Translations under genes and position numbers: made by a program
From: a virus
Length of the DNA stretch: 64,000 nucleotides
Virus record (IMG/VR): IMGVR_UViG_3300031456_000002
Location: 1 to 64,000 of that record
Strand: one strand, 5' to 3'
Shown here: piece by piece, positions 1 through 64,000 of the stretch
How positions within the stretch are numbered: position 1 is the stretch's first letter
How the letters are laid out: each line of letters opens with the position of its first letter
Notes under the pieces: generated by a model
What the model was told of the DNA's origin: nothing
Databases searched by the model: none
What the model saw: the letters and a program-made list of their open reading frames with translations, nothing else

Positions 1-70
1 AACTTATACAAGCTTTGCTTGATGCGAAGCATTTTGCAAATATATTCTCCCCGACCGACATTTCCAAATC

Positions 71-991
71 TTAAGTTTCCCAACCATAAATTATTGACAT
101 CAGGGTTCTGTTGTTGGCCTTGAACCATTTAGCATCAATTATCTTAAGGATCACGTCCGGGTGATACAATTCCATTCTTCTAATTTTAGTTTTACTCCTG
201 TCATCCATCCATCCCTTTACCTCATGATACGTGAACATGCCATTTAACTCAGTGACCTTGAAGTCTGGTAAATAACTAACACAGCCACGTTTTATGCCTT
301 CGAACCAGAATACCTCACATTCGTGCTCCCAATCTGATATTTGCTTTTGAACTTTTAGAAACTCAAGGTACCTGGCATAATTAGCTTCCCATCTACTTCT
401 AAAATACTTCCTTTTCCCGCCAATTTCTCTCCAATCAGCCTTCCATGTTTGCTTTTGTCTTGGATTAATCAAATTACCTCTTTCGTGCTTTGTCTGAATA
501 GTCTTTTTTGATATGGCTGCCCTTTTATCCGGATCGTCATTTATCTTTTGCTGATTCTGCTTATTGATTTTACTCAGCAAATCAATTGTTTCTTTCGTAT
601 GTTTTTTATCCTTCATGCCCTTTGGGTGCTTGTTTTTACTCCAATGCCCCGGTTTTATCGTTGGAACGAAGTTAGCTAACAGTTTCTTTTGCCTTGAAAT
701 ATCAGTCAGCCCAAGTTTTTTTGCTTTGGTGCATATCGATGTCTTTGGTCGACCCATTTTATCAGCCAACTCTTGCAATTTACCGGCAAGTAGATAGTTA
801 TTATAATGCTCTCGTAAAAAATAGTCGTCATCTTCTGTCCACCACTTATAACTAGTTTCCAATCCCATTCTTTTTATCCTCTCGTGCACAGATTGCCCAC
901 AAAGACCGACTTCCTTTGCAACTAGCCATACATTTTTAAGCCTAAAATAGCTTTCTATTAATTGCTCATTCGATATCTTCTGCTTTGACAT
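71..991 (-). CDS. PD-(D/E)XK endonuclease with N-terminal HTH and basic NUMOD-like repeats (putative free-standing homing endonuclease)
   Basis: The C-terminal YFRSRWEANYARYL...YLPDFKV...HEVKGW is a PD-(D/E)XK motif. The N-terminus has HTH-like segments, and there is a NUMOD3-like GMKDKKHTKETI. Confidence 0.7.
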   Translation of the reverse strand: MSKQKISNEQLIESYFRLKNVWLVAKEVGLCGQSVHERIKRMGLETSYKWWTEDDDYFLREHYNNYLLAGKLQELADKMGRPKTSICTKAKKLGLTDISRQKKLLANFVPTIKPGHWSKNKHPKGMKDKKHTKETIDLLSKINKQNQQKINDDPDKRAAISKKTIQTKHERGNLINPRQKQTWKADWREIGGKRKYFRSRWEANYARYLEFLKVQKQISDWEHECEVFWFEGIKRGCVSYLPDFKVTELNGMFTYHEVKGWMDDRSKTKIRRMELYHPDVILKIIDAKWFKANNRTLMSIIYGWET

Positions 992-1148
992 TTTTACGTT
1001 TTCGAGACCTTTCCTTTACGGCCTGAATTAAAAGCAAGTTTACCATCTGCGAAGTGGTGCGATTGTTTCTATCGGCTAATGAGGTTATCTTTAACCATAA
1101 GTCATTTGAAATAGTGGCACACACCTGCGCTTGTCTATTGTTGCTCAT
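966..1148 (-). CDS. small ribbon-helix-helix DNA-binding protein
   Basis: QVCATISNDLWLKITSLADRNNRTTSQMVNLLL fits the RHH pattern. The ATG at 1148 lies just after promoter element TACATTTG (1159-1152). Confidence 0.6.
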   Translation of the reverse strand: MSNNRQAQVCATISNDLWLKITSLADRNNRTTSQMVNLLLIQAVKERSRKRKNVKAEDIE

Positions 1149-1191
1149 ATACAAATGTACGGATATTAATTTAATTAATTACCGCAATTAT

Positions 1192-2073
1192 TCAGGAATT
1201 AAGATTTTGATATTCCTCATGGAAAATACTAAGCCATTCCCGGCATATTTTAACTTTATCGTACAGCCTTTGGCGCTCGAAGTCTGTGAACCGCTCTACC
1301 TTTAGCCTGGATACTCTTTTGTGCATTGGAATTTGGTCAAACTTCATACTTCGTTCGAATTCGGGCCACGCTTCCAGGAATTCTGGCGACTCTGTAGTGG
1401 CTGCGCATACCTTTCGAAGAACCTTCCATTTCATTTCATCTACAATATCATCAGTGGCGTTTATGAGCGTATTAGCGACCTCTCCTTCCCCGGCTCCCGT
1501 AATGTCACAATAGCCTTGCACCTGCTCTTTTTGACCTATCTCAATCCCTTTGTGTAGCTTTTTAAGGAAAATGGGGTAATCCCACGAATTTTTGATGTCA
1601 CTTATGAGAGTTGCGGCATAAACATGTTCTCCCAGGTATGCATCTATCTCTCCGGACAAGTAATCGTTGTAGATTCGCTCCTTATGTGTCTTGTAAAGCT
1701 GCTTGGCAACCCTAGATAACAGTAATAAGCCTTCCGCTTCGCCTACTTTTCCCTTTTTTGTAGCCAACATATCTAAGGATTCCTTACTAACTGGTATCAT
1801 TCGCTCCGTTTCCCATGCATAAACATCCATTAAGTACTCTATGCATGTGTCTGAAAGGATGATTTTCTTGCCATTTTCCTGCTTTACCTTCAATTCTGCC
1901 AGTTCTTCATGCTGTTTTTGCGTTATTTCTCCTTTTTTTTGCAACTTTTCTTCTAATTCCTTCATCCTGACCTCCTGGTTCTCCGTTAAAACAGGATTGG
2001 ATTGGCTATTAGATAATAATTTTCGAATCCCGGAGCATCTGCATTTAAATTCATTCCAGTTTATTTCTTTCAT
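1192..2073 (-). CDS. YqaJ/lambda-exonuclease-like recombination exonuclease
   Basis: Motifs FKCRCS, TKKG..E, YLSGEIDA, ISDIKNSW and QVQGY are typical of phage PD-(D/E)XK exonucleases. Confidence 0.75.
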   Translation of the reverse strand: MKEINWNEFKCRCSGIRKLLSNSQSNPVLTENQEVRMKELEEKLQKKGEITQKQHEELAELKVKQENGKKIILSDTCIEYLMDVYAWETERMIPVSKESLDMLATKKGKVGEAEGLLLLSRVAKQLYKTHKERIYNDYLSGEIDAYLGEHVYAATLISDIKNSWDYPIFLKKLHKGIEIGQKEQVQGYCDITGAGEGEVANTLINATDDIVDEMKWKVLRKVCAATTESPEFLEAWPEFERSMKFDQIPMHKRVSRLKVERFTDFERQRLYDKVKICREWLSIFHEEYQNLNS

Positions 2074-2105
2074 ATTCAGTACTTAGATAGGGAATTATTT
2101 GGATT

Positions 2106-5096
2106 CTACAGCAGGGAACCCGTTTCTTTACTATCGATTGCTCTGTCAATTTCCCATACAATATCCGGCGACATCATTCCGCCTCGTGACATTTGTTGTG
2201 CATTAAATATGGCCATCATGCTATCAAACATATCTAATCGGGCTGCCATTAATTGGTTTTGGCTTCTCAGTCCTTTTATTTCATTACTTGCTCTTTGTAG
2301 AAGTTCTTTGTTATCCATTTTGTTTATGATTATTTAGTTAAGAATGAGTTACTGTGCCGTAGTTTTTCAAAAAGTCGTTGTACTCTATTGGAAGATGGCC
2401 TTCGATAACAATATATTTGGCGGTTATTTTATCAGGGGACTGGGATGTAAATCGTTCCTCTACCCTGGCATTGTATTCTTTGCCGGATACGTTTGCTTTT
2501 ACGTTATCTCTATGCTTTATAGTACAGGTTGTATCCGTGTAGGTTATCATGATTAATCAATTTGCGGGACGTATGCGTAATCGATAAATACTATTTGCAG
2601 GTTATCATGATCCTTGTATGTGTTTTTTAATGACCATTCAAGAACCCTTTTATCCTTATTGCATTGTGCTGTTTTCCAAAAGAATAAGGCGCAAGTTGGA
2701 TCACCATCTTCACATAGCCAGAAGTTATCTCTCTTTATTACTAAACCGTCTTTAGGTTCTGTTACATCTTTGGTATGATACTTTACCTTCCTGGCTTGTT
2801 GTAGTTCTTCTGACATGTTGTTTTTATTTATTCGTTATCCGTTATATTTTTTACCGTATGCTTTTCCCATTGTTCGAGTGCTTCCATTGCATCTGGTTCG
2901 CATTCATGAAGGCGTTTCCATAAGTCATTCTTAACGGCATCATCTCCTTCAGCCCATTTGTTAAGCATATTGACCTGGGCTTTTACATACTTGACGAGCG
3001 CATAGTATAGTTTATCTGCACTATCTTTTACTTGTTCTTCTGGTATCATTTGTTTTCATTTTGTTGTTCAATGAATTGGTTATGAAGTTGTTCAGTGGTT
3101 ATAGAGTCGCTGGCATCATTGATACTTGTCCACTGGTTTTCATCTGTGCAGGAGTACTGACAGTCGCTTTCTAATGTCCAATTCATGAATGCAATAGCTT
3201 GTTGCCTTCCCCATATATCCATTGCTTTTTCTGCTGCTGAATAAGGGATTACCGCCTCGCTCTCGTCACATTTCCATGCGTATTTAAGATGTGGGTCTAA
3301 TAAAGTCTCTTTAGTCATGGTTGAATGGTTATTTTTCAATTAGTTATGTTATTTATCGATCAGGGTCAGGATTATAGTTGCCTTCTTCATCATAGTAATC
3401 TTGACCGGCTGAAATAAAGTCTGCGGCTACTACACACATGTTGAATTTAGCAGCATTCAATATTTTTTGTACTGTTATAATCTGTTGGTTAGTAAATCCC
3501 TCTAGCTTAAACAAGTCAGTAGCGAATACATTGTCTTGATTTCTGTCCAAAAATTCGTAAACGAAATTAAAAAGATACCTGCCGCTTTCATTGAAATTCT
3601 CCCATACCTTTTCGGTCACATTAAACTTGTTTTCTTCGTATATCTTAGGAGGCATTGAAATTGCGCTTTTTATTATATCATCTCCTTCCTCTGGCATGTT
3701 ATTGTTATTTATGATGTAACTTCTTGATAGATAGAGTAATCGCAATACCATTTGTCGCCCGGATTACGCATTTCTTCAGCATCCTCCTTTGCTTGTTCAT
3801 AAGTCGAATATACTTCCAAGAAATCATGATCACTTAGGCTCAAATGAGGTTCTTTCAGCCCATGCCTCCATACTATTATGTATCCCATTGATTTATAGTG
3901 ATTTAATAAATAGATCGTATAATTGTTCAGTGGCCGGATACGATGGTGGCTCATGTCGGCCCCAAGTTTCGTTCTCTCCCCAATTAGTTTCATTGATCCA
4001 TTCGGCAAATGCCATGGCTAATCTCTTTGCATGCATATCCATGGTTTCCTGCACTAGCTTTATATCTAGGAATGCTTTTTTATTGGGAGGTACGACAGCC
4101 ATGTGTTATTTTATGAATAATGACTAAATACTAACATTTGTGGCTCATCTTCTTCCAGGTCATCGTAAATAGCATCACCGAATAACTCCCTGAACTTAGC
4201 GGTAACCCTCTCACGTTCATCATCGTCAAAGAAATCCCGATATGAAATTGTTGTGAATCCTGTTCCTTGATGTTCTTCTGCTTTATTGATCAATTTACCA
4301 AACACAACATACTCGCCACTCATGCCATCATAAACAATTATATCCGTCACTCCTTTGTGACCTTCGACATATGGTAAATATTTATCTGCCCATATATCTA
4401 TCCCGCTTTGCTTTAAGTCATTGGGCTTGAATTTGAAGCCATAAACGATGTAATCAGTTCTATCTACTCCCATAATTATTTATTTATTGTCATCCAGTGA
4501 TTCAAAAGTACCACCCAATTTCCTGTACATTATATCAAATGCTTGTTTAGCTTCTTTGCACGTTGTCGCTAATTTCCGATATGTGTGCAATCCGTTTCCT
4601 CCATCTATTTCAGTACAGGCATATATATCCCGTATTAATTCAGCTATTCTGGTATCTTCGGAAGTCCTTTCTACTGTTATTACCGGTGGCGGCCCTGGTG
4701 GGATTGAGTTATCCGAAAATCCCGGAGTACTTGTTTGATAGTTACAAACAAACTCCTTTACGCTGGTGAATGTTTCCATTGCCTTCTGGCTATCAAATGG
4801 AACGCCTACTTCCCAATCCAGTGTTACCCATTCTTTGAGCCCAATCGGGGTTATAAACTCCTTACTGAATTTTACTGTTCCTTGTTTCATGGATTTGTTT
4901 TTTCTGGTACATCATCAACACTATCATATCCATTAAGCAGTGTCTCTACTTCATCGTGAGGGCCATATCCTTTATCTAAAAGAACGATGGCATTATTTAA
5001 TTGCTCTGCGCCTATTTTGTCACTAATGCCCGGGATTTTCTGTTCTACTAAATTGAATTGTGCATTCATCAATGCCTCTAAAATTGTTACCGCCAT
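2106..5096 (-). other. array of about 11 small hypothetical early-type genes (e.g. 2106-2318, 2338-2550, 2553-2816, 2828-3049, 3046-3339, 3893-4102, 4111-4473, 4480-4890, 4887-5096)
   Basis: Tightly packed, often stop/start-overlapping minus-strand ORFs of 69-136 aa with AT-rich leaders. Confidence 0.7.
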
Positions 5097-5121
5097 AATT
5101 ATTGTTTTGTTGATTTGAAAT

Positions 5122-5154
5122 AAAAAGGGGTACGCTATACTAAATAGCCATCCC
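5122..5154 (-). terminator. intrinsic terminator closing the ncRNA cluster
   Basis: On the minus strand, the hairpin GGGATGGCTAT-TTAGT-ATAGCGTACCCC is followed by TTTTT. Confidence 0.55.
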
Positions 5155-5183
5155 TGACGATATTGCTTACCATATGAAAAAAG

Positions 5184-5262
5184 TTTATGCACCGATAGCT
5201 GTTTACGGATTTTAACCGTTTTAACATTTAGACGAATTTTGCGAACACTATCCGTACATAAA
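5184..5262 (-). ncRNA. stem-closed structured RNA module A with a T-arm-like hairpin
   Basis: TTTATGTACGGATAGT pairs with GCTATCGGTGCATAAA; the G-U pairs work on the minus strand. There is an internal ACGG-TTAAAAT-CCGT hairpin. Confidence 0.45.
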
Positions 5263-5265
5263 GAG

Positions 5266-5351
5266 TTTATTGATCATGGCCTGACTATTAGTCCAGACTG
5301 CACCCCTTTAACCGGTCACTAATACTGAATGTAGGTGGCATGGTCAATAAA
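5266..5351 (-). ncRNA. stem-closed structured RNA module B (strand uncertain)
   Basis: Terminal inverted repeat TTTATTGA(C/T)CATG of 13 nt, plus inner TATTAGT/ACTAATA pairing. Confidence 0.45.
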
Positions 5352-5360
5352 GAAATTAAT

Positions 5361-5445
5361 GTGTCGGGCTACGATTCGAACGTACTTCTTTACATCATGG
5401 GTGCGCTTTCCCACTTAGGACTTCCAAAGCTCCAAAGACCAAACA
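5361..5445 (-). ncRNA. degenerate tRNA-like element (module C)
   Basis: T-arm TACG-TTCGAAT-CGTA; imperfect acceptor TGTTTGG/CCCGACA; GGA...TCC D-like arm; 5-bp GTGGG/CCCAT stem with an 8-nt loop. Confidence 0.45.
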
Positions 5446-5452
5446 TTTAATA

Positions 5453-5627
5453 ATTGACGGATGCATGAACATAACTGATATCTCTTTGCGGCTGGTGAAC
5501 CACTATGGGATAATAACCGTCAGTAGCACCTATGCGAATATGATCGGGCAATTATTCACCTTGCAGACCCTGATTCGCGGGTTGTTCATTTTGCTAACGT
5601 TAGATATTTCTATCCACATCCGTCAAT
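5453..5627 (-). ncRNA. ~175-nt multi-stem structured RNA (module D)
   Basis: Nested pairings: 5453-5463/5617-5627 (11 bp perfect), 5465-5471/5583-5589 and 5494-5499/5555-5560. There is also a hairpin at 5567-5582. Confidence 0.6.
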
Positions 5628-5637
5628 ATATTTAATC

Positions 5638-5742
5638 AATGAGCGACAGGATTTGAACCTGCGAAGGTTCCCAGGAAAACGTACATCATAAGGGCCCCTT
5701 TTAGTTACGTATTCAGGCTTCAGCCAACTCGCCCACACTCAT
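5638..5742 (-). tRNA. tRNA-like RNA with canonical acceptor, D and T arms but an elongated non-canonical anticodon arm (module E)
   Basis: Acceptor ATGAGTG/CGCTCAT, U8, D arm GGC-GAGTTGGCTGAA-GCC, T arm GCAGG-TTCAAAT-CCTGT. The anticodon arm GAATACGTA/TACGTTTTC has a 22-nt loop. No CCA is encoded. Confidence 0.65.
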
Positions 5743-5774
5743 TAATATCTTTATATACTATTATTCAAAGAGCG

Positions 5775-5966
5775 TTATTCATCATCATACATACCATAAC
5801 CTTTCTTTTCCCGCCTAGTTAAGTCTTTCTTGTCGCCAAATGGGTCGTTCCAAGGTTTAAATGGATTATCGCTTTCCATTGGGTCATTGTGTGGTGAAAA
5901 TGGATCATCTTTGTGAATGGGGTCATTCCACGGCTGGAATGGATCATTGTTTCTTGGATAACTCAT
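5775..5966 (-). CDS. small repeat protein with three (D/N)PFxP(W/H)NDP units
   Basis: NDPFQPWNDP / DDPFSPHNDP / DNPFKPWNDP with a 13-aa period. Confidence 0.6.
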   Translation of the reverse strand: MSYPRNNDPFQPWNDPIHKDDPFSPHNDPMESDNPFKPWNDPFGDKKDLTRREKKGYGMYDDE

Positions 5967-5988
5967 ACGTTTATATTTTAAGAACTTA

Positions 5989-6116
5989 TATTCCCGGAAG
6001 GGGCCGGTTTACGTTCCGGCAACGGGCACCCCATTTTGTGTTTTCATCCCTGTAATAAGAATTGCCATATCCTTATTGTTTACCCGCTGACTCATGCGGT
6101 TTCACTCACTGGAATA
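5989..6116 (-). ncRNA. multi-hairpin structured RNA (module G)
   Basis: A TATTCC/GGAATA closing stem encloses CCGC/GCGG, AATAAGGA/TTCTTATT and GCCGG/CCGGC hairpins. The element is GC-rich in an AT-rich context. Confidence 0.5.
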
Positions 6117-6152
6117 GGGCAGACCGCTGTATCTTTGTAGCGACTAACTTAT

Positions 6153-6572
6153 TTAGGATACTATCCACCAATGATTAATATTCATATCAGCATCCCAGGG
6201 GATAGTTTCACCGGGAGACATTTGAGAAATCATTTCTAACACATGAGAATGAGAATAGTAAGGCCCACTAGAAGGTACTGTAAATACAAAAGTTTTCATA
6301 GAAGTAACTCCCCCGATCGTTGTTTCTATATCAATACTCAATTCCCATGTAGCTACCTGTGATCCTGATAAATCAAGAAAAAAGTAATATCCTGCAACCT
6401 GACCGGGATACCAATAGTCAGCATAGTAATATTCAGGGACATACCAATTGATTGTAACATCCTCAAAGGCTTCTTTAGCAACCACGCGTTCTTTGCCTCT
6501 TATATCCCACGGCGCAGCAATGGTTGACAATGCAATACAGGTAACGATAAATAACGAAACGATCTTTTTCAT
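6153..6572 (-). CDS. predicted secreted protein
   Basis: Sec-type signal MKKIVSLFIVTCIALSTIA|A followed by a beta-rich, aromatic mature part. Confidence 0.6.
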   Translation of the reverse strand: MKKIVSLFIVTCIALSTIAAPWDIRGKERVVAKEAFEDVTINWYVPEYYYADYWYPGQVAGYYFFLDLSGSQVATWELSIDIETTIGGVTSMKTFVFTVPSSGPYYSHSHVLEMISQMSPGETIPWDADMNINHWWIVS

Positions 6573-6612
6573 GATTTAATTGAATTGGTTTTATAATTAA
6601 AGTATTTGATTT

Positions 6613-6643
6613 AAAAAACGTCAGAACGTAGAAACGTTCCGAC
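6613..6643 (-). terminator. intrinsic terminator
   Basis: Minus strand GTCGGAACGT-TTCT-ACGTTCTGAC followed by GTTTTTT. Confidence 0.65.
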
Positions 6644-6681
6644 TTGAACGATTGCTTATAGCGCCTGATCCTGAAAATATA

Positions 6682-6930
6682 TTATAGAAAGTTTTCGAAC
6701 AATTCCTCTTTTGAAACCCATTGTCCTTTGTACTTAAATTCTAGTTCTCCTTTAGTTTCATTCATGGAGTGGCCAGTAGTTTCATGCGCTACAAATTCAA
6801 AGGCCAGTAATACAGATTCGCGCATATACTCATCCATTGCATCGTAAACAAGAGCCTCTGGAATAGTATCTGTTTTAAAATACTTATCGCTCATGATCAA
6901 TTTAGCTACTATCTCTGCTCTCCTATCCAT
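6682..6930 (-). CDS. hypothetical protein (AMD..F..E(E/Q)LF family)
   Basis: Shares its motif with 3046-3339 and 3893-4102. Confidence 0.55.
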   Translation of the reverse strand: MDRRAEIVAKLIMSDKYFKTDTIPEALVYDAMDEYMRESVLLAFEFVAHETTGHSMNETKGELEFKYKGQWVSKEELFENFL

Positions 6931-6934
6931 AATA

Positions 6935-7105
6935 CTAATGTTGTTTATTTAATTTAGCATCCTCCCTATAAGACTTGTATTTATCTATTAGAGATTGTTC
7001 CATAAATTTCTTTAGGCTCCATTTTTTTTCTTTAGCCTGAGTCTCAAAAAAAGCCAAAACGGATTTTGGCAACCAGACTTCCTTTCTCTTTAATCCGTTA
7101 TTCAT
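6935..7105 (-). CDS. small ribbon-helix-helix DNA-binding protein
   Basis: RKEVWLPKSVLAFFETQAKEKKWSLKKFMEQSL. The ATG at 7105 follows a perfect promoter. Confidence 0.6.
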   Translation of the reverse strand: MNNGLKRKEVWLPKSVLAFFETQAKEKKWSLKKFMEQSLIDKYKSYREDAKLNKQH

Positions 7106-7109
7106 ACGA

Positions 7110-7171
7110 CAAACATACGCAACGAATACGATATAAACCAAATTTATTTTAAACAATATTTTCTACTTTTG
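7110..7171. promoter_or_regulatory. divergent Bacteroidota sigma-A promoters
   Basis: Minus strand: TTTG(7142-7139)-N21-TATGTTTG(7117-7110). Plus strand: TACTTTTG (7164-7171), 4 nt before the ATG at 7176. Confidence 0.7.
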
Positions 7172-7175
7172 ATTC

Positions 7176-7376
7176 ATGTATAATCTAGGAGACATTATAG
7201 TAATGCCGGGCACCGGTGATTTCGCGGACGGTGTGGAATGTGTAGTAACAGAAATAACCGATGGGCGTATAACGAAAGCAAAAGCGATTATCCCAGATGA
7301 AAGACTATCAAAAATGGGATTTCTAATTGAAGGAGATGACTATATAATTGTAGAATGGAGATGGTCGGAGAATTAA
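7176..7376 (+). CDS. hypothetical protein
   Basis: 66-aa ORF directly downstream of a -7 promoter element. Confidence 0.55.
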   Translation: MYNLGDIIVMPGTGDFADGVECVVTEITDGRITKAKAIIPDERLSKMGFLIEGDDYIIVEWRWSEN

Positions 7377-7509
7377 AACAAAAGAACCGGGTTAGATGCT
7401 GTGACCTACCTTCCCGGCTCTTAATGAAGCATTTTACTGGGATAAAGGTAAATATATAACGCAGAACCCACAAAAAGTACTAGTTTAAGCATAAAAGAAT
7501 ATGCTTATT

Positions 7510-7740
7510 TCAATACTTCACCATTGGTTTGGAATCCTTACGAAGTGCGGCGTATACCTGGTGAAGCATTCTATCCAGATCATCCATGCTTGGTTTCGGA
7601 TATCGGCGCTGAAGATCCGGTAGCTTATCGCCAAATTCACCCGGATAAAGCCAAATCTTCAAGGTAATATTAAATTCGTTCCACTCGGTCATTAATTGTT
7701 CATTAGCATACTCCATTGGAATAAATCTTTCATGTCGCAT
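7510..7740 (-). CDS. hypothetical protein
   Basis: 76-aa ORF with a downstream hairpin and U tract at about 7375-7422. Confidence 0.45.
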   Translation of the reverse strand: MRHERFIPMEYANEQLMTEWNEFNITLKIWLYPGEFGDKLPDLQRRYPKPSMDDLDRMLHQVYAALRKDSKPMVKY

Positions 7741-7835
7741 AAAACAGCCCGCTTTTGTACGGCCTCCTTAATGTATAATCAAATCAGGTTACCGTTTTGT
7801 GTATTTAGCGAAATAAATTATATTGCGCATAAAAC

Positions 7836-8156
7836 ATGAAATCATTAGGTCAAACTTTGAAGGATGCCAGGGAACTTATTCCACTCACCTTGCGTGGCGT
7901 AGAAAATGCCACTGGAATCTCCAACGCCTATTTATCCATGTTGGAAAACGATAAGATCAAGAAGCCTTCCGCAAACGTTCTGTATAAACTAGCATTCCTT
8001 TACCACATTGAACTGGATGTGCTTTTGTTCGCGGCTGGCATAATAAAAGAAGAACCCCCAGCCGGGTATTCTATTCTGCACGCTATAGGCGAATTAACTC
8101 TCGATGAAAAATCCCAGCTACTCCAGTATCTTAAATTCCTTCGCCATAAAAAATAA
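7836..8156 (+). CDS. XRE-family HTH transcriptional regulator
   Basis: LGQTLKDARE...LTLRGVENATGISNAYLSMLENDKIKKPSANVLYKLA is a classic HTH_3 sequence. Confidence 0.9.
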   Translation: MKSLGQTLKDARELIPLTLRGVENATGISNAYLSMLENDKIKKPSANVLYKLAFLYHIELDVLLFAAGIIKEEPPAGYSILHAIGELTLDEKSQLLQYLKFLRHKK

Positions 8157-8660
8157 ACCCGACTACCCAATTAAACGATATTCTAAACAATAGAGCCCAG
8201 CGATTACGCATACCCACAGATTCAAATCGGCAACCAATTGACTATCTGCGCATTAAGGAAGGGCCCGCACGCCTCATTAAAAGCCCATCATCCAACCCAA
8301 ATTAAAAACCTACCAGAACTCCAAGCAAGAAAGCAAAACCCAACCAGCTCAATGCAATCACGCAGAAGCAGCATGGTTGTTCCCTTGATTAGCACCCCAC
8401 CCGTTTGGGACGGTACCGTCGCGATTGGTGAACTCAAAGTATTTACCCGGGTACCCTCGATTTTGTTTTTGCCTGCTGATTATTAATATGTTGCGCCTGG
8501 TATGCGGGCAAATGGGTTGATGTATTAACTGTTTTGCCTTGTTGATAGCCAATTGATTACCATGCTATTGATGCCCTTGTGTTGTTGATATACGCTATTG
8601 GGGTTAATGGGCGCTATTGGATGATGGGTTGTATAGGCTGTTGCAGGGATAGGGGGGGGT
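8157..8660. other. non-coding strand-skew switch with palindromes (candidate genome-end junction, packaging site or origin)
   Basis: The left half is C/A-rich and the right half G/T-rich. It contains GACGGTACCGTC (8409-8420), GGGTACCC (8449-8456), a 12-bp inverted repeat at 8284-8295/8617-8628 and a G8 run. Confidence 0.45.
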
Positions 8661-8682
8661 GAATCAATTCGTTGCGAATATT

Positions 8683-8843
8683 TTAGTTATTTTATCTTAT
8701 TTATTTGTTAGTTCGTTTAGTTGCCCGTACCTTAGTCGTGGGAACTAAACCGACACGAAAGCAAGTTAGTTGTGTGTTAGTTTTTAGTTCCAGAACTAAC
8801 TTTTAAACTAAAAAACGAATGGAAGAACTAATCATAGAACTAA
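8683..8843 (+). promoter_or_regulatory. promoter TTTG-N20-TACCTTAG embedded in 11 TTAGTT/AACTAA repeats
   Basis: TTTG at 8704-8707 and TACCTTAG at 8728-8735. An inverted pair TTAGTTC-CA-GAACTAA lies at 8784-8799. Confidence 0.55.
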
Positions 8844-10054
8844 GGAAGGTTGTTGACGCTGGAACCAAGAAAAGCGAATTAGAAGAAAGTATCGGATTGC
8901 CCAAAAATAGCTTATCGGCGGTTTTGAGTGGCTCGAAGGATATGCCAGAAAGTTGGATTGCTAAAATTCAGTCGTTCCTGCAAAAGCCAATAGCTGAAGT
9001 CCCATTGGATAAAGAATCTTCCAAGCAAATGGTGGTTACAGATTCGGGTGCTTTGAATTTAGCCCCATCAAAAGAAGCTCTCCAAAGAGGTAAAGAAGCT
9101 ATGGATAAGATCAATAAGGATTTTGGCGAAGGCTCAATAATGCGACTGGGGGATAAGCCTATGGGGAATATTGGGTTTGTGCCTACGGGGTCATTAGGGC
9201 TTGATTACGCCCTCGGGGTCGGCGGCCTTCCTCGTGGTCGAATTACTGAAATTTATGGCCCTGAAAGCTCAGGGAAGACAACCGTCGCGCTTCACGTAAT
9301 TGCTGAGGCGCAAAAAAGAGGCGGCAACTGTGCTTTCATTGACATTGAACACGCTTTTGATGAAACTTATGCCAAAGCGATTGGGGTTAATATTGAAGAA
9401 TTGCATCTTTCGCAACCAGATTATGGAGAACAGGCTTTAGAAGAGGCTGATCGATTGATCACTTCCGGGGCCTTTAGTGTTGTGGTGATTGATTCGGTCG
9501 CCGCCCTTGTGCCTAAAGCTGAATTAGAGGGCGAAATGGGCGATAGTAAAATGGGGTTGCAGGCACGCCTTATGTCACAAGCATGCCGAAAATTGACGGG
9601 AACCATATCTAAAACAAGTACTATTTGCATATTTATCAACCAATTACGGTCTACAATTGGTAATCCATATCAACCGCAAGAAATTACAACCGGGGGGAAT
9701 GCGCTTAAGTTTTATGCATCTGTTCGTTTAGATGTTAGAAAAATAGCTCAGTTAAAGGACGGAGACGAAGCGTATGGGAATAGGGTTCGAGTGAAAGTAG
9801 TAAAAAACAAGGTTGCGCCGCCATTTAAAAACTGTGAGTATGACATAGTTTTCGGAGAGGGGATTGATAAAATCGGGGAACTTGTGGAAATCGCAGCCAA
9901 TCTGAATGTTATCAAAAAAGCTGGCGCGTGGTATAGTTATAATGATGCAAAACTTGGGCAAGGAAAAGAGGCCGCGAAACAACTCTTAAAAGATAATGTG
10001 GCTCTTTTAGAAGAAATCCAAAAATTAACTAAAGACAAGCTAAATGAACGATAA
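8819..10054 (+). CDS. recA: RecA recombinase with fused N-terminal XRE-like HTH domain
   Basis: Walker [33 protein letters not shown] and [11 protein letters not shown]. The N-terminal [22 protein letters not shown] is HTH-like. Confidence 0.95.
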
Positions 10055-10222
10055 AAAAGATGAAAGGATAAAGGAGCTGGAAGATTTTGTCCGGCTCCTT
10101 ATTAAAAGATGCCCACTTCCTAGCCCTTTTTATGAAGCAGCTAGGGCATTAAATGTTGTTATTTACCCAGATAAAATAACAAATAAGACAGAGGATGGTA
10201 TTTAACCTTAATAATTAATTAT

Positions 10223-10762
10223 ATGACAACAGATCAAAAAGCACTTTCTTGGGCGATTAATAAGCACAAAGAAACCAATCACTTGTACGATGGAAAACCA
10301 TATGAAGTACACCTTTGGCAAGTAGTAGATGTTGCAAAAATGTTCATTCACTGCATTAGAGAAGAAGATATAGAGCTTGTTTATGCCGTATGTTGGCTTC
10401 ATGACACAATTGAAGATTGTAGAGTAACATATAACGATGTAAAGCAAGAATTTGGCATTGAAATAGCCGAAGGGGTCTATGCCTTAACAAATGAAAAGGG
10501 TCGGAACAGAAAAGAACGCGCTAATGGGAAATACTACGAAGGCATAAGAAACACCAATGTGGCAGCATTTGTTAAAATATGCGATAGGATCGCGAATGTT
10601 AAATATTCTTTTGAATCTGGTAGCTCCATGTTAAAGAAATATTTTGATGAAAACGAGTGGTTTATGCTTCAGGTTGATTCAGAAAAGAAGTATTTAACAA
10701 TGTGGGCTTATCTGCAATCATTTCTGAAGATTATAGACAGCCCAGAACACAACAAACAATAA
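10223..10762 (+). CDS. HD-domain small alarmone hydrolase-like protein (SpoT/Mesh1 hydrolase fold)
   Basis: H...Y..KPYEVHL, WLHDTIED, VYALT and VKICDRIAN motifs. Confidence 0.85.
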   Translation: MTTDQKALSWAINKHKETNHLYDGKPYEVHLWQVVDVAKMFIHCIREEDIELVYAVCWLHDTIEDCRVTYNDVKQEFGIEIAEGVYALTNEKGRNRKERANGKYYEGIRNTNVAAFVKICDRIANVKYSFESGSSMLKKYFDENEWFMLQVDSEKKYLTMWAYLQSFLKIIDSPEHNKQ

Positions 10763-11810
10763 ATCAATTAATAATGCCTTATAACATACATCCAAAAACA
10801 AATAGATGCATCCTATTCCTTCAGTTCGTAATGGAAAATTATTCATGGAGCGAAGGCGGTCAAGAATGGACGGATAAAGAGGGGCGAAATGTGTATTCGA
10901 TTGAAGACATGTATAGAGCGTTTAATAAATCCAAATCTCGTCACACAAGTTAACTTATAAAACTACGAACAATCAAAAACAACTAAATGATTATATTATG
11001 AGTAGGCAAATATCTAACGAGCAGGAATTTAAAGATAATCTTGAAAAACTGAGTAACTTATATGAGCGTGGTAAAGACCTTACCGTTAATTTACTTCCTC
11101 TGAATGCTACTAAGGCGCAATGGGCTGCATTCCATGAACTACGCGGAATATTACAAGAAATGGTTAGCTTATCAGCAGTCCAGATGCAGCACAAGCATTG
11201 GATTAATACTAACTAAGAAACCATAACATTATTCACAGCAGTAAAACAATTACATGAAACGCCCATATACAGAAAGAGAGCAGTGGTTAATTGATAGAAT
11301 AGGGAAGGTGGTTTTCAGAAATAAAACATCATGTTCATGTGAGGTATGCGCTTATGTTTTCGAAAATGGGCTGCTTGTACATGACGAATATCATGCACTC
11401 TATATGGCAGAAATGGAAGAATGCTATACAGAAGATGGGCAGCCGATGAGATATTTTGACACAAAAGAAGAAACGATTGCATTCTTAATATAATTAAAAT
11501 ATAATGGAAACTAATTGTTCAGCCTGTATTCACTGGAAGCAAAAAAATGATTTATCCAATCAGATACAATGTGTAAATGATATTATGCTGACAACTAATC
11601 GTGGTGTATGTACTAATAAGGCAATGAATGATTCTGTCAACCTATATGTAAACAACAGGGAATACCAAAATTCAGCCATAGATTTTGATACAAATTACTG
11701 GCCAGCTTCATGGGATGGACAAAAAAGAGGAACGCCATCAGAATTATTTATGTGGGAAACAACAGAGGATTTTGGATGTATATTATTCACAGTTAAAAGG
11801 TAAATAATAA

Positions 11811-12173
11811 ATGATTAACGCTAGGAAATTAATGCCGAACAATTTAATCTATAAGGATTTAAATGTAATGTATGTTAATAATATAAATCTTTATGGAGAC
11901 CATGGCAAACCAACAATAAATGGATGGGATGAGGAAGATTTTGAACCTATTGAATTGACCCCAGAATGGCTTATTAAACTAGGATTTGAGCGCCTATTCA
12001 GCCTCCGTTGGCATCATCCGGAAGGGGTTGATATTGAGAAGATAAAAAATTCCGGATATCATTTGCTTTGTGAAGATCAATCAAATTGGTCAAGAGGGTA
12101 TAAATATGTTCATGAAGTTCAAAACCTTTTCGAAATATTAACCGGAGAAGAACTAATTATTAAAACGTCTTAA
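11811..12173 (+). CDS. conserved phage protein (YopX-like; PIELTPEWL...YVHEVQNL)
   Basis: EPIELTPEWLIKLGF and KYVHEVQNLFEILTGEEL are motifs common in Bacteroidota phages. Confidence 0.55.
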   Translation: MINARKLMPNNLIYKDLNVMYVNNINLYGDHGKPTINGWDEEDFEPIELTPEWLIKLGFERLFSLRWHHPEGVDIEKIKNSGYHLLCEDQSNWSRGYKYVHEVQNLFEILTGEELIIKTS

Positions 12174-13208
12174 TATGGAAGATGACTTTAGGAAAAACTT
12201 CGGGATGATAATCCCTTTGGAACCGGTGTCTATGGAAATAAAGGCCGATCCCAATGGCGTTCCGGTATATGCGAAATGCCCTTTCGATAGTTGGTGTGCA
12301 TGTACTGGCGCGTGTAGAAAGATACTTGGCTATGATACTGATCCAGATAAAGTAAAAGCCTACCTTGAAGATATTGAGCGTAGGAACCAACTATTAAAAG
12401 AACGGCTATCTTCCTTTAGAGGCACTACAACTAAGGTGTCAGACGATGGCAAAACAAAAATATATTCATGGGAAAGAACAGACCCTAAATCATTATAATT
12501 ATGTGGCCATTTAAAAAGAAAGAAAATAAATGGAAGCCTAAAACGGATTTTGAATATTTCTTACTAGGTGTGGCACATGGCGGGGAACTGCGAAAGAAAA
12601 TAGGCAAGCCGCCAGTTTATACCCCATCTAAAATCATTCAACCAAAGTAATTAAATGGAACAAAATAAAGAATTAGAAAAGATATTCTCTGAATTGCTTG
12701 ATGAAAGAAACAAATTCTGGGTGGGTCAGATGAAGAGAGAGACCCTTCTAAGACTTAGTATAGGACAAATGACAGAAACTTTTATTCTTACTAAACTAGC
12801 AGAATATGAATTAAGGTTAAGAAACCTAGAAAACGGCAAAAGCAGAGCAGATGCCTATTTAAATTTACATACACCATTGATGTAATTAACTCCATTCACA
12901 TGAAAAAAGCAAAGGACAAAGACGAAGCATGGAAGATTCAGGAAACCTATGAAGGCCAACCACATGGCTGGATTCAATGGAAAGGAACAGATGTTTGCAT
13001 GGATGTTTACTGCAAATGCGGGGATCAATTTCACATTGATACTGAGTTTGCTTACCACGTAAAATGCCTCACGTGTGGCACTATTTATATGTGCAATGGG
13101 CATATTGAATTGATTGAATTGGAGCAGGAGCCTGATAGTTGTGTAAAAACAGCAGATGATTAATGTAAATGATAACTAACCACCCAATAAAAGAATAGGA
13201 GGTAAAAT

Positions 13209-13487
13209 ATGAAAATAATCGTAAGTAGTTCAGCTTTGTTACGGTATCTGTGTAATATCCAAGAGTTTCTAAAAGGTGATGCGAAAATTAGAATTGATCC
13301 AGATACTAAAGAACTGCAAATAGATGGATTCAAGGGACTTGAGGTAGAATATAAAGGGGATGATGAACGTAACATATCAGTACAGAAATTAATCGATCTC
13401 AAGAATGTTCTTATGAGAATTACCGATCAGCCGCTGACAATAAAATTTGATTATTTTAATATAGAAATTCAACATATCACCATATGA
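13209..13487 (+). CDS. single-domain DNA polymerase III beta-clamp (DnaN domain I)-like protein
   Basis: MKIIVSSSALLRYL...LEVE...DQPLTIKFD..NIEI resembles the Bacteroidota DnaN N-terminal domain (MKFIVSS..LL..L...EQPLTF). Confidence 0.55.
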   Translation: MKIIVSSSALLRYLCNIQEFLKGDAKIRIDPDTKELQIDGFKGLEVEYKGDDERNISVQKLIDLKNVLMRITDQPLTIKFDYFNIEIQHITI

Positions 13488-14609
13488 ATCTTGTAATCGA
13501 TTGTCTTAAGAAGGAATTAGAGCGGCAGAATCTGCTTATAGCGTCTAATGAAAGATGTAAAAAGCACATGGAAGATAACCCGATGTTTAAGTATGAAAAA
13601 CCGTTATTAGAAGAGGCTTATCCCAAAATGGAGCAATTCAGGGATGAATTAGTAAAAGCTATACGTATTTTAGAATTAAAAAGATGGAATAAACCATAAA
13701 ATAATACACATGAAATGGTATCACAAGGCCTTTCTTCCTATTCTGGTAATGATATTATTGATTAAGGAACTAAACCAACAACAATGAGTAATGAACTAAG
13801 TCAATTCGAAGCAAGAGCATATAAAAGGCTGTATGAAATGTACAAATCAACTTTATTGGCTATAATCAACAAGGCAAGAGTCTCGGTAGAATATAAACTT
13901 AACAACCAAGAAGAAATGAATCAGGCCATGCAATATATAGCCGATGAGCATAAGTGGGAGCATTGTGGCATTGAGAGCAAGACCGATGGTAAAATTATTG
14001 ATGAACTTGAAAAGTGTTTAGGAGTATGACAATGAGCAATGAACCCACAAGGCGTGACTATTTAAAACACTTAGGCTTTGCTACAGCGCAAGCGATTTCC
14101 GCAAATAAAATAAAACCAATGACACTACCGAAGGAAATAAGTGACCGGATAAATGCTGAAGCCAAAAAGGCTGCGATGATAATCGAATACGGAGAATACG
14201 AACCGGGCCCCAGTAATTCAGCAAGGATGCAACAAACATCCAGAATTGATCCAATTCAAAAAGAGTTTTATGTCAAAGGCGCTATCGAATGGGCGGGTAA
14301 GGCGCAGGGGCTGGTTGATGCGCTTGAATGGATTAAAACTTATGGCCCTATAGATGCACTGACGGTGAAGTTTATTGATAAAGCTCTTGCTGACTATGCA
14401 GGTGAAAAGGAGGGTGCGGATGGATAAAAGGATTAAACATGGCAGAACCAGGCCGAAATTTAATAGTAAGCGTTGGTGGCAATATTATAAGGATGGAAAT
14501 GTCGGATGCGGTAAATGTGCCATCTGCGGAGTAGTGCTACTGAATCCTATGTCTATAATGGAGCATGCCGGTAGAGTATGCGAAAGGAAAACCACTAAAC
14601 AGTTAAAAG

Positions 14610-15113
14610 ATGAATAACCTATTCGATATAAAAGAATCCAGCGGTGCCGATTTCAGTGAATGCGGGAAGTATCGGTATGTCCTATGGCGTTTATGGGATA
14701 AGGAATTACCTAAAGTTATGTTCATCGGCCTTAATCCCTCTACTGCTAATGAAACAACTGATGATGCTACAATACGTAGAGTAAAATCTATAGCTAAAAA
14801 CTTAGGGTACGGAGGCGTTTATATGACCAATTGCTTTGCTTATATCAGCACCGATCCCAAATTGTTGAAAATAAACCCAATGTCCAAAGAGTGGAATGAC
14901 AACGTTCTAGCTATAACAGCTTCGAAGTGCGCGGATGTTATTTTTGCTTGGGGAAATTTCGATATAGTAAAATCAACCGGTAGAGATTTAGAATTAATTG
15001 AAATGTTTCCACGAGCAAAAGCGCTTCATATCAATAAGAATGGGTCACCTAAGCACCCGCTGTATGTGTCGGGCAATGTGGTATCGGTAGTTTTTAACCC
15101 ACTCAAACAATAA
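14610..15113 (+). CDS. DUF1643 family protein
   Basis: FSECGKYRYVLWRLWD, FIGLNPSTA...DDATIRR, FAWG and GSPKHPLY. Confidence 0.85.
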   Translation: MNNLFDIKESSGADFSECGKYRYVLWRLWDKELPKVMFIGLNPSTANETTDDATIRRVKSIAKNLGYGGVYMTNCFAYISTDPKLLKINPMSKEWNDNVLAITASKCADVIFAWGNFDIVKSTGRDLELIEMFPRAKALHINKNGSPKHPLYVSGNVVSVVFNPLKQ

Positions 15114-15381
15114 ACATGGTATTATCACCCGAACTTATTGAACATGCAAAAAAAGGAAGTTGACATTAAGCAATACTTTTTGCCATCTGAAACTTGCATC
15201 CCAAAGCACCTTTTATTTAAAGAGTTTACGGAAGGGACGAAATGGGAGCGACTACCGAAGATTATCTTCTATATCCTAATGGATGAATTATCTGAAACCT
15301 CTATCGGAAAAGCCGCAAACGGCGACCTTGGATATTTTCTTGAACTAAAAAAACAATAAACATATAAAAGAAATACCCGAT

Positions 15382-15416
15382 AAAAAAAATAGGTAGCAAG
15401 TTGTATGCTACCTATC
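15382..15416 (-). terminator. intrinsic terminator between convergent genes
   Basis: ATAGGTAGCA/TGCTACCTAT hairpin with an A tract on the plus strand (U tract on the minus strand). Confidence 0.6.
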
Positions 15417-15487
15417 TCCCGAATTATAACCCTATAAAGATGTAGAAGTATAAGGATAAATTATTTCTTCATGCGTATATATTCGTT

Positions 15488-16218
15488 TTACCAGTTATTA
15501 TAGAATCTTAGTTTAGTTACTCCTTTAGGTAGTTTTGTTAGGTCTAATTCAAAACCTTCACTGGATTCGTCTGACCAGTTATTATAATGTTCGCCTTCCT
15601 TTAGTGCTACAGACAGCTTTTCATCCAATAAATATCTTTGTGGGAAATCGTCGCCAAAATATTCAGCCGTTTCTTTAGGAAGCGTTACTTCATTTTTAGC
15701 GCATACTTCCAGGATTTCCTTATGCTTTATATATTCTGAATCTGTATCAGGAATAAATGCTTCAATATGTGTTGACATTCCCATAGTTAATTATTTTAGT
15801 GGTTTAATATCAGTGACTTCTCTGGTTCTTACATCAAAGCGTCCGCAGTATTTTGCATTTCTTGTATTCCATCCTCTTTTTATGCCAAAACACCAATAGA
15901 TATGTGGATTGCTCTTGTTGGCTGGTATGATATCCGGACTTATAGCATCGCCTACAAACCAATTGAAGGTTTCTCCGGAATATTCCATAATATGATTTGC
16001 TGGTAGAATCATTTCTGTAGTTGTTTTAATTGTTCTTTATATTCTTGGATAGCGGCATTATGGTTTTCTATTTCATCTTTAATAGCAGTCTTATATTCTT
16101 CTGGGAAATCCTCATCCGCAAGCGCCGATTCATCTGTATAAATAATCAAGGCTCTTTCTGCTATTTTAGTTTCAAGCACAAGGATTTGTTCTTCCTTAGT
16201 TAATATTCTTTCTTTCAT
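15488..16218 (-). other. three small hypothetical genes (15488-15784, 15791-16012, 16009-16218)
   Basis: Abutting minus-strand ORFs. Confidence 0.6.
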
Positions 16219-16718
16219 TTTATATCAGTTTCGTTTTTTATGTATTGTAAAAGTATATCCGGGATATATTTTCGTTCTTTCGGTGCTATATCAGGGTACA
16301 TAGCAACAAACTTGTCTATTATCTCATTAAAGCAGTGTAATTCAATAATATCCAAGGTCTTGTTATCAAAATTAGTGTGGTGTGACTTATTCCAGAAGCA
16401 TAATTCTATCCAGTTTAAAGGATGGCATTTAACGGACTTGAATAAATTCTTTGGTAGAATATGAGCAATAGAGAACTTGAAATATTTGTCATTATTCCTA
16501 CAGGATGGATCGCCACAATGAGCGCACCATCCGGTCATTTCAATTCTTCTAGCTTCAAACCATCTATCCATTTCGCCGCCGCCAGCCAAACGAATTACTT
16601 TCTCTTCCTTTAGTTGTTCTTTCTTCTTAGCCGATACCTTGGGTATGCGGTATGGTGTCTTATTTTTTGGCAGTTTGGCTTCTGCTTTAATACGTCTAAT
16701 GTTATCTGCCGCATCCAT
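16215..16718 (-). CDS. HNH/Zn-finger nuclease (NinG/Ref-like recombination nuclease)
   Basis: CAHCG...AHILPK...NWIELC...HH and a basic N-terminus. Confidence 0.6.
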   Translation of the reverse strand: MDAADNIRRIKAEAKLPKNKTPYRIPKVSAKKKEQLKEEKVIRLAGGGEMDRWFEARRIEMTGWCAHCGDPSCRNNDKYFKFSIAHILPKNLFKSVKCHPLNWIELCFWNKSHHTNFDNKTLDIIELHCFNEIIDKFVAMYPDIAPKERKYIPDILLQYIKNETDIK

Positions 16719-16760
16719 GATTCAAAGTAAAGAAGAATTAAATTAATTTCAAAATTATTT

Positions 16761-16791
16761 TTTGATTTTAAAATAAACATTTCTACATTTG
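16761..16791 (+). promoter_or_regulatory. Bacteroidota sigma-A promoter
   Basis: TTTG(16761-16764)-N19-TACATTTG(16784-16791). Confidence 0.7.
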
Positions 16792-16795
16792 ATGA

Positions 16796-16963
16796 ATGGA
16801 AGCAAAAAAAGAGACACGTGGCAGAAAGCCATTAAAAGATAAAAAAGAGCTGGTCAGGGTTTATTTACGTCAGTCTGAAATTAAAAAGCTAGGCGGCACT
16901 AAAAAGGCAGCATCGAAACTACATACTCTCGCTATGCTTGAATTGATTAAAAATGAGGCATAA
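16796..16963 (+). CDS. 55-aa basic DNA-binding protein (not in the ORF track)
   Basis: MEAKKETRGRKPLKDKKELVRVYLRQSEIKKLGG...; an RGRKP hook followed by an RHH-like strand. Confidence 0.6.
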   Translation: MEAKKETRGRKPLKDKKELVRVYLRQSEIKKLGGTKKAASKLHTLAMLELIKNEA

Positions 16964-19900
16964 TGGTAAAGCCACCGACTAAATGGAAGTATATAACCAT
17001 TGAATTAGAAATTGACGGGGTGATAGTGTCTTATAAAGTGGCCTCCCATGTAACGTTTGATAAGATGTACCAAAATATACTCTATGAAGGACAAACACAA
17101 AGACTCCCATGGGCTATTTTTATATTGAGATCGTATTATAGAAAGCCACGGATAATAAACAGCGGGTTCTGGCAGGATAGGGATAGAAATGGCAGATTCA
17201 TGAAAGTAAAATATTCTGAAAAAATTTAACCCCATTCCCATGCGCAAAATGAAAGACCTAGACCTATTATCCATTGAACAGGTAATTAGATTGCCTTTCT
17301 TTTATTCATTGGAAAAAGATGGGAACAGAACGAAGATGTGGAAGATAACATTTAGATGCAATAAAGCGCTTTCTGATGGTAGATGGCAATTACTCGATGA
17401 AATATCCAATAACGAATACATAGTAAGATATAAAATCATTGACTTTAATAACTAATACTTTTTATGGCTATATTAAGCTGGGAGCAAATTGATCATGGAA
17501 TGGGCTTTCAAATGCAACGAACTAAAATATTTGGTGGGTGGCTTGTAACTACTATAGATGAAGTCAGAAGCCCTATTTATACTGGGTACAACCAGCCGGA
17601 GTACAAAGAAGGTTACGAATGGCGTACATCAATTACATATGTCCACGATCCAAACCATGATTGGAAGCTAGATTAATAACAACCTATAAATAGTAATACT
17701 ATGCCAGAACAAGATATAAAAGAGGTTATGGTCAATAATGAATTGATTGGAAGATGGATGGGGGGTAAGCCGGAAATAGAATATTGTGTAGGTAATGATA
17801 CAGGTTCATGTTTTCATCCTAAGCATTGCGGGACTAGTTGGCCCCCGAAACAAAAGCAAGAATGCGAAAAATGGCTATCGCAATCAGAATGGGCTAAGAG
17901 GGAAGGATATGAAGTTAAAAAAGAAGAATGGTGGCCCTGGTATAATCAGGATTGGAATAAACTAATGGAAGCATGGTACAAATTCAGGGAGTTAAAATTT
18001 GATAAAGAAATAGATCAATTCCATCATAGCGGTTTAAAAGGACTTATCTCACATGCAATATGTTATAAGGATATACAGATCGCATACGATGAAATCTGCA
18101 AAGCAATTAAATGGTATAACTCAATAAATAAATAATACTATGCTAGAATATAAAATTCAAACTAATCAAAGAGGATTCCAATTTGCCGAATTTGTAGATA
18201 GTTATGGCCATCAATGTAGTATTCAGAAATCATCGGCAGCAACGAGAGATTGTATTTGGTTTGGGATTGACAACCCCAAATTAACAATATTCGAAAATGA
18301 CAGCAAGGGTAAATATATCACAACAGAAATGCCTAAAAACTTCGAAGTGGATAGCAGAATGCACTTGACAGTTGATCAGGTTAAATTATTGCTTCCTATT
18401 TTACAGCATTTCGTAGAAACTGGCGAAATGGTATAACTCTAAACAATTAAATAAATGAACTGGATAATAAATAACGAAAGGGGACCAGAAAAAGATGGAT
18501 TTTATTTTACGGAGGATTCGGATGGCTTAAAACGCCTAACTAATTTTATAGGAAACCATTGGCATTCAACTACCGGCAATCCCGTGGCAAGATGGGTGGA
18601 TGAAGAATCTCCTTCCTTTAGTTTAGAAGATATGAAAGCAGTTTGGGATAGCTGTAGTAAACAATGGGAGGATAGATCGGATCGCTGCATCCCGGAAAGT
18701 TTGTTTTCAAAATTCATGAAGGATAAACATAAAATTGACATTAACTAAATAAAGATACTATGCCTAAAAAGAAAATAGTAGTCTATATCCCGGTTCATAT
18801 TGAGTGGGAAACAGAAAAACAAAAGAAATCCCTTATACGTGATCTTGCTGATAAAGGATTTGGTAGATATGGTGGTGGATATAGTTACGAGAAAAAGAAA
18901 TGCAGAATAAAAGATATTAAAATTGAACCTAAATAATGAACTATGAGTGAAGAAAAGATATATGAACTACGTGCCGATGTATGGACTCCCGCGATATTTT
19001 GTAAAGCTGGCACAAAGAATACTGAAAAGGGATGGATAAAAACATTTGGGGAATTTAATATTCAATGGGCAAGCGAATGGTTCATTGATTTATCAATACA
19101 ATAAGAACCAGAAAACATAGATGAATTACGAGAACTTGTAAATAAAGTATTCGAACGAAAGAAATTGCATTCCCTGACGTATAAAGATGCGGCGCAAGAG
19201 GTCGCCAAATTATGGTTAAAACAAAATCAATCCAAATGAGCAAAGAAAGATGGGAAAGCACCGATGTGTTCATTGCAACCTGTAACGCCTTTAGCGCACT
19301 AGATGAAGGAAAGAAGGAGTTGGGTCATAAACATAGGCTTGACCCTTCCCTTGAAGACATTAATACGCTACAGGACTTGCTTATTATGCAGGGTTATTCA
19401 ATTCAAAAGATAAAATAATGAATGCTACTACAGCAATAGGACTAGCCTTTCTGCGAGGCGATGTTCTTACAATTAAGACAGCTTTCAGAGACTACGGGGT
19501 AAGTAATCTGCCCAGGGAGGCGAGCAGATGCATTGAAAAAAAATTCGGACTGAAGCTGGCAAAAGTTAAGAAAACTGGTAAAAGCAGATTCGGTATTCCC
19601 TGTTATTGGAATGAATACCGTTTACCGGATACTTTATACAACAAACCAGGCCGTGCCAAATTAATCGACTACTGTCAGAAGCATATAGGATCTATGACCA
19701 CTTGCAAAACAGAAAAGGAACGTACGGTATTTGTTCAGCAATCTCTATTTCTTGAAACATTATAAGTAAATTTATTATGATTATACAAAGGGATTTAAAC
19801 GACTTAACTAAAGAAGAATTTGACCAAGTCCCGCTGGTTGAATGGCGGGATAATGTAACAGATTTTGATTCATTGATTATTGTCCCGACTGATCAAATTC

Positions 19901-20478
19901 ATGATAGCGGATTTAAGTGTATGTATTTTATCGCATGTAAAGGAGACGAACCAATATGTAGAATATCTGGATGTAGTGATGTTATCCATATAAACGGTAT
20001 AGGCGGATATGGACTTGGTGGCATTCGTAAGCATATGGAACAGCCCAGGTTCCCCACTGATTGGTCAATTGATTGCTTGAAAACAAGTGGCCTACTGAGA
20101 TTATTTACATCCGGCAAGTTACAATCTGGTACTGCACTTTCTTCATTTGAAATATTTTCCGTACCAAAAATAGATTCACCCACACTACCTAAATAAATTA
20201 ATGTTATGCAAATAAAAGGATTAATGAGGCTTTTCAGAGTTGATACGGGGACACCAGATGCAGGAGCAGGATATATTTCTTTTGGCAGCAGTAATAAACA
20301 ATACTTCGTTGTTGCAAATGGCTATCAAGATGCAGTAGATAAGGCAATAAATTTTATCCTAAATTTTAATCATGAAAAAAGTGTCGTAGATTCAGACGGT
20401 AGCCTATCGCAATATGCATCAACGGGGGAAATTCAGATAAAATCCGTCCATTTAGTTACAGAAGAATTGATATACTAA
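16963..20478 (+). other. array of small hypothetical genes
   Basis: About 12 packed plus-strand ORFs. Confidence 0.6.
19418..19765 (+). CDS. winged-helix DNA-binding protein
   Basis: FLRGDVLTIKTAFRDYGVSNLPREASR...YRL resembles a phage wHTH family. Confidence 0.5.
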   Translation: MNATTAIGLAFLRGDVLTIKTAFRDYGVSNLPREASRCIEKKFGLKLAKVKKTGKSRFGIPCYWNEYRLPDTLYNKPGRAKLIDYCQKHIGSMTTCKTEKERTVFVQQSLFLETL

Positions 20479-20601
20479 TCCCGCGAAATAATTTTTGAAA
20501 AACCAAAGTACAATAACCCAGTACCATTCAATTTCCTATTTTATAAAATATATTTGGTAGGGTAATTAATACGGATTATTATTGTGGAATAAATAACCTT
20601 A

Positions 20602-20793
20602 ATGAGGAAATACAGAACGAAGCATATTTCTATTCTCAAGGAGGAATATGATAAATACATGGACGCCTTAACCCAGGCAGACTATAACAAAAGCAAAGCC
20701 GCAAAGTTGCTTCATATAGATCGAAAGACCTTCTATAACAAGTTTCGAAAGTTTAAAGAAGCTGGATTGCATCCAACTAAACAGATAGCATAA
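20602..20793 (+). CDS. Fis-family HTH protein
   Basis: ALTQADYNKSKAAKLLHIDRKTFYNKFRKF matches the HTH_8 signature. Confidence 0.85.
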   Translation: MRKYRTKHISILKEEYDKYMDALTQADYNKSKAAKLLHIDRKTFYNKFRKFKEAGLHPTKQIA

Positions 20794-20824
20794 CCCTATT
20801 TTTAGACAGATTCAATCCTGTACA

Positions 20825-21250
20825 ATGGCAAGTAGGTTAACTTTAACTCGTAGAGAAAAACGTTCTGTTATCGATAAAAATCCGTTCTGTGTTTATTGTG
20901 GAAACAATGAATATGATGGATTGGTCCTGGAACATATATATCCATTTTCATTAGGGGGAAGCAATAGCTTAAATAACATTACAATATCATGCGGGAAGTG
21001 TAATTCCCATAAACACAATTACACTATCAATGAGTTTATTAATGTGATTATTCGGAAGCGGAATAGTATACTAAATGAAACATACAAACACATTCACAAT
21101 CTCAGGAGTTTAAGGGCCGGCTGCCCCTTACATTATCAGCATAGCGAGTATTCTATTTGCAAGAAAATCAAAAAGGCTAGGTTTTACCATTCTTATTATA
21201 CTCGTATTATATCGGCTATTAATAAAAATAAGTATCAAATATTTAATTAA
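20825..21250 (+). CDS. HNH endonuclease (McrA-like Zn finger)
   Basis: CVYCG...LEHIYPFSLGGSNSLNNITISCGKCNSHK. Confidence 0.85.
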   Translation: MASRLTLTRREKRSVIDKNPFCVYCGNNEYDGLVLEHIYPFSLGGSNSLNNITISCGKCNSHKHNYTINEFINVIIRKRNSILNETYKHIHNLRSLRAGCPLHYQHSEYSICKKIKKARFYHSYYTRIISAINKNKYQIFN

Positions 21251-21789
21251 TGGCAAAAAGATTCTCCGATACCGAAATATGGTCAGAAGATTGGTTCCTT
21301 GAAATGCCGAATGAGTATAAGTTGTTTTGGTTTTATATGCTATCCAATTGCGATCATGCTGGTCTTTTTAAAGTAAACTTGAGGTCTTTTAGTAGTCTTT
21401 TAGAGGTCAAATTGACCACAACCGAGGCTCTAAGGCTATTCAATTCTGGCAAAGATCGAATCAGGATTATTAATCCATCACTTTGGTTTGTCGAGGATTT
21501 CTTTGTATATCAATATGGGCCGACATTCAATACCAACAACAGACTCCATGAGAGCATAGAGAAGATATATGACAAGTATGGCATTGAATTGACCTCAATT
21601 AGAGGTGTTTTAGACCTCAAGCATGGGGTCAAGGATAAGGATAAGGATAAGGATAAGGATAGTTTAACTGAACCAAAAACCAAAAAACAAAAATATATCA
21701 ATGGAACCGAACCCGTCAACAATTTTAAGGCACAATCGGAAAATCTATTTGCTGGCCGAATGGCCAAAAGAAAAAATGAAACTGACTGA
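21250..21789 (+). CDS. phage replication initiator-like protein
   Basis: MAKRFSDTEIWSEDWF...KLFWFYMLSNCDHAG N-terminus and a KDKDKDKD linker. Confidence 0.7.
   Translation: MAKRFSDTEIWSEDWFLEMPNEYKLFWFYMLSNCDHAGLFKVNLRSFSSLLEVKLTTTEALRLFNSGKDRIRIINPSLWFVEDFFVYQYGPTFNTNNRLHESIEKIYDKYGIELTSIRGVLDLKHGVKDKDKDKDKDSLTEPKTKKQKYINGTEPVNNFKAQSENLFAGRMAKRKNETD
21381..21700. repeat. iteron-like GAGGTC repeats inside the initiator gene (candidate origin)
   Basis: GAGGTC at 21381 and 21403, GACCTC at 21591 and 21613 (each pair 22 bp apart). These are followed by (AAGGAT)x5 at 21631-21660 and an A-rich tract. Confidence 0.5.
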
Positions 21790-22192
21790 GTTAGAAAAAC
21801 TAATAATTGAAGCCCGGTTAGATGGGCAAAGTTTTTCATTAATGGATGAAGTAAACCAAAGGCATAGTTGTGATCAGATTATGTTAAAGGGGGCTGCTAT
21901 AAGTGGTTGTTCGCTTCCGCAAACCGATTTCTTTGCGGAAATTATTTCTAATCAAATATGTGAATTTATTGTCAAATTCGGGTATGGTGAATTGACTTTG
22001 AATGAGATTATTCTTGCACTTCAAATGAATGCTAAAATAGGCTTGCGTTATCCTTCGGGCGCGGAAGTAGAACAAAGCGTATTCATTGGCAATTGTTTTC
22101 ATGTAGATTTCTTGGGAAAGGTGTTGTATAACTACATGTCACTTAGGAATTTATTAGATAATAAATTCAAAAACGTAATTGACGGATATTAA
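21776..22192 (+). CDS. replication-associated hypothetical protein (possible helicase loader)
   Basis: Sits between the initiator and primase-helicase genes and overlaps both. Confidence 0.4.
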   Translation: MKLTELEKLIIEARLDGQSFSLMDEVNQRHSCDQIMLKGAAISGCSLPQTDFFAEIISNQICEFIVKFGYGELTLNEIILALQMNAKIGLRYPSGAEVEQSVFIGNCFHVDFLGKVLYNYMSLRNLLDNKFKNVIDGY

Positions 22193-24306
22193 TGAATTGT
22201 CAAGATTTACATAGCATCGAAGGTTTGCAGTTTATGCCCGTAAAGGCTAATAAACAACCAATTATAAAGGGATGGCAGACTTCTGCCGAAAAGCATGATT
22301 TAAGTAATTGCACGGCAGTTGGCTTAGTGTGCGGTAAGCTCTCTGGTAACCTAGAAGTTATCGATATCGATCTCAAGTATGATTTAACCGGTAAGATTTA
22401 TGATACATATAAAAGACTGATCAATGAGATAGATAACACTTTACTAAACAGACTGGTAGTTCAACAAACTAAGAGCGGAGGCTACCATTTTTTGTATCGC
22501 TGCCAGGTCATTGCTGGGAATCTTAAGTTAGCCAATCGGGTTACTACCGAACAGGAACGACAAGAAACATATCAAGACGCCTACAAAAATGAACTTTCAA
22601 AAAGCACGCCCGACGATAAAGCGAAGGCAATAGCCGCCAAGGCGTCTGAAAACGACAAGGTTCGCGTATTGTTTGAAACAAGGGGCGAAGGCGGCCAAAT
22701 AGTTTGCCATCCTACAAGCGGCTATAAAATCGTTTACGGGGATTTTTATTCTATTTCTGAGATTACAACAGATCAGAGGGATATACTTCATGGAATTGCG
22801 CGGCAGTTTAACGAAGTCATCGAGGAAGAGGCTATTCCGCTAAAGAAAATGGTTTTTGACCGCAAGACGGGGGGGCTTTCGGTTTTTGATGATTATAACT
22901 TGCGTGGGGATGTTTGTGTATTGCTGCAAGAGCATGGCTGGAAGTTCGTTTCTCAGAAGGGTCAAAAGTCAGTATTCTTGCGACCTGGTCAAGCCACATC
23001 TCAAACCAGCGGCAATTTCGATCATGCTAAAAATTGGTTTAGCGTATTTACTACCAGCACTGAATTTGAGCCACAAAAAGCCTATTTGCCCTATGCAGTA
23101 TTCGCTGTGCTTGAATGCAATAAAGACTATTCAGCAGCCCACAAAAGGTTGTTAGAATTGGGATATGGCGACAAGCCAGAAGAAAAAAAGAAGGAGACGG
23201 AAAGCACCAGGGCCATAAAATCGCGCATTAATCCAGAAGATGGGGATTTATCTTTTTTGGCAAAATCGGTAGACTATGATGAATACCTGCAACAAGTTCG
23301 TGACGGGACTTTAAAACAAGGATTAACTACCGGCAGCCCATATTTAGATGAATTTTTTCTATTCAAAGAAGGCAATTTGGTAATGACCAATGGGCACGAT
23401 AACACAGGAAAGTCTGTTTTTACTTGGTGGTTGCTTTTACTGGCTGCAATGTATCATGGATGGAGAGGGATAATATTTTCTAGTGAAAATACATTGGGAG
23501 CTTTCATGCGAAAAATGATTCAGTTTTATTGGGGAAAATCATTATATGGTAAGTTCGCCATGAATGATACCGAATATCAGATAGCAAAAACATTCATAGA
23601 AAAACATTTTTCGTTAATAAAAGCGCAAGAGGATTTATACAACTACAAGGATATTATCAACATGGTTAAGAAGGCAAGGAAATCATCTAAGTATGATTAC
23701 GGAATGATTGATCCTTACAACTCTCTAAAGATAGATTTAAGCGGCTTTAGTAAACTATCAACGCATGAATATCACTACGAAGCATTGAGCGAAATAAAAT
23801 CATATGGTCAACAAAATAATTTTGGATGGTTCGTAAATCACCACGCAGTTACAGCAGCATTAAGGGCTAAGGATGGCGAAAAGAAATATCCGGTAGCGCC
23901 TCAAAAGGCAGATACGGAGGGCGGCGGGAAGGTGAGTAATAAAGCCGACGATTTTATAACCATACATCGCATAACACAACACCCTACCGATTGGATGGTA
24001 ACGGAATTACACGTAAGAAAAATAAAAGATACCGAAACTGGTGGTAGAATAACATCAATTGATAACCCGGTAAAGTTTGAGATGTATAAAGGTGGGTGTG
24101 CTTTTATTGAACGTCGGGAAGATGGGCTAAGAAATATTGATCCTATATATCAGTGGCATTTGAATAACGGGTCAGTGCAGCAAGAGTTATATGAATCGAC
24201 AAAGGAATTGACAAGACCATCTAATGGTCATTCTAAAGTTGTTGATATAAATGGATGGATGCCTTTTAAAGACAAAGATTTAGAAACAGACGAAGATCCT
24301 TTTTAA
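22192..24306 (+). CDS. bifunctional primase-polymerase fused to an SF4 (DnaB/T7 gp4-like) helicase
   Basis: N-terminal Prim-Pol motifs VIDID, TKSGGYHF and ETRGEGG. Helicase Walker A GHDNTGKS, MIDPYN, GGGK..NKADDFITIHR and VRKIK. Confidence 0.85.
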   Translation: MNCQDLHSIEGLQFMPVKANKQPIIKGWQTSAEKHDLSNCTAVGLVCGKLSGNLEVIDIDLKYDLTGKIYDTYKRLINEIDNTLLNRLVVQQTKSGGYHFLYRCQVIAGNLKLANRVTTEQERQETYQDAYKNELSKSTPDDKAKAIAAKASENDKVRVLFETRGEGGQIVCHPTSGYKIVYGDFYSISEITTDQRDILHGIARQFNEVIEEEAIPLKKMVFDRKTGGLSVFDDYNLRGDVCVLLQEHGWKFVSQKGQKSVFLRPGQATSQTSGNFDHAKNWFSVFTTSTEFEPQKAYLPYAVFAVLECNKDYSAAHKRLLELGYGDKPEEKKKETESTRAIKSRINPEDGDLSFLAKSVDYDEYLQQVRDGTLKQGLTTGSPYLDEFFLFKEGNLVMTNGHDNTGKSVFTWWLLLLAAMYHGWRGIIFSSENTLGAFMRKMIQFYWGKSLYGKFAMNDTEYQIAKTFIEKHFSLIKAQEDLYNYKDIINMVKKARKSSKYDYGMIDPYNSLKIDLSGFSKLSTHEYHYEALSEIKSYGQQNNFGWFVNHHAVTAALRAKDGEKKYPVAPQKADTEGGGKVSNKADDFITIHRITQHPTDWMVTELHVRKIKDTETGGRITSIDNPVKFEMYKGGCAFIERREDGLRNIDPIYQWHLNNGSVQQELYESTKELTRPSNGHSKVVDINGWMPFKDKDLETDEDPF

Positions 24307-24308
24307 TT

Positions 24309-24974
24309 ATGGCAAAAGCTAAAAAAGAGAAGAAAGAACCAAGACTTAGAAAAGGGGCTACGGATTTTGTCGGCAGGCGATTCGGTAGATTAGTGGTATT
24401 ATCAGAAGCCCCACGGCGAATAACTCCAAGCGGCTATAAAGTTAGAATAATGAATGTTTTGTGTGATTGTGGAACTCATAAGGAGATTCATTTGCAAAGC
24501 CTGAAAAATGGCCAGACGGTTAGTTGTGGTTGTCGAATGCGCGAGGTAGGATATGAAATTAAAAAACATGGATTATCAAATCATCCATTATATACAGTTT
24601 GGAATGGAATGAATAGGCGTTGTTCAGAGCCATCATTTAAAGATTATAATTTATATGGTGGTCGTGGAATAGATGTTTGTGAAAAATGGAAGACAGATTT
24701 TAAATCGTTTTATGATTGGGCGATAAAGAATGGGTGGCAAAAAGGACTTCATGTGGATAGGAGAAAAGCTGATGGCAATTATTGTCCTTCTAATTGTCGA
24801 ATAGTCACTCCAAAGCAAAACGCTAATAATAAACGCAATACTAGATTTTTTGAAATAAATGGGGTGCGCAGGTCACTTTCTGAATGGTGTGAAAAATATG
24901 GAGTTTCTATTAAAAATACGGGGAAACGCCTGAGAAATGGCCATAATATTAAATCAGCCTTGAAGATTAAATAA
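24309..24974 (+). CDS. HNH homing endonuclease
   Basis: GRRFGRLVVL, CDCG, SCGC, YGGRGIDVC and VDRRKADGNYCPSNCR. Confidence 0.85.
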   Translation: MAKAKKEKKEPRLRKGATDFVGRRFGRLVVLSEAPRRITPSGYKVRIMNVLCDCGTHKEIHLQSLKNGQTVSCGCRMREVGYEIKKHGLSNHPLYTVWNGMNRRCSEPSFKDYNLYGGRGIDVCEKWKTDFKSFYDWAIKNGWQKGLHVDRRKADGNYCPSNCRIVTPKQNANNKRNTRFFEINGVRRSLSEWCEKYGVSIKNTGKRLRNGHNIKSALKIK

Positions 24975-25301
24975 ATGAAAAAAAAGAAATCTATTCCCGA
25001 GCCATTTTGGAACGAACAGGTTGGAATTTTTTTTGAGTTTACAAAGTCAAAATTCCATGACGCGCCTTCTTTTGATAATTCCGCGCCACGTGATTTGAAA
25101 AGCATTTTGATTACGCTTCGTAAACGTGCAGAAGATAAGGCAGTTGAGTGGACTTATGAAGTAGCAACAAGTAGATTCCGGCACTTCTTAGAGTGCGCTT
25201 ACATGGATAAATGGCTGGCCGAAAACTGGTTGCTTATGAATATAAACAGACAAAAGGATCGGATATTTTTTGCTATAACCAAACAATATTTAAGCAGATG
25301 A
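24975..25301 (+). CDS. hypothetical protein
   Basis: 108-aa ORF abutting its neighbours. Confidence 0.55.
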   Translation: MKKKKSIPEPFWNEQVGIFFEFTKSKFHDAPSFDNSAPRDLKSILITLRKRAEDKAVEWTYEVATSRFRHFLECAYMDKWLAENWLLMNINRQKDRIFFAITKQYLSR

Positions 25302-25619
25302 TGTGTTCTAATTGCATGGAAGAAAACGAATCAGTGGTTATGGTTTGCGAGGCTAGGGATTACAAAGTTTGTGATAAATGTGTTGTGACATATGGCAAGA
25401 ATCGGGATGGAGTTACATTCTTTCCAGATGAAGAGGTCATATTGAAGGATGGCGGTAATTTCAAGATATTAAAAGACAGACTGCTAATCATAAAAGGAAT
25501 TTATATTTTTGAAGAATGCGAAAGCGGTAGAATGGTATGGTTAAAGGATAAAGAAACAGATAAGCCATTAAAAAACATTTTTGATATAAACTGGTTAATT
25601 AAAATTAAAAACTAAAATT

Positions 25620-25976
25620 ATGAACCAATCTTTTTATGGCAGCATTGATGTTACTAGATTTCTGGAAGAACTAAAAGCGAAGCATTCCGGCTTTTACAAA
25701 GGCAATAACGGAAAAGTTTACGCTAATTGCCAAGTATGGCTGAACGACCAACCCGATAAGTTCGGGAACGTGGTATCGATTAAAATAAATCCATCAAAAG
25801 ATAAAAAGGATATTGAGAAAGCCTTTTACTTGGGCAACCTTAAGAAGTCAGACGGCCCCAAACCAATCGGAGATAACGACATAGTGGATATTAATTTAGA
25901 CGAAGTTGATCCACTGCCACATCAACAAAATCTAAACCCGCCATCGTCAGCAGAAGTAGACGATTTGCCATTTTAA
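25620..25976 (+). CDS. ssb: single-stranded DNA-binding protein
   Basis: OB-like body and an acidic C-terminal tail ending DDLPF. Confidence 0.7.
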   Translation: MNQSFYGSIDVTRFLEELKAKHSGFYKGNNGKVYANCQVWLNDQPDKFGNVVSIKINPSKDKKDIEKAFYLGNLKKSDGPKPIGDNDIVDINLDEVDPLPHQQNLNPPSSAEVDDLPF

Positions 25977-26015
25977 ACATTCCATGTAATAGAATACTTT
26001 TTAAATAACAAACAA

Positions 26016-26261
26016 ATGAAATCCATAAAACTAACACCAAAAGAAAAAGAGATATTCGAGGCGCTTGCTGGCAGCCCCGGTGGGCATCTTTACAAACATG
26101 TAAAGCCAACCGGCCTCGTTTGTTACCGACTCTTGGACAAGGATCGGAATCCGCTGCACAATTTCCGGGAGAACGCAGTGTAGCGATTGATTGAGAAGGG
26201 CGTTTTAGATATAGACGGAACGGGCATAGTTACAAAAGCATCTATTGATATTAAAAACTAA
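26016..26261 (+). pseudogene. small winged-helix-like ORF interrupted by an in-frame TAG at codon 56
   Basis: MKSIKLTPKEKEIFEAL...NAV*RLIEKGVLDIDG...; the TAG is at 26181-26183. Confidence 0.45.
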
Positions 26262-26268
26262 CAACAAC

Positions 26269-26505
26269 ATGAACAATCGGTTATTCGCATTATTCGTTAT
26301 TGGATTTATGGGGTTAATGGCTTTCCAGGAACACCAGCAAGTTAAGTCCGTGAAAATAACACTAACAGTTCCGGAGGCTGAGACAGTGGTAACGGCCCTC
26401 TCTAAACTACCCTACGATCAAAGCGCCGGGATCATTCAAAAAATAATCTCACAAGCTAACACGCAATTAGCAGATACTACTATCTCTAAACCCAAAAAGA
26501 ATTAG
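26269..26505 (+). CDS. signal-peptide-bearing small coiled-coil protein resembling phage fibre-associated chaperones
   Basis: Signal MNNRLFALFVIGFMGLMAF|Q, then LTVPEAETVVTALSKLPY..SAGIIQKIISQA. Confidence 0.55.
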   Translation: MNNRLFALFVIGFMGLMAFQEHQQVKSVKITLTVPEAETVVTALSKLPYDQSAGIIQKIISQANTQLADTTISKPKKN

Positions 26506-26507
26506 CA

Positions 26508-26741
26508 ATGACTCATACAATAGATGTAGTAGAAGGACTATTGGAATTATTGAAAAGCGGTCGTAAATCATTCTTAGTATTGAAAGATGATAGGAACTAC
26601 ATAGTTAATGATACCATAGTATTCCAGGTACTAGCCGATCGAAAAGAATTGAAAATGTCCATTGATTACTTGGAAGTAGAAGTCCCTGGATTAAAAAATG
26701 GATTCATTATCTTGGGCCTGAAAGAAATTGTAAACGATTAA
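26508..26741 (+). CDS. ASCH/DUF3850-like protein
   Basis: SGRKSF...DDRNYIVND...GLKNGFIILGL. Confidence 0.65.
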   Translation: MTHTIDVVEGLLELLKSGRKSFLVLKDDRNYIVNDTIVFQVLADRKELKMSIDYLEVEVPGLKNGFIILGLKEIVND

Positions 26742-27430
26742 AATGGTCAATAATGAATTTCGATAAACCAAAAGTGACTATTGATCTGGAAGAATACAAT
26801 TATCTGAAACAATTAGAGCAAGAAAAGCAGATTGATCCAGGGAAATGGGCAATAGCCGCAAAGAAAATTTTATGGTATTCTATGATTGCGGCACATAGTC
26901 GTCATTTGACCCCTGATGATTTAAAGAAAACGCTTCATAAAGAAGGTATAATGTATTACACAAATCCAAGTAGCTCCGCATTCAACACATGGGAAAGTTT
27001 AGGCATAAAATTGGAAGACCCAAAGCCATAAAATAATTAATGATGAAAACACAATTAAAACTATTCAAGTTGTTTTTAAAATGCATTTGCTGTGAACTAA
27101 AGAACGGACATTCTATAAAAAATGGAGTTTCCCTTTATAAAAAAATTACATACTTAATGACTAGGAGTGCGCCAACTGGAATATGTCTTGATATAGATAC
27201 ATTAGAAAACCTCAACTTAAACAATCAATAATGGAAGACATACAACCCAAGTCAACCCGTACCTACGAAGAATGGAAAGAAGCATTAATCCAGACTATAC
27301 ATAATGGAACCGGAACGCCAGTCGAAGAAATCGAAATCAACGACGAACTCATTCGGCCAAAATACGAAGATGCGCTCTCCCCTTTCGCTGTCTATCTGGA
27401 AAATTATAGAAATAAATAAAGAAACAATCG

Positions 27431-28075
27431 ATGGAAATAAGACCCAGAACCTGCGTCATTTGCTCAAACGAGGCTCCGCATAGGCTCACGAAGGGCCATA
27501 CGCTGTATTATCAGTGCGAGAGTTGCCGTACACTATTCAGTGATCCTCTTTCGCAAGATGGGCTTTGTGGGGGCCAGCATGAGGCTGGTAGGGCACTTCA
27601 AAATGATATTCGCTTGGATCGAATCAAAACCATGACCCGGGGAATGAAGAAAGAGGATATACGGATATTGGATTTTGGCTGTGGAAATTTTATGCTAGGT
27701 AAATACCTGCAAGATAAAGGCTATGACGTAATGGGATATGACGCATACAATGAGGAATATAGTCGATTGCCGGAGAAAAATAAGTATCACATTTGCCTTT
27801 GTATCGAATGCGTGGAACACCTATCATCACCCTTCATTGAATTGGATGTAATGCACCGATCCTTAGTAGAAGGAGGGCTATGTTATTTTGAAAGTGGATT
27901 TATTAATATAGCAATAAGAGATAATATACAACTCGAAGATTATCTATATGTTAATCCAGATGCCGGCCACGCTACTGTGTTTTCTCACCACGGGCTTGAT
28001 TTGTTACTCCAAATAAAAGGCTTTCTTCCTAAACGGCATTTTGATGACAATACGCGGTTGTATCGTAAAATATAA
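27431..28075 (+). CDS. class I SAM-dependent methyltransferase with N-terminal Zn finger
   Basis: CVIC...CESC, ILDFGCGN, GYDAY and ECVEHL. Confidence 0.85.
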   Translation: MEIRPRTCVICSNEAPHRLTKGHTLYYQCESCRTLFSDPLSQDGLCGGQHEAGRALQNDIRLDRIKTMTRGMKKEDIRILDFGCGNFMLGKYLQDKGYDVMGYDAYNEEYSRLPEKNKYHICLCIECVEHLSSPFIELDVMHRSLVEGGLCYFESGFINIAIRDNIQLEDYLYVNPDAGHATVFSHHGLDLLLQIKGFLPKRHFDDNTRLYRKI

Positions 28076-28080
28076 TTTCA

Positions 28081-28200
28081 TACCTTAGTGCTACTTATCA
28101 CTTCCATCATGCAAAAATCATTTTTACATATAATTCCCGGCATAGTCGCATCCTACCTTCATGGTGGCGGTGATAAGTCTTCTATGTCCGGGATTTATGT
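28081..28200 (+). promoter_or_regulatory. promoter plus structured leader RNA of the HNH gene
   Basis: TACCTTAG at 28081. Segment 28093-28111 is complementary to 28160-28178, which lies in the loop of hairpin 28135-28145/28182-28193. Confidence 0.55.
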
Positions 28201-28203
28201 TTT

Positions 28204-28836
28204 ATGGCAAAAATAACGCATGGATTATCTAAACATCCTTTGATGGGGATATGGCACGGCATTAAGTGCAGATGTTATACTAAATCAGCAAATGGATATC
28301 CGAGATACGGGGGCACCGGAGTTAAAATGTGCGCAGAATGGAAGGATGATTTTAAGGCATTTTACGATTGGGCTATTGCGAATGGATGGCGAAAGGGACT
28401 ACAAGTGGATAAAGATATTAAGGCAGCTTTGCTAAAAGTAGAGCCTAATTTATATTCTCCCGAAAGATGCAGTATAGTTACCGCTAAATTAAATGGGAAT
28501 TCTAAAAAAAGCAATAGAATATTAGAATTTAACGGTGAAAAATTAACCATTTCGCAATGGGCTGATAAGACGGGAATTCCTAGAAATGCTATACGAATGA
28601 GAATAGAGTCACATGGGTTTACTATATCAGAAGCGCTTACTTTGCCATTAGGGAAGGTGAGGGACATGAAATCAAGAAGTAAGCAAATAGAATTCAACGG
28701 AATTACAAAAAGCTTAATTGAATGGAGTTTAATTACGGGAGTACAAAGAAAAACGTTGGGGCATAGATTAACAAAAGGGTGGTCAATAGAAAAAGCATTA
28801 ACTACAATAACAGGGAAAACAGGCAAGAAGAAATGA
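28204..28836 (+). CDS. HNH-type homing endonuclease with C-terminal DNA-binding repeats
   Basis: HGLSKHPL..W..IK.RC, YGG.GV.MC.EW and QVDKDI...YSPERC, plus two FNG..KSL.EWS repeats. Confidence 0.8.
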   Translation: MAKITHGLSKHPLMGIWHGIKCRCYTKSANGYPRYGGTGVKMCAEWKDDFKAFYDWAIANGWRKGLQVDKDIKAALLKVEPNLYSPERCSIVTAKLNGNSKKSNRILEFNGEKLTISQWADKTGIPRNAIRMRIESHGFTISEALTLPLGKVRDMKSRSKQIEFNGITKSLIEWSLITGVQRKTLGHRLTKGWSIEKALTTITGKTGKKK

Positions 28837-29636
28837 ATAAATTATCATTAGTGTTTCCAACACAAGGGAATCCAATCGCATTAAAGCGGACATTAGATAG
28901 CACAAAGAGAGTAGTAGATGAAATTGTAATTGGTTCTGTTTGTGTTTTTCAAGAGGACATTGATTTAATAAATTCATATAAAAATGAGTACAATATAAAA
29001 CTTATTGAACTTCCATTTAATCATGTGTTCCGGGTCGGTTTTTCGGAAACATTAAATCTATTAGCATCTCATGTAACTAATCCTATTGCCATGTATTTGA
29101 ATGTAGGGGAGATTATAGAAAAAGGAGAAGATGGTCTTTTAGAAAAGATGTCGCCCGAATATAATTGTTACTATATAGATCATTCTGTAGAACGGCACAG
29201 ATGGTGGCGCGTATTTTCGCCAACAGAAATGAAATGGTCTGGTGTATTGCATGAAGAAATAGTAGGTAATAATAGGCCGTTCCATAAGCCACTTTTTACT
29301 TTTGGGGACACTAATAAAGACATGGATGATACTTTTAAAGCCCGTGTGTACGATGATATCAAAGAGATACTTTATTTTTCATTGTATAATAAAATAGTGG
29401 ATGAACCTGATAGCCTGGGTGCCACGAATGAAGGATGGGTCAAGTTTGCTACTGAAAACTACGATAGTATGAAGGAGAGATTGTTGAAAAAGGGTAAACG
29501 ATATGAAGCATTTCAAGAAGGTGATTTGCAAAAATATTTGCATGATGTAATGACAAACCCGGAATTTGAAAAGGAAAGGTTTGAAAGTTCTATAAAAATC
29601 GAGTTCCAACAAAACCCCATGTTTTTAAATAAATAA
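28833..29636 (+). CDS. glycosyltransferase family 2-like protein
   Basis: KLSLVFPT...LKRTLDS...VDEIVIG and KWSGVLHEEI. Confidence 0.65.
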   Translation: MNKLSLVFPTQGNPIALKRTLDSTKRVVDEIVIGSVCVFQEDIDLINSYKNEYNIKLIELPFNHVFRVGFSETLNLLASHVTNPIAMYLNVGEIIEKGEDGLLEKMSPEYNCYYIDHSVERHRWWRVFSPTEMKWSGVLHEEIVGNNRPFHKPLFTFGDTNKDMDDTFKARVYDDIKEILYFSLYNKIVDEPDSLGATNEGWVKFATENYDSMKERLLKKGKRYEAFQEGDLQKYLHDVMTNPEFEKERFESSIKIEFQQNPMFLNK

Positions 29637-29639
29637 CAA

Positions 29640-30656
29640 ATGCGATTCAGTATAATTTTCTGCCACTGGAAAACGGGCCCAATGTCAGCTTACACGGTTG
29701 CTCAAATATTAAAGTATAAAGGCAATCATGAAATCGAAATTTTAATCTGCGACAATAATGCAGGAGATGGAAGTATAAAATATCTTGAACCATTTAAAGA
29801 TGCAGTAAAGATATTCGACTACCCAAAAGATAAGCTGCAATCCCACGGTATCGGGTACGATGTTCTCTTTGAATTAGCACAGAATGAGTGGGTGATATGT
29901 TTGGAGAGCGACAGTTATCCCGTTAGGGATGGATTCTTAGACTACTATGTACGATTGATTAATCAAGGATACGATGGAGCTGTTTCCGTTCTTTCATTGA
30001 GTGGCGGCATTTACGGTCATCCAGCAGGAGGATTGTATAAGCGCAGCATTTGGGTAGAAGCATGGAAATATAGTAAAGAAATTGAGTATTATTATTTCCC
30101 GAACATGGGGATGAAAGATACGTTCGCTTGTCACATCATGGTGCATAAAAGTATAGTAAATGATTTCTTAGCCGAACCAGAAAACTATATTGAATTAGCC
30201 GATAATTATAAACCATACTATCCACAAAAGGCAGAACAAAAGGCTGCACATTATATGCCTACAGTCGGGCCAATGCATAATGGGATGGGGCGTTTGCAGG
30301 AATCATTAAAGACGTATGGTACCCGTAATCCAGAAAGTGAAATCCCTAATATCATATTAGATAATAGAGCAAAAATAATATACAGGATTGGCATGGAGCC
30401 GGGGCAACATCATTATTATTGGATGTTGGCGAAAGGGTATAAAATCTTTGGTATTCCCACCGAAGTTAAATGGCTGGAAGGGAAAGAAAATCAACAGCAA
30501 GAATATACGCTAAGTGCAGCTAGAATTAAGCACATTTGGGGAGTATCAGCCTATCATGGAACAGATTTAAACGATGGAGATGTAGCTAAGATCAAACAAA
30601 CTCTCCCTGAAACTTTGTACGAAACATTACCTGAACATCAAAAAATAAAAATTTAA
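29640..30656 (+). CDS. glycosyltransferase family 2 protein
   Basis: FSIIF, EILICDNNAGDGS, SHGIGYD and ICLESDSYP (DxD-like). Confidence 0.75.
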   Translation: MRFSIIFCHWKTGPMSAYTVAQILKYKGNHEIEILICDNNAGDGSIKYLEPFKDAVKIFDYPKDKLQSHGIGYDVLFELAQNEWVICLESDSYPVRDGFLDYYVRLINQGYDGAVSVLSLSGGIYGHPAGGLYKRSIWVEAWKYSKEIEYYYFPNMGMKDTFACHIMVHKSIVNDFLAEPENYIELADNYKPYYPQKAEQKAAHYMPTVGPMHNGMGRLQESLKTYGTRNPESEIPNIILDNRAKIIYRIGMEPGQHHYYWMLAKGYKIFGIPTEVKWLEGKENQQQEYTLSAARIKHIWGVSAYHGTDLNDGDVAKIKQTLPETLYETLPEHQKIKI

Positions 30657-30952
30657 TGGAAGTAAAAAGTTATAGTGTTTATGGTATTCCCCCTCCGTCG
30701 AGAGAAGAAATTATTATCATGCAGCATAGGCTGTTTATGTATCTGGAAGCATTAATCAGAGCAGAACGATTGAACCCAGAAAGAGATTATGAAGGAACGA
30801 GAGAAGTGGGATTATTGAAGCGTATCGCTACGTCTGATACTACGGTAGAGCAAAGAATGACTCTTACTCTTTTGCTTTTGGGAAATGAACCACAAGAAAC
30901 AGAAGATGATGAAGATATAGAAGACTTCGAAGATGAAGCCGGGGAAGAATAA
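30656..30952 (+). CDS. hypothetical protein with acidic tail
   Basis: 98-aa ORF. Confidence 0.55.
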   Translation: MEVKSYSVYGIPPPSREEIIIMQHRLFMYLEALIRAERLNPERDYEGTREVGLLKRIATSDTTVEQRMTLTLLLLGNEPQETEDDEDIEDFEDEAGEE

Positions 30953-30975
30953 TTAAAACAATAAAATAAAAATAG

Positions 30976-31791
30976 ATGGAAATAAAAAACAGCTTTCTGC
31001 ATTCAGGAAATTCCGGAGATTGCGTTGGGGCAGTCCCAGCTATGAGAGAATTTTATCGTAAAACAGGAATTAAGCCAATTCTTTATCTTAGAAAAAACGT
31101 AGAAGCGTGGTATTATGATGGAGCCGTTCATCCCGTTAAAAACCCAGAAACCGGGAAAAATGTGATGCTAAATGATGCCATGATTGCGATGCTTACTCCT
31201 TTATTAAAAGCGCAGCCGTTCTTTGAAGATGTAAAAACATGGGTAGATGAAGAGATAGGTTGCGATTTAGACCAAATCAGAGAAACATATGTGGGCCTTC
31301 CTGGATTGAGTTTGAATCGCTGGTATTTCTATGTATATCCAGACTTAGCCTGTGACCTTTCAAAGCCTTGGTTGGAAGTACCGGATGCAGAGAAGGATTT
31401 CGCCAACGGTAAAGTTATCATTACCCGGACAGAGCGCTACACGAATCCGCATATTGATTACTCCTTTCTGAAGCCATTTGAGGATGAATTGGTATTTAGC
31501 GGAACAATGAGGGAGTACAATGTATTCTGCATGACCTACGACCTGAATATTAAAAAGCTAACCATAACCAACTTTTTGGAATTAGCACAGGCCATAAAAC
31601 AAAGTCGGTTTCATATTACGAACCAAACCATGGCCAACCAAATTTCACAAGGAATTTTTCATCCTTCTATATTGGAGGTGTGTGGCTTTGCTCCTAACTG
31701 CATTCAGATAGGGGAAGATCGTTATGACTTCATGGCGCAGGAAGGGTTAAAATACTATTTTGATTTATTGTACAAAAAAACCGCTCAATAG
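30976..31791 (+). CDS. GT-B/GT9 (heptosyltransferase-like) glycosyltransferase
   Basis: FLHSGNSGDCV N-terminus and NFLELAQAIKQSRFHITNQT C-terminal motif. Confidence 0.65.
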   Translation: MEIKNSFLHSGNSGDCVGAVPAMREFYRKTGIKPILYLRKNVEAWYYDGAVHPVKNPETGKNVMLNDAMIAMLTPLLKAQPFFEDVKTWVDEEIGCDLDQIRETYVGLPGLSLNRWYFYVYPDLACDLSKPWLEVPDAEKDFANGKVIITRTERYTNPHIDYSFLKPFEDELVFSGTMREYNVFCMTYDLNIKKLTITNFLELAQAIKQSRFHITNQTMANQISQGIFHPSILEVCGFAPNCIQIGEDRYDFMAQEGLKYYFDLLYKKTAQ

Positions 31792-31804
31792 TAGAGCGGT
31801 TTTT
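31774..31804. terminator. bidirectional intrinsic terminator
   Basis: A7-CCGCTC-AATAGTA-GAGCGG-T5 between convergent genes. Confidence 0.8.
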
Positions 31805-31831
31805 GTTATATCAAATACACATAATGAAATT

Positions 31832-32089
31832 TTAACCCATCAAGGTGGCAATTTGGGCTACCGTTTCAGCTACATAGTATGCGGTACCAGCAGAGTTTGC
31901 GGCGGCACTGGAAGGAACTCGAATCAGGCCATAAACATTATAACCTGAACTAAGGCTCCTTTGTGGGGAGTTGGAGCAATCCTCAACCAAGACTAGGCCA
32001 GCAGTAGGAAAGCCTATCTTTTTCGGCTGATCCCTATCCAGTACACGTGCATCAATCTGGTACACGTTTACGAAAAATACATTTGCCAT
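31832..32089 (-). CDS. hypothetical, possibly a small virion protein
   Basis: A/V/S/G-rich 85-aa ORF ending YYVAETVAQIATLMG. Confidence 0.5.
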   Translation of the reverse strand: MANVFFVNVYQIDARVLDRDQPKKIGFPTAGLVLVEDCSNSPQRSLSSGYNVYGLIRVPSSAAANSAGTAYYVAETVAQIATLMG

Positions 32090-32141
32090 TGTTACAAAAT
32101 TTTGAGATGTTCAATATATTGACCAGTAAAATTGAAGTTAA

Positions 32142-32173
32142 TTTGGGGCAATTGAATGGGTTGCATATATTTG
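32142..32173 (+). promoter_or_regulatory. Bacteroidota sigma-A promoter
   Basis: TTTG(32142-32145)-N20-TATATTTG(32166-32173). Confidence 0.7.
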
Positions 32174-32197
32174 GGGACATAGAAGGGTGATGGAATA

Positions 32198-32371
32198 ATG
32201 GCTAAAAAAGAGAAAAAAAGCAAATCTCCCGATTCAATGGAGGAAATAAGGTTCACTCTAAGTGTGTGGCATCATGAGAAATTGAAGGCATGGGCCAAAG
32301 AAAATGGAATGTCAGTAAGGGCCGCTATCAGGTATTTAATCAATCAATTCTTTAAAGGAACATCATATTAG
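32198..32371 (+). CDS. 57-aa CopG-like ribbon-helix-helix protein (not in the ORF track)
   Basis: EIRFTLSVWHHEKLKAWAKENGMSVRAAIRYLI. Confidence 0.65.
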   Translation: MAKKEKKSKSPDSMEEIRFTLSVWHHEKLKAWAKENGMSVRAAIRYLINQFFKGTSY

Positions 32372-32376
32372 TATTT

Positions 32377-33945
32377 ATGAACAAGAAGACGCTTTATGGA
32401 GCCGAAGCAAGGGCTAAGTTATTGTCAGGAGTTAAGAAAATCGCAGCAGCGGTCAAGGTGACCTTAGGCCCGATGGGTCGGAACGTTCTTATATCGCAAA
32501 GCATGGTTATTGATTATGGGGTGCATAATCTTCCCATCCATGTTACGAAAGACGGATATACGACTACTAGGGCGTTTGAGATCAATGATGATCCTTTTGA
32601 ACAAGCTGGCGTGTTAATGATAAAAGAAGCGGCTCAGAAATCAGTAGATCAGGCTGGTGACGGCACAACAACAACAGTGGTGTTAGCTGAGGCTATTGTT
32701 GAAAAGGCAATCGAAGCCATTGTCGCAGGAGGTAATCCAGTCGAGTTGAAGCGCAGTATTGATAAGGGGGTGCAGGAGGTAGTAGAACAGCTTAAGGGAA
32801 TGGCCATTCCTATTAAAGGGAATATTGATCGTATCCGACAAATCGCGACCATTTCGGCTAACAACGATTCGGCAATGGGGGAATTAATAGCAGATGCCTT
32901 TAGTAAAATAGGAGAAGAAGGGGTTATTGATCTTGAAAAAGGGCAATCAGTGAATACAGAAATAAGAATTGCCGATGGCTACAAATGGGATCAAAGTTGG
33001 GTAAGTCCTTATTTCATTAATAATAAGGAGAAGCAAATATGCGAATTCGAAAACCCTATTATTCTATTGTATGATAAAATGATAAAACATCATACTCAGA
33101 TTATAAGAGCCCTGGAGTTGATTCAGAAAAGCGGCAGACCGCTATTGATAGTTTGCGAAGATTCTATTGAAGAAGGGTTATCAACATTAGCGGTTAATAA
33201 TCTACAAGGACGATTCAAGATATGTGTAGTAAAATCCCCCGAGTTCAATGAAAAAAGAAGAGAAGCGATGGAGGATATTGCATTGATTACCGGCGCTACC
33301 TATATCAGCGATACGAAAGGCATTGATATAAAGGAAATGGAATTCGACCATTTTGGGCATGCAAAGAAGGTATTGGTAACGAAAGAAGAAACTGTTATTA
33401 TCGGAGGCGCGGGGAATAAGGAGGACTTGGAAAACCTTCTGAATGAACTGAAGATAAATATGGTTCAAGCAAAGAATGAAGACGAAAGTGCGCCTATCGA
33501 AAGAAGGATAGCGAAGTTAACAGGGGGAGTAGCTGTTATTTCAGTTGGAGCGGCTACGGAAACTGAAATGAAAGAGAAACTGGATAGATTTGATGATGCC
33601 GTAAGGGCTGTTAAAGCTGCATTGAGTGAAGGATTTATCGTTGGTGGCGGCACAGCCTTTTTACGGGTAAAAACTTCAAGTGATATAATAAATAGCATAC
33701 TTCGTATTCCTCTATGGCAAATTTGTAGCAACGCTGGCAAAGAAAGTTCCGCTGATCGTATTATACATGATGTAGAATCTTTCAAAAACAATGTTGGGTA
33801 TAACGCCAAAACTGATCAAATCGTAGACTTGATTGATGCTGGGGTTATTGACCCGGCTAAAGTGTTGAGATGTGCTATTACTAATGCAGCTTCGAGCGCA
33901 GGTATGATCATTACGACTGAGGCTCTTATTTGTGACACTATGTAA
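32377..33945 (+). CDS. groEL: chaperonin GroEL
   Basis: VKVTLGPMGRNV, VTKDG, AGDGTTT, AKLTGGVAVI and GVIDPAKV. Confidence 0.95.
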   Translation: MNKKTLYGAEARAKLLSGVKKIAAAVKVTLGPMGRNVLISQSMVIDYGVHNLPIHVTKDGYTTTRAFEINDDPFEQAGVLMIKEAAQKSVDQAGDGTTTTVVLAEAIVEKAIEAIVAGGNPVELKRSIDKGVQEVVEQLKGMAIPIKGNIDRIRQIATISANNDSAMGELIADAFSKIGEEGVIDLEKGQSVNTEIRIADGYKWDQSWVSPYFINNKEKQICEFENPIILLYDKMIKHHTQIIRALELIQKSGRPLLIVCEDSIEEGLSTLAVNNLQGRFKICVVKSPEFNEKRREAMEDIALITGATYISDTKGIDIKEMEFDHFGHAKKVLVTKEETVIIGGAGNKEDLENLLNELKINMVQAKNEDESAPIERRIAKLTGGVAVISVGAATETEMKEKLDRFDDAVRAVKAALSEGFIVGGGTAFLRVKTSSDIINSILRIPLWQICSNAGKESSADRIIHDVESFKNNVGYNAKTDQIVDLIDAGVIDPAKVLRCAITNAASSAGMIITTEALICDTM

Positions 33946-33954
33946 TTTAAAATT

Positions 33955-34221
33955 ATGCCAATTCAAGCAACCAATAATTTTGTATTTGTAACGAGAGAAA
34001 AGGCTGAATCCGAAAAGTCTGGTATTTATATTCCAGATCAAGGCCGTGAAAAGCCAAACGAGGGAATAATTGTTACTATTGGAGATTTAGTGCAGGATAA
34101 AAAAGTAAAGGCGTCTAAAAATAAGAAATGTCTTTTTTTTAAAGGGGCTGGCTTTACTGTGCCATATCAAGGAGTGGAATACTTGGTATTAACTTCTGAT
34201 CAAATTATTGCCATTCTATGA
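33955..34221 (+). CDS. groES: co-chaperonin GroES
   Basis: SEKSGIYIPD...EKPNEGIIVTIG...GVEYLVLTSDQIIAIL, directly after groEL. Confidence 0.85.
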   Translation: MPIQATNNFVFVTREKAESEKSGIYIPDQGREKPNEGIIVTIGDLVQDKKVKASKNKKCLFFKGAGFTVPYQGVEYLVLTSDQIIAIL

Positions 34222-34763
34222 GTTATCCTGTCAACGGTAAGATTCTTGTATCAGTGAATATGAAGCAGAAGGATGAAGCTATCATTGCGGGTATAAAGAT
34301 CAAGATGGGGATCAAGTTCGATAATAATCATCGGGAGAAGTCGCCAGTAATAGCCAGAGTTGAACAGGATAATGGTTATTTGAAAGTGGGAGAATTAATA
34401 ATATGCCACCACAATCATTATTATCACCCATCGCCATACTTCTTGTATGAGTGCTATTATAGCATCCCGGTTAACCATACCATTTTTGCCATCTTGCATG
34501 AAGATGGCTCCCTCACGCCAGCCTATGGCAATATTTTAGGAGAAAAGATTGATATTGAATCTTCTATACTGCTACCAGTTGACCAGCGGAAGAAATACAC
34601 CGATCGAATAAAAATAACCCAAAGCAGTAATCCTAATTATCGGGAAGGGCAGGTCATATTCACGCGCCCTTCAGCTCCCTATGATATTGTTTATAACTTC
34701 GGCAGTATTATAAAAAGAGTCACAAAAGTCTGGGATGAAATGGTTTGCGGGGTGTTAAAATAA
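34218..34763 (+). CDS. tandem GroES-like protein
   Basis: PVNGKILVS...LKVGELIICHHN and a second half with SSILLP...GQVIF. It is about twice GroES length and follows groES. Confidence 0.45.
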   Translation: MSYPVNGKILVSVNMKQKDEAIIAGIKIKMGIKFDNNHREKSPVIARVEQDNGYLKVGELIICHHNHYYHPSPYFLYECYYSIPVNHTIFAILHEDGSLTPAYGNILGEKIDIESSILLPVDQRKKYTDRIKITQSSNPNYREGQVIFTRPSAPYDIVYNFGSIIKRVTKVWDEMVCGVLK

Positions 34764-34795
34764 AAAATCCTTATTTTTAGTAAAATTTTACTATA

Positions 34796-37300
34796 ATGCC
34801 GGAAATATATCAATCCAATCAAAACCAACCCTCTTTCTCTGATCCTTTGCTCAATAGACTGTTCTTGTCACCGGCTGAAAAAAAGGACAAAGAGCGTGGC
34901 AAGAAAATGGTAAAAGAGTTCTATCAGCTTCAAACAAATTCAAGCGCCTCAACAAATTATTTCCGACTTCGCAACCTCAAGTGGACTGAACTTTTGCTCT
35001 GGTGCAAGGGTAGTCAAGCAATGACAGAGTTTCTTGATTACATGAATATAGAGTCGGCAAACAAATCGTTTGTGAATATTGATTACACACAGAGCCGTAT
35101 AGCCGCACAATTCATGGGTACTTTAATCGAGAGCATGGCAAAGAATAAATCGTATCCCTGTGTCACTGCAATCGATGATGGTTCGGTTAGTGAGAAAGAA
35201 GATAGATTATTTGATGCGTTATATAGAATGCATGATGTAGAGGTTATCAATGATATTCAACAGAAATCGGGGGTAATGGTAGAACCTCCAAATGCATTTG
35301 TCCCTGATGATGAAATGTCTGCGAGAGTGTACTTTGAGTTGGAGGATAGGTTACCGAAGGAAATACGATTCGAGAAGTTATTGAACGCTACACAGGCTGC
35401 TATTAAGTTTGAGCGGGTATTGAATCGGAAAACGCTGTTTGATTTAACAGTATTGAATTTCGGTGCTACGAAGATTGAAAAATGTGGCCCCAAAGAATAT
35501 ACGGTAAGAAAATGTATTCCCACTAATATGGTATTCAATTTCTTTTTAAATGATACTAGTGAGCATGAAGTAGATATGGTGGGCGAGTTCTACAACCTGA
35601 AAGTAAAAGATGCTCGTTATAAAATACCAGGCATTACTGAGAAAGAATTATTTAACCTAGCAAAGTTTTCAACTACTAAAAATATCGGAACGTTCAATTA
35701 TATGTGGAATGATAATTGGGCGTTAACTACATTTAATCAGAATAGGCCATATGATGATTGTTCTATTCTGGTTTTTGATTGCGAAATAAATTGCGGGGAG
35801 GATATTTATTATGTCGAAAAACCCGATACGTTCGGCAGGATGAATATCGAAAAGAAAAATGGCATTCCCTATCAGCAAACAAAGAAAGACGGTACTGTCA
35901 TCGAGCAGGACAAGCCAGAAGATGTTGAAATAATCAAGCGCAAAAAGAATACGTGGATGCGTGGCATCTACGCTCCTTATGGAGATATGATGCTTTACTG
36001 GGGGGCTCCTGATTTAATTATCACTCCTTACACCAATACAGCAAAGCCGCTTTCTTCTTATAGCATTAACATTCCTAATAACGATGGTGAATATGTGCCT
36101 TCTCTTTTTGAAAGGGGAATGGAAGTTTTGCGGGAGTTGCAGTTAACCAAATTAAAAAGAAAGCAATTAATAGCTAAGATCAAACCGTCCGGTATTCGTA
36201 TTGATGTTGAAAGCGCCCGTAATCTTGATTTAGGAAGCGGAGATACAATCCCATGGGAAGAAGTAGTACGCATCTACGATCAAACCGGTAATGAGCTTTG
36301 GAGTAGCAAAGGGGTAGACCCATTGCAACGGGAAGCGCCACCATTAAGTAATACAGTTCGAGACGAAAGCATAGATAAGGTTATCGGCCTTACAAGTATA
36401 ATAGCCAGCATGGTGCTGGAGCTTCGCCAATTATGGGGGGTGCCTCAGTACCGGGATGGAAGCGATGTGGGAGATAGAACACCTGCAAAATTAGCAGAAG
36501 GACAAAACCAAAGTTCATTCAATGTTACTGATTTCATTCTTAATGGGAACAACCAACTTTGGGAAGAAACGTTTTACAAATTATGTTTACTCCATTGGAA
36601 TGATATAGCAAAAGAAGAACCAGAATCTGAAAACGACATGCTGAATACTCGGTTTGATATTCGGGTAAAAACCAAATCAACAGAATACGAAAGAGAAAGA
36701 TTAGAGGCTGACATTCAGCGATTCAGCCAAATGCCAGATGCACAAGGCAACCCATCCATTACATTGAAGGACGCAATGATGATCCGGGAAATAATGGATG
36801 AATACAATTACAAATTAGCTACATGGTATTTAACAACTACCTATGATAAGAACCGGAAAAACGCAATGGAGGAAAGCGCTAAGTTGCAGACCCAAAACCA
36901 GCAGTTACAGGGGCAAGTAGCACAGGAATCGGCTAAGAAGGCAATGGAATTACAGTTGCAGAAAATAGAAGCCGAAAAAGAATTAGCGGAGCACAAAGCG
37001 CTTCAAGATATGAAAGTAGAATTGATTCGGGGATCGTTCACTATTGCGGCCAAAGCAGAAAACCCACAAATGCCGGCATGGTTGAATACGGTAATAGGTC
37101 AATTAATACCCAACATAGTTGTTCCTATTGCGCAAGAAAATAAAGATATGGCCGAAGAGGTTGCAGCACAAGAACAACAAGAACAACAAGAAGCTCAACA
37201 AGCCAAAATGCAAGATCAATTAGCGCAATTGCCTCCTGAGCAGCAACAGGCGGCGATGGAACAGATGCAACAACAAGGACAATCAGAACAAATGCAGTAG
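34796..37300 (+). CDS. portal protein
   Basis: 834 aa, LRQLWGVPQYRDGS motif, Q-rich C-terminal coiled coil, next to the terminase gene. Confidence 0.8.
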   Translation: MPEIYQSNQNQPSFSDPLLNRLFLSPAEKKDKERGKKMVKEFYQLQTNSSASTNYFRLRNLKWTELLLWCKGSQAMTEFLDYMNIESANKSFVNIDYTQSRIAAQFMGTLIESMAKNKSYPCVTAIDDGSVSEKEDRLFDALYRMHDVEVINDIQQKSGVMVEPPNAFVPDDEMSARVYFELEDRLPKEIRFEKLLNATQAAIKFERVLNRKTLFDLTVLNFGATKIEKCGPKEYTVRKCIPTNMVFNFFLNDTSEHEVDMVGEFYNLKVKDARYKIPGITEKELFNLAKFSTTKNIGTFNYMWNDNWALTTFNQNRPYDDCSILVFDCEINCGEDIYYVEKPDTFGRMNIEKKNGIPYQQTKKDGTVIEQDKPEDVEIIKRKKNTWMRGIYAPYGDMMLYWGAPDLIITPYTNTAKPLSSYSINIPNNDGEYVPSLFERGMEVLRELQLTKLKRKQLIAKIKPSGIRIDVESARNLDLGSGDTIPWEEVVRIYDQTGNELWSSKGVDPLQREAPPLSNTVRDESIDKVIGLTSIIASMVLELRQLWGVPQYRDGSDVGDRTPAKLAEGQNQSSFNVTDFILNGNNQLWEETFYKLCLLHWNDIAKEEPESENDMLNTRFDIRVKTKSTEYERERLEADIQRFSQMPDAQGNPSITLKDAMMIREIMDEYNYKLATWYLTTTYDKNRKNAMEESAKLQTQNQQLQGQVAQESAKKAMELQLQKIEAEKELAEHKALQDMKVELIRGSFTIAAKAENPQMPAWLNTVIGQLIPNIVVPIAQENKDMAEEVAAQEQQEQQEAQQAKMQDQLAQLPPEQQQAAMEQMQQQGQSEQMQ

Positions 37301-37301
37301 T

Positions 37302-39428
37302 ATGGGAGAGGTATTGATTCAGGGGATTTTATGCAAGCATCGGGATTTAGGTAAATCTTCAGTGACGGAAGATGGCGAATTAATCGAGGGAGAAGATATA
37401 CTGTTTTCGGATTTACCACAGGATGAACAATATTTCAGAAAGACCGAACACCCTTTTAATGATGACGACCTAGTTGCTATTGCTAACAGAGAACTAGCTT
37501 ATCAGGGATTTACCAAAATTCAAAAACAATGGTTAGATAGAGAGAATAAGAGATTTGAAGAAGGAGTGTATTGTTATATTGACGGCATTCTTACTTACAT
37601 CCCAGGCCCTTATTATTGTTACGTAAATTATTGGACGCTTGAGCATGGGGAGAAACCAGAATATCGGGAAGATGATAGACTTTTCTTTTTATTCCATGAA
37701 TATTTACGGTTAGAGACAATTATACTAGCGCTTACCCGACTTAAAGGCCGCCGCCAAGGAGCCACTTCTATTGGCATGTTTTTCATGTGGTTTATTGCCG
37801 GCAAAAAAGAGCATAAATTATGCGGGACAACCTCATTCAATGATGGTGCTGCACAAGATAATTTCCAGAAAATGTTTATGTATGGATTCAAGGCTCTCCT
37901 CCCTTGTTTCCAAGCTGATTTTGATAGCGATAGCGATAATTTTATTCGTTTTGTAAAGCCGGTAGAGAAAAAGAAAAAAGGTGTTCTTGCAGTTAAACGC
38001 GAAGGATTAAATAGTTATTGTGATTATAAGTCGAATGTAATAAGTTCGTATGATAGTGGCCGTCAGTCATATAACGTTCCGGACGAAGGAGGAAAGAGAA
38101 GTAAATTAAATATAAACTCTTATTGGTCGCGATTATATAAGACATTCCTTATAGGTAAAAATAAAGTAGGATTTGGATACTTGCCTACTACGGTTGGGGC
38201 TAAGAAAGAAGGCGGCGAACATTACAAGTTATTTTACGAAAACTCTAATCAGCATAAAATTGATAAAGAAACTGGGGAGCCAGTTGGATTAAATACTCCC
38301 AATAGATGCGTTCGATATTTTGTCCCAGCAACACATTGTTATGCCGGGTGTATTGATAAATTTGGCAGAAGCGTAGTTGATGACCCTAAGGAGCCGATTA
38401 TGGGGAATGATGGGAAGTGGATAACAGAAGGATCGAGAACTATTCTGCTAAGGGAGCGAAAGGTAATTGAAGATAATATCCAAGCCGGGATAGGGGATAT
38501 GGAACAGCTTATGGAGCATAGGCGAGATTATCCCCTTGATGAATGGGATGCCTTTGCATTTGAGGCCGGGACTTGCGAGTTTAACGAAGAGAATTTTAAA
38601 AATCAAATCAAATTCTTAGAAGATAATCCGCAGGCAGCATTTTGGCGGCGAGGTAGATGGGATGATAATTATGATAAAGAAAAGAAAAAGATTATTGTAA
38701 AGTGGATAGATGATCCGAAAGGGGAGTGCTGGATTGAGGAATTTGCAGAAGAGGATAATTTATATGCAGATTTCAATGGGACAATAGAGCCATTAAATGA
38801 AATAATGTATAGCATAGGCGCTGATACTTATAAAAACATATTTGCCGATGGGGGCTCAGATGGCGCTATCTCGGTAATGAAAAAATCATGCATCATAGAT
38901 GGGAAGGAAACAGGGCTAAAGCCTGTGTTTTTCTTTGTAGGGAGACCAAAATTAATTAAACAGTTCAATAGGCAAATGTTCCTAACATGTCTGTATTTTG
39001 GTGCTAAAGTGAATGTTGAGAGAGATGCTGGTACATGGTTTTATGAGGATTTTTTAGAATGGGATGCTTTGCAATTGCTAGAATGGAGTCCGGCCGTGGA
39101 TATAACTAAGCCTAATCGTAAAATATTACCAGGCACCGAATCAGCAAATCCTTTTGAATTGGCCAAACAGTTAGAAGTATTAAAATTATATTATGATGGG
39201 AATAGTGCTATTTCATATAATGGCAATGTACATAGAGTAACTTATTTGCCATTGCTTAAAGACAGCTATGCATATAATCACGCAGAACGCACACCTTACC
39301 ATTTGTCGGTCAGTCTGGCAATGGCTTTACTTCCAATGTTAGGAAGACCACGTCCCCGTGGCGGTGAAAGGCCAAACGCAAAGCCTAAGTTTATTATGCC
39401 ACAAAAGAAAATTAAACTTCCTTCTTAG
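37302..39428 (+). CDS. terL: terminase large subunit
   Basis: LKGRRQGAT (Walker A), VPDEGGK (Walker B), YPL...AF, RNase H-like IGADTY...SDGA and VNVE. Confidence 0.85.
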   Translation: MGEVLIQGILCKHRDLGKSSVTEDGELIEGEDILFSDLPQDEQYFRKTEHPFNDDDLVAIANRELAYQGFTKIQKQWLDRENKRFEEGVYCYIDGILTYIPGPYYCYVNYWTLEHGEKPEYREDDRLFFLFHEYLRLETIILALTRLKGRRQGATSIGMFFMWFIAGKKEHKLCGTTSFNDGAAQDNFQKMFMYGFKALLPCFQADFDSDSDNFIRFVKPVEKKKKGVLAVKREGLNSYCDYKSNVISSYDSGRQSYNVPDEGGKRSKLNINSYWSRLYKTFLIGKNKVGFGYLPTTVGAKKEGGEHYKLFYENSNQHKIDKETGEPVGLNTPNRCVRYFVPATHCYAGCIDKFGRSVVDDPKEPIMGNDGKWITEGSRTILLRERKVIEDNIQAGIGDMEQLMEHRRDYPLDEWDAFAFEAGTCEFNEENFKNQIKFLEDNPQAAFWRRGRWDDNYDKEKKKIIVKWIDDPKGECWIEEFAEEDNLYADFNGTIEPLNEIMYSIGADTYKNIFADGGSDGAISVMKKSCIIDGKETGLKPVFFFVGRPKLIKQFNRQMFLTCLYFGAKVNVERDAGTWFYEDFLEWDALQLLEWSPAVDITKPNRKILPGTESANPFELAKQLEVLKLYYDGNSAISYNGNVHRVTYLPLLKDSYAYNHAERTPYHLSVSLAMALLPMLGRPRPRGGERPNAKPKFIMPQKKIKLPS

Positions 39429-39594
39429 ACGCCTGTTTTAATGTAGACATAATTCCAGCCCATTCTTTCACTATCTGGATAATAGTGTGTTTCTGAGAAT
39501 ATTTCCCTTGCTTCTTGATGGCTTTCATTTCTGCTTGCTTTATTAATACTGCTTTTCTTGCGTCTGCTGGGAAGTCTTTTAAAAGATTCGACAT
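39412..39594 (-). CDS. small RHH-like regulator antisense to the virion operon
   Basis: MSNLLKDFPADARKAVL...YSQKHTIIQIVKEW, with TACCTTAG upstream at 39624-39617. Confidence 0.5.
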   Translation of the reverse strand: MSNLLKDFPADARKAVLIKQAEMKAIKKQGKYSQKHTIIQIVKEWAGIMSTLKQASKKEV

Positions 39595-39699
39595 ACTTAT
39601 CAGGACTTTAGGTGATCTAAGGTAACCAATAAATTTAAAACGCAAAAATTCAACCTTTTATAAGAAGTATTTTTACTTCAAATAAAAACATTCCCAGAA

Positions 39700-40869
39700 A
39701 TGGCCGACAATGTAATTGAACAAACAGCACCAGAAACACAAGTAGTAGAACAACAGGCAGAGCCTCAATTTGATTTGGCGGCTCAAATGGCGATTGCCTT
39801 AAATGGCGGCATCGTTCCACAACAGCCCGAAGCTACTGCAACTACTACCACCGAACCAGCAGCAGCAACGGTTGCAGATACAGCCGTAAATGATCCATTC
39901 GGGTTGTTTAAAGAAAAATTCGGGTATGAAAACCAGGAGGCAGCGTTTAAAGAAATTGAAGAATTACGTGCATTTAAAGCACAGCCGCGCACCCCTGAAT
40001 TTCAAGTACCGGATGATGAAAGTGCTGCTATTTTAAAAGCTCTCGTTGCCGGTAAGAAAGAAGAAGTATGGAAGCTTTTGGATCATGATATGAGGGTTGA
40101 CCGGTTTGTGAACGCCGAAGTCAACAAAGACAATGCCGGGGATATTGTGAAAATGGGTATGCAGTTAAAATATAAAGACCTTACCCCCGAAGAAATAAAC
40201 TATAAGTTCAATAAGCAATTTTCTATCCCTCCTAAACCTGTTCAAGCGCTTGAAGAAGAAGATGCCGATTACCAACAAAGAATAGACGGTTGGCAGGAAC
40301 AGGTTACAGACAAACAAATGGAGTTAATGATCGAGGCTAAACTTGCAAAGCCCGAAATCTCCAATGCAAAAGGTAAATACGTATTCCCCGAAATAGAATC
40401 TCCTGTAGACGAAGGGTACATCCAATATAAGAAAATGTTGGAAGACAATGCCCAAGCCGATAAGGAGACAAAAGAAGCATACAAAGCCTTAACGCCAAAA
40501 GCGGTCGAAACCAAAATCAATTTTAAGGATGAAGCCAATAAAATTGGATTTGAATTTCAATTTGAACCGGATGCGGAAGGCTTTGCAAAGGCTGTAGAAA
40601 TCGCATCGAATGCTGACTTGTTTTGGCAAAACTTCATGAATCCGGACGGAAGCCCGAATCGCCAGAAGTTTTTAGATGCTATTTATTACTCCAATAACAA
40701 AGAAAAAGTTCTAATGTCCGCTCTGAATCAGTCTAAAAATGCTACGATCAAAGCAAGTTTACCTGATAATTCACAAGGGGGATTGGTACGTCAAATACCA
40801 CAAACCCAAGAGCCAAACGAATTAGAAAAGAATATGCGTGCTGCCTTATCGGGATACGGTGGATTTTAA
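39700..40869 (+). CDS. capsid scaffolding/assembly protein
   Basis: Acidic, helical protein immediately upstream of the MCP gene. Confidence 0.6.
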   Translation: MADNVIEQTAPETQVVEQQAEPQFDLAAQMAIALNGGIVPQQPEATATTTTEPAAATVADTAVNDPFGLFKEKFGYENQEAAFKEIEELRAFKAQPRTPEFQVPDDESAAILKALVAGKKEEVWKLLDHDMRVDRFVNAEVNKDNAGDIVKMGMQLKYKDLTPEEINYKFNKQFSIPPKPVQALEEEDADYQQRIDGWQEQVTDKQMELMIEAKLAKPEISNAKGKYVFPEIESPVDEGYIQYKKMLEDNAQADKETKEAYKALTPKAVETKINFKDEANKIGFEFQFEPDAEGFAKAVEIASNADLFWQNFMNPDGSPNRQKFLDAIYYSNNKEKVLMSALNQSKNATIKASLPDNSQGGLVRQIPQTQEPNELEKNMRAALSGYGGF

Positions 40870-40902
40870 AAAACATCTACTAACATCTTAATTTAATAAG
40901 CT

Positions 40903-42309
40903 ATGCCTAGTGCAATAGTTAGAGGCGCGACCGGTCAACCGGGTACAGTGGCGTATCCTTCCGGCCTAACCACAGGTATTTTCAACGAACTGAACTTCGT
41001 AATCCCAGATTATATCCCAGGCTTAATAGCCAAATACGGTAATGAATCGTACATGCTGGCTGCCGAAATTCTGGGTAATTCTAATATCGAGCAGGTAAAC
41101 ACTACAACCAATACATTCTCCCACTTTGAAAAGAGCCGTATTTATGGTTCTGGTTTAGTGGCAACTACTGTAGCTGCCGGCGCGAGCGGTGCTGCCGTAA
41201 ACGTGACATTGAAGAGTCCAGAATCCTATAATAATGGCACAACAGGTACTCAATCTCCGTTTCTATTAAATCAAACCGTTAAATTCCGCTCGAATGGTTT
41301 GAAATTCAAGGTAACCAATATCACCCGTACAACCAGTGCGTTTGTAGTTGAGCTTACCCCGATGGGAGCCTATACTGTTCACTCCGGCACAGGTGCCACT
41401 GTTCTTGCTGGTGAAGGTCTGGAAACATTTGGTAATCAGCTAGCTGGTGAAGCATCCGATAGCCAGGGTACACAGCAGCCTAAATTGTATCGCTACGACA
41501 ATACGGCTACAGTTTTACGTGCTTCTGTGAAAGCAAGCGATTTGGCTGGAATGAATAAGACGCAAATTGATTTCGGGAACGGCAGTCACTATCTTCCAAC
41601 TTTAGCCATCACCACGATGAACCGTGTAATGATGACTAACATCGAAGATGCAGTTATGGAAGGTGTTCCTTATTCAAATATTTCTGGAACTGTAGGCACG
41701 GTAGGTGTATTACCTGATGTTGCCGCACGTGGTTCAGAAGTGGATTATGTTCAGGGCAACTTCATAATTGGCGATTTCCAGAATTTCACAAACGTACTGG
41801 ATTCTAATGGCGGCCCCCGCGAATATCACTTCTTACAAGATTTGAAACAACGTCAGGATATAAATAACCTGTTATTCGGCGTTTATCGTAATGGTGCAAT
41901 CAGTTATGGATCAGTAGGTACAAGCGCAGAAGCCGCAGTGTCTTATGGCTTCAAAAGCTTCTCAACCGATACTTTTGACTTCCACTTCCACCGTTACAAA
42001 GGATTCACCGCTCAGGCACTATTTGGATATACGCCTACCGTTGGCGATTATCGCGCATATTTCGGCTTCGGTGTGCCACAAGGCATGACCGTGGATGCAA
42101 AGGATTCAAGCACAAGACCTTATATGCAGTGGGTTTATCAGCAAAATCCGGATATTCCGACAAGTCAGAGGATCTATAGCTGGGATCTGGGTTACACCAA
42201 GAACACGAAGACTACTGAGGCTAGTAACAAATATGAACAAATTAGTTACGTTGGTTCGAGAGTTACGGCCGCAGAGCAGTTCAGCCTGCTGCGTGGGATC
42301 GTATCATAA
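40903..42309 (+). CDS. major capsid protein
   Basis: 468 aa, G/T/A-rich, follows the scaffold gene; the layout is consistent with HK97-fold MCPs of Bacteroidota podoviruses. Confidence 0.8.
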   Translation: MPSAIVRGATGQPGTVAYPSGLTTGIFNELNFVIPDYIPGLIAKYGNESYMLAAEILGNSNIEQVNTTTNTFSHFEKSRIYGSGLVATTVAAGASGAAVNVTLKSPESYNNGTTGTQSPFLLNQTVKFRSNGLKFKVTNITRTTSAFVVELTPMGAYTVHSGTGATVLAGEGLETFGNQLAGEASDSQGTQQPKLYRYDNTATVLRASVKASDLAGMNKTQIDFGNGSHYLPTLAITTMNRVMMTNIEDAVMEGVPYSNISGTVGTVGVLPDVAARGSEVDYVQGNFIIGDFQNFTNVLDSNGGPREYHFLQDLKQRQDINNLLFGVYRNGAISYGSVGTSAEAAVSYGFKSFSTDTFDFHFHRYKGFTAQALFGYTPTVGDYRAYFGFGVPQGMTVDAKDSSTRPYMQWVYQQNPDIPTSQRIYSWDLGYTKNTKTTEASNKYEQISYVGSRVTAAEQFSLLRGIVS

Positions 42310-42313
42310 TTAG

Positions 42314-42407
42314 TATATTTGAAATCGGTTATGAACGTTGTAGATTATAACTGATTATTAATAATCTCAGAGGAGTAGGCGGTATCTACAACTGCCGCCT
42401 CTCTTTT
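42314..42407 (+). promoter_or_regulatory. promoter plus kissing-hairpin leader of the HNH gene
   Basis: TATATTTG at 42314. Hairpins 42324-42355 and 42369-42402 have complementary loops GTTGTAGAT/ATCTACAAC. Confidence 0.6.
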
Positions 42408-42414
42408 GAATAAA

Positions 42415-43020
42415 ATGAACCATTATAATAATTTTTCTCTTCAAAACATTATTATGGAATTTGAAGGGATTGCTTATGAAGAGGAATGGAAAGCTATTAT
42501 AGGATATGAAGGATACTATGAAGTGTCTAATTTTGGGAGAATAAAAAGTTTGGCAAGATCATGGGTCACAGGGGAGCGATTTGGTGTTCGTACTAAAGAA
42601 GATACAATTGCAAAACCGGGATCAGATGTTGGTGGATATTTGAAATATACGTTTTGTGTAGACAAAATTAAAACATATTGGTCTGGACATGTTTTAGTGG
42701 CGAAATACTTCTGTGATAATCCTGATAATTATTCAATAGTGAACCATTTAAATTCCATTAGAAACGACAACTTTTTTAAGAATTTAGAATGGACAACATA
42801 TTCAGGGAATGCAATTCATGGATTTAAGCACGGATTTCGGAAAGGGCAAAAGGGAGAGGATAATCCTCAAACTAAACTGACAAAAGAAGTGGTGATGGAA
42901 ATTAAGAAATTGTGGGAAGAGAAGAGTCTTTCACAAGCAGCGATTGGGATGAGATTTAATATTAGGCAATCCCAGGTTTCTAGAATAGTAACTGGCGCTA
43001 GGTGGGCGCACATTAAGTAA
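42415..43020 (+). CDS. NUMOD4-HNH homing endonuclease
   Basis: EEWKAIIGYEGYYEVSNFGRIKS (NUMOD4), VNHLNSIRNDNFFKNLEW and a C-terminal HTH. Confidence 0.9.
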   Translation: MNHYNNFSLQNIIMEFEGIAYEEEWKAIIGYEGYYEVSNFGRIKSLARSWVTGERFGVRTKEDTIAKPGSDVGGYLKYTFCVDKIKTYWSGHVLVAKYFCDNPDNYSIVNHLNSIRNDNFFKNLEWTTYSGNAIHGFKHGFRKGQKGEDNPQTKLTKEVVMEIKKLWEEKSLSQAAIGMRFNIRQSQVSRIVTGARWAHIK

Positions 43021-43038
43021 AAAATTAAAATAAAAAAC

Positions 43039-44031
43039 ATGGCAGACACTAACAATGAGTTAGTCCCAGAAAAAAAAGAACGAAAGAAACGGGAGCCAAA
43101 GGCTGTAATAGTCCCTCCTGTAGTTCAAAAGATTGACGATAGCGATAAATATCCAGTTGAGGCTGCTTATTTGGCTATGACTTTTGAATCTACTAAGAAA
43201 TACATGTTTGAATTGGCAACTCAAAACATGGAACGCGAAATGCCGGTTATTGAAGTTGACGGCCAAAGATCAAGGCCAATACCTACTGAAAAGTTTAAAC
43301 CATATCAAAACATAGTTCTTACCTCTCAGATTATTTGGAAAGGACAGCGCAGGATATTGAGATACTACGATGGTTGTACTTCCATTTTCGCAGATGAACA
43401 ACCAAAGGACAAAGAAGAAATCGATCAGTTCATAAAAGTAACTCAACCAAGAGCTTTTTTGAAAGGTAAATTCGGCGCATATGGAGATGAAAAGATGTTG
43501 CTGATGTACCTGAATATTTGTTCTTGGAATGCCAATAGTCCTTTTAGAACGCGTGCAGCCAATGCTATCTTTATCGCGACCGATACAATGAAAATCGCAT
43601 CAACTGAATCAGCGAAATTGGATGAAACAGAACGGGCATTGGAATTGGCTAAAAATGCATCTCATACAAAAATGTTGATTCATGCTGCATATTTAGGAAT
43701 TCCAACGGAGGACTATGATTCAGGCAATGGATTAACACCTAAGGAAATCAGAACTAAGTATCGCAGATTTGCGCTTCAAGATGCAACTTACTTCATAGAT
43801 AGCTACGGAAACAAAGCTATTGAAGTTAAGTATTACATCAACCAGGCGCTTTTGAAAGGGTTAATCACAAACAAATTCAATCCCAATAAGCTAACATGGC
43901 AGAATGGGAAAGAAATATGTGATATATCCGGGTTGAAATCAAATGACGCAATTGGAGAGAAAGCATTCGAGTTTTCGCAATTGGAGGATGGTGCCGAATT
44001 TGGGATTCAACTAAGGGCGTTATTTAGTTAA
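43039..44031 (+). CDS. conserved structural/head-associated protein
   Basis: Lies after the MCP gene; the RILRY motif recalls crAss-like post-MCP genes. Confidence 0.5.
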   Translation: MADTNNELVPEKKERKKREPKAVIVPPVVQKIDDSDKYPVEAAYLAMTFESTKKYMFELATQNMEREMPVIEVDGQRSRPIPTEKFKPYQNIVLTSQIIWKGQRRILRYYDGCTSIFADEQPKDKEEIDQFIKVTQPRAFLKGKFGAYGDEKMLLMYLNICSWNANSPFRTRAANAIFIATDTMKIASTESAKLDETERALELAKNASHTKMLIHAAYLGIPTEDYDSGNGLTPKEIRTKYRRFALQDATYFIDSYGNKAIEVKYYINQALLKGLITNKFNPNKLTWQNGKEICDISGLKSNDAIGEKAFEFSQLEDGAEFGIQLRALFS

Positions 44032-44057
44032 GCTCTTTACTATATAATTCTTTAAAA

Positions 44058-44091
44058 TGAAGCCTGTCTTATGGATGGGCTTCATGACTTT
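44058..44091 (+). terminator. hairpin terminator after the head genes
   Basis: ATGAAGCCTGTC/GATGGGCTTCAT stem with a weak U tract. Confidence 0.45.
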
Positions 44092-44096
44092 AATAT

Positions 44097-44768
44097 ATGG
44101 CACTTACTGTTGATTATTTATACCAGTTTTCGCTGAATCTGATTCGCAAGAACCAGGCGGGTTCGCTTGCTTCTATCGAATGGGCTAGGCATTGGAATGA
44201 TGCATCAAACACATATCAAGATGATTTACTTGGTAGATTCCAACCTAGAAGTATTGGTAAGGCCGGGGCCAATACGGGATTGATAGAAAACGAAACCATA
44301 GAAACTAAATTATCACCATTTACAAAAAAGGATACAATCAACATTGTTGCTGGGGATGGGCCAAAGCCTTCTGATTTCATCTATTTGTTGGCATTAAGAA
44401 TAGACGGCAAAGAAGTAAGGCATATTAATAAGAATCAGATAGCGACGGTAAATGATAATACAATTGATGCCCCCAGTATTGCCGATGGAGCTTATTACTA
44501 TACTCCCTATCTTAATTATTATTCTTTTCTTCCCAATACCGTAACGACGGCAACCATAGACTATATAGCTACCCCAGTAGATGTGGTTTGGGGTTTTACC
44601 ATCGTATCGGGAAGGCAAGTTTATAGTTCCGGAGCGAGCACGCAAAGCCAGTGGGATGATCACAGTAACAGGGAGATTACAAAGAGAATGTTAACGAATT
44701 TAGGCGTGAGTTTCAAGGATAATGATTTCTCGCAATTTGGTAAAAGCGTTCAATTAACAGGAGACTAA
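44097..44768 (+). CDS. tail ring/adaptor protein
   Basis: ~220 aa, LIRKNQAG.L...W N-terminus, DYIATP, position in the tail module. Confidence 0.6.
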   Translation: MALTVDYLYQFSLNLIRKNQAGSLASIEWARHWNDASNTYQDDLLGRFQPRSIGKAGANTGLIENETIETKLSPFTKKDTINIVAGDGPKPSDFIYLLALRIDGKEVRHINKNQIATVNDNTIDAPSIADGAYYYTPYLNYYSFLPNTVTTATIDYIATPVDVVWGFTIVSGRQVYSSGASTQSQWDDHSNREITKRMLTNLGVSFKDNDFSQFGKSVQLTGD

Positions 44769-45433
44769 TGGCATCATTAATACCATATACTAAAAAACTT
44801 TTTGTTCAAAGACTTCGTCAAGACCTAGCAAATGATTTCCCGGATTCTGAATTTGCCATATCTGAGCGTGAAGTATTACTGCATATTGATCAGGCATTAG
44901 CGTTTAATGCAGTTGGTCAGATATATGCAGGGGCCAAGGTTCTGGGAACGCTTGAAGTTCCTGAAGGTTTCCTCACTAGGTATCTATTGGCAACATTGGT
45001 TCAGGATGCAGTTACAAGTGAATGGTACGCTACTCTCCCGCAACCGCCAGTTTCTTTACCCTTGGGTTATAGCATAACCAGAGCATATTTTGCAAATGCG
45101 CAGAATGGGATTAGTCAGGAAATACTACCTATCAAAGCAAAACGTGCAGCCTATAGGAACAATATGCCACGTCCGGCAGGCGCAGAATACAAAGTGGATG
45201 GAAGTACTATTTATATAACGGCTAATGATGGATCGCCGTTATTTAATTTACAAGTTTATGTGGAAATGTTGAATACACGCACAAGTAATCTCTCGGAAGT
45301 GTTAAATTTGCCAGACGACCACATCGAACAGATTTATAATCTTGCATATCAAAAACTGGTGCAGAGATATAAAATGCCAAAAGATATAATTCTGGACGAT
45401 ATAGGGGGCGGCAATAATACACAAAAATCATAA
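44768..45433 (+). CDS. tail ring/adaptor protein
   Basis: Size and position, with ISEREV and C-terminal LNLPDD. Confidence 0.55.
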   Translation: MASLIPYTKKLFVQRLRQDLANDFPDSEFAISEREVLLHIDQALAFNAVGQIYAGAKVLGTLEVPEGFLTRYLLATLVQDAVTSEWYATLPQPPVSLPLGYSITRAYFANAQNGISQEILPIKAKRAAYRNNMPRPAGAEYKVDGSTIYITANDGSPLFNLQVYVEMLNTRTSNLSEVLNLPDDHIEQIYNLAYQKLVQRYKMPKDIILDDIGGGNNTQKS

Positions 45434-45435
45434 TC

Positions 45436-46182
45436 ATGAAAAAATGGACGATATATAAAATAATAAACCCATTAAAGGAGGTTTACATTGGGCGAACAGG
45501 TAATTATAGTAAAAGAAAATCTTCATATAAGAAACTGGCTAATTGCACAATAAATCAAAAATTGCTACATAATTCTTTGAAAGTATTTGGCTTCGAAAGT
45601 CATACATTATCAATAATAGAAGAATTTGTAGGTATAGAGAAGGAGGCTGACTCTAAGGAAATGTTTTGGATTCGGACTTATATGTCAAACAGGCATAAAT
45701 ATCCAGAACAAAATGGATTGAATTTAACTAATGGAGGAGGCGGATTGATAGGGTTTATTCCTAGCGAGGAAACAAGAAATAGACTATCGGCGGCTTCGAC
45801 GGGGAGAATGCATACGGAGAAAACAAAACTAAAAATGTCATTAGTCCAAAAAGGAAGAAAGGTATCAGAAGAAACAAGAGTAAAAATATCAAAGGCTGGC
45901 ATTGGAAGAATCGCAACGCTAGAAACAAGAAAAAAGTTATCAGAAAAAAAGATAGGAGTAAAGAAAAGTGATAGTACTAAAGAAAAAATGAAGGCGTATC
46001 AGGTCAGTACACATGGCAAGATAGTTAACCAATACGATCTTAATGGGAATTTTATAAGGCAACATGAAACAATATGTACTGCCGCAAAGGCAGTTGGTGC
46101 AACTCAGCCGAATATGACTTCTCATTTAAAGGGAAAGCATAATAAAAGAACTATTAAAGGATTTGTCTTTAAATACGCATAA
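45436..46182 (+). CDS. GIY-YIG homing endonuclease with NUMOD3/NUMOD1 repeats
   Basis: TIYKI...VYIGRT...R, NGLNLT.GG, SEETR repeats and VNQYDLNGNFI. Confidence 0.9.
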   Translation: MKKWTIYKIINPLKEVYIGRTGNYSKRKSSYKKLANCTINQKLLHNSLKVFGFESHTLSIIEEFVGIEKEADSKEMFWIRTYMSNRHKYPEQNGLNLTNGGGGLIGFIPSEETRNRLSAASTGRMHTEKTKLKMSLVQKGRKVSEETRVKISKAGIGRIATLETRKKLSEKKIGVKKSDSTKEKMKAYQVSTHGKIVNQYDLNGNFIRQHETICTAAKAVGATQPNMTSHLKGKHNKRTIKGFVFKYA

Positions 46183-46920
46183 ATGCCTACAGATATTCAA
46201 CAATACGTGCCTTTAAAAACCGTGGTATCCTTTTGCCTTGATGAAAATGATCAGTCTATTGGTTCGTTCGACAAAGCGTGGTTGTTAGGATTTAGGGCGC
46301 TAGTTGATTTATTGTTTGACATCAGTGCCCATGAAGTGACTGTAAGATTGCCGGTAGGCGGGAATAAAACAGTTCCATTCCCTGCCGATTATTTGTCATG
46401 GGTAAGAATAGCTATACTAAACGAACGTGGGGAAGAAAGTACACTTAGAATAAATAATGCGCTAACTAAATACAAGGATAACAATCCTAACCGAATAGAA
46501 AAATTAACATCTGACATAACAGATGCATTCCCATTGTCACTAAATGCGCCTTTTTTCTATAACTACAGTTTCAATAATCAGTATCGGCCATTATTTGGAG
46601 TGGGCGGCGGATTAATACAGTACGGCTCATGCACGGTGGATGATGAAAACAATCTTATAGTACTAGAGCCAGGGTTTAAATATGATAGCATCATACTGAG
46701 TTATATTAGCAGCCCCCAAAAAAATGGCGATTATCAGATACTAACCGCTTGTCAAGAGGCTGTTATCGCTTTCATTAAATGGAAGTCGAAGCAGGGTAGC
46801 CGGGATGAATATTATGCAGCAAAAATAGAAGCAAGGCGCAGAATGCCAAAGAAAAAAGTGCACTTACAAAGCATAAACGCAGTGTTAAGAGAATCCGAAT
46901 CGATGAAATTAAGAAGTTGA
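46183..46920 (+). CDS. tail ring/tubular protein
   Basis: PFPADYLSWVRI and ILSYIS; position before the nozzle gene. Confidence 0.55.
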   Translation: MPTDIQQYVPLKTVVSFCLDENDQSIGSFDKAWLLGFRALVDLLFDISAHEVTVRLPVGGNKTVPFPADYLSWVRIAILNERGEESTLRINNALTKYKDNNPNRIEKLTSDITDAFPLSLNAPFFYNYSFNNQYRPLFGVGGGLIQYGSCTVDDENNLIVLEPGFKYDSIILSYISSPQKNGDYQILTACQEAVIAFIKWKSKQGSRDEYYAAKIEARRRMPKKKVHLQSINAVLRESESMKLRS

Positions 46921-46924
46921 GTAT

Positions 46925-47119
46925 ATGGCAATATGTAGTTGTGGTAAAACGTGCGATGAATTATATTCTTACTTTGATAAAGTGTCAAAGTATAGAATAA
47001 CATGCTGTGAACAATGTGCAATGGATAATAAGATTGACGATGAAGAAAAATACGAAAAGCATTTGTACAAAAATCTGAATCAAGAACAAAGTAAAACACC
47101 AGAACCGGATGCCTCCTGA
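46925..47119 (+). CDS. small Zn-finger protein
   Basis: CSCGKTC...CCEQC. Confidence 0.45.
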   Translation: MAICSCGKTCDELYSYFDKVSKYRITCCEQCAMDNKIDDEEKYEKHLYKNLNQEQSKTPEPDAS

Positions 47120-50100
47120 AATTAAAATGTTAGCTGGCACATTGAATTTAGATGATCCATTGGAGTCATTGGGTAAGGCATTCCATCGAGACGGAAGGAA
47201 CATCGAGTTTGACGGGACACCTCCCAACAGGAGATGTAAGATAAAGCCTGGTAATATTGCTGTGCCAAATGTCTTATTGCCAGCTATAGGGGTTAATAAA
47301 ACGATCAGCGAAAGGTATGATTCCCTAACCAAAAGGATTTATTTTTTCAATTATAATTCTGGCGGCAAGCATGGTATTTATTTATATAATACAATTCTAG
47401 GTACATTTCAGCGATTAGTCGAAGTAGGGATAAATACAATAGGCGATCCATTAGCATTTACAGCAGAAAGTTATACCAATAACGATATTATTAATGCCGA
47501 TAGTGTACAAGGCGACATCCTTTATTATCTTGATTCGTTAGGAAGGCCATCAAAGATTAATGTAGCCCGCGCATTAGCTGCCGGCTACGGAAGTATACAG
47601 CGTTCATTTTTGGATGTAGCAAAAGAGCCAGCGGATATCCCTCCTTGTGTGATTTATGAACGCGATCCAGCCAATACCGTAAATAACCAAAGAAAGAAAT
47701 TATTCAGATACAAAGTTCGGTGGGGATTTGATGATAATGATAAATCAGTAACAAGCTCTCAAAGTGAATTGCCGCTACCTCTTGATCCATTTGATCAGGC
47801 AGTAGATGCTGATCCAACATATAATTGCAGAACGGCTATTGTTTATCAAACTGGCCCATCTAATGTAAAAAAGATAGAATTGTTAGCTGCCGTTAGTATG
47901 GGTAATGTATTTTCTGATTTCTTTTTAATACAGTCTATTGATAAATCGGTATCAGGCATCCCAGACAATGATGTAGCGACATTTTTATTCTACAATGATC
48001 AGGCATACAATTATATTGATGTTCAGGAAAGTATACAATTGTTTGATTATGTTCCATTAGCGGCTAGGGCTCAGACTTTATTAAATGGTAATGTGGTATC
48101 TTATGCGAACATCACAGAAGGATACCCTAATTTAACCAATTTCACATTTTCATCAAATACCAGCAATTTATCACAAAGTCAAATACTTTACTATAGCGGC
48201 ATCTATTTTACTAAGCTAGTGGCGAGTCAAGGAGGCCAAAGCGGATTCGGAAGTGGTAATATCCATATAGTGATAAGAGGGTATGTTTTTTCATTATCAT
48301 TCTCATTGGACACGTATGTGGTTTATATGACAGATGGAACCAACATCTCATATACGATAAATACAGGAGATGATGCAGCGGCTGTAATTGAGGGGTTGCG
48401 TGTAGATGCATTATCAAAGGGATATACAATTATAAGTACGAATAACAATGATTTATATGTATTTAAGACAGGTATAAGTCTGGCTAGGGCTCGAATAATC
48501 TCAGATTATACATACAATTCTTTAGGCAACAACGCCTATGCAACAGATGATTGGTCTAGTAAGCATGGATACGGGTTGGTCTATTTTGATCAGAAAGGTA
48601 GAACCAATGGAGTAGTTTATACAAGCGGATTTTCGGTGACGTCAATAGCATTTAATGAAGCCGATCCCTTCCAGCCATACATACCCAAGTATTTGGCTAT
48701 GATTTATCATCAACCCCCAGATTGGGCATATTATGTTCAGTGGACTCGCACTAAGGATTTATCAAAAAGCAAAATCCAACAGTGGATAACAGATAGAACC
48801 TTTAAAGATACTTCTGCCGTTTCTGGATTGTTAAAATATGCTTATGTAAGTATTGAGTCATTAAATGCCTTCGTAAAGGCTAATCCAGGCTCTCCTTTGG
48901 GGTATGGATTTTCGCCGGGAGATCGGATAAAATTCATGAAGCGATACAATGCAGACGGTACTACAGCTAATTTATATGGGAATACAAAAGATTTTGAGGT
49001 TGTAGCTTCATTAACAAATCCAACTATTAATGGTGAGATAAAATCAGGTCAGTTCATAAAATTCGTATTGCCAACTACTGACGGGTCATTTGATTTCGGA
49101 ACTACTGGATTTGCTAATTATTTAATTGAATTATACACTCCGGCACAATCTGTAGCAGGAGGATTAGATGTTTATTTTGAATTTGGTGAAAGATATGCAA
49201 TAGGAAATCCTACTGCTTCAAATCGTTTCCACCAAGGAATGATGCAAAATCAAACAGCAGATTATGCAACACCAGCCACGTATGAATTTTTTAAGGGGGA
49301 TTATTATATTAAATTAAGGTCCATCCAAACCGGGAATGTTTATTCATTTAATATATTGAATGGGAATATGACAGCCGGCAGATTTTTATTCGGATTAACA
49401 TTTGTAGATTCCACTTACGTTGACCCTGGTATTACTGCCCAAAGCGTGGCGATGGCGAATATTAGCGGTAATACTCCCAGTGGCGGTATTAGTCCGGGAA
49501 GCGACACGAGGTGGTTTTTGAAATCAATACCAAATAATACATTCAGGATACGAGGAACTATTAGTATAAATTTCACGACTGATGTAACCGGTGATGTATG
49601 GCGAATATTCATATTGAACCGATTCAATGAACGACAATATTTAGTCAACAACTTTAGTGCAGGAACAGCAGGAGTATATACATTTACAATAGATGCTATT
49701 ACTACATTGGAAGATGATAGGATATTTTTAATCGCGGAGGGAGGCGAGCGACCGCTTAATGTACTATCCAATGAAATAACTTTCTCTATTGATCACGTCA
49801 TTGCGCAAAAAATGATTGATCAGAATTTCTCCGATTATTTTGCAAGTGCGGTTAATTCAAACGGAAGATCATTTATTTATGATCAAAACGCCAATCAGGT
49901 TACTTATCCTGTAATGTACAGATGGGGATTAGCATATCAGACAAATACCAATATCAATAAAACAAATAGATTTTATCCTACAAATTTTGATGAGGCCAAT
50001 AGAAGACATGGCGCAATAATGAAGATGGCTCAATTAGGCAATGAATTGATATTTTTCATGGAACGAAAGATTGGGCATACAGGTGTTTTCCAAAAATTCA

Positions 50101-51008
50101 TAACCGATAGTGGTGGCAATACGAGTTTAATAACAACTGACTCCATCATAACAAGCAATAATGTTCAATATTATAAGGGAGAAATAGGTTGCGGAAATCA
50201 GCCTACGGGAGTAATTGAAAGCGATTTTGTATTCTATGGCGTAGACCCAGTAAAGAATATAATTTGGAGACTATCGCTAGATGGCATTACTGATTTGACG
50301 GAATTATATAAAACAAAAACATGGGTATCTGCAAATTTGCCTAAGTATCTCGCCCCCGGAACTTACGCATTTGGTGGCAATCAAAAAGTTCTTGGAACGT
50401 ATCATCTAAGACCCGATAATATAGGAGAATATCTGATATTGGCGCAAGGCACAGCACTTGTTGCAGGAGAAACGCTTGCATTCGAAGAGAAATACAATTC
50501 ATTCACTAGTAAAGTAGATATTGATTGTGATTGTATAGTAAGTGCAGAGAATGTTTTGTATGCCTTTAAAAATGGAGCACTGTGGAAGCAAAGCATAGCC
50601 AATGCGTATGCGGTATTCTTTAATACTCAATATGCGGCAAGTATTACGTTGGTGTTTAACGATTCAGAGCCGGTTAAGAAGTTATTTAATGCGCTGGCAT
50701 ATCAATCGAATCAGACTTGGTTCGCAGGTACAAAGGGCGACGTAAAGACAAATACAGTAAACAGCCAAACGTTCTTACAGCAAGAGAGTTTGATCATGAA
50801 TCAGGATTTTGATGTGTTGGAGAATCCCAATCGTTTCGCGGCTTTTAATCGAAATCAAAATAGCAGTACAGATCCAATCCTAAGTTTGTGGGAGGGGGAA
50901 TACCTTTGCGGGAACTACATAATCGTTAAATTATCAATAACTTACAATGGATTCTCTTATTTATTTTCACCAGCGGTGACCTGGAAGCCAGACCCACGAA
51001 ACTTTTAA
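47109..51008 (+). CDS. tail nozzle/stabilization protein (P22 gp10/crAss muzzle-like)
   Basis: 1299-aa beta-rich protein. GTLNLDD N-terminus and a C-terminal propeller-like region (GCGNQP, VKKLFNAL). Confidence 0.7.
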   Translation: MPPEIKMLAGTLNLDDPLESLGKAFHRDGRNIEFDGTPPNRRCKIKPGNIAVPNVLLPAIGVNKTISERYDSLTKRIYFFNYNSGGKHGIYLYNTILGTFQRLVEVGINTIGDPLAFTAESYTNNDIINADSVQGDILYYLDSLGRPSKINVARALAAGYGSIQRSFLDVAKEPADIPPCVIYERDPANTVNNQRKKLFRYKVRWGFDDNDKSVTSSQSELPLPLDPFDQAVDADPTYNCRTAIVYQTGPSNVKKIELLAAVSMGNVFSDFFLIQSIDKSVSGIPDNDVATFLFYNDQAYNYIDVQESIQLFDYVPLAARAQTLLNGNVVSYANITEGYPNLTNFTFSSNTSNLSQSQILYYSGIYFTKLVASQGGQSGFGSGNIHIVIRGYVFSLSFSLDTYVVYMTDGTNISYTINTGDDAAAVIEGLRVDALSKGYTIISTNNNDLYVFKTGISLARARIISDYTYNSLGNNAYATDDWSSKHGYGLVYFDQKGRTNGVVYTSGFSVTSIAFNEADPFQPYIPKYLAMIYHQPPDWAYYVQWTRTKDLSKSKIQQWITDRTFKDTSAVSGLLKYAYVSIESLNAFVKANPGSPLGYGFSPGDRIKFMKRYNADGTTANLYGNTKDFEVVASLTNPTINGEIKSGQFIKFVLPTTDGSFDFGTTGFANYLIELYTPAQSVAGGLDVYFEFGERYAIGNPTASNRFHQGMMQNQTADYATPATYEFFKGDYYIKLRSIQTGNVYSFNILNGNMTAGRFLFGLTFVDSTYVDPGITAQSVAMANISGNTPSGGISPGSDTRWFLKSIPNNTFRIRGTISINFTTDVTGDVWRIFILNRFNERQYLVNNFSAGTAGVYTFTIDAITTLEDDRIFLIAEGGERPLNVLSNEITFSIDHVIAQKMIDQNFSDYFASAVNSNGRSFIYDQNANQVTYPVMYRWGLAYQTNTNINKTNRFYPTNFDEANRRHGAIMKMAQLGNELIFFMERKIGHTGVFQKFITDSGGNTSLITTDSIITSNNVQYYKGEIGCGNQPTGVIESDFVFYGVDPVKNIIWRLSLDGITDLTELYKTKTWVSANLPKYLAPGTYAFGGNQKVLGTYHLRPDNIGEYLILAQGTALVAGETLAFEEKYNSFTSKVDIDCDCIVSAENVLYAFKNGALWKQSIANAYAVFFNTQYAASITLVFNDSEPVKKLFNALAYQSNQTWFAGTKGDVKTNTVNSQTFLQQESLIMNQDFDVLENPNRFAAFNRNQNSSTDPILSLWEGEYLCGNYIIVKLSITYNGFSYLFSPAVTWKPDPRNF

Positions 51009-51011
51009 AAA

Positions 51012-51698
51012 ATGAAAAGAAATTATAATTACATCGAATACAACAAAGGACAAATTTTAGGAGAATGTATTTTTATTGAAGAAATAGAGACGAAAGTTAC
51101 AGGGAATCGAAAAAGACGATTTGCGGAGTTCTTATGTAATTGTGGGAATATATTTAATGCTGATATTTTAAATGTAAAAGGTAGACATACTAAAAATTGT
51201 GGTTGTGTCAGATTGAATAAATCCATACAAAGACTGACTACGCATGGACGAGCGCATACGCCTGAATATAATGCATGGTTGGCTATAATCGCAAGATGTT
51301 ACAATGAAAAAACTAAAGGTTACCATAATTACGGGGGACGTGGCATTGAGGTATGCGAAAGATGGCAATACTCATTTGAGAGTTTTTATGCCGATATGGG
51401 TAAGAGACCTTCGGCCCAGCATAGTATAGATCGTTATCCAGATAAAAATGGGAATTATGAACCAAGTAATTGCAGATGGGCGACCAAAAGGCAACAGGCA
51501 AACAATATAAGAGCTAATTTATTAATAGAATATAATGGAGAAACCAAAACATTAGCTGAATGGTGTTATGATTTGAATATCAATTACAAGTTAACGCATT
51601 GCAGAATTCATAAATTAAAATGGACTACCTATGAGGCATTTACTATTCCCGTAAGTAGAAATAGCAAGTATATTAGGATTATAAGAAAAGCATCATGA
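51012..51698 (+). CDS. HNH homing endonuclease
   Basis: CNCG, NCGC, YGGRGIEVCERW and SIDRYPDKNGNYEPSNCRWAT. Confidence 0.9.
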   Translation: MKRNYNYIEYNKGQILGECIFIEEIETKVTGNRKRRFAEFLCNCGNIFNADILNVKGRHTKNCGCVRLNKSIQRLTTHGRAHTPEYNAWLAIIARCYNEKTKGYHNYGGRGIEVCERWQYSFESFYADMGKRPSAQHSIDRYPDKNGNYEPSNCRWATKRQQANNIRANLLIEYNGETKTLAEWCYDLNINYKLTHCRIHKLKWTTYEAFTIPVSRNSKYIRIIRKAS

Positions 51699-52108
51699 CG
51701 TATAATAACATATATGAGTATTTTAAAGAGGATCGGCAGCTATTAAGATATTTTGACCCTTTGAGTACAGCGGTAAATAATGAACAAGCGGCATTGGAAA
51801 TATATCATAAATTAGTAGAATATAGTAAGGATTATAAGTGTAGATTCATTAGGCTGGAACATGGGTATATATTTTATGCAAAACCAAAATGGTTCTTTCA
51901 AAAAAGGATACTCGTTAGTTTCTGTTTGAAGTCGGAATATCGAAAATACCCATATGTTGCGGAATTTTGGGGTTTGATAAGGTATTATGTGGGAAATCAT
52001 TTTACATGTTGTCTATTTAATAGGAATAAACGGGGGATGAATTTCTTGGTTAAGGGTGGGATGAAAATCAAAAAGGCAAACGAATTAATCACATTATTAA
52101 GTATCTAA
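51695..52108 (+). CDS. GNAT-like protein preceding the ejection proteins
   Basis: SFCLKSEYR...NKRGMNFLVKGGMK resembles an acetyltransferase C-terminus; the position is typical for podoviruses. Confidence 0.5.
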   Translation: MTYNNIYEYFKEDRQLLRYFDPLSTAVNNEQAALEIYHKLVEYSKDYKCRFIRLEHGYIFYAKPKWFFQKRILVSFCLKSEYRKYPYVAEFWGLIRYYVGNHFTCCLFNRNKRGMNFLVKGGMKIKKANELITLLSI

Positions 52109-52109
52109 T

Positions 52110-52718
52110 ATGCCAGTATCAAGTTTGTTAATGTCTTCTTTGGCAAGTAGTGGCGGCGGCGGTGGCCAGGGTGCAGGGATTGCAAATATGGCCGGGGGAT
52201 TGGTTAGTGGGATAACCGGATTTTTCCAAAGAAGGAAAGCTAAAAAAGAATTGGCTAAACTGAAGCGTCCGGAATACGAAATCCCACAAGAGATATTACG
52301 TACTCAGAAAATGGCCGAACAAGATGCAGCAGAAGGGTTGCCGTCACAGCAATATAACCAGGCGCAGCAAGGAATCCAGCGACAACAGAATAGGGCGATT
52401 TCAATGGCCGCTGATAGGCGTGGTGGATTGATGGCTCTTCCGACAATACAACAAACGGGAACGGATGCTCAATTGAATTTGGATGTAAAAGATGCTGAGG
52501 CGAGAAGGACTAACAAGCAACGACTATACGGCATAATGGGACAGACAGCCGGCTACAGGGATAAAGCATTTGAGGTTAATAAAATGCAACCATATCAAGA
52601 GGATAAAAATTATTACATGGGCCTATTGGGTGCGGGAGACAAAAATCTAACCGGTGGTGCAGAGAAATTTCTTGGAGGGGCATTAAGTATGGGCCAACAA
52701 AGAGGGGGGTACGCTTAA
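52110..52718 (+). CDS. internal virion (ejection) protein
   Basis: Gly/Ala hydrophobic N-terminus and Q/A-rich helices. Confidence 0.6.
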   Translation: MPVSSLLMSSLASSGGGGGQGAGIANMAGGLVSGITGFFQRRKAKKELAKLKRPEYEIPQEILRTQKMAEQDAAEGLPSQQYNQAQQGIQRQQNRAISMAADRRGGLMALPTIQQTGTDAQLNLDVKDAEARRTNKQRLYGIMGQTAGYRDKAFEVNKMQPYQEDKNYYMGLLGAGDKNLTGGAEKFLGGALSMGQQRGGYA

Positions 52719-54262
52719 TGGCAAAAGGATACTCACAGCCATACGGCGATGCCTTTATAGTGGAGACACCAACACTTGATGCATTAAGTAAGCAATTATA
52801 TGCCGAACAGAAGCAAAGGCAAATGATCCAATATCAGGAGAATAAGGCATTAGATGAAGGTATGCGGAAGGAATTTGCCAATGTTCGGTCGGTTGATACC
52901 CCAGAAGTGGTAAACGCCTATAATCAATACAAGACGATAAAGAAACAATTGTACTTCGATAAGAAACTACAAAAAGACCCAATTGCATTTAATAAACGCC
53001 AGCAAGAGGCGAATGCTGCATTACAGAAAACGTATGAGATAATAAATGGCAGTAGCGAGATAAAGGAATTGGGGAAAACTCTTTTGCAAGAGAGGTTTAA
53101 AAACCCAGACGATATGACTGAAGATTCTGGCCAAAGAATAGGTACATTAATGAATACCCCATATAGTCAGGTAAAAAGTCATCCTCAATATGGAGATTTG
53201 ACCAATATGGATTCTTATAAAGATCAAGGACCAAATTATGATTTCGGGGAGGCGCTTCATAAGGCAGCAGGAACACCAAAAGAAATATTGGGCAAATCAA
53301 TACCAATAGATAAAGGGCTTCAAACTCAAACATCCGTCTATCAATTTGGAAATACGCCGGCCCAAGTGTATGATTATTTATTGAACACCACGGCAGTAAA
53401 TAAAGCAGGACGCAGTGCAGCCAAGCTATGGAATAAATTGCCGGTATCGCAAATCCAGTCTACAATTGAAAAATACAAGCAAATCCCACAAGAAAAATGG
53501 GAGCGCATGGGAATAGACAAACCACAAGATTTAGGCAATTTCTCAGATAACAAAGCTGATAATTATGCGAAATATCTAGCAATGAATTATGCCATTAATT
53601 CAGAACCAAAAGAAGGGAAGCCGATTATAAAGGACAACAAATCGGCAGTAATGGCGGCTCAGGAAGCTAAAGACAGGAGAATGGCAGCCCTTAATCATAG
53701 GTATAGTGAATCTGATATAAGACTGAGAGATGCATTGAAAAATAAAGGTGAAGATGAGCAGAATGATATTATTGATGAAAAGTATGCCGAAGTAAAACAA
53801 GATGCACTAAAAAATCCATTACAATATAAGCCAGCAAAGGGTAGCTCCTATAGCCAATATAGCATTAAGGTAACACAGCCCATGAGAAATATGTTTGGGG
53901 TTCAAGATTCAAATGGAAAATGGATTTATCCCGATGATGTAAGATATTCCACGGACTTAAAATATGTGGTGCCAGTATTCTACCAACACTATGTTGAAAC
54001 AGATAAAAATGGGAAAGCCACAAACAAAAGATTGCCCCAGCCAATATTAGATGCAAAAGGGAATGCGGAAGTTGATCCTACTTTAAGCAAACCAATACTA
54101 GAAAGTGAATTTAAAGAGCGATGGAAAAAGGAATTACTTGGTGTTCAGGGATATAATAAATCATTAAAAGGAAAGAAAGCGCCAGGATCATCCAAGCCAA
54201 AGCAGGTAATTCAAAATGGGCATACATATACACTCAATGAAGCAACAGGCCAATACGAATGA
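52718..54262 (+). CDS. internal virion (ejection) protein
   Basis: 514-aa helical protein in the ejection-gene position. Confidence 0.55.
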   Translation: MAKGYSQPYGDAFIVETPTLDALSKQLYAEQKQRQMIQYQENKALDEGMRKEFANVRSVDTPEVVNAYNQYKTIKKQLYFDKKLQKDPIAFNKRQQEANAALQKTYEIINGSSEIKELGKTLLQERFKNPDDMTEDSGQRIGTLMNTPYSQVKSHPQYGDLTNMDSYKDQGPNYDFGEALHKAAGTPKEILGKSIPIDKGLQTQTSVYQFGNTPAQVYDYLLNTTAVNKAGRSAAKLWNKLPVSQIQSTIEKYKQIPQEKWERMGIDKPQDLGNFSDNKADNYAKYLAMNYAINSEPKEGKPIIKDNKSAVMAAQEAKDRRMAALNHRYSESDIRLRDALKNKGEDEQNDIIDEKYAEVKQDALKNPLQYKPAKGSSYSQYSIKVTQPMRNMFGVQDSNGKWIYPDDVRYSTDLKYVVPVFYQHYVETDKNGKATNKRLPQPILDAKGNAEVDPTLSKPILESEFKERWKKELLGVQGYNKSLKGKKAPGSSKPKQVIQNGHTYTLNEATGQYE

Positions 54263-57200
54263 GTACTAAAACATTCCCATCAACAGGCTCAAAGCCTAAA
54301 TTTGATCCCAATGTTTCATATGAAGCAGTTGAGCAAGAGCCTGTGCCCAAAGGAAAGAAACCGGCTTTTAATCCCAATGCTAAATTCGAAGCAGTTACTA
54401 TGGAAGTGCCGCCTGAACAACCGAAGTCAGCGCCACAACAGCCAGCATTTAAGCCAATGACCGATTGGTTAAATATCCCACAACAAGAGCATCAGCCAAT
54501 GGCAGTAGAGAATGCTGTTCCTATCGATGACCATACCATAAAGACTAGTCAAGCAAGTCAAAGAGTGCAAAATCACTTAGGCGATATTGATAATAGCATT
54601 CACAACCTGATTTACGATAAGAAAAAAGACGTAAAAGGAAGATTAGTTAGTCAGCAACTGGGATTAAATCCGTCTGAATCAGGGCCAATTAATCCACAGG
54701 CGCAGCAGTTGGAAAGCAAATTAAGGCAAGATATTCCAGTAGCGCCACAAGAGGTAGAAGAATTTAAAGTTGGCATGAATGAAAATCCTGTTATGCTTCG
54801 CCAGGGATTAGCACAAAAAGCCAAGGATTTGACTAAGGTGAATCCGACAGAGGCGAGTAAGTTAAAGGGGGATATTTACAGATTAGACCGGCAAGCAAAT
54901 CCAGAAAAAGAACAAAATATTTCTCAAAACATAGATAAAATTAACAGCGGCGAATATGACTATGACATAGTGAATGGTCGGTTAATTAAACCATTGGGAT
55001 TTTTTGGAAGTGTGGCAAATGCTTTTAAAGAAAAGGGGAAAGCATATGATGACTATGATGTTTATCAGTCCGGAGATGAGAAAAAAATAATGGACAGGAT
55101 CAGGCAGCGATTAAATGATGATCCAGACAAAGCCACTCCTATTCCTATCGGTGAATTGGGAGAGGCTGGGGCGATGCTAGGCGGCCAGCCATTAAAGCCA
55201 TTGATAGGGGGCGCTATTGCGGGAGTATTTACCGAGGGGTTGGGAGCGCCAGCAGCGGCAGCGGCTATATCTGCCCCTGAAATGTATAAATTAACATTCG
55301 GAAGTGCATTGCCGGGTAATTATGCGGCACTCAAAAAGCAAAACCCAGAATTGCCAGATAGTGAAGTTCTACAAAAGGCTATTGATTTAACTGACAAGCA
55401 AGCAAATACGGATGCATTAAGCGGGGCTGCTATGGGCGCAATAGGCGCTAAGGCTGCATTAAAGCCGGCAGCATCTGCATTATTGCAGAAGTCGGTGAAA
55501 AGCGCATTGAAGCAAATAGGGGAAACGGTAGCGATTGAGGGAATTGGTGGCGGTGCAATTGGAGCCGGAGGTCAATTAGTCAAAAACTTGATGGCACAAA
55601 AAGCCGGGATTCCAGTTGACGAAAGCGAAGGGATGGCGCAGCAATTGGTGGGTGGGGCTTTTATGACACTGGGGGTAGCGGTTGCCGGTAGGATGGGGGC
55701 TTTATTGAAACCATCCACGTATAATAAGCTGCTTCATGGATTATCAAAACTTCCAGAAGAAGCAATTTCAAGCGAATTAGCAAAGGCGCAGGAGGTGGGC
55801 GCATTAACACCAGAGCAAGCACAAAAAGTACAGAACGATATATCTGAACAGAAAAAGATCGATGCCTCTATTCGTGGCGATGTGCCTGAATCAGATAGGG
55901 TAAAAATAGCAGAAAAGATAAAGGAGACGGCAGCCTTGGATAAGGAATTGGAAACAGCCCATAAGGCATATCATCCTGAAATAAAAGAACAAATAAAAAA
56001 GCTGGATGAAGATATTGTAAATACATCTAAGGGATCAGAACGTGGTGAATTACAGAAGTTGGTAGATAGAGAGCACAAGTCAGGCAAGATCGAAGGCTTT
56101 GTAACGGAAGCATTAAGGGATGCAACCGAAAAAGAGCTTCAAGGTTATTTTAAAGAGATATCAGAACAGGCGCATGATCCTAATTCAGAAGCTATAACTA
56201 TCGCAACGTTTGGAGAAGATATAGTAAATAAGGCAAAAGAGCTATATCCGCAAGAAGTTCCAAAAGAATCAAAAATATCAGTAATTCAACCTGGAGAAAT
56301 AAAACATCCTGAAACTATAACTATAAAACCACAAGAGAATGAGTCCCTTCGCGAGCGAATCCCAGAGGCGGCTGCTATGGATGAAACATCCGGAAGTAGC
56401 CCGGAAATGGGCCAACGAGTACCCGAACCAGGGGAAGCTACCAATGCACAAGAAGGACAGCGACCACCCCAAGAAGAAAGTGCGCCTGGTGGTCAAGAAG
56501 GGATAGGAGGCGGTAAAGGTGGCCCTCCTGCTGGGAAAGTAGTAAATATGGCAGATTATGGAGAGGGAGGAAAGGAGCTAGATAAACTTGCCAATAATAT
56601 TCCAGATAGCGGGAAGGTGGCAGAATACATGAGTAAGGAAACAATTGAAAAATATACGGGAGAAACACCCGCTAATGATCAATCAAGAGGGGTTCAGGAA
56701 TTAGAAATAGCCCTTAATCATGGAGAAAAAATTATCGAAAAAGCAAAACAGATTTTTGGGAAAGATTATGCCGAAAAGACTATCGAATACATAGATAATA
56801 GCACAGCCGGAGTTTCCAATAAAGCTCTTATGTATGTGAGTTTGGAAAACGCATTAGGTAGAGAGAAATTAGAGAACCCGACGAGGGCCGCAGAAATCAC
56901 TAAGCAACAAGCATTGGTATATGCAAAATCGCAAGCATTTGCTAGGGAAAATTCACTTGCATTAAATTATCAAAAGCTAAGAAGGATTGCCAAAGTAGGG
57001 TATGATATTGACAAGGTTACTGAAAGCTTCTTTTCTCCTGAAGAAAGAGAGGGGCGAAAAAATATAAGTAAAGCAATAGAGGCTGACCCGGATATGATTA
57101 ATAAGCAAGCAGAAGCAGTTGAAACTGGCAAAATTGCGCCTGATGTAGAAAAAGCCATTAAGGAAGGAGTTGCAAAAGAGATAGAAAATATATATAACAA

Positions 57201-60075
57201 ACTGCCAAAAGAAAAGAAAACGATAGCAGATAAGGCTATTGCCGCGCTTGATAAAATTCACGATAAATTAAGAGGGAAAACGTATGAGTCAACATTAGGG
57301 ATTCCAATAGCCATCATTGATGGCGGCGTTCTTACTATCAGAAATGCTATTAAAGCGGGAGTTAAGATTGCGGATGCGGTCGAAATGGGGATTGCTAAAA
57401 TAAAAGAAAAATACAAAGATTGGGCTAAAGAAGATGAATTTAGAAAAGATGTAATTAGTGGACTAAGAGAGCAGGGAATTGAAGATACCCCTATAGCTAA
57501 AACGAGACAAGAAAGATTAGCCGAGGCAGAGGGGAGTTTACAAAAAAGGATAGATGCTATTCGAGAAGAAATAATAACAGGAGAGAGAGAGGCTAAGAAT
57601 AAAAGGGATAAACTACAAAGCAAGAAACTAGATCAGCTTAAGGAGCAGAAAAAAACACTAGAAGCATTCAGAGATAAATACCTGCCAAAGGGCGATGATC
57701 CTTATACAAATGAAAAAACGGCTAAAACAATCGAAACAAAACTTATAAATGAAAATATCGAGTTAAACAGACAGATAGCAAAAGGCGAAAAGGACAGAGT
57801 AGAAAACAAGGTTACCATAGAAAGCGAATCGATTGATAAATTAAAAGCAGAGCGAGATGTAAGGAAAGAAATCCTAGAAGTGCTTGATCCTACCCCTAAA
57901 GACTATGTGAAAAACGCATTAATTCAACAAGGGCTTGGTAGAGAGAAAGTTATAAAGGGGGAAAAGAAACAAATACTAGATTGGAAAAAATTGGCAGGGG
58001 CTGCCGGAACTGTTTCTAAGATAAGCGAAAATGTCGGTAAGGTATTAGAAAGTGATGGTTTTAGTGAATCACAATTAGAGAGGATAAAAGATTCATTTAT
58101 CCAAGAGTATGTGGACTTACGGGCTTCTGTTATCGAAAAAGCTCAAAATGAATTGGCTAAGAGAAATAAAGAAACAGTTACGCAAGAGCAAAAATCGGCT
58201 GCTAAAAAGTTAGCGGAACTATATACTTATGGGCTGTTCGATTCTCAGCCAGATGTATTTGAAAATATTCTTAATAAGGCACTTGGTTCCAAAGTAAGCG
58301 AAAAGGGGTTCAATGAAGCGAGAGAAATAGCAAAAGGGATGGAAACATTATATTCCAGTTCGTTTCAGGGAGTTAAACTAAATGATATATCTGCGAAAGC
58401 TGCGATTGAACAACTGGAAAACAAGATGCGGCTCTTATTGGTTAGAGAAACGAAGGGACAGGGTAATTATAATTTCAGGGCAGCAAATATAGTTAGGAAC
58501 TATTTTGATTTACAGCAAACTATGGTTCTTAATAACTTGAAACAAGCGGTGGAAAATCCATTATCTGGATTTCAGCAGGAATTAATTGAAAAAATAGGAG
58601 GAATGATTGGTAAAGAAAGGATAGGGACTCCGGAAATGGGAGCACAGCGGAGGGCATTAATGAAGGATATTTATAAAGACATGGTATTAAATGGTTCCAT
58701 AGGATACGGAAAGACGGAGACGGCATTCGTAAATAGAACGCATGTTGATGATCATATTAATAAATTATCAGACGGCAAATTGTATCATGGTGTTATGTCT
58801 GTTTTAAGTGGCAAAGCAACACTGAATGCTGCCGATGCTATGTATAAGGCATCAATTACTGAAAAGAAATTTGCAACAAATCTGATAAAAATACTAACGA
58901 ATGAAACTAATCCTAACCGGATGAGTCCGGGGGACGCAATTAATTTTGTGTCCGAAAAATTGACAGGCCAAACATTAAAAGATGCTAAAGTATCCGCACG
59001 CGAAATAATAGAAAAAATAAATAAAGACGCAGGAAGGGAATTGATACCTACAACGCCAGAGTCAATAAATCGTTTCGCAAATGATATTGTGAAATCGGCA
59101 TTGGAAATGGGGAATCAAATAACGACAGAACAAATTACTGCCGCATACAATGCGGCATACAAGGCGGCTGGATTGGGACTAGGACATGAGGCTAACAATA
59201 TTCTTTCTTCTACGGTTTCTGGATATACCGCTAAGCTGGAATCAAGAATTAATGATGCCATTAAGGATAAAGAATGGAATAGAGCGGCTGTGCTTACGGC
59301 TCAGTCAATCTTATTCAGGAATGTATTAAATCCGTTCGTTGGAGGGGGTACTAATTGGCTAGTGCTGAAGTTCGAAAAAACTGGGCTGGGATTAGTAACT
59401 GGGTTGGGGTATAAAATTGGCTCAAATACTAAGATTGATTTAAGCACAGAGGTGGGCATGAAAACGCTTGAAAAAAGATTATACAACCAGGCAAGAGTAA
59501 AGGATAATTACATGAGAGGTCTGGTGGGGGGCGCTGCTTCAGCTTTAACTTATTTGGCTTTTACTGGGCTGGCTAATACCGACGAATATCGCAAATGGAG
59601 AGGTAGAAACGCTTGGGCTGCAAGATATTTAGACATAATCACCCCGGAAATGTTGCTTATTCAAATGGCGGTAGAAAACAAAGCAGTTAAGAAGTACATA
59701 AGTGGCACTTTAAATAGAAATGAATCTTTTGATGCTACCGCAAAATTAATCAAGGCAGGCGAGTATGCGGTAAAAGGAGATAATGATATGGCCATGGGCG
59801 CAATAGGCGAAGCGCTGGGGGCTAAGTTGAATATCCCATTGCCTTGGCGATTAGTGAAGGACGGTCAAGTTATTTATCAGGGGATCAAAGGGCAAGACCC
59901 ATATCATGGGAATTATGCGCCATCGATTGGATTTTTAAACGGAGTGTTTCAGGGCGGCGCTATCGAATGGGTAGGACTTCGCCCCGAGGCTAATGAATCT
60001 AATGGCGCATCTGGATCAAGTGGCAAACCAGGAAAGCCCGGTAAACCATCAAAACCAGGAAAGCCGACTAAATAA
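54259..60075 (+). CDS. large internal virion (ejection) protein
   Basis: 1938 aa, helical, with Gly/Ala transmembrane-like segments and N-terminal KPxF(D/N)PN repeats. Confidence 0.65.
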   Translation: MSTKTFPSTGSKPKFDPNVSYEAVEQEPVPKGKKPAFNPNAKFEAVTMEVPPEQPKSAPQQPAFKPMTDWLNIPQQEHQPMAVENAVPIDDHTIKTSQASQRVQNHLGDIDNSIHNLIYDKKKDVKGRLVSQQLGLNPSESGPINPQAQQLESKLRQDIPVAPQEVEEFKVGMNENPVMLRQGLAQKAKDLTKVNPTEASKLKGDIYRLDRQANPEKEQNISQNIDKINSGEYDYDIVNGRLIKPLGFFGSVANAFKEKGKAYDDYDVYQSGDEKKIMDRIRQRLNDDPDKATPIPIGELGEAGAMLGGQPLKPLIGGAIAGVFTEGLGAPAAAAAISAPEMYKLTFGSALPGNYAALKKQNPELPDSEVLQKAIDLTDKQANTDALSGAAMGAIGAKAALKPAASALLQKSVKSALKQIGETVAIEGIGGGAIGAGGQLVKNLMAQKAGIPVDESEGMAQQLVGGAFMTLGVAVAGRMGALLKPSTYNKLLHGLSKLPEEAISSELAKAQEVGALTPEQAQKVQNDISEQKKIDASIRGDVPESDRVKIAEKIKETAALDKELETAHKAYHPEIKEQIKKLDEDIVNTSKGSERGELQKLVDREHKSGKIEGFVTEALRDATEKELQGYFKEISEQAHDPNSEAITIATFGEDIVNKAKELYPQEVPKESKISVIQPGEIKHPETITIKPQENESLRERIPEAAAMDETSGSSPEMGQRVPEPGEATNAQEGQRPPQEESAPGGQEGIGGGKGGPPAGKVVNMADYGEGGKELDKLANNIPDSGKVAEYMSKETIEKYTGETPANDQSRGVQELEIALNHGEKIIEKAKQIFGKDYAEKTIEYIDNSTAGVSNKALMYVSLENALGREKLENPTRAAEITKQQALVYAKSQAFARENSLALNYQKLRRIAKVGYDIDKVTESFFSPEEREGRKNISKAIEADPDMINKQAEAVETGKIAPDVEKAIKEGVAKEIENIYNKLPKEKKTIADKAIAALDKIHDKLRGKTYESTLGIPIAIIDGGVLTIRNAIKAGVKIADAVEMGIAKIKEKYKDWAKEDEFRKDVISGLREQGIEDTPIAKTRQERLAEAEGSLQKRIDAIREEIITGEREAKNKRDKLQSKKLDQLKEQKKTLEAFRDKYLPKGDDPYTNEKTAKTIETKLINENIELNRQIAKGEKDRVENKVTIESESIDKLKAERDVRKEILEVLDPTPKDYVKNALIQQGLGREKVIKGEKKQILDWKKLAGAAGTVSKISENVGKVLESDGFSESQLERIKDSFIQEYVDLRASVIEKAQNELAKRNKETVTQEQKSAAKKLAELYTYGLFDSQPDVFENILNKALGSKVSEKGFNEAREIAKGMETLYSSSFQGVKLNDISAKAAIEQLENKMRLLLVRETKGQGNYNFRAANIVRNYFDLQQTMVLNNLKQAVENPLSGFQQELIEKIGGMIGKERIGTPEMGAQRRALMKDIYKDMVLNGSIGYGKTETAFVNRTHVDDHINKLSDGKLYHGVMSVLSGKATLNAADAMYKASITEKKFATNLIKILTNETNPNRMSPGDAINFVSEKLTGQTLKDAKVSAREIIEKINKDAGRELIPTTPESINRFANDIVKSALEMGNQITTEQITAAYNAAYKAAGLGLGHEANNILSSTVSGYTAKLESRINDAIKDKEWNRAAVLTAQSILFRNVLNPFVGGGTNWLVLKFEKTGLGLVTGLGYKIGSNTKIDLSTEVGMKTLEKRLYNQARVKDNYMRGLVGGAASALTYLAFTGLANTDEYRKWRGRNAWAARYLDIITPEMLLIQMAVENKAVKKYISGTLNRNESFDATAKLIKAGEYAVKGDNDMAMGAIGEALGAKLNIPLPWRLVKDGQVIYQGIKGQDPYHGNYAPSIGFLNGVFQGGAIEWVGLRPEANESNGASGSSGKPGKPGKPSKPGKPTK

Positions 60076-60095
60076 CACATCTAAAATATTGAATA

Positions 60096-60809
60096 ATGGC
60101 TAAGGTAATTTTAAAGGTTAATAATAATAAGGGAAGTGGTGATCCCGATCCCCTTCCATTATACAAGCCCAAAGACACTACACTTATTCAATTAAGTGAT
60201 AAAAGAAAAATAAATCCTGCCACCGGTACGCCGTATAAAACACCTGGTTCCAAGGGGATTAAGGCTAATGAAGAAGACGTTAAGGCGATAATATCGCATG
60301 CCAAGGCGAAGGGAGTTGATCCCAAGGCGGCATTGGCGATAGCGTTGCAAGAAACGAATATGGGACAGCTTGATCCTAATTATGGTTCGGCATGGTCAAC
60401 TTTTGAAGATGAAGGACTCCCGGATGACCGAAATAAATATGCTAATGTATTAGCTAAAGCAATAAAAGAAAAAATGGCATATGCTGGCGAACTTAGGGGA
60501 AAGGGCATTTTACCACAAGGGGAAGAATATGATTTGCAAACATATAATGGACTAGGGAAGCTAAGCCCTACTTTAAGAGTTGGAGGGAAATTGCAAGATG
60601 CTAGTTATTACGGGATTCCGGTTACGGCTAACAGTCCTTTAGACTTAAAAAAGAATCCAGCTTATGGGAAAATCGTACGGCAATTAAGGGATGAAGTTAT
60701 TGGAAATAATCCCCAGATATTGAAATTAATAGAAAGCACACCAGCCTATGGGCAGACGGCAGCCGCACCGAATCCAGCCCAAAAGGTGATGCTTTCAGTC
60801 CGAAAATAA
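60096..60809 (+). CDS. lytic transglycosylase/lysozyme-like virion protein
   Basis: AKAKGVDPKAALAIALQET (catalytic Glu helix) and LQTYNGLG. Confidence 0.6.
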   Translation: MAKVILKVNNNKGSGDPDPLPLYKPKDTTLIQLSDKRKINPATGTPYKTPGSKGIKANEEDVKAIISHAKAKGVDPKAALAIALQETNMGQLDPNYGSAWSTFEDEGLPDDRNKYANVLAKAIKEKMAYAGELRGKGILPQGEEYDLQTYNGLGKLSPTLRVGGKLQDASYYGIPVTANSPLDLKKNPAYGKIVRQLRDEVIGNNPQILKLIESTPAYGQTAAAPNPAQKVMLSVRK

Positions 60810-60844
60810 ACAGTAATTTTAGTTAATATTATAATGTATAATCT

Positions 60845-61354
60845 ATGGCATTCAACGGGAATTTTACTGTGGCGAGCTTGATAGTTCCAGGAAGCTTCAC
60901 TATTACGGATTCGTCAACTGGGTCCGATATAAATTTAACCGGGAGGACTATAAGTTTATTCCAGGCATCAGGCGTATTGTTGGGAGGGGCCACTATTGAT
61001 TTTCCGTTATCAAGCGGCTCATCAATAACACTGAATGTATTAAACGTTGATCTCTGTTTATTGATACTTATAACGTGGCAATCATCTGCACCATTATCGC
61101 CGCCATCAACTTATAGTGCATCAGGATTATTCAACTTTGTAGGCAATTCAAGAGCTTTTGAAGATCAACAAATAGGGGCCATTCAATCAAATCCGGGAAT
61201 ACTTCAAGATACTAATTTCTACAATTCATTAGGAATTTTACAGACGGATATAGACTGTAGTATTCAAGCAGCAAGTATGGGCCAGCAATCAAGTGCCCAA
61301 GCTGCCCTTTCGCGTATTCAATCTATGATTGTTAATCAAAGCAAGTTATTCTAA
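60845..61354 (+). CDS. tail structural protein
   Basis: S/T/G-rich, FTITDSSTG motif, position in the tail region. Confidence 0.5.
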   Translation: MAFNGNFTVASLIVPGSFTITDSSTGSDINLTGRTISLFQASGVLLGGATIDFPLSSGSSITLNVLNVDLCLLILITWQSSAPLSPPSTYSASGLFNFVGNSRAFEDQQIGAIQSNPGILQDTNFYNSLGILQTDIDCSIQAASMGQQSSAQAALSRIQSMIVNQSKLF

Positions 61355-61956
61355 TGGCGTATACAGTAACCGAAATATTGCAGATAGCCAACATATGCGA
61401 ATTTTTGGCGGCTGATAATCAATCGCAGGGATATTTGTTTCGTGGGAATTATGAACGAACCGGACTTTCAAGATTGATCTATCTAGTAAAAAGTAGCGTG
61501 AATTGGCTGAATAGTTATAATCCTTCCAATAGTACTTTATTAGGGAAGGCCAATTATCTTTTTTCATTATGTCAGCCATTTGTGGGGCAAGCATTACAGA
61601 TAATAGGAAGTGGAGGAAACGGGACAATCGCTAATCCGGCAACGGGTGTTATTTCAACGATAGAAGTGGTGTATCTGGAATTTATCGTAGGGGTTACGTC
61701 TTCCCCACAGACTGTCAACGGCGAAAGTGTAACGTTGCCCGTTGATGGGGAGTCTCAGATCATTTTACCTATTCCGGACATTTTGAATAAATCCATAAGT
61801 GTCACTAAGGATAATGTTCCGCTACCCATTGCATTTAATGATAGGGAATCATTTACACCTATTTATACAACCCCCAGCGTTACAATAAGCGTCAATGTGC
61901 CATTCCAGGACGGTGATCTTTTTGTAATTCAGGGTCTTCAATATGTAACCGCATGA
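61354..61956 (+). CDS. tail structural protein (fibre adaptor-like)
   Basis: Beta-rich C-terminal domain (PFQDGD); its stop overlaps the start of the next gene. Confidence 0.5.
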   Translation: MAYTVTEILQIANICEFLAADNQSQGYLFRGNYERTGLSRLIYLVKSSVNWLNSYNPSNSTLLGKANYLFSLCQPFVGQALQIIGSGGNGTIANPATGVISTIEVVYLEFIVGVTSSPQTVNGESVTLPVDGESQIILPIPDILNKSISVTKDNVPLPIAFNDRESFTPIYTTPSVTISVNVPFQDGDLFVIQGLQYVTA

Positions 61957-64000
61957 GATATGTAATATATATAGTATTGTTTCTTTGCGTTTGCCAATGT
62001 GCTATTGGCCAAAGTAACCCATCTGGATTTCCTACACAAAACTCTACTGGATGGTTTAGACACGGCTGGGATCAATCGGATTCGGGAACTGTTTTAGCGC
62101 CACGTCTCCCTAATTTCACCCCACGGTTCCCTGGAACCACAATATTATATCAAAATGCAGGGACAGATACTTCAATCCACTATTGGACGGGTGGCAGATG
62201 GATTAAGATAAGTGCAGCAGGGACAGATACTACATCATTAAGCAATAGAATAAACCTTAAGCTAAATATTTCGGATACCATAGGCGCATGGTTAGCACAA
62301 TCTACCCGGTTAGTGGATACTATGTATCGGGTAAATGATTCTACTGTAGGATATACTATTAAGGGAAGTCCGTATACGTTTCAAATATTGGGCGGTTTTT
62401 CAGGTGGTGGCGGCGGTTCTGGTACTGTAACAAGTGTAGCCCTCTCGATGCCATCTGCATTTACGGTAACTGGATCACCAATTACAGGAGCCGGAACTTT
62501 TGCCGTAACAGGGGCTGGAACTTCATTACAATATATTCGAGGGAACGGAACATTAGCAACATTTGATACTACTGCTATACCTAATTTCTATTTAAAAGTG
62601 CGCGGTTTATTAACAGGTACATCACCAATTACATTTAGTCAAACTACAGGAGCAATTGGAATAAATAATGCCACGGCTACAGGTACAAAAGGAGCTGCCG
62701 CATTTACTGGTTCATTTTCTGACAATGGAAGTGGGTTAATAGATCTCCTTAGTCTCATAACTGCAAGTAGCTGTACTAATTGTAATTTAACATTTGACGC
62801 AAAAGGAAGAATAACGGCTGCATCAAATGGCTCGGGCGGCAGCGGTTCTTCAGATACTGCATTTAATGGGTTAACTAAAATAGCAGATACTATTCAATTA
62901 GGTGGTGCATTTACTAAAATAGATACATTAGATGCAGGCTTATTCCATCTTAAAATTACCGGAGCAAGAGTAGGAGGAGGTGTTTTGGAAGTAAATAATA
63001 CAGGATCAGATTATGCGGCAACATTTGAAAGTGCAGGGAGTAATACAATCTTAGCAACGGCCTCAACTGGGAATTATGTTGCAGATTTGTTGATGAACTC
63101 ATCATCAACAAATGATGTAGAGGCCATCTTGAAGATACGCAGGGAAAGTACATCCACTCCTGTCAATGGAATTGGGGGCGCAATAGATTATGTAACTGAA
63201 TCTACGGCAGCAACTACTACATCTAATAGATTAATATCCATTTGGACAGACGCTACTACGGGATCGCGCACATCGCAATTTGAAATTTGGGGTGTAAATA
63301 ATGCCACTACTGCAAGGAAATCGGCTATTGCAGGGAATGGTCAATGGACATGGGATGGATACCCTGCATTAACACAACAAACAGACACAACGAATATTAA
63401 GCCTATTGGGTATAATACTACAACAGGATTAATACAGCCCATGGCTAATTGGATGGGAGGTGGTGGATCAGTTGATACAGTATTTTCAACTTACGTTGCA
63501 TATGTAGATACTCTTGGAAGTGATGTAACAGGAGCTATTAATAATCCGGCAAAGCCATTTGCTACTATTAACGGCGCTCTTATTGCCACTTCATCGTTGT
63601 TCATATGTACTGTCTCAATAGGAATGGGAACGTTTAATGCCCCGGATTCAGCTAACATGAGGTCAAATATATGGTTCCGTGGTAGTGGGATGCCAGCGGC
63701 CAATGATACGGTTACTGTAAATGCATACTATAACAATACCATACAAGCCCCAACTAAACTACTTGGAGGAACAATAATAAGAGGTTCTTTTATTATTCCC
63801 TTCAATAGAGAAAACATACATTGTACAGACTTTGGTGTGGATGTAGGCTCCAATTGGGTTACTAATTTTAATTCTGGAACCGAAGTGGATGGGTTTTTAT
63901 GTGCCCAATATTTCAATCCGGCTGGGGGTCAACCATCCGCTGACGGAAAGCATCAACTGCAAATAAATACAAAACCTCGTAGAGGGATGCTATTCCAAAA
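61953..64000 (+). CDS. tail fibre/spike-like protein with N-terminal Sec signal peptide (at least 682 aa, truncated by the window; not in the ORF track)
   Basis: Open frame from ATG 61953 to the window end. Signal MRYVIYIVLFLCVCQCAIG|Q; fibre motifs GSGTVTSVALSMPSAFTVTGSPIT and LTFDAKGRITAASNG; beta-helix-entry motif YVDTLGSD...PAKPFATINGAL. Confidence 0.8.
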   Translation, partial: MRYVIYIVLFLCVCQCAIGQSNPSGFPTQNSTGWFRHGWDQSDSGTVLAPRLPNFTPRFPGTTILYQNAGTDTSIHYWTGGRWIKISAAGTDTTSLSNRINLKLNISDTIGAWLAQSTRLVDTMYRVNDSTVGYTIKGSPYTFQILGGFSGGGGGSGTVTSVALSMPSAFTVTGSPITGAGTFAVTGAGTSLQYIRGNGTLATFDTTAIPNFYLKVRGLLTGTSPITFSQTTGAIGINNATATGTKGAAAFTGSFSDNGSGLIDLLSLITASSCTNCNLTFDAKGRITAASNGSGGSGSSDTAFNGLTKIADTIQLGGAFTKIDTLDAGLFHLKITGARVGGGVLEVNNTGSDYAATFESAGSNTILATASTGNYVADLLMNSSSTNDVEAILKIRRESTSTPVNGIGGAIDYVTESTAATTTSNRLISIWTDATTGSRTSQFEIWGVNNATTARKSAIAGNGQWTWDGYPALTQQTDTTNIKPIGYNTTTGLIQPMANWMGGGGSVDTVFSTYVAYVDTLGSDVTGAINNPAKPFATINGALIATSSLFICTVSIGMGTFNAPDSANMRSNIWFRGSGMPAANDTVTVNAYYNNTIQAPTKLLGGTIIRGSFIIPFNRENIHCTDFGVDVGSNWVTNFNSGTEVDGFLCAQYFNPAGGQPSADGKHQLQINTKPRRGMLFQ

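Follow-up and report, generated by a model that had tools for sequence, protein, structure and literature searches.

The question raised by this locus is whether a tRNA-shaped element in a phage genome, intact in its acceptor, D, variable, and T arms and elongated in its anticodon arm, is a working tRNA gene, a broken one, or a small RNA kept for something other than decoding. The element is 105 nt long (positions 5638 to 5742, minus strand) and lies in a 64-kb window, the whole stretch of DNA that we analyzed, which is the first part of a 78,380-bp IMG/VR record that CheckV rates as complete. The phage has a GC content of ~38%, and its gene set includes a RecA/UvsX-like recombinase, a primase-polymerase, GroEL, a portal protein, and a large terminase that is only 25% identical to Flavobacterium/Cellulophaga podophage terminases. 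Its DNA is contained in a single sequencing run of a root metagenome, and no tyrosine or serine recombinase was found in the phage genome (PF00589 and PF00239 negative). Because of these genes, the distant podophage terminase, the root source, and the lack of a recombinase, it looks like a lytic soil or root phage of a Bacteroidota host. The genetic code is standard, with very long intact open reading frames (ORFs), so a suppressor role for the element is not called for. An assembly error is also unlikely, since a Logan contig, a separate assembly of the same root-metagenome run, is identical over positions 5000-6500 at a depth of 87 with zero variants, although it derives from the same data and is not independent support.

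The first-pass annotation of this DNA had described a tRNA mimic with a 7-bp acceptor stem, U8, a D arm with GG, and a T loop of TTCAAAT, all of which are present in the sequence. Read along the RNA from its 5′ end, with the parts of the elongated arm given separately, the element consists of the following features.

5736 to 5742, minus strand: 5′ strand of the acceptor stem (tRNA positions 1 to 7), beginning with A1 rather than G1 and pairing at 7/7 positions (one G-U) with 5639-5645
5716 to 5735, minus strand: U8, G9, and a class-II D arm, read from the sequence as a 3-bp stem and a 12-nt loop with A14, G15, G18 G19, and A21
5675 to 5714, minus strand: elongated anticodon arm, 40 nt, made up of 3 bp, a U-U mismatch, 5 bp, and a 22-nt loop
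5710-5714 with 5675-5679, minus strand: original 5-bp anticodon stem (one U-U)
5706-5709 with 5680-5683, minus strand: 4-bp extension of the anticodon stem
5684 to 5705, minus strand: 22-nt loop of the anticodon arm, with a 4-bp apical AAGG/CCTT hairpin (3-nt loop) above a 5x6 internal loop
5680 to 5685, minus strand: what is left of a tRNA-Tyr anticodon loop, U33-G34-U35-A36, with C and G next in place of the A37 and A38 of tRNA-Tyr
5663 to 5674, minus strand: variable region, 12 nt, of the bacterial tRNA-Tyr type, ending in C48, the partner of G15
5646 to 5662, minus strand: T arm with a 5-bp stem (G49-U65 wobble) and the loop TTCAAAT, including G53-C61 and T54-A58
5638 to 5645, minus strand: 3′ strand of the acceptor stem and discriminator U73, with no encoded CCA

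The partners of the tertiary contacts are all present in the element (U8-A14, G15-C48, G18/G19 with the T loop, T54-A58, and G53-C61). Its terminal acceptor pair is A1-U72, and the inverted repeat I7 lengthens the acceptor pairing from 7 to 8-9 bp; the variable stem is weak, at 2 bp. The 9-bp anticodon stem with one mismatch, the 22-nt loop, and the inner AAGG/CCTT hairpin that had been reported earlier were confirmed both in the sequence and by folding the arm alone, which gave -7.8 kcal/mol. The arm is also an imperfect 23-nt palindrome (I1), and 30 nt separate the two strands of the original anticodon stem, where 7 are expected, leaving 23 extra nucleotides. When we looked for the insert loop as a repeat or mobile element, its sequence occurred once within the window. 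When the 30-nt segment is shuffled, 0.4% of the shuffles give a 4-bp Watson-Crick extension directly on top of the stem (P ~0.004); the stability of the whole arm is ordinary, with 18% of shuffles folding equally well, and the minimum-energy fold of the element is not a cloverleaf (z = -0.5).

For tRNA detection we used ARAGORN and Infernal with Rfam, and the likeness to a tRNA exceeds what chance would give. The element scores 27.9 bits against the Rfam tRNA model (RF00005), below the gathering cut-off of 29, with E values of 7.7e-4 in a 401-nt search and 3.6e-5 across the whole genome, and it is the single match to this model in the entire 78-kb genome, even at E values up to 10. The D arm aligns to the model at high posterior probability, and the alignment jumps 40 nt, which is exactly the anticodon arm. 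ARAGORN in its default mode calls no tRNA at the element, while its intron mode reports tRNA-Tyr(GTA) with a 23-nt insert. Among other Rfam families, including GOLLD, ROOL, and YrlA, none was found over positions 4900-6300, where nothing besides the tRNA model matched at E values up to 10. A tmRNA or a Y-RNA-like YrlA is not supported, since ARAGORN -m finds no tmRNA and Rfam gives no match beyond tRNA in that E-value range.

From these features we conclude that the element cannot decode. A canonical 5-bp stem with a 7-nt loop bearing U33 and a purine at position 37 is absent from it; the stem has 4 bp too many, the loop is 22 nt, and the anticodon is buried. U35, A36, and the next C are base paired inside the stem extension, so that GUA lies buried against UAC. 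Bacterial TyrRS requires A73, accessible G34 and U35, and a class-II variable arm. The element has the variable arm, with U73 and a paired U35. The view that the tRNA shape is intact at the elbow and unable to decode is therefore supported.

We also found that the element carries the signature of a particular isotype. It was compared by BLAST with 401 Bacteroidota genomes, and ARAGORN was then run on the matching loci. Over 26-28 nt, its variable and T arms match Bacteroidota genes that ARAGORN calls tRNA-Tyr(GTA) at 92-93% identity; few of the sampled genomes carry this variable arm. It is bacteria that have a long variable arm in their tRNA-Tyr. The anticodon loop of host tRNA-Tyr reads CTGTAAA, and the element retains TGTA on the 3′ side of its loop, followed by CG; where the host tRNA has A73, the element has U73. 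The likeness is mosaic, with hardly any similarity to host tRNA-Tyr in the acceptor, the D stem, or the anticodon stem. In addition, many Bacteroidota have tRNA-Pro genes that match a 22-nt stretch covering the T arm and flanking bases (window positions 5646-5664) without a difference, and near-identical T arms occur in tRNA-Tyr and in the tRNA-Pro genes of Vibrio and Streptomyces phages. The assignment to Tyr thus follows from the variable- and T-arm match to tRNA-Tyr(GTA) together with the TGTA retained in the loop. The D arm had been described as Ser/Leu type; the D loop (GAGTTGGCTGAA) is indeed Ser-like and not of the Leu type, and the isotype is Tyr by the match to Bacteroidota tRNA-Tyr. 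Judged by sequence, the element is a homologue of bacterial class-II tRNA-Tyr(GUA), and this Tyr-type origin is new. We hold it to be very probably both tRNA-Tyr-derived and non-decoding.

The surroundings of the element are unusual as well. It lies within an ~16-kb arm of small leftward genes and opens the largest ORF-free gap of the genome (5193-5774), with 32 nt between it and the stop of the upstream ORF and 10 nt between it and the module that follows. That upstream ORF (63 codons, 5775-5966, minus strand) contains repeated (W/H)NDP-like motifs and has no PHROG match. Four modules follow the element head to tail (5184-5627).

5453-5627, minus strand: stem-closed module 1
~5361-5445, minus strand: stem-closed module 2
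5266-5351, minus strand: stem-closed module 3
5184-5262, minus strand: stem-closed module 4

The ends of these modules are paired over 11-15 nt, with inverted repeats I5 (11/11), I3 (12/13), and I2 (13/15), and they have short, similar A/T-rich 3′ spacers. Four long inverted repeats were seen in the gap, compared to 0.87 expected, a count reached in 6/200 resamples (P ~0.03). The four modules gave no match to the tRNA model at E values up to 10 and match no Rfam family. A search of positions 5180-5640 against 121 Bacteroidota genomes returned scattered chance matches only, so by this test the modules are not tRNA-derived. We consider that the genomic context of the element favors a function.

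To find homologues of the element, we searched several sequence collections. Near and distant DNA searches of cultured phages gave either no match or just the T arm of tRNA-Pro. Pattern scans of IMG/VR built on the T arm plus acceptor, on the D loop to T loop with long spacing, and on the host-type variable arm recovered no homologue, nor did a scan for Tyr/Ser-type D loops with long spacing, among the matches listed. Scans of JGI metagenomes also yielded none, the matches being normal tRNA-Tyr genes or unrelated insert-bearing class-II genes, mostly Leu(CAA), and 185,579 species genomes (one per species) held nothing relevant to the element. These negative results hold for the patterns and BLAST modes tried. 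No relatives of the proteins encoded on either side (139 and 136 amino acids) were found in IMG/VR, a PHROG comparison of the neighbors was uninformative, and literature searches found no description of such an element.

The same was true of the closest relatives of this phage. Of the four closest RecA relatives, examined as whole genomes, G002 alone has a left arm; that arm is a different one and lacks a homologue of the element. In the other three (G001, G003, and G004; L002, L004, and L005) the contig breaks off upstream of recA, at a distance of 170-290 nt, and none of the left-arm genes of this phage was found anywhere in them; one of them, G004, has inverted terminal repeats. The left arm is thus either a hypervariable accessory region or beyond the genome end in these relatives. 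An ORF-free stretch of the left arm of G002 (RecA, 73%) contains a weak tRNA-like sequence of 21 bits (L049:1501-1573, corresponding to G002 67390-67462), whose 8-nt anticodon loop bears CAT and whose T loop, GTCGTAG, is non-canonical. Odd anticodon arms also occur in the single tRNAs of other RecA relatives (L048:1499-1575, L035:16350-16426, and L033:16988-17061), across which we saw, once each, a 6-bp stem with the loop TTACTAA, the anticodon ACT, and a 6-nt loop.

As no homologue with the long arm was found in the collections searched, there is no covariation and hence no proof of selection, and selection for the shape of the long arm, which had been proposed when the locus was first described, is unproven and can be argued only from intactness and context. 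The intact core, the 4-bp extension, and the setting speak for it, and the lack of homologues and of covariation speaks against it.

Taking these observations together, we favor, with a probability of roughly 0.5, the reading that the element is a phage descendant of class-II tRNA-Tyr(GUA) that has been kept as a non-decoding, tRNA-shaped small RNA; a functional mimic and a processing handle, taken jointly, stand at about even odds. The element would be transcribed with the leftward early or accessory genes, and its acceptor/T-arm minihelix would allow it to be cut out by host RNase P and 3′-end enzymes, an excision that would also set the 63-codon ORF on its upstream side apart from the stem-closed RNAs that follow. 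Once freed, the RNA would stay out of translation, its anticodon arm being too long, its anticodon not free, and its discriminator U73 instead of A73. Its most likely role, which is speculative, would be to pass for host tRNA-Tyr with proteins that recognize the elbow and variable arm; it might, for instance, be a sponge for defense nucleases that cut tRNA-Tyr, of the PtuAB (Septu/retron) kind. At a minimum, it may serve as the processing handle of an RNA array.

The alternative that survives best, and that we regard as a real if somewhat doubtful possibility, is a dead gene, in which a phage tRNA-Tyr was disrupted by a 23-nt insertion, or by expansion of a quasi-palindrome, within its anticodon loop, so recently that little else has decayed, and which now has no function. 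Several defects fit such a relic (the U-U mismatch, C37/G38, U73, the sub-cut-off score, and the absence of a cloverleaf from the minimum-energy fold), but 20/20 canonical stem pairs outside the anticodon stem and every base engaged in a tertiary contact are intact. The stability of the arm is not unusual, yet the added 30 nt lengthen the stem by 4 perfectly paired bp, with the low shuffling probability given above. A recent break is also consistent with the lack of homologues in the collections searched (cultured phages, IMG/VR, JGI metagenomes, and species genomes), with the absence of the element from the closest relatives, with flanking genes that are not conserved, and with the second defective tRNA-like sequence in the left arm of G002. 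Weighing on the other side, a compact lytic genome retains the element in its largest non-coding stretch, which looks organized and not decayed, and many phages demonstrably keep non-decoding tRNA-shaped RNAs.

Returning to a retained RNA, one specific role, which we consider unlikely, is that of a decoy of host tRNA-Tyr that soaks up or mis-triggers tRNA-Tyr-directed defense without disturbing translation. With its anticodon locked in a long helix and its discriminator changed, the decoy would be neither charged nor used by ribosomes, and it would form the first unit of a processed array of small anti-defense RNAs. A decoy for tRNA-targeting nucleases had been suggested before; the idea is still speculative and is now more specific, in that the host-like parts of the element are its variable and T arms, the variable loop being the place at which PtuAB-type Septu and retron nucleases cleave tRNA-Tyr. 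The same suggestion had extended to stringent-response sensors. Such sensing requires codon pairing on the ribosome, which makes that role unlikely. tRNA-Tyr is a known target of defense systems that is cut in the variable loop, and phage tRNA-Tyr counters this attack (PMC11555353, PMC13096335). For retron-Eco7, changing the anticodon of the phage tRNA-Tyr abolished rescue (PMC11555353), which points to supply rather than decoy in that system.

An improbable further reading is that the element is purely a processing signal, in which RNase P/RNase Z punctuation sets mRNA or RNA ends and the excised RNA has no role. RNase P and RNase Z need only an intact acceptor/T minihelix, which is present, and the placement of the element, past a stop codon (32 nt) and ahead of the next module (10 nt), suits such a mark. 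The host-like variable arm, the D arm, and the elongated arm are not needed for it, however, and 0/4 downstream modules carry a tRNA shape.

That the element is a working tRNA-Tyr gene with a short intron spliced out after transcription is, in our judgment, very improbable. The intron mode of ARAGORN describes it in just this way, as tRNA-Tyr(GTA) with a 23-nt intron, and its anticodon pairs with the insert, as in eukaryotic pre-tRNA-Tyr. But cutting out 23 nt gives only the 7-nt loops CUGUACG or AUGUACG, in which position 37 is C and positions 32 and 38 could pair, and we know of no decoding tRNA with both C37 and 32-38 pairing. The insert lies 5′ of the anticodon and not at position 37/38, and the 5x6 internal loop is symmetric in level, with no bulge-helix-bulge. 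Group I introns are, to our knowledge, the only intron type in bacterial tRNAs, and an insert of 23 nt is far below their size. The phage was searched for RtcB, an RNA ligase, and a splicing endonuclease with negative results (PF01974, PF01139, and PF09414), Pfam searches of 20 larger phage ORFs found no RNA-repair enzyme, and U73 stands in place of the A73 needed by bacterial TyrRS. The 15-nt intron-like insert that had earlier been left open is unlikely for the same reasons, as no excision gives a canonical loop, no bulge-helix-bulge is present, and the phage has no splicing enzyme.

Separately, the metagenome scans turned up six class-II tRNA genes (L153, L176, L179, L195, L210, and L231) in which the anticodon region is interrupted by 14-32 nt and the variable arm resembles that of tRNA-Tyr. 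ARAGORN in intron mode assigns three of them to Leu(CAA), with the insert after position 37, and the others to Arg or Pro; these loci may be genuine intron-bearing tRNAs of uncultured organisms. Another metagenome locus (L248) is a host-type tRNA-Tyr with a 17-nt tandem duplication in the D arm that is either real or an assembly artifact.

The least probable reading takes the element as a site that works at the DNA level (attP, or one for some other recombination or for replication) and merely happens to copy a portion of a host tRNA gene. It draws on the 22 nt identical to host tRNA-Pro, the 26-28 nt near-identical to tRNA-Tyr, and the abundance of inverted repeats in the region. Against it, neither a tyrosine nor a serine recombinase was found in the phage genome; the identity runs only 3 nt into the acceptor strand, so integration would break the host tRNA; and the 5′ half is complete, with an acceptor strand of its own that compensates, which an attP would not need. 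In the bacterial genomes searched, this phage was not seen integrated beside a tRNA-Tyr or tRNA-Pro gene.

What the element turns out to be bears on how phages use tRNAs, which are weapons against tRNA-cutting immunity, with tRNA-Tyr as a proven target. A non-decoding tRNA-Tyr body would separate supply from decoy as counter-defense strategies, and it would add a second, Tyr-based design to the tRNA-shaped stable RNAs of phages, known since T5 RNA1 and RNA2. If it is only a broken gene, it illustrates a phage tRNA shortly after its disruption, overlooked by tRNA finders in their default mode.

Among known RNAs, the nearest by descent is the tRNA-Tyr(GUA) of Bacteroidota, with which the element shares the class-II layout, the 12-nt variable region, the T arm, UGUA, and the tertiary bases. 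It differs in having 30 nt in place of the 7-nt loop, C37/G38, an unrelated acceptor, U73, and a Ser-like D loop. The tRNA-Tyr genes of T5 and T6, which rescue these phages from retron-Eco7 and Septu PtuAB, resemble it as phage-borne RNAs of the tRNA-Tyr type, but they decode, whereas the element cannot and so could only compete. Intron-bearing pre-tRNAs of archaea and eukaryotes likewise have extra anticodon-loop nucleotides that pair with the anticodon; they differ in the position of the insert, in their bulge-helix-bulge, and in the canonical loop left after excision, and the element sits in a bacterial phage. In the engineered tRNA scaffold, a recombinant RNA cargo replaces the anticodon loop on a lengthened stem and the tRNA body provides processing and stability. 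That scaffold is a laboratory design, whereas the element is natural and its cargo is only ~22 nt with no recognizable motif.

The closest parallels in kind come from other phages. RNA1 and RNA2 of T5 (30501-30644 and 32959-33083 in AY543070) are annotated as "tRNA-like stable RNA with unknown functions." Like the element, they are phage tRNA frames in which the anticodon region has been replaced, with the acceptor, D, and T arms intact and no anticodon loop. The layout is also alike, as RNA1 is directly followed by RNAI and RNAIII, much as the element is followed by its modules, and pairing between the two ends is seen in the folds of RNAI, RNAIV, and RNA2H, all stable RNAs of T5. RNA1 and RNA2 differ in being 125-144 nt long, in the Leu-type frame of RNA1, and in having lost both the anticodon and variable arms to a large insert, whereas the element has kept its anticodon stem and variable arm and gained 23 nt, and no sequence similarity between them was seen. 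A further tRNA-like sequence of the Leu type (L041:17357-17456, Rfam tRNA score of 33.8 bits) comes from a more distant RecA relative, a 124-kb phage contig in which a normal tRNA-Met follows it after 2 nt; in place of an anticodon arm it has a stem of ~9 bp (3 + 6, one mismatch) and a 6-nt loop.

In IMG/VR we found at least 96 distinct sequences of anticodon-less RNAs with a Leu frame (loci L266-L383). These have a constant tRNA-Leu top half, often with an identical acceptor, and an unrelated middle of 41-71 nt in place of the anticodon and variable arms; the middles are structurally heterogeneous, and ARAGORN calls none of these RNAs. They resemble the element in their intact acceptor, D, and T arms, in lacking an anticodon loop, and in residing in phage genomes, and one member of the family lies in a RecA-related phage. 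The Leu-frame and T5 type has a Leu-type D arm (of the GGAATTGGTAGAC type) that the element does not have, and the acceptor of the element is unrelated. With its Tyr frame and its retained anticodon stem and variable arm, the element is an analogue, and not a member, of this Leu-frame family.

Follow-up and report, generated by a model that had tools for sequence, protein, structure and literature searches.

The window, that is, the 64,000-nucleotide stretch of DNA analysed here, belongs to a record of 78,380 bp that was 100% complete according to CheckV. It encodes a portal protein, a large terminase, a virion protein, GroEL, and a primase-polymerase, which identify a tailed phage. Neither a tyrosine integrase nor an S24 peptidase/repressor was found in this phage; thus, we regard it as a virulent-looking soil phage of ~78 kb. 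The locus under study contains an open reading frame (HTH-recA) in which a helix-turn-helix (HTH) domain, a linker, and a RecA follow one another in a single frame (table 1). Upstream of HTH-recA, the minus strand encodes a Holliday junction resolvase and an exonuclease, and an array of short hexamers, preceded by a noncoding region, covers the start of the gene.

Table 1. Coordinates of the features of the HTH-recA locus and of the primase-polymerase gene, numbered from the first nucleotide of the window
Feature	Position	Strand	Description
Noncoding upstream region	8157-8660		Switch from C-rich to G-rich near 8400-8450; G8 run at 8650-8657
Half-site array	8683-8843		11 TTAGTT/AACTAA hexamers, TTAGTT on the left and AACTAA on the right
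Putative Bacteroidota-type promoter	8704-8735	+	TTTG-N20-TACCTTAG; proposed from sequence reading
Imperfect inverted repeat	8732-8748		TTAGTC-N5-AACTAA; overlaps the putative -7 element and transcription start
16-bp palindrome	8784-8799		TTAGTTC-CA-GAACTAA (TTAGTTCCAGAACTAA); sole exact TTAGTT-N4-AACTAA in the genome
HTH-recA open reading frame	8819-10054	+	411 aa, ATG start; stop codon included
HTH domain, residues 1-57	8819-8989	+	Predicted four-helix XRE/lambda-repressor fold; signature G-L-P-x-N-S-L-S
LexA-type box remnant	8839-8853	+	ACTAA-N5-GTTGT, 2 mismatches; position of the exact box of relatives
Linker, residues 58-82	8990-9064	+	Pro/Glu-rich; variable in length and sequence (alignment)
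Complete RecA (by alignment), residues 83-411	9065-10051	+	N-terminal oligomerisation helix, ATPase core, C-terminal domain
Primase-polymerase gene	22192-24306		

The HTH-RecA fusion protein and its parts

Approximately 90 residues precede the Pfam RecA match, and the peptide that the first-pass annotation had quoted as HTH-like corresponds to residues 17-46. A sequence search with residues 1-95 alone recovered 76 proteins, each with RecA domains; these fused relatives were 249-687 aa long (nearly all 394-416 aa), and separate coding of the two parts, which the annotation had named as a finding that would speak against the fusion, was seen in none of them. In an alignment of 32 sequences, M1 and 22 more positions within residues 1-57 were invariant, a stretch of 16 residues was almost unchanged, and residues 58-82 differed in length and sequence with the reading frame always maintained. 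For each invariant residue within residues 21-38, 3-5 synonymous codons were in use, which argues that the HTH part is translated and under purifying selection on the protein. The only point in favor of an artefact, either two genes wrongly joined or a true start at an internal Met, is that Met codons do occur inside the open reading frame, at residues 71 and 95. The frame, however, was kept in all 76 relatives despite the variable linker, and the synonymous variation indicates a translated N-terminal part; moreover, M71 and M95 (the MVVTDS and MDKINK starts suggested earlier) were not conserved in the 32 sequences, in contrast to M1, and translation from M95 would remove part of the RecA N-terminal helix, in which this residue falls. 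We found no evidence for an obligatory short isoform from an internal Met, and the artefact reading is hardly credible. These comparisons indicated that the in-frame HTH-RecA fusion is a real, single translated protein.

The fold of the N-terminal part was modeled with AlphaFold2 from an alignment of 73 sequences. Helices were predicted at residues 2-13, 18-25, 31-37, and 44-55 with pLDDT values of 82-88, and the second and third of them formed a helix-turn-helix at residues 18-37. The full-length model agreed with the domain model and left the HTH undocked from RecA; the linker, in which an alignment of the fused proteins revealed a short and weakly conserved hairpin motif (MVVxxxGxLxL), had pLDDT values below 50 in both models. 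When the domain was compared with the PDB by Foldseek, the top matches were all of the lambda-repressor/XRE class (434 repressor and Cro, C.AhdI, SinR, MqsA, HipB, HigA, and the MuB N-terminal domain), with probabilities of up to 0.97 and weak E-values of 0.2-1, as expected for a domain of only 57 residues. A VIA-align comparison with 48,161 chains gave Z scores of 5.5-7.7 over 54-65 residues and placed the MuB N-terminal domain (2mqk) first (Z 7.7, rmsd 2.0, 59/65 residues, 20% identity), followed by XRE-type and CUT/POU-type domains; Z scores of 6-8 are, according to the tool, common for small helical domains, and we therefore put weight on the uniformity of the match list. A structure search of the ESM Atlas led to HTH_3 and HTH_31 clusters. 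At the sequence level, the window domain remained under the Pfam HTH_3 (PF01381) cut-off of 23 bits, with 12.7 bits for the whole protein and 14.9 bits for residues 1-99, and a profile of the N-terminus had no match among the PDB sequences.

By an exhaustive profile search, this N-terminal module was identified in 161 representative proteins. Among the 73 of these that were tested against Pfam, HTH_3 was matched in 8 (E <= 0.01, best 5.1e-07), HTH_26 in 4, HTH_19 in 1, and HTH_31 in 1, and matches to coiled-coil families were also obtained (ZapB in 2, YabA in 1). Together with the four modeled helices and the uniform structural matches, the HTH_3 matches bear out the earlier designation of the N-terminus as an HTH: on the basis of the models, residues 1-57 are an HTH of the XRE/lambda-repressor fold, with putative sequence-specific DNA binding. 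Many of the 161 proteins were not RecA at all, being small and having unrelated C-terminal parts; thus, as judged from the sequences, the domain is a mobile N-terminal module. Scans of viral contigs did not find the loci encoding five of these non-RecA proteins (P0087, P0091, P0095, P0100, and P0113), and no second copy of the domain was found in the window phage. The wider family shares the signature G-L-P-x-N-S-L-S ... G ... P with E22, N30, and L32 invariant, and within the fused clade K29, N30, and S31, which start the third (recognition) helix, are invariant or nearly so. These start positions usually contact DNA in XRE-type domains. The window domain has both the GLPxNSLS signature and E22, has one additional turn residue compared with XRE/Cro/CI domains, and is not basic, since 9 acidic and 8 basic residues were counted in the translation of residues 1-57.

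The domain thus resembles XRE/Cro/CI domains in its four-helix fold and in its matches to 434 repressor, C.AhdI, SinR, and HigA; unlike them, it is fused to a recombinase and not to a dimerisation or peptidase domain. The usual design of a repressor is an HTH followed by an oligomerising tail. A different likeness is offered by MuB of phage Mu, in which a small HTH-fold domain also stands ahead of an ATPase that polymerises on DNA, although the ATPase of MuB is of the AAA+ type and that of the phage protein is a RecA. At the sequence level, the two were 20% identical in the structural match, and the phage protein had a weak match to PHROG 296 "DNA transposition protein" (E 0.07). [quoted passage not shown]

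The remainder of the protein matched Pfam RecA (PF00154) at residues 92-350 with 411.1 bits (E 2.5e-123, cut-off 27) and RecA_C (PF21096) at residues 353-408 with 72.7 bits (cut-off 27). When solved structures were searched with phmmer, E. coli RecA (3cmu) aligned to residues 92-407, with Walker A (GPESSGKTT), Walker B (the IDSVAAL stretch), the catalytic Glu, and loops L1 and L2 all intact and the EGEMGDS... loop and a further stretch of 10 residues conserved. The alignment of D. radiodurans RecA (1xp8) began at residue 84, and none of the solved RecA chains aligned to residues 1-83. Residues 83-104 were predicted to be helical in the full-length model, which indicates that the N-terminal oligomerisation helix is present. 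By these alignments, residues 83-411 are a complete bacterial RecA, for which ATP-dependent filament formation and strand exchange are predicted; this part aligns with solved RecA structures from end to end, and the phage-encoded protein differs from bacterial RecA in its ~82 additional N-terminal residues (HTH and linker). The core was 69-70% identical to the RecAs of Panacibacter and Flavisolibacter (Chitinophagaceae), and the nearest cellular RecAs listed were 320-345 aa long and had no N-terminal extension. When the RecA cores of 27 fused proteins and 26 from Bacteroidota were compared in an unrooted maximum-likelihood tree, all fused RecAs fell on one side of a branch with support of 100/98, and Chitinophagaceae lineages were nearest on its far side. 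From this we infer a single capture of a Chitinophagaceae-like recA and a single fusion event, which points to the host group.

At 90% identity, the fused clade comprised more than 100 clusters, nearly all from soil and freshwater metagenome contigs, and many of the fused relatives lay on phage contigs of about 58-101 kb. A tblastn search with the N-terminus gave no match in 50,697 deposited phage genomes, and a profile of it had no relative in the bacterial species representative genomes. A full-text search of the literature found no account of a RecA that bears an HTH domain at its N-terminus. The parts are individually known; their combination as HTH-RecA and its setting in SOS-type operator DNA appear to be new to us. 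Type Ia ParA likewise consists of an N-terminal HTH and a Walker ATPase, and it autoregulates its own operon. We regard ParA and the N-terminal domain of Rad51/RadA as functional analogies only, in the sense that each combines a DNA-dependent polymerising ATPase with a DNA-binding domain added at the N-terminus; the ATPase of ParA and the HhH fold of the Rad51 N-terminal domain are unrelated to the phage protein, and no homology is claimed.

Half-sites of the host LexA operator at the start of HTH-recA

The array (table 1) had 11 hexamers within 200 nt, against 0.22 expected, and the next best 200-nt window in the 78-kb genome had 3. Its half-sites are spaced by ~10-12 bp; they span the putative promoter and the leader, cross the start codon, and reach codons 3-4 and 7-8. 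A scan for sigma-70 promoters and terminators found nothing; in the relative L006, a promoter consensus (TACCTTTG) is present at the position equivalent to the putative promoter of the window. The array upstream of HTH-recA was kept in related loci, and L001, L003, and L006 have a TTAGT-N6-ACTAA element at the position of the palindrome. L007 and L009 have GTTATT/AATAAC in place of the TTAGTT units upstream, and the recognition helix was unchanged. Codon choice is also affected: Leu4 is encoded by CTA in 10/10 loci and Leu8 in 9/10, although CTA accounts for 10% of the Leu codons in the genome, whereas up to four codons are used at other invariant Leu positions. Since these two residues are restricted to a rare codon while other Leu codons vary, the array is selected at the nucleotide level. 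The presence of units in both orientations makes a double-stranded DNA element more likely than an RNA structure. An RNA structure in the leader was considered and rejected, with the fold of 8740-8860 being no better than those of shuffled sequences (z -1.2).

The noncanonical LexA of Bacteroidetes consists of an HTH_3 N-terminus and an S24 peptidase and binds CTAA-N5-TTAG; alteration of the spacer length in this motif abolished LexA binding in EMSA, and recA belongs to the LexA regulon, which is large in Chitinophagaceae (Sanchez-Osuna et al. 2021, PMC8565304). Motif comparison identified the array units ACTAA/TTAGT as the half-sites of this operator. We examined recA genes of Bacteroidota genomes and found the box (A/G)CTAA-N5-TTAG(T/C) upstream of the recA start in 10/15 Chitinophagaceae-type and unclassified Bacteroidota loci (L020-L075) and in 13/20 of all loci examined, mostly 60-110 nt from the start and often with a further TTAGT 8-10 nt ahead of it. 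LexA-like and UmuD-like genes of the same Chitinophagaceae genomes also bear the box. Six of nine related phage loci (L002, L004, L005, L007, L008, and L009) show ACTAA-N5-TTAGT without a mismatch at +20 of HTH-recA (+32 in L008), within codons 8-12 of the HTH-coding part. The 72-kb record G004 has no other CTAA-N5-TTAG, and G002 and G005 have 2-3 each, this box included; in all three, the motif was less frequent than a reversed control pattern.

The phage loci and the Bacteroidetes LexA regulon thus have the half-sites in common and, in 6/9 relatives, the exact operator with its A/T flanks; they differ in that the phage box is contained in the codons of the added domain and the host box is upstream of the gene. 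On this comparison, host LexA very probably controls HTH-recA in most of the clade. The subclade of the window (the window, L001, L003, and L006) has lost the exact box and has the largest arrays, with 11-13 hexamers. No exact CTAA-N5-TTAG was present within 8600-8880 of the window, where the box remnant of table 1 was found, and its half-sites are arrayed with other spacings, which LexA should not accept according to the spacer experiments (PMC8565304). Derivation of the phage domain from the N-terminal domain of host LexA was also considered and rejected; hmmsearch detected nothing and hhalign gave a probability of 0.09 with shallow profiles, so that the phage domain is no copy of the LexA DNA-binding domain, and their recognition helices start with K-N-S-L in the phage domain and with K-R-S-L in host LexA.

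Candidate binders of the array and roles of the fused domain

A neighbouring XRE gene (7836-8156) was tried as the conserved binder of the array and rejected, as five related phage records have the array but lack a homologue of this gene. Given this absence and the lack of a second copy of the HTH domain, the fused HTH is the conserved candidate binder in the neighbourhood. Thus, we tentatively propose, giving it a chance a little short of even, that the fused HTH binds the half-site array and thereby autoregulates the gene or anchors the RecA polymer. The proposal has two steps that we infer, namely the binding of the HTH to the half-sites and the display of HTHs by the polymer. RecA polymerises head to tail, and, with the extension attached through the linker to the N-terminal oligomerisation helix, many HTH domains would be displayed; such an HTH-studded polymer could occupy phased half-sites spaced by 10-12 bp. 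Occupancy of the array would repress HTH-recA transcription, in a manner similar to type Ia ParA, and would keep a pool of recombinase at the locus, beside the GC-skew switch and possible replication origin. Where relatives have a perfect box, HTH-recA would also come under SOS control through host LexA.

Binding by the HTH is favored by an array that is unique in the genome, conserved, and constrained at synonymous sites, by the absence from the window-subclade array of exact CTAA-N5-TTAG, the spacing that LexA requires, by the invariance of N30 across the wider family and near-invariance of K29/N30/S31 in the clade, and by the module standing ahead of coiled-coil parts (ZapB, YabA) in other small proteins, in line with the usual repressor design. 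It is disfavored by the HTH_3 score under the cut-off, the nonbasic character of the domain, and a best structural match to MuB. The change of upstream units in L007 and L009 with the same recognition helix also speaks against it, as does the identity of the half-sites to those of host LexA, a known binder. Finally, the recognition helix is near-invariant across a wide family with differing C-terminal parts, which could equally reflect a conserved protein partner.

The main alternative is host LexA as the protein that binds ACTAA/TTAGT, in which case the phage recA would be SOS-regulated and the HTH-fold domain would be an accessory filament domain like that of MuB; it would serve in nonspecific capture of double-stranded DNA, filament bundling, or partner contact, similar in function to the N-terminal domain of Rad51/RadA. 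The exact box in six of the nine related loci, its rarity in G004, G002, and G005, the identical box of Chitinophagaceae recA, umuD, and lexA-like genes, and the EMSA-validated motif with recA in the regulon (PMC8565304) all argue for this explanation, as do the first rank of the MuB domain (Z 7.7, rmsd 2.0, 59 residues) and the upstream motif that changed in L007 and L009 without the recognition helix. In the window subclade, however, the exact box is lost while the arrays are the largest and have spacings that LexA should reject, and Z scores of the size obtained with MuB are common among small helical domains. We consider LexA binding with an accessory HTH less likely than not, while giving it a substantial chance.

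Binding by the fused HTH need not be confined to the phage array. If the HTH read LexA-type half-sites genome-wide, it could act as an uncleavable substitute for LexA or bring RecA to operator-bound LexA, and control of the host SOS response would in both cases fall to the phage. The phage array and the host operator have identical half-sites, the K-N-S-L and K-R-S-L starts of the recognition helices are similar, and a RecA that is 69-70% identical to that of the host makes mixed filaments and LexA contact conceivable; no specific homology to the host LexA N-terminal domain was detected, however, by hmmsearch or, with shallow profiles, by hhalign, and we judge such control improbable. Equally improbable is a recombinase addressed to SOS-type operator DNA, which would use its own array for autoregulation and also bind the LexA boxes of the host, displacing LexA or delivering RecA to operator-bound LexA.

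RecA is regarded as sequence-neutral in its DNA binding and as acting in trans on HTH repressors. Here, a large clade of uncultured phages retains, under purifying selection, a RecA with a built-in repressor-type domain, and its gene is embedded in the SOS operator code of the host, which overlaps the first codons and restricts codon choice. If the HTH binds specifically, the protein would be a natural site-addressed recombinase with a bearing on filament nucleation and possible use as a tool; otherwise, it would join MuB as a second DNA-polymerising ATPase that carries an HTH-fold domain without an explained role. In either case, the Bacteroidetes SOS regulon described in 2021 would be extended to phages. 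Were the HTH to read host SOS boxes, the virus would take over the SOS switch directly by means of a RecA-repressor chimera.

Position of the locus in the phage genome

The cumulative GC skew of the genome had its minimum at 8402, in the noncoding region just upstream of HTH-recA, which is compatible with an origin and is also expected from gene orientation. The array could then consist of origin iterons, with HTH-RecA as an origin-bound recombinase that starts recombination-dependent replication. In addition to the skew minimum, the Holliday junction resolvase and exonuclease encoded by the phage and the ~10-12 bp between half-sites agree with such a role. The skew here, however, mostly tracks the direction of transcription, the primase-polymerase gene is located elsewhere (table 1), an AT-rich unwinding element was not identified, and the element of the relatives corresponds to an operator of transcription; we therefore consider an origin function of the array very improbable. 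The iteron idea is the same as the tethering idea of the first-pass annotation with the genome-end part removed. That part, in which the recombinase was tethered to a terminal region for end joining, was not supported in this contig, which is rated as complete: the site lies 8.8 kb inside it, and no terminal repeats were found.

Seven of the 11 related loci (L001, L002, L004, L005, L008, L010, and L011, with L010 and L011 being near duplicates of L005 and L002) begin 170-320 nt upstream of recA, beside G-runs, and G- or C-runs are likewise present where G001 and G002 terminate on the far side and where the window contig terminates on the right. The contig ends near recA could result from a coverage gap at G-runs, from strain variation in the ~9-kb arm of small genes, or from a real end. 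In G005, a 127-bp inverted terminal repeat was observed, the length of which suggests an assembler artefact.

Non-coding region and contig ends upstream of HTH-recA

The genome-wide minimum of the cumulative GC skew was located at position 8402, inside the non-coding region that precedes HTH-recA, the gene for the RecA with an N-terminal helix-turn-helix (HTH) domain; a G8 run (8650-8657) was also found within this region. We proposed this region as a candidate origin or divergent control region. In the related phage loci L001, L002, L004, L005, L008, L010, and L011, contig ends recurred 170-320 nt upstream of HTH-recA, beside G-runs. Similar G/C-runs also terminated the far ends of two related phage contigs, G001 and G002, and the right end of this contig (78280-78380), and a GCTATTGG-like motif was common to these three G/C-run ends. 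Such contig ends could reflect a break in the assembly, a 9-kb arm that varies, or a genuine terminus of the genome. A further related phage record, G005, was labelled by IMG/VR as carrying inverted terminal repeats, and its repeat (ends L012 and L013) showed 100% identity; because its length was exactly 127 bp, this repeat is more suggestive of a k-mer artefact of the assembler than of a biological feature.

Short repeats before the start codon

Directly 5' of the start codon, AATAACTTTTT was present in two to three copies, 21-22 nt apart, in the related phage loci L002, L004, L007, and L009, and a single copy of the related AACTAACTTTT was observed in the window at 8794-8804. With regard to host genes, the CTAA-N5-TTAG box, the non-canonical LexA operator of Bacteroidetes, was often preceded at a distance of 8-10 nt by a third half-site (TTAGT) in Chitinophagaceae recA operators (L020-L032 and L072).

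Features of the window and of related loci
Feature	Location	Remarks
Non-coding region, 500 bp	window 8157-8660	composition shifts from C-rich to G-rich near 8400-8450
AATAACTTTTT copies	-11, -32, and -54 relative to start codon	in L002, L004, L007, L009
53-aa ORF	window 10044-10205	11-nt overlap with the end of recA, stop codon included
HD-type phosphohydrolase gene	window 10223-10762	PHROG 990; next after the 53-aa ORF
GroEL-type chaperonin, full-length, phage-encoded	window 32377-33945	PHROG 5725, E 9e-134

Unusual relatives of the HTH-RecA protein

In the HTH-RecA relative P0009 (687 aa), an intein domain (PF14890) was inserted within the RecA part. The relative P0246, which has the length of HTH-RecA (405 aa), was entered at NCBI as the RecA of a Nitrososphaeraceae archaeon metagenome-assembled genome (MAG), and its source is probably a phage contig misbinned into the archaeal MAG. 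In P0082 (292 aa), a central segment of a class I/II aminotransferase (positions 137-356 of the profile) was attached to the HTH domain and linker, an arrangement that resembles an assembly chimera more than a genuine architecture.

Follow-up and report, generated by a model that had tools for sequence, protein, structure and literature searches.

The prevailing view is that the parts of tailed phages all fold, and are assembled, within the cytoplasm. The classical podovirus and branched tailspikes, such as Solidus gp83, CBA120 TSP4 and that of P22, carry no leader and fold in this compartment; they join a conserved proximal part to enzymatic or binding parts that can be exchanged. Tailspikes of P22 can be attached in vitro to heads that are already complete. 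The virion surface proteins of mycobacteriophages can carry glycans, which are attached in the cytoplasm by phage-encoded glycosyltransferases. In Bacteroidota, the Q-rule describes the presence of Gln at the +1 position after a signal peptidase I (SPI) leader (PMC5837995, PMC10653852). The O-glycosylation sequon of this phylum, D-(S/T)-(A/I/L/V/M/T), is glycosylated in non-cytoplasmic proteins only, its sites are occupied nearly fully, and foreign and engineered motifs are glycosylated as well (PMC12871550, PMC8550257); in the glycoproteomes Ser is slightly favored at the sequon (PMC12871550). The known substrates of these systems are cellular proteins, and among phage proteins the Q-rule has been noted solely for genes of unknown function from Porphyromonas phages, not for fibres (PMC10367356). 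Phage-fibre-like trimers with a signal peptide were described in Bdellovibrio bacteriovorus, where the MAT fibres consist of a beta-rich domain, conserved and about 130 aa long, a shaft, and swapped C-terminal tips (PMC10769870). We found no paper on exported or periplasmic tail fibres, or on host-glycosylated virions, in Bacteroidota.

The window analyzed here is a stretch of 64,000 nucleotides from a 78,380-bp viral record, whose source is an uncultured short-tailed phage, probably of Bacteroidota. As marked by its muzzle domain, the particle is that of a crAss-like or flavobacterial podovirus (Table 1), and its capsid, portal, terminase and muzzle proteins gave matches to Flavobacterium and Cellulophaga phages only. 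The hosts of its relatives and the Q-rule leaders described below point to Bacteroidota as the host phylum. The TAnnTTTG promoter motif was not above chance genome-wide (75 occurrences versus 97 expected), and was of no use for host assignment. The initial annotation had drawn attention to an open reading frame at position 61953, which it described as a tail-fibre-like gene running off the window end. In the whole record this gene indeed continues to a stop at 65465 (61953-65465, + strand) and encodes 1170 aa. A scan of 185,579 bacterial species genomes revealed no relatives, so that a prophage-based host assignment could not be made.

Table 1. Positions in the window of the fibre gene, its sequence features and the neighboring virion genes
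Feature	Position	Strand	Remarks
1299-aa protein, crassvirus muzzle C-terminal domain	47109..51008	+	PF25729, E 2.5e-10, 41 bits (cutoff 27)
1938-aa giant virion-type protein ahead of the fibre block	54259..60075	+	0/100 Asp in sequon
169-aa tail-module gene	60845..61354	+	syntenic in 8/8 relatives
200-aa tail-module gene, no leader, no sequon	61354..61956	+	directly upstream of the fibre in 8/8 relatives
Fibre gene, first 682 of 1170 codons	61953..64000	+	remainder beyond the window, to 65465
Predicted signal peptide, aa 1-19	61953..62009	+	n-region M-R, 15-residue hydrophobic core, c-region A-I-G
Gln20 codon CAA, predicted +1 of the mature protein	62010..62012	+	Q20 invariant, three alignments (A1, A3, A4)
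N-terminal conserved domain with small beta units (aa 20-153)	62010..62411	+	family signature directly after the leader
Four conserved sequons, D92-T-T, D108-T-I, D122-T-M, D129-S-T	62226..62345	+	homologue columns
Shaft module, aa 154-246 (GTVTSV...YIRGNGTL)	62412..62690	+	common to other phage tail fibres
Nine more sequons, aa 205, 301, 312, 324, 478, 508, 519, 565, 585	62565..63713	+	

The ATG of the fibre shares an ATGA with the TGA stop of the 200-aa gene upstream, which agrees with the translational coupling proposed initially, and at the same junction all 8 relatives have either this 4-nt overlap or 1-9 nt between the two genes. The gene order, which is giant protein, 169-aa gene, 200-aa gene, fibre, and lysis genes, was also kept in 8/8 relatives. 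The N-terminal identity of the relatives' fibres does not track the identity of the 169-aa and 200-aa neighbors, and hence does not point to a docking partner. A second fibre-type gene of the phage is leaderless and encodes a 240-aa protein with a Collar domain. The 117-aa protein encoded downstream has no similarity to the fibre; this protein and the collar protein of another locus, L011, have the look of uncleaved signal anchors. The next in-frame ATG of the fibre does not occur before codon 123, and the sole earlier alternative is a TTG at codon 9, within the hydrophobic core of the leader.

The leader has the build of the signal-peptidase-I type, with predicted cleavage at A-I-G|Q, consistent with the hydrophobic signal followed by Gln that had been noticed in the initial annotation. 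In the AlphaFold2 model it is a lone helix (aa 2-16/19). The suggested conservation of the signal was confirmed, as a leader with +1 Gln was present in 115 of 120 homologues, with a median length of 18 residues. The n-region contains one or more K/R in all 115 leaders, the -1 residue is A/S/G in 113 of them, and the -3 residue is A or V in 90, while the five exceptions retain the ...KAQ end and resemble miscalled starts. A leader ending in Q was also found in 12/12 newly identified proteins, which share only aa 520-1075 with the fibre and have unrelated N-termini. Across the alignments the leader core is conserved in hydrophobic character alone, and Q20 is invariant. A freely varying core combined with retained small -3/-1 residues and +1 Gln is the hallmark of a cleaved SPI leader. 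Lipoprotein processing (SPII) was rejected, because the family consensus ends in ...KAQ and has no Cys at +1; the three Cys in the leader of this fibre are not conserved across homologues. Type IX secretion cargo was rejected as well, because Pfam and NCBIfam searches detected no C-terminal sorting domain (Por_Secre_tail type), in place of which the C-terminal domain resembles phage gp10-like tailspike domains. These comparisons strongly support a genuine and conserved Sec/SPI leader with +1 Gln. The predicted export of the fibre is well supported, and the leader suggests a non-cytoplasmic location.

To analyze the O-glycosylation sequons, their numbers were compared with those in shuffled sequences. 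The hand counts made initially were confirmed throughout: the first 682 aa contain 31 Asp, of which 15 precede S/T and 13 form the narrow sequon, and D-S/T occurs at 7 of the first 8 Asp. For the part inside the window the shuffles predicted 2.97 +/- 1.63 sequons, and none of 20,000 shuffles reached the observed 13. In the full 1170-aa protein 13 were observed versus 4.77 expected (p=0.00045), with 0 versus 2.0 expected in the C-terminal 570 aa. The third residue fell in the allowed set in 13 of 16 D-S/T, compared to an expectation of 41% (p=0.0014). Across the 120 homologues the enrichment was 2.76x, versus 0.56x for E-S/T-X, 1.01x for N-S/T-X and 0.92x for the reversed motif, and it was above chance in each part of the fibre family (8.5x, 2.6x, 3.0x and 1.76x). 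At the columns of D92, D108, D122 and D129 the sequon was kept in 103, 98, 77 and 102 of the 120 homologues, respectively, with the third residue varying inside the allowed set; the model places these sites at the edges of strands and in linkers of low confidence. The enrichment also survived the proposed comparison with the cytoplasmic structural proteins of the phage. In this phage and its 8 relatives it was 2.71x in leader- or TM-bearing ORFs (n=39) and 2.93x in the fibres, versus 0.65x in leaderless ORFs (n=158). Leaderless fibres with the same shaft module reached 0.79x, although their S/T content was equal or higher, and unrelated small exported phage proteins were sequon-enriched. On the other hand, one other leader-bearing fibre, in locus L013, is without sequon enrichment. 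Four of the 13 sequons are within aa 90-153, a stretch that is elsewhere a tandem structural repeat (...DTxxLSNRINLKLNISDT...), and hence some D-T-X may be retained for folding. The data strongly support sequon enrichment in the fibre that is linked to the presence of the leader.

The identification of the product as a fibre or tailspike is supported by its position after tail genes, its mosaic build and its gp10-like C-terminal domain, which bears out the tail-fibre-like identity proposed in the initial annotation. The N-terminal domain matched 507 cluster representatives (E<=1e-3), nearly all aligned from residue 1-8. It was modeled with pLDDT 74-89 at aa 45-90 and 120-145, and a model of the N-terminal 340 aa (72 sequences, pLDDT 67) gave no fold match, the best PDB match having Z 3.8. 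The GTVTSVALSMP...YIRGNGTL motif, recognized initially as typical of fibres, belongs to a module present in 60-odd other phage fibre genes. Loci L013-L076 (IMG/VR) match this shaft module alone, and most of them are fibres with a leaderless MIGKKINQLATELAP... N-terminus. The C-termini of homologues swap enzyme domains (SGNH, SASA, BNR sialidase, pectate lyase 3) under the conserved N-terminus, which resembles the arrangement of the classical tailspikes. The full-length AlphaFold2 model had a mean pLDDT of 45, and its usable part is the last 98 residues. These residues, with pLDDT above 90, matched Acinetobacter phage Solidus gp83 (24qj_A) with Z 13.1 and rmsd 1.6 A over 86 residues, and CBA120 TSP4 (7rej_A) with Z 12.0; the gp10-like domain is common to these two tailspikes and this fibre. 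In tblastn, unrelated phages gave matches to the fibre tip in their tail-fibre and minor-tail genes, and the BFVD structure matches were phage fibres. The fibre itself had no Pfam, PHROGs or NCBIfam match, neither the protein nor a 10-sequence profile gave a match in PDB sequence searches, and the ESM Atlas search gave weak viral leads only, below 0.9. The beta-helix entry motif proposed initially was not confirmed: searches of Pfam, PHROGs, NCBIfam and PDB sequences matched nothing in aa 450-1070, and this part was unfolded in the AlphaFold2 model (pLDDT ~30); PF12708/PF13229 are present in some fibre homologues.

The build of this fibre is similar to that of the Bdellovibrio MAT fibres, in which the counterpart of the MAT N-terminal domain would be aa 20-153, likewise without a PDB match. 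The fold matches of the fibre to Bd3182 and Bd1334 were weak (Z about 4). In contrast to this phage gene, the MATs are encoded by chromosomal genes of a predatory bacterium, which carries them on the surface of its own cells. The MATs do not come from Bacteroidota and have no O-glycosylation sequon system. The Bacteroidota substrates of the Q-rule and O-glycosylation, on the other hand, have the same leader, the +1 Gln and the sequon enrichment.

A precedent for leader-bearing proteins in virions is provided by Cellulophaga phage phi18:3 (NC_021794; Pachyviridae), a cultured flavobacterial podovirus, which has terminase, portal, capsid and muzzle-type proteins in common with this phage. Its gp114 and gp115 are matched by the 1299-aa muzzle-domain protein. 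Three of its proteins, gp085, gp086 and gp087, which are called virion structural or tail proteins from MS/MS proteomics in the record, have leaders ending in ...SQ|V, ...AQ|T and ...AQ|T, respectively. Their genes are adjacent and located just ahead of the lysis genes. These proteins have no detectable sequence similarity to the fibre and no family matches, and, unlike the fibre, they are not sequon-enriched (1 versus about 3 expected in each). We found no papers commenting on their leaders. A further phi18:3 protein, gp123, is a virion protein of 1935 aa according to MS/MS, and BLASTP detected no similarity between it and the 1938-aa giant protein. Elemovirus and phi38:1 were rejected as precedents, because the fibres of both cultured relatives are leaderless.

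These observations can be accommodated in a two-compartment route, in which the gene would encode the main receptor-binding protein of the fibre or tailspike type, made as a secretory precursor, matured in the periplasm and docked late; on balance, we regard this route as probable. In it, the Sec system would export the precursor and signal peptidase I would cut after A-I-G. The exposed Gln20 would then be cyclized to pyroglutamate, as in most exported Bacteroidota proteins, and the general O-glycosylation system of the host would attach glycans to as many as 13-15 D-(S/T)-X sites, mostly in the N-terminal third. This en-bloc periplasmic modification after Sec export would be different from the cytoplasmic glycosylation of mycobacteriophages. 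The fibre would fold and trimerize in the periplasm, and would meet fibre-less particles, built in the cytoplasm, only upon opening of the inner membrane by the holin or at lysis, and dock then. The combination of a host-type secretion signal with about threefold more sequons than expected by chance suggests that the fibre very probably matures in the periplasm and not in the cytoplasm. Cleavage, pyroglutamate formation, glycan attachment and trimerization are the steps that we infer from these features. Incorporation into the virion by late docking is suggested by analogy to the three non-homologous phi18:3 proteins, and the in vitro addition of P22 tailspikes makes such docking physically plausible.

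The main alternative is an exported, probably glycosylated protein which is not part of the virion, and which has a periplasmic, cell-surface or post-release role. This protein could destroy receptors or degrade capsules as an enzyme which blocks superinfection and keeps progeny off debris, or it could be a surface fibre like the MAT adhesins, an idea akin to the display on the cell considered in the initial annotation. Any exported protein would fit the leader and the sequons, the homologues carry glycan-active domains (SGNH, SASA, BNR, pectate lyase), the MAT fibres of the same build are cellular surface proteins (PMC10769870), locus L013 has four exported fibre or lectin genes in a row, and the leaderless Collar-domain protein could serve the virion instead. 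However, this protein, at 240 aa, is small for a sole receptor-binding protein, and in all relatives the fibre gene is in the tail block with translational coupling. The conserved N-terminus, the shaft module of leaderless virion fibres and the gp10-like domain together form the build of a particle-attached protein. Additionally, the analysis detected neither a T9SS sorting domain nor a lipobox to carry the fibre past the periplasm, no relatives were seen in the scanned bacterial species genomes, and phi18:3 shows that leader-bearing proteins reach virions. We consider a role outside the virion rather unlikely, albeit a serious competitor.

It is also conceivable, but quite improbable in our estimation, that the hydrophobic N-terminus is uncleaved and serves as a membrane anchor or structural helix. 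In such a case the fibre would be cytoplasmic or tethered to the inner membrane, and the excess of D-T-X would be a structural repeat. This could explain why part of the sequon excess is in a unit tandemly repeated in related proteins, why Thr outweighs Ser (D-T in 11 of 13 sequons), and the signal-anchor look of the 117-aa and L011 proteins. It does not fit well with the conservation of the -3/-1 small residues and the +1 Gln next to a freely varying core, or with the varying third residue at conserved sites. Moreover, the enrichment extends outside the repeat and to unrelated small exported proteins, while it is missing from leaderless fibres and cytoplasmic proteins. Finally, a wrong start or a chance hydrophobic stretch, with sequons resulting from an S/T-rich composition, was rejected and is hardly credible. 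The composition is as S/T-rich as the initial annotation had cautioned (23% S+T), but the shuffles and the composition-matched fibre controls reject its proposed effect on the count. The start-codon scan revealed no alternative start ahead of the conserved domain, and hundreds of homologues have kept the leader.

The two-compartment route, if true, would be one unknown for Caudoviricetes, with a second assembly compartment, and the timing of lysis would become a part of morphogenesis. The receptor-binding organ of the virion would bear glycans made by the host, which could affect the stability of the fibre, its protease resistance, and self-adsorption to the host's own glycans; in gut crAss-like phages, fibre glycans could affect recognition by animal immune systems. 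We tentatively extend this proposal, at somewhat less than even confidence, to a large group of Bacteroidota tailed phages (hundreds of fibre clusters in several lineages, including crAss-like ones). These may build receptor-binding fibres outside the cytoplasm, as Sec-exported, pyroglutamate-capped and host-O-glycan-coated proteins that join the particle after holin opening. The idea is open to direct testing in cultured systems, for example phi18:3 or a Flavobacterium host. If it is true, fibres expressed in the E. coli cytoplasm would misfold or miss their modification, and host-range prediction and phage engineering in Bacteroidota should account for the leader.

Extension of the ORF starting at position 61953 beyond the window, proposed in the initial annotation, was borne out in the IMG/VR virus record (78,380 bp, rated complete), whose first 64 kb make up the window. 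The ORF encodes a 1170-aa protein, and its ATG shares an ATGA with the TGA stop of the 200-aa gene 5′ of it, as the proposed coupling predicted. There is no in-frame ATG between codons 1 and 123, and besides codon 1 only codon 9, a TTG within the hydrophobic stretch, is of start type. Hence, there is no alternative start before the conserved part, which indicates that the hydrophobic N terminus is part of the fibre protein. The gene order giant protein, 169-aa gene, 200-aa gene, fibre and lysis genes was found in 8 of 8 relatives, all with a tight or overlapping junction between the 200-aa and fibre genes.

Coordinates of the fibre gene and other features in the window, in the rest of the genome and in IMG/VR loci (L numbers)
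Feature	Position	Remark
Methyltransferase/glycosyltransferase cluster	window 27431-31791	class I methyltransferase (PF13489); family 2 glycosyltransferase (PF00535, just above cutoff)
GroEL and GroES pair	window 32377-34221	
1299-aa structural protein	window 47109-51008	crassvirus muzzle C-terminal domain (PF25729)
1938-aa giant protein	window 54259-60075	C-terminus is a GKPGKPGKPSKPGKPTK tail
Fibre ORF	61953-65465	runs past the window edge
C-x-x-C pair (SCTNC)	window 62772-62783	fibre aa 274-277
117-aa protein	genome 65472-65825 (L002:5472-5825)	beyond window; directly 3′ of fibre; uncleaved-looking signal anchor
240-aa Phage Tail Collar (PF07484) protein	genome 65829-66551 (L002:5829-6551)	3 nt past 117-aa gene; leaderless
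Endolysin candidate, GH19-like	genome 69286-69885	without leader
159-aa protein of a relative	L011:13491-13970	signal anchor and Collar domain
Four consecutive genes of a different 57.7-kb phage	L013:9782-17628	IMGVR_UViG_3300000440_000133; all with Q-rule leaders (Gln at +1)

Distant matches to the terminase, portal, capsid and three additional structural proteins were confined to phages of Flavobacterium (Elemovirus) and Cellulophaga (phi38:1, phi18:3), and the GroEL and GroES pair likewise occurs in Elemovirus and phi38:1. The muzzle domain of the 1299-aa protein connects the flavobacterial-type podovirus group with the tail architecture of Crassvirales. No fibre relatives were found in bacteria among 185,579 species genomes scanned. 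A host among Bacteroidota, probably flavobacterial or related, is a reasonable inference. The methyltransferase/glycosyltransferase cluster, located among unassigned genes, may serve to modify lipid-linked glycans of the host, or DNA, with a possible bearing on which glycan the fibre receives.

The gene product is a fibre or tailspike-type protein. Conservation among its homologues covers the first 300-500 aa; the remainder is exchanged, with distal domains including SGNH esterase, sialate O-acetylesterase, BNR sialidase, pectate-lyase and lectin, while aa 154-246 form a module common to many other phage fibres. The full-length AlphaFold2 model was confident only at aa 1073-1170 (pLDDT above 90); this tip resembles the tailspike depolymerase of Acinetobacter phage Solidus (Z 13.1, rmsd 1.6 Å over 86 residues), gp10-like domains of CBA120 TSP4 (Z 12.0) and a Klebsiella phage baseplate protein (Z 11.8), and its sequence matches tail-fibre and minor-tail genes in viruses of Thermocrinis, Gordonia, Halorubrum and Microcystis. 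In BFVD, the first 340 aa match phage fibres. Small beta units make up the model of the N-terminal domain (aa 20-153), which has no counterpart above Z 4 in the PDB. The beta-helix suggested initially was not recovered by family and PDB sequence searches or in the AlphaFold2 model.

The fibre begins with M-R, 15 hydrophobic residues and A-I-G, with Gln as the next residue. Word-indexed searching recovered 339 relatives; of the 120 listed, 115 have the n/h/c build of a leader (median length 18), with A, S or G at -1 in 113 of these 115, mostly A or V at -3, and Gln after the cleavage site. The five exceptions keep a ...KAQ or ...KSQ end and look like gene calls begun inside the leader. With aa 1-153 as query, an exhaustive HMMER search gave 507 representatives of 50% identity clusters (E<=1e-3), nearly all aligned from residue 1-8 in both proteins; the family spans several N-terminal types and phage lineages. 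Gln20 is invariant in three alignments while the hydrophobic core is kept only in character, which is the pattern of a cleaved signal and not of a structural helix. When aa 520-1075 alone served as query, a second search added 12 proteins carrying that part on unrelated N-terminal regions, and all 12 start with a leader ending in Q. A rule specific to Bacteroidota places Gln at +1 of signal peptidase I (SPI) substrates (PMC5837995; PMC10653852). Export of the fibre, as predicted from these sequences, is well supported. The C-x-x-C pair is nearly invariant in the family, and a disulfide there would suit a periplasmic protein.

The fibre contains 13 copies of the Bacteroidota O-glycosylation motif D-(S/T)-(A/I/L/V/M/T) (sequon), versus 4.77 ± 2.06 expected (p=0.00045, 20,000 shuffles). 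A recount of the first 682 aa agreed with the earlier hand counts (31 Asp, 15 followed by S/T, 13 sequons; 7 of the first 8 Asp in D-S/T), and none of the shuffles of this part reached 13 (2.97 expected). The 120 homologues together contain 1839 sequons versus 666 expected (2.76x; z>2 in 95% of proteins), while control motifs gave 0.56x (E-S/T-X), 1.01x (N-S/T-X) and 0.92x (reversed). The ratio was 8.5x in aa 1-150, 2.6x in 150-330, 3.0x in 330-600 and 1.76x in the non-homologous domains beyond aa 600. The sequons at D92, D108, D122 and D129 recur in 77-103 of the 120 homologues, and their third residue varies among those allowed.

An IMG/VR scan gave 8 true relatives and about 60 loci in which the similarity is limited to the shaft module (aa 154-246); the majority are fibres with a classical leaderless N-terminus (MIGKKINQLATELAP...). 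Despite an S/T content of 23-27%, versus 23% in the fibre, the sequon ratio of these leaderless fibres was 0.79x (n=57), versus 2.73x for leader-bearing fibres, and the broader motif reported for Tannerella (PMC8550257) kept the contrast (0.98x versus 2.28x). Their phages carry ...SFAQ|Y leaders on other genes, and so probably share the host phylum. Among all ORFs of at least 100 aa in this genome and eight relatives, those with a leader or N-terminal TM segment had a ratio of 2.71x (n=39) and the fibres 2.93x, versus 0.65x for leaderless ORFs (n=158, 49,553 aa; z -3.9); the giant protein has no sequons among 100 Asp (3.7 expected). Hence, the fibre resembles the exported proteins of the phage, not its cytoplasmic structural proteins, and the shuffles, leaderless fibres and ORF control answer the initial caveat that S/T richness inflates the sequon count. 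Bacteroidota O-glycosylation acts only on non-cytoplasmic proteins, occupies its sites almost completely and also modifies engineered or foreign motifs (PMC12871550). By these rules an exported protein carrying such sites should be modified, and glycosylation of the fibre is likely, judged from its sequons.

Four leader-bearing proteins matching fibre aa 1-153 (P0122, P0140, P0175 and P0203; up to 2293 aa) contain many tandem copies of the aa 90-153 unit, which reads ...DTxxLSNRINLKLNISDT..., and 40-60 sequons each. This unit may form a stalk that carries glycans, or may be a structural repeat in which D-T-X is incidental. That the D-T-X excess is purely structural, or the leader a retained anchor, has some support in the recurrence of the unit in related proteins (22 matched stretches in a 2151-aa protein) and in the excess of Thr over Ser in sequons, but it leaves unexplained the leader-linked contrast in both fibres (2.73x versus 0.79x) and ORFs (2.71x versus 0.65x).

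The main rival to a glycosylated virion fibre is that the protein is exported but stays off the virion, acting for example as a receptor-destroying enzyme or as a surface fibre like the similarly built MAT fibres of Bdellovibrio, which are cell-surface proteins (PMC10769870). However, the gene sits in the tail operon, its shaft and tip modules are common to virion fibres, and family-domain searches found no outer-membrane-crossing signal in the fibre. There is also a precedent in Cellulophaga phage phi18:3 (NC_021794), a cultured podovirus sharing core structural genes with this phage. Its gp085, gp086 and gp087, encoded just before the lysis genes, have leaders ending ...GYSQ|V, ...VSAQ|T and ...LNAQ|T, and are annotated from MS/MS proteomics as virion structural, structural and tail proteins, respectively, which places leader-bearing proteins in purified phi18:3 particles. 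On the other hand, these proteins are not homologous to the fibre and are not enriched in sequons (1 versus about 3 expected each, compared with 13 versus 4.77), and fibres are leaderless in phi38:1 and Elemovirus, which are closer cultured relatives. By analogy with phi18:3, incorporation of the fibre into virions is plausible.

Other leader-bearing or fibre-type proteins were also observed. The four consecutive L013 genes encode a 1210-aa fibre with the shaft module but without sequon enrichment (4 versus 4.4 expected), a 924-aa protein, a Laminin_G_3 lectin and an F5/8 type C lectin. The 159-aa L011 protein matches aa 70-240 of the Collar protein (46%), and its combination of signal anchor and Collar domain suggests that this second fibre-type protein may also face the periplasm; alternatively, the 117-aa protein may be a periplasmic fibre chaperone.

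A literature search, with subscription journals mostly outside its coverage, returned no account of Sec-exported tail fibres or host-glycosylated Bacteroidota phage virions. The nearest statement concerns Q-rule proteins of unknown function encoded by Porphyromonas phages (PMC10367356), while the Hankyphage paper reports the opposite for Hankyphage DGR targets.

We infer each biochemical step of the following route, from export to docking, from sequence. The fibre precursor would be exported by Sec and cleaved by SPI ahead of Gln20, which would become pyroglutamate; the protein would then be O-glycosylated en bloc at D-S/T-X sites and fold in the periplasm. The leaderless endolysin candidate implies a hole-forming holin. 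Finished particles of P22 and T4 can acquire their tailspikes and fibres, respectively, in vitro, and the periplasmic fibre may similarly dock on fibre-less particles, either at lysis or after inner-membrane opening by the holin.
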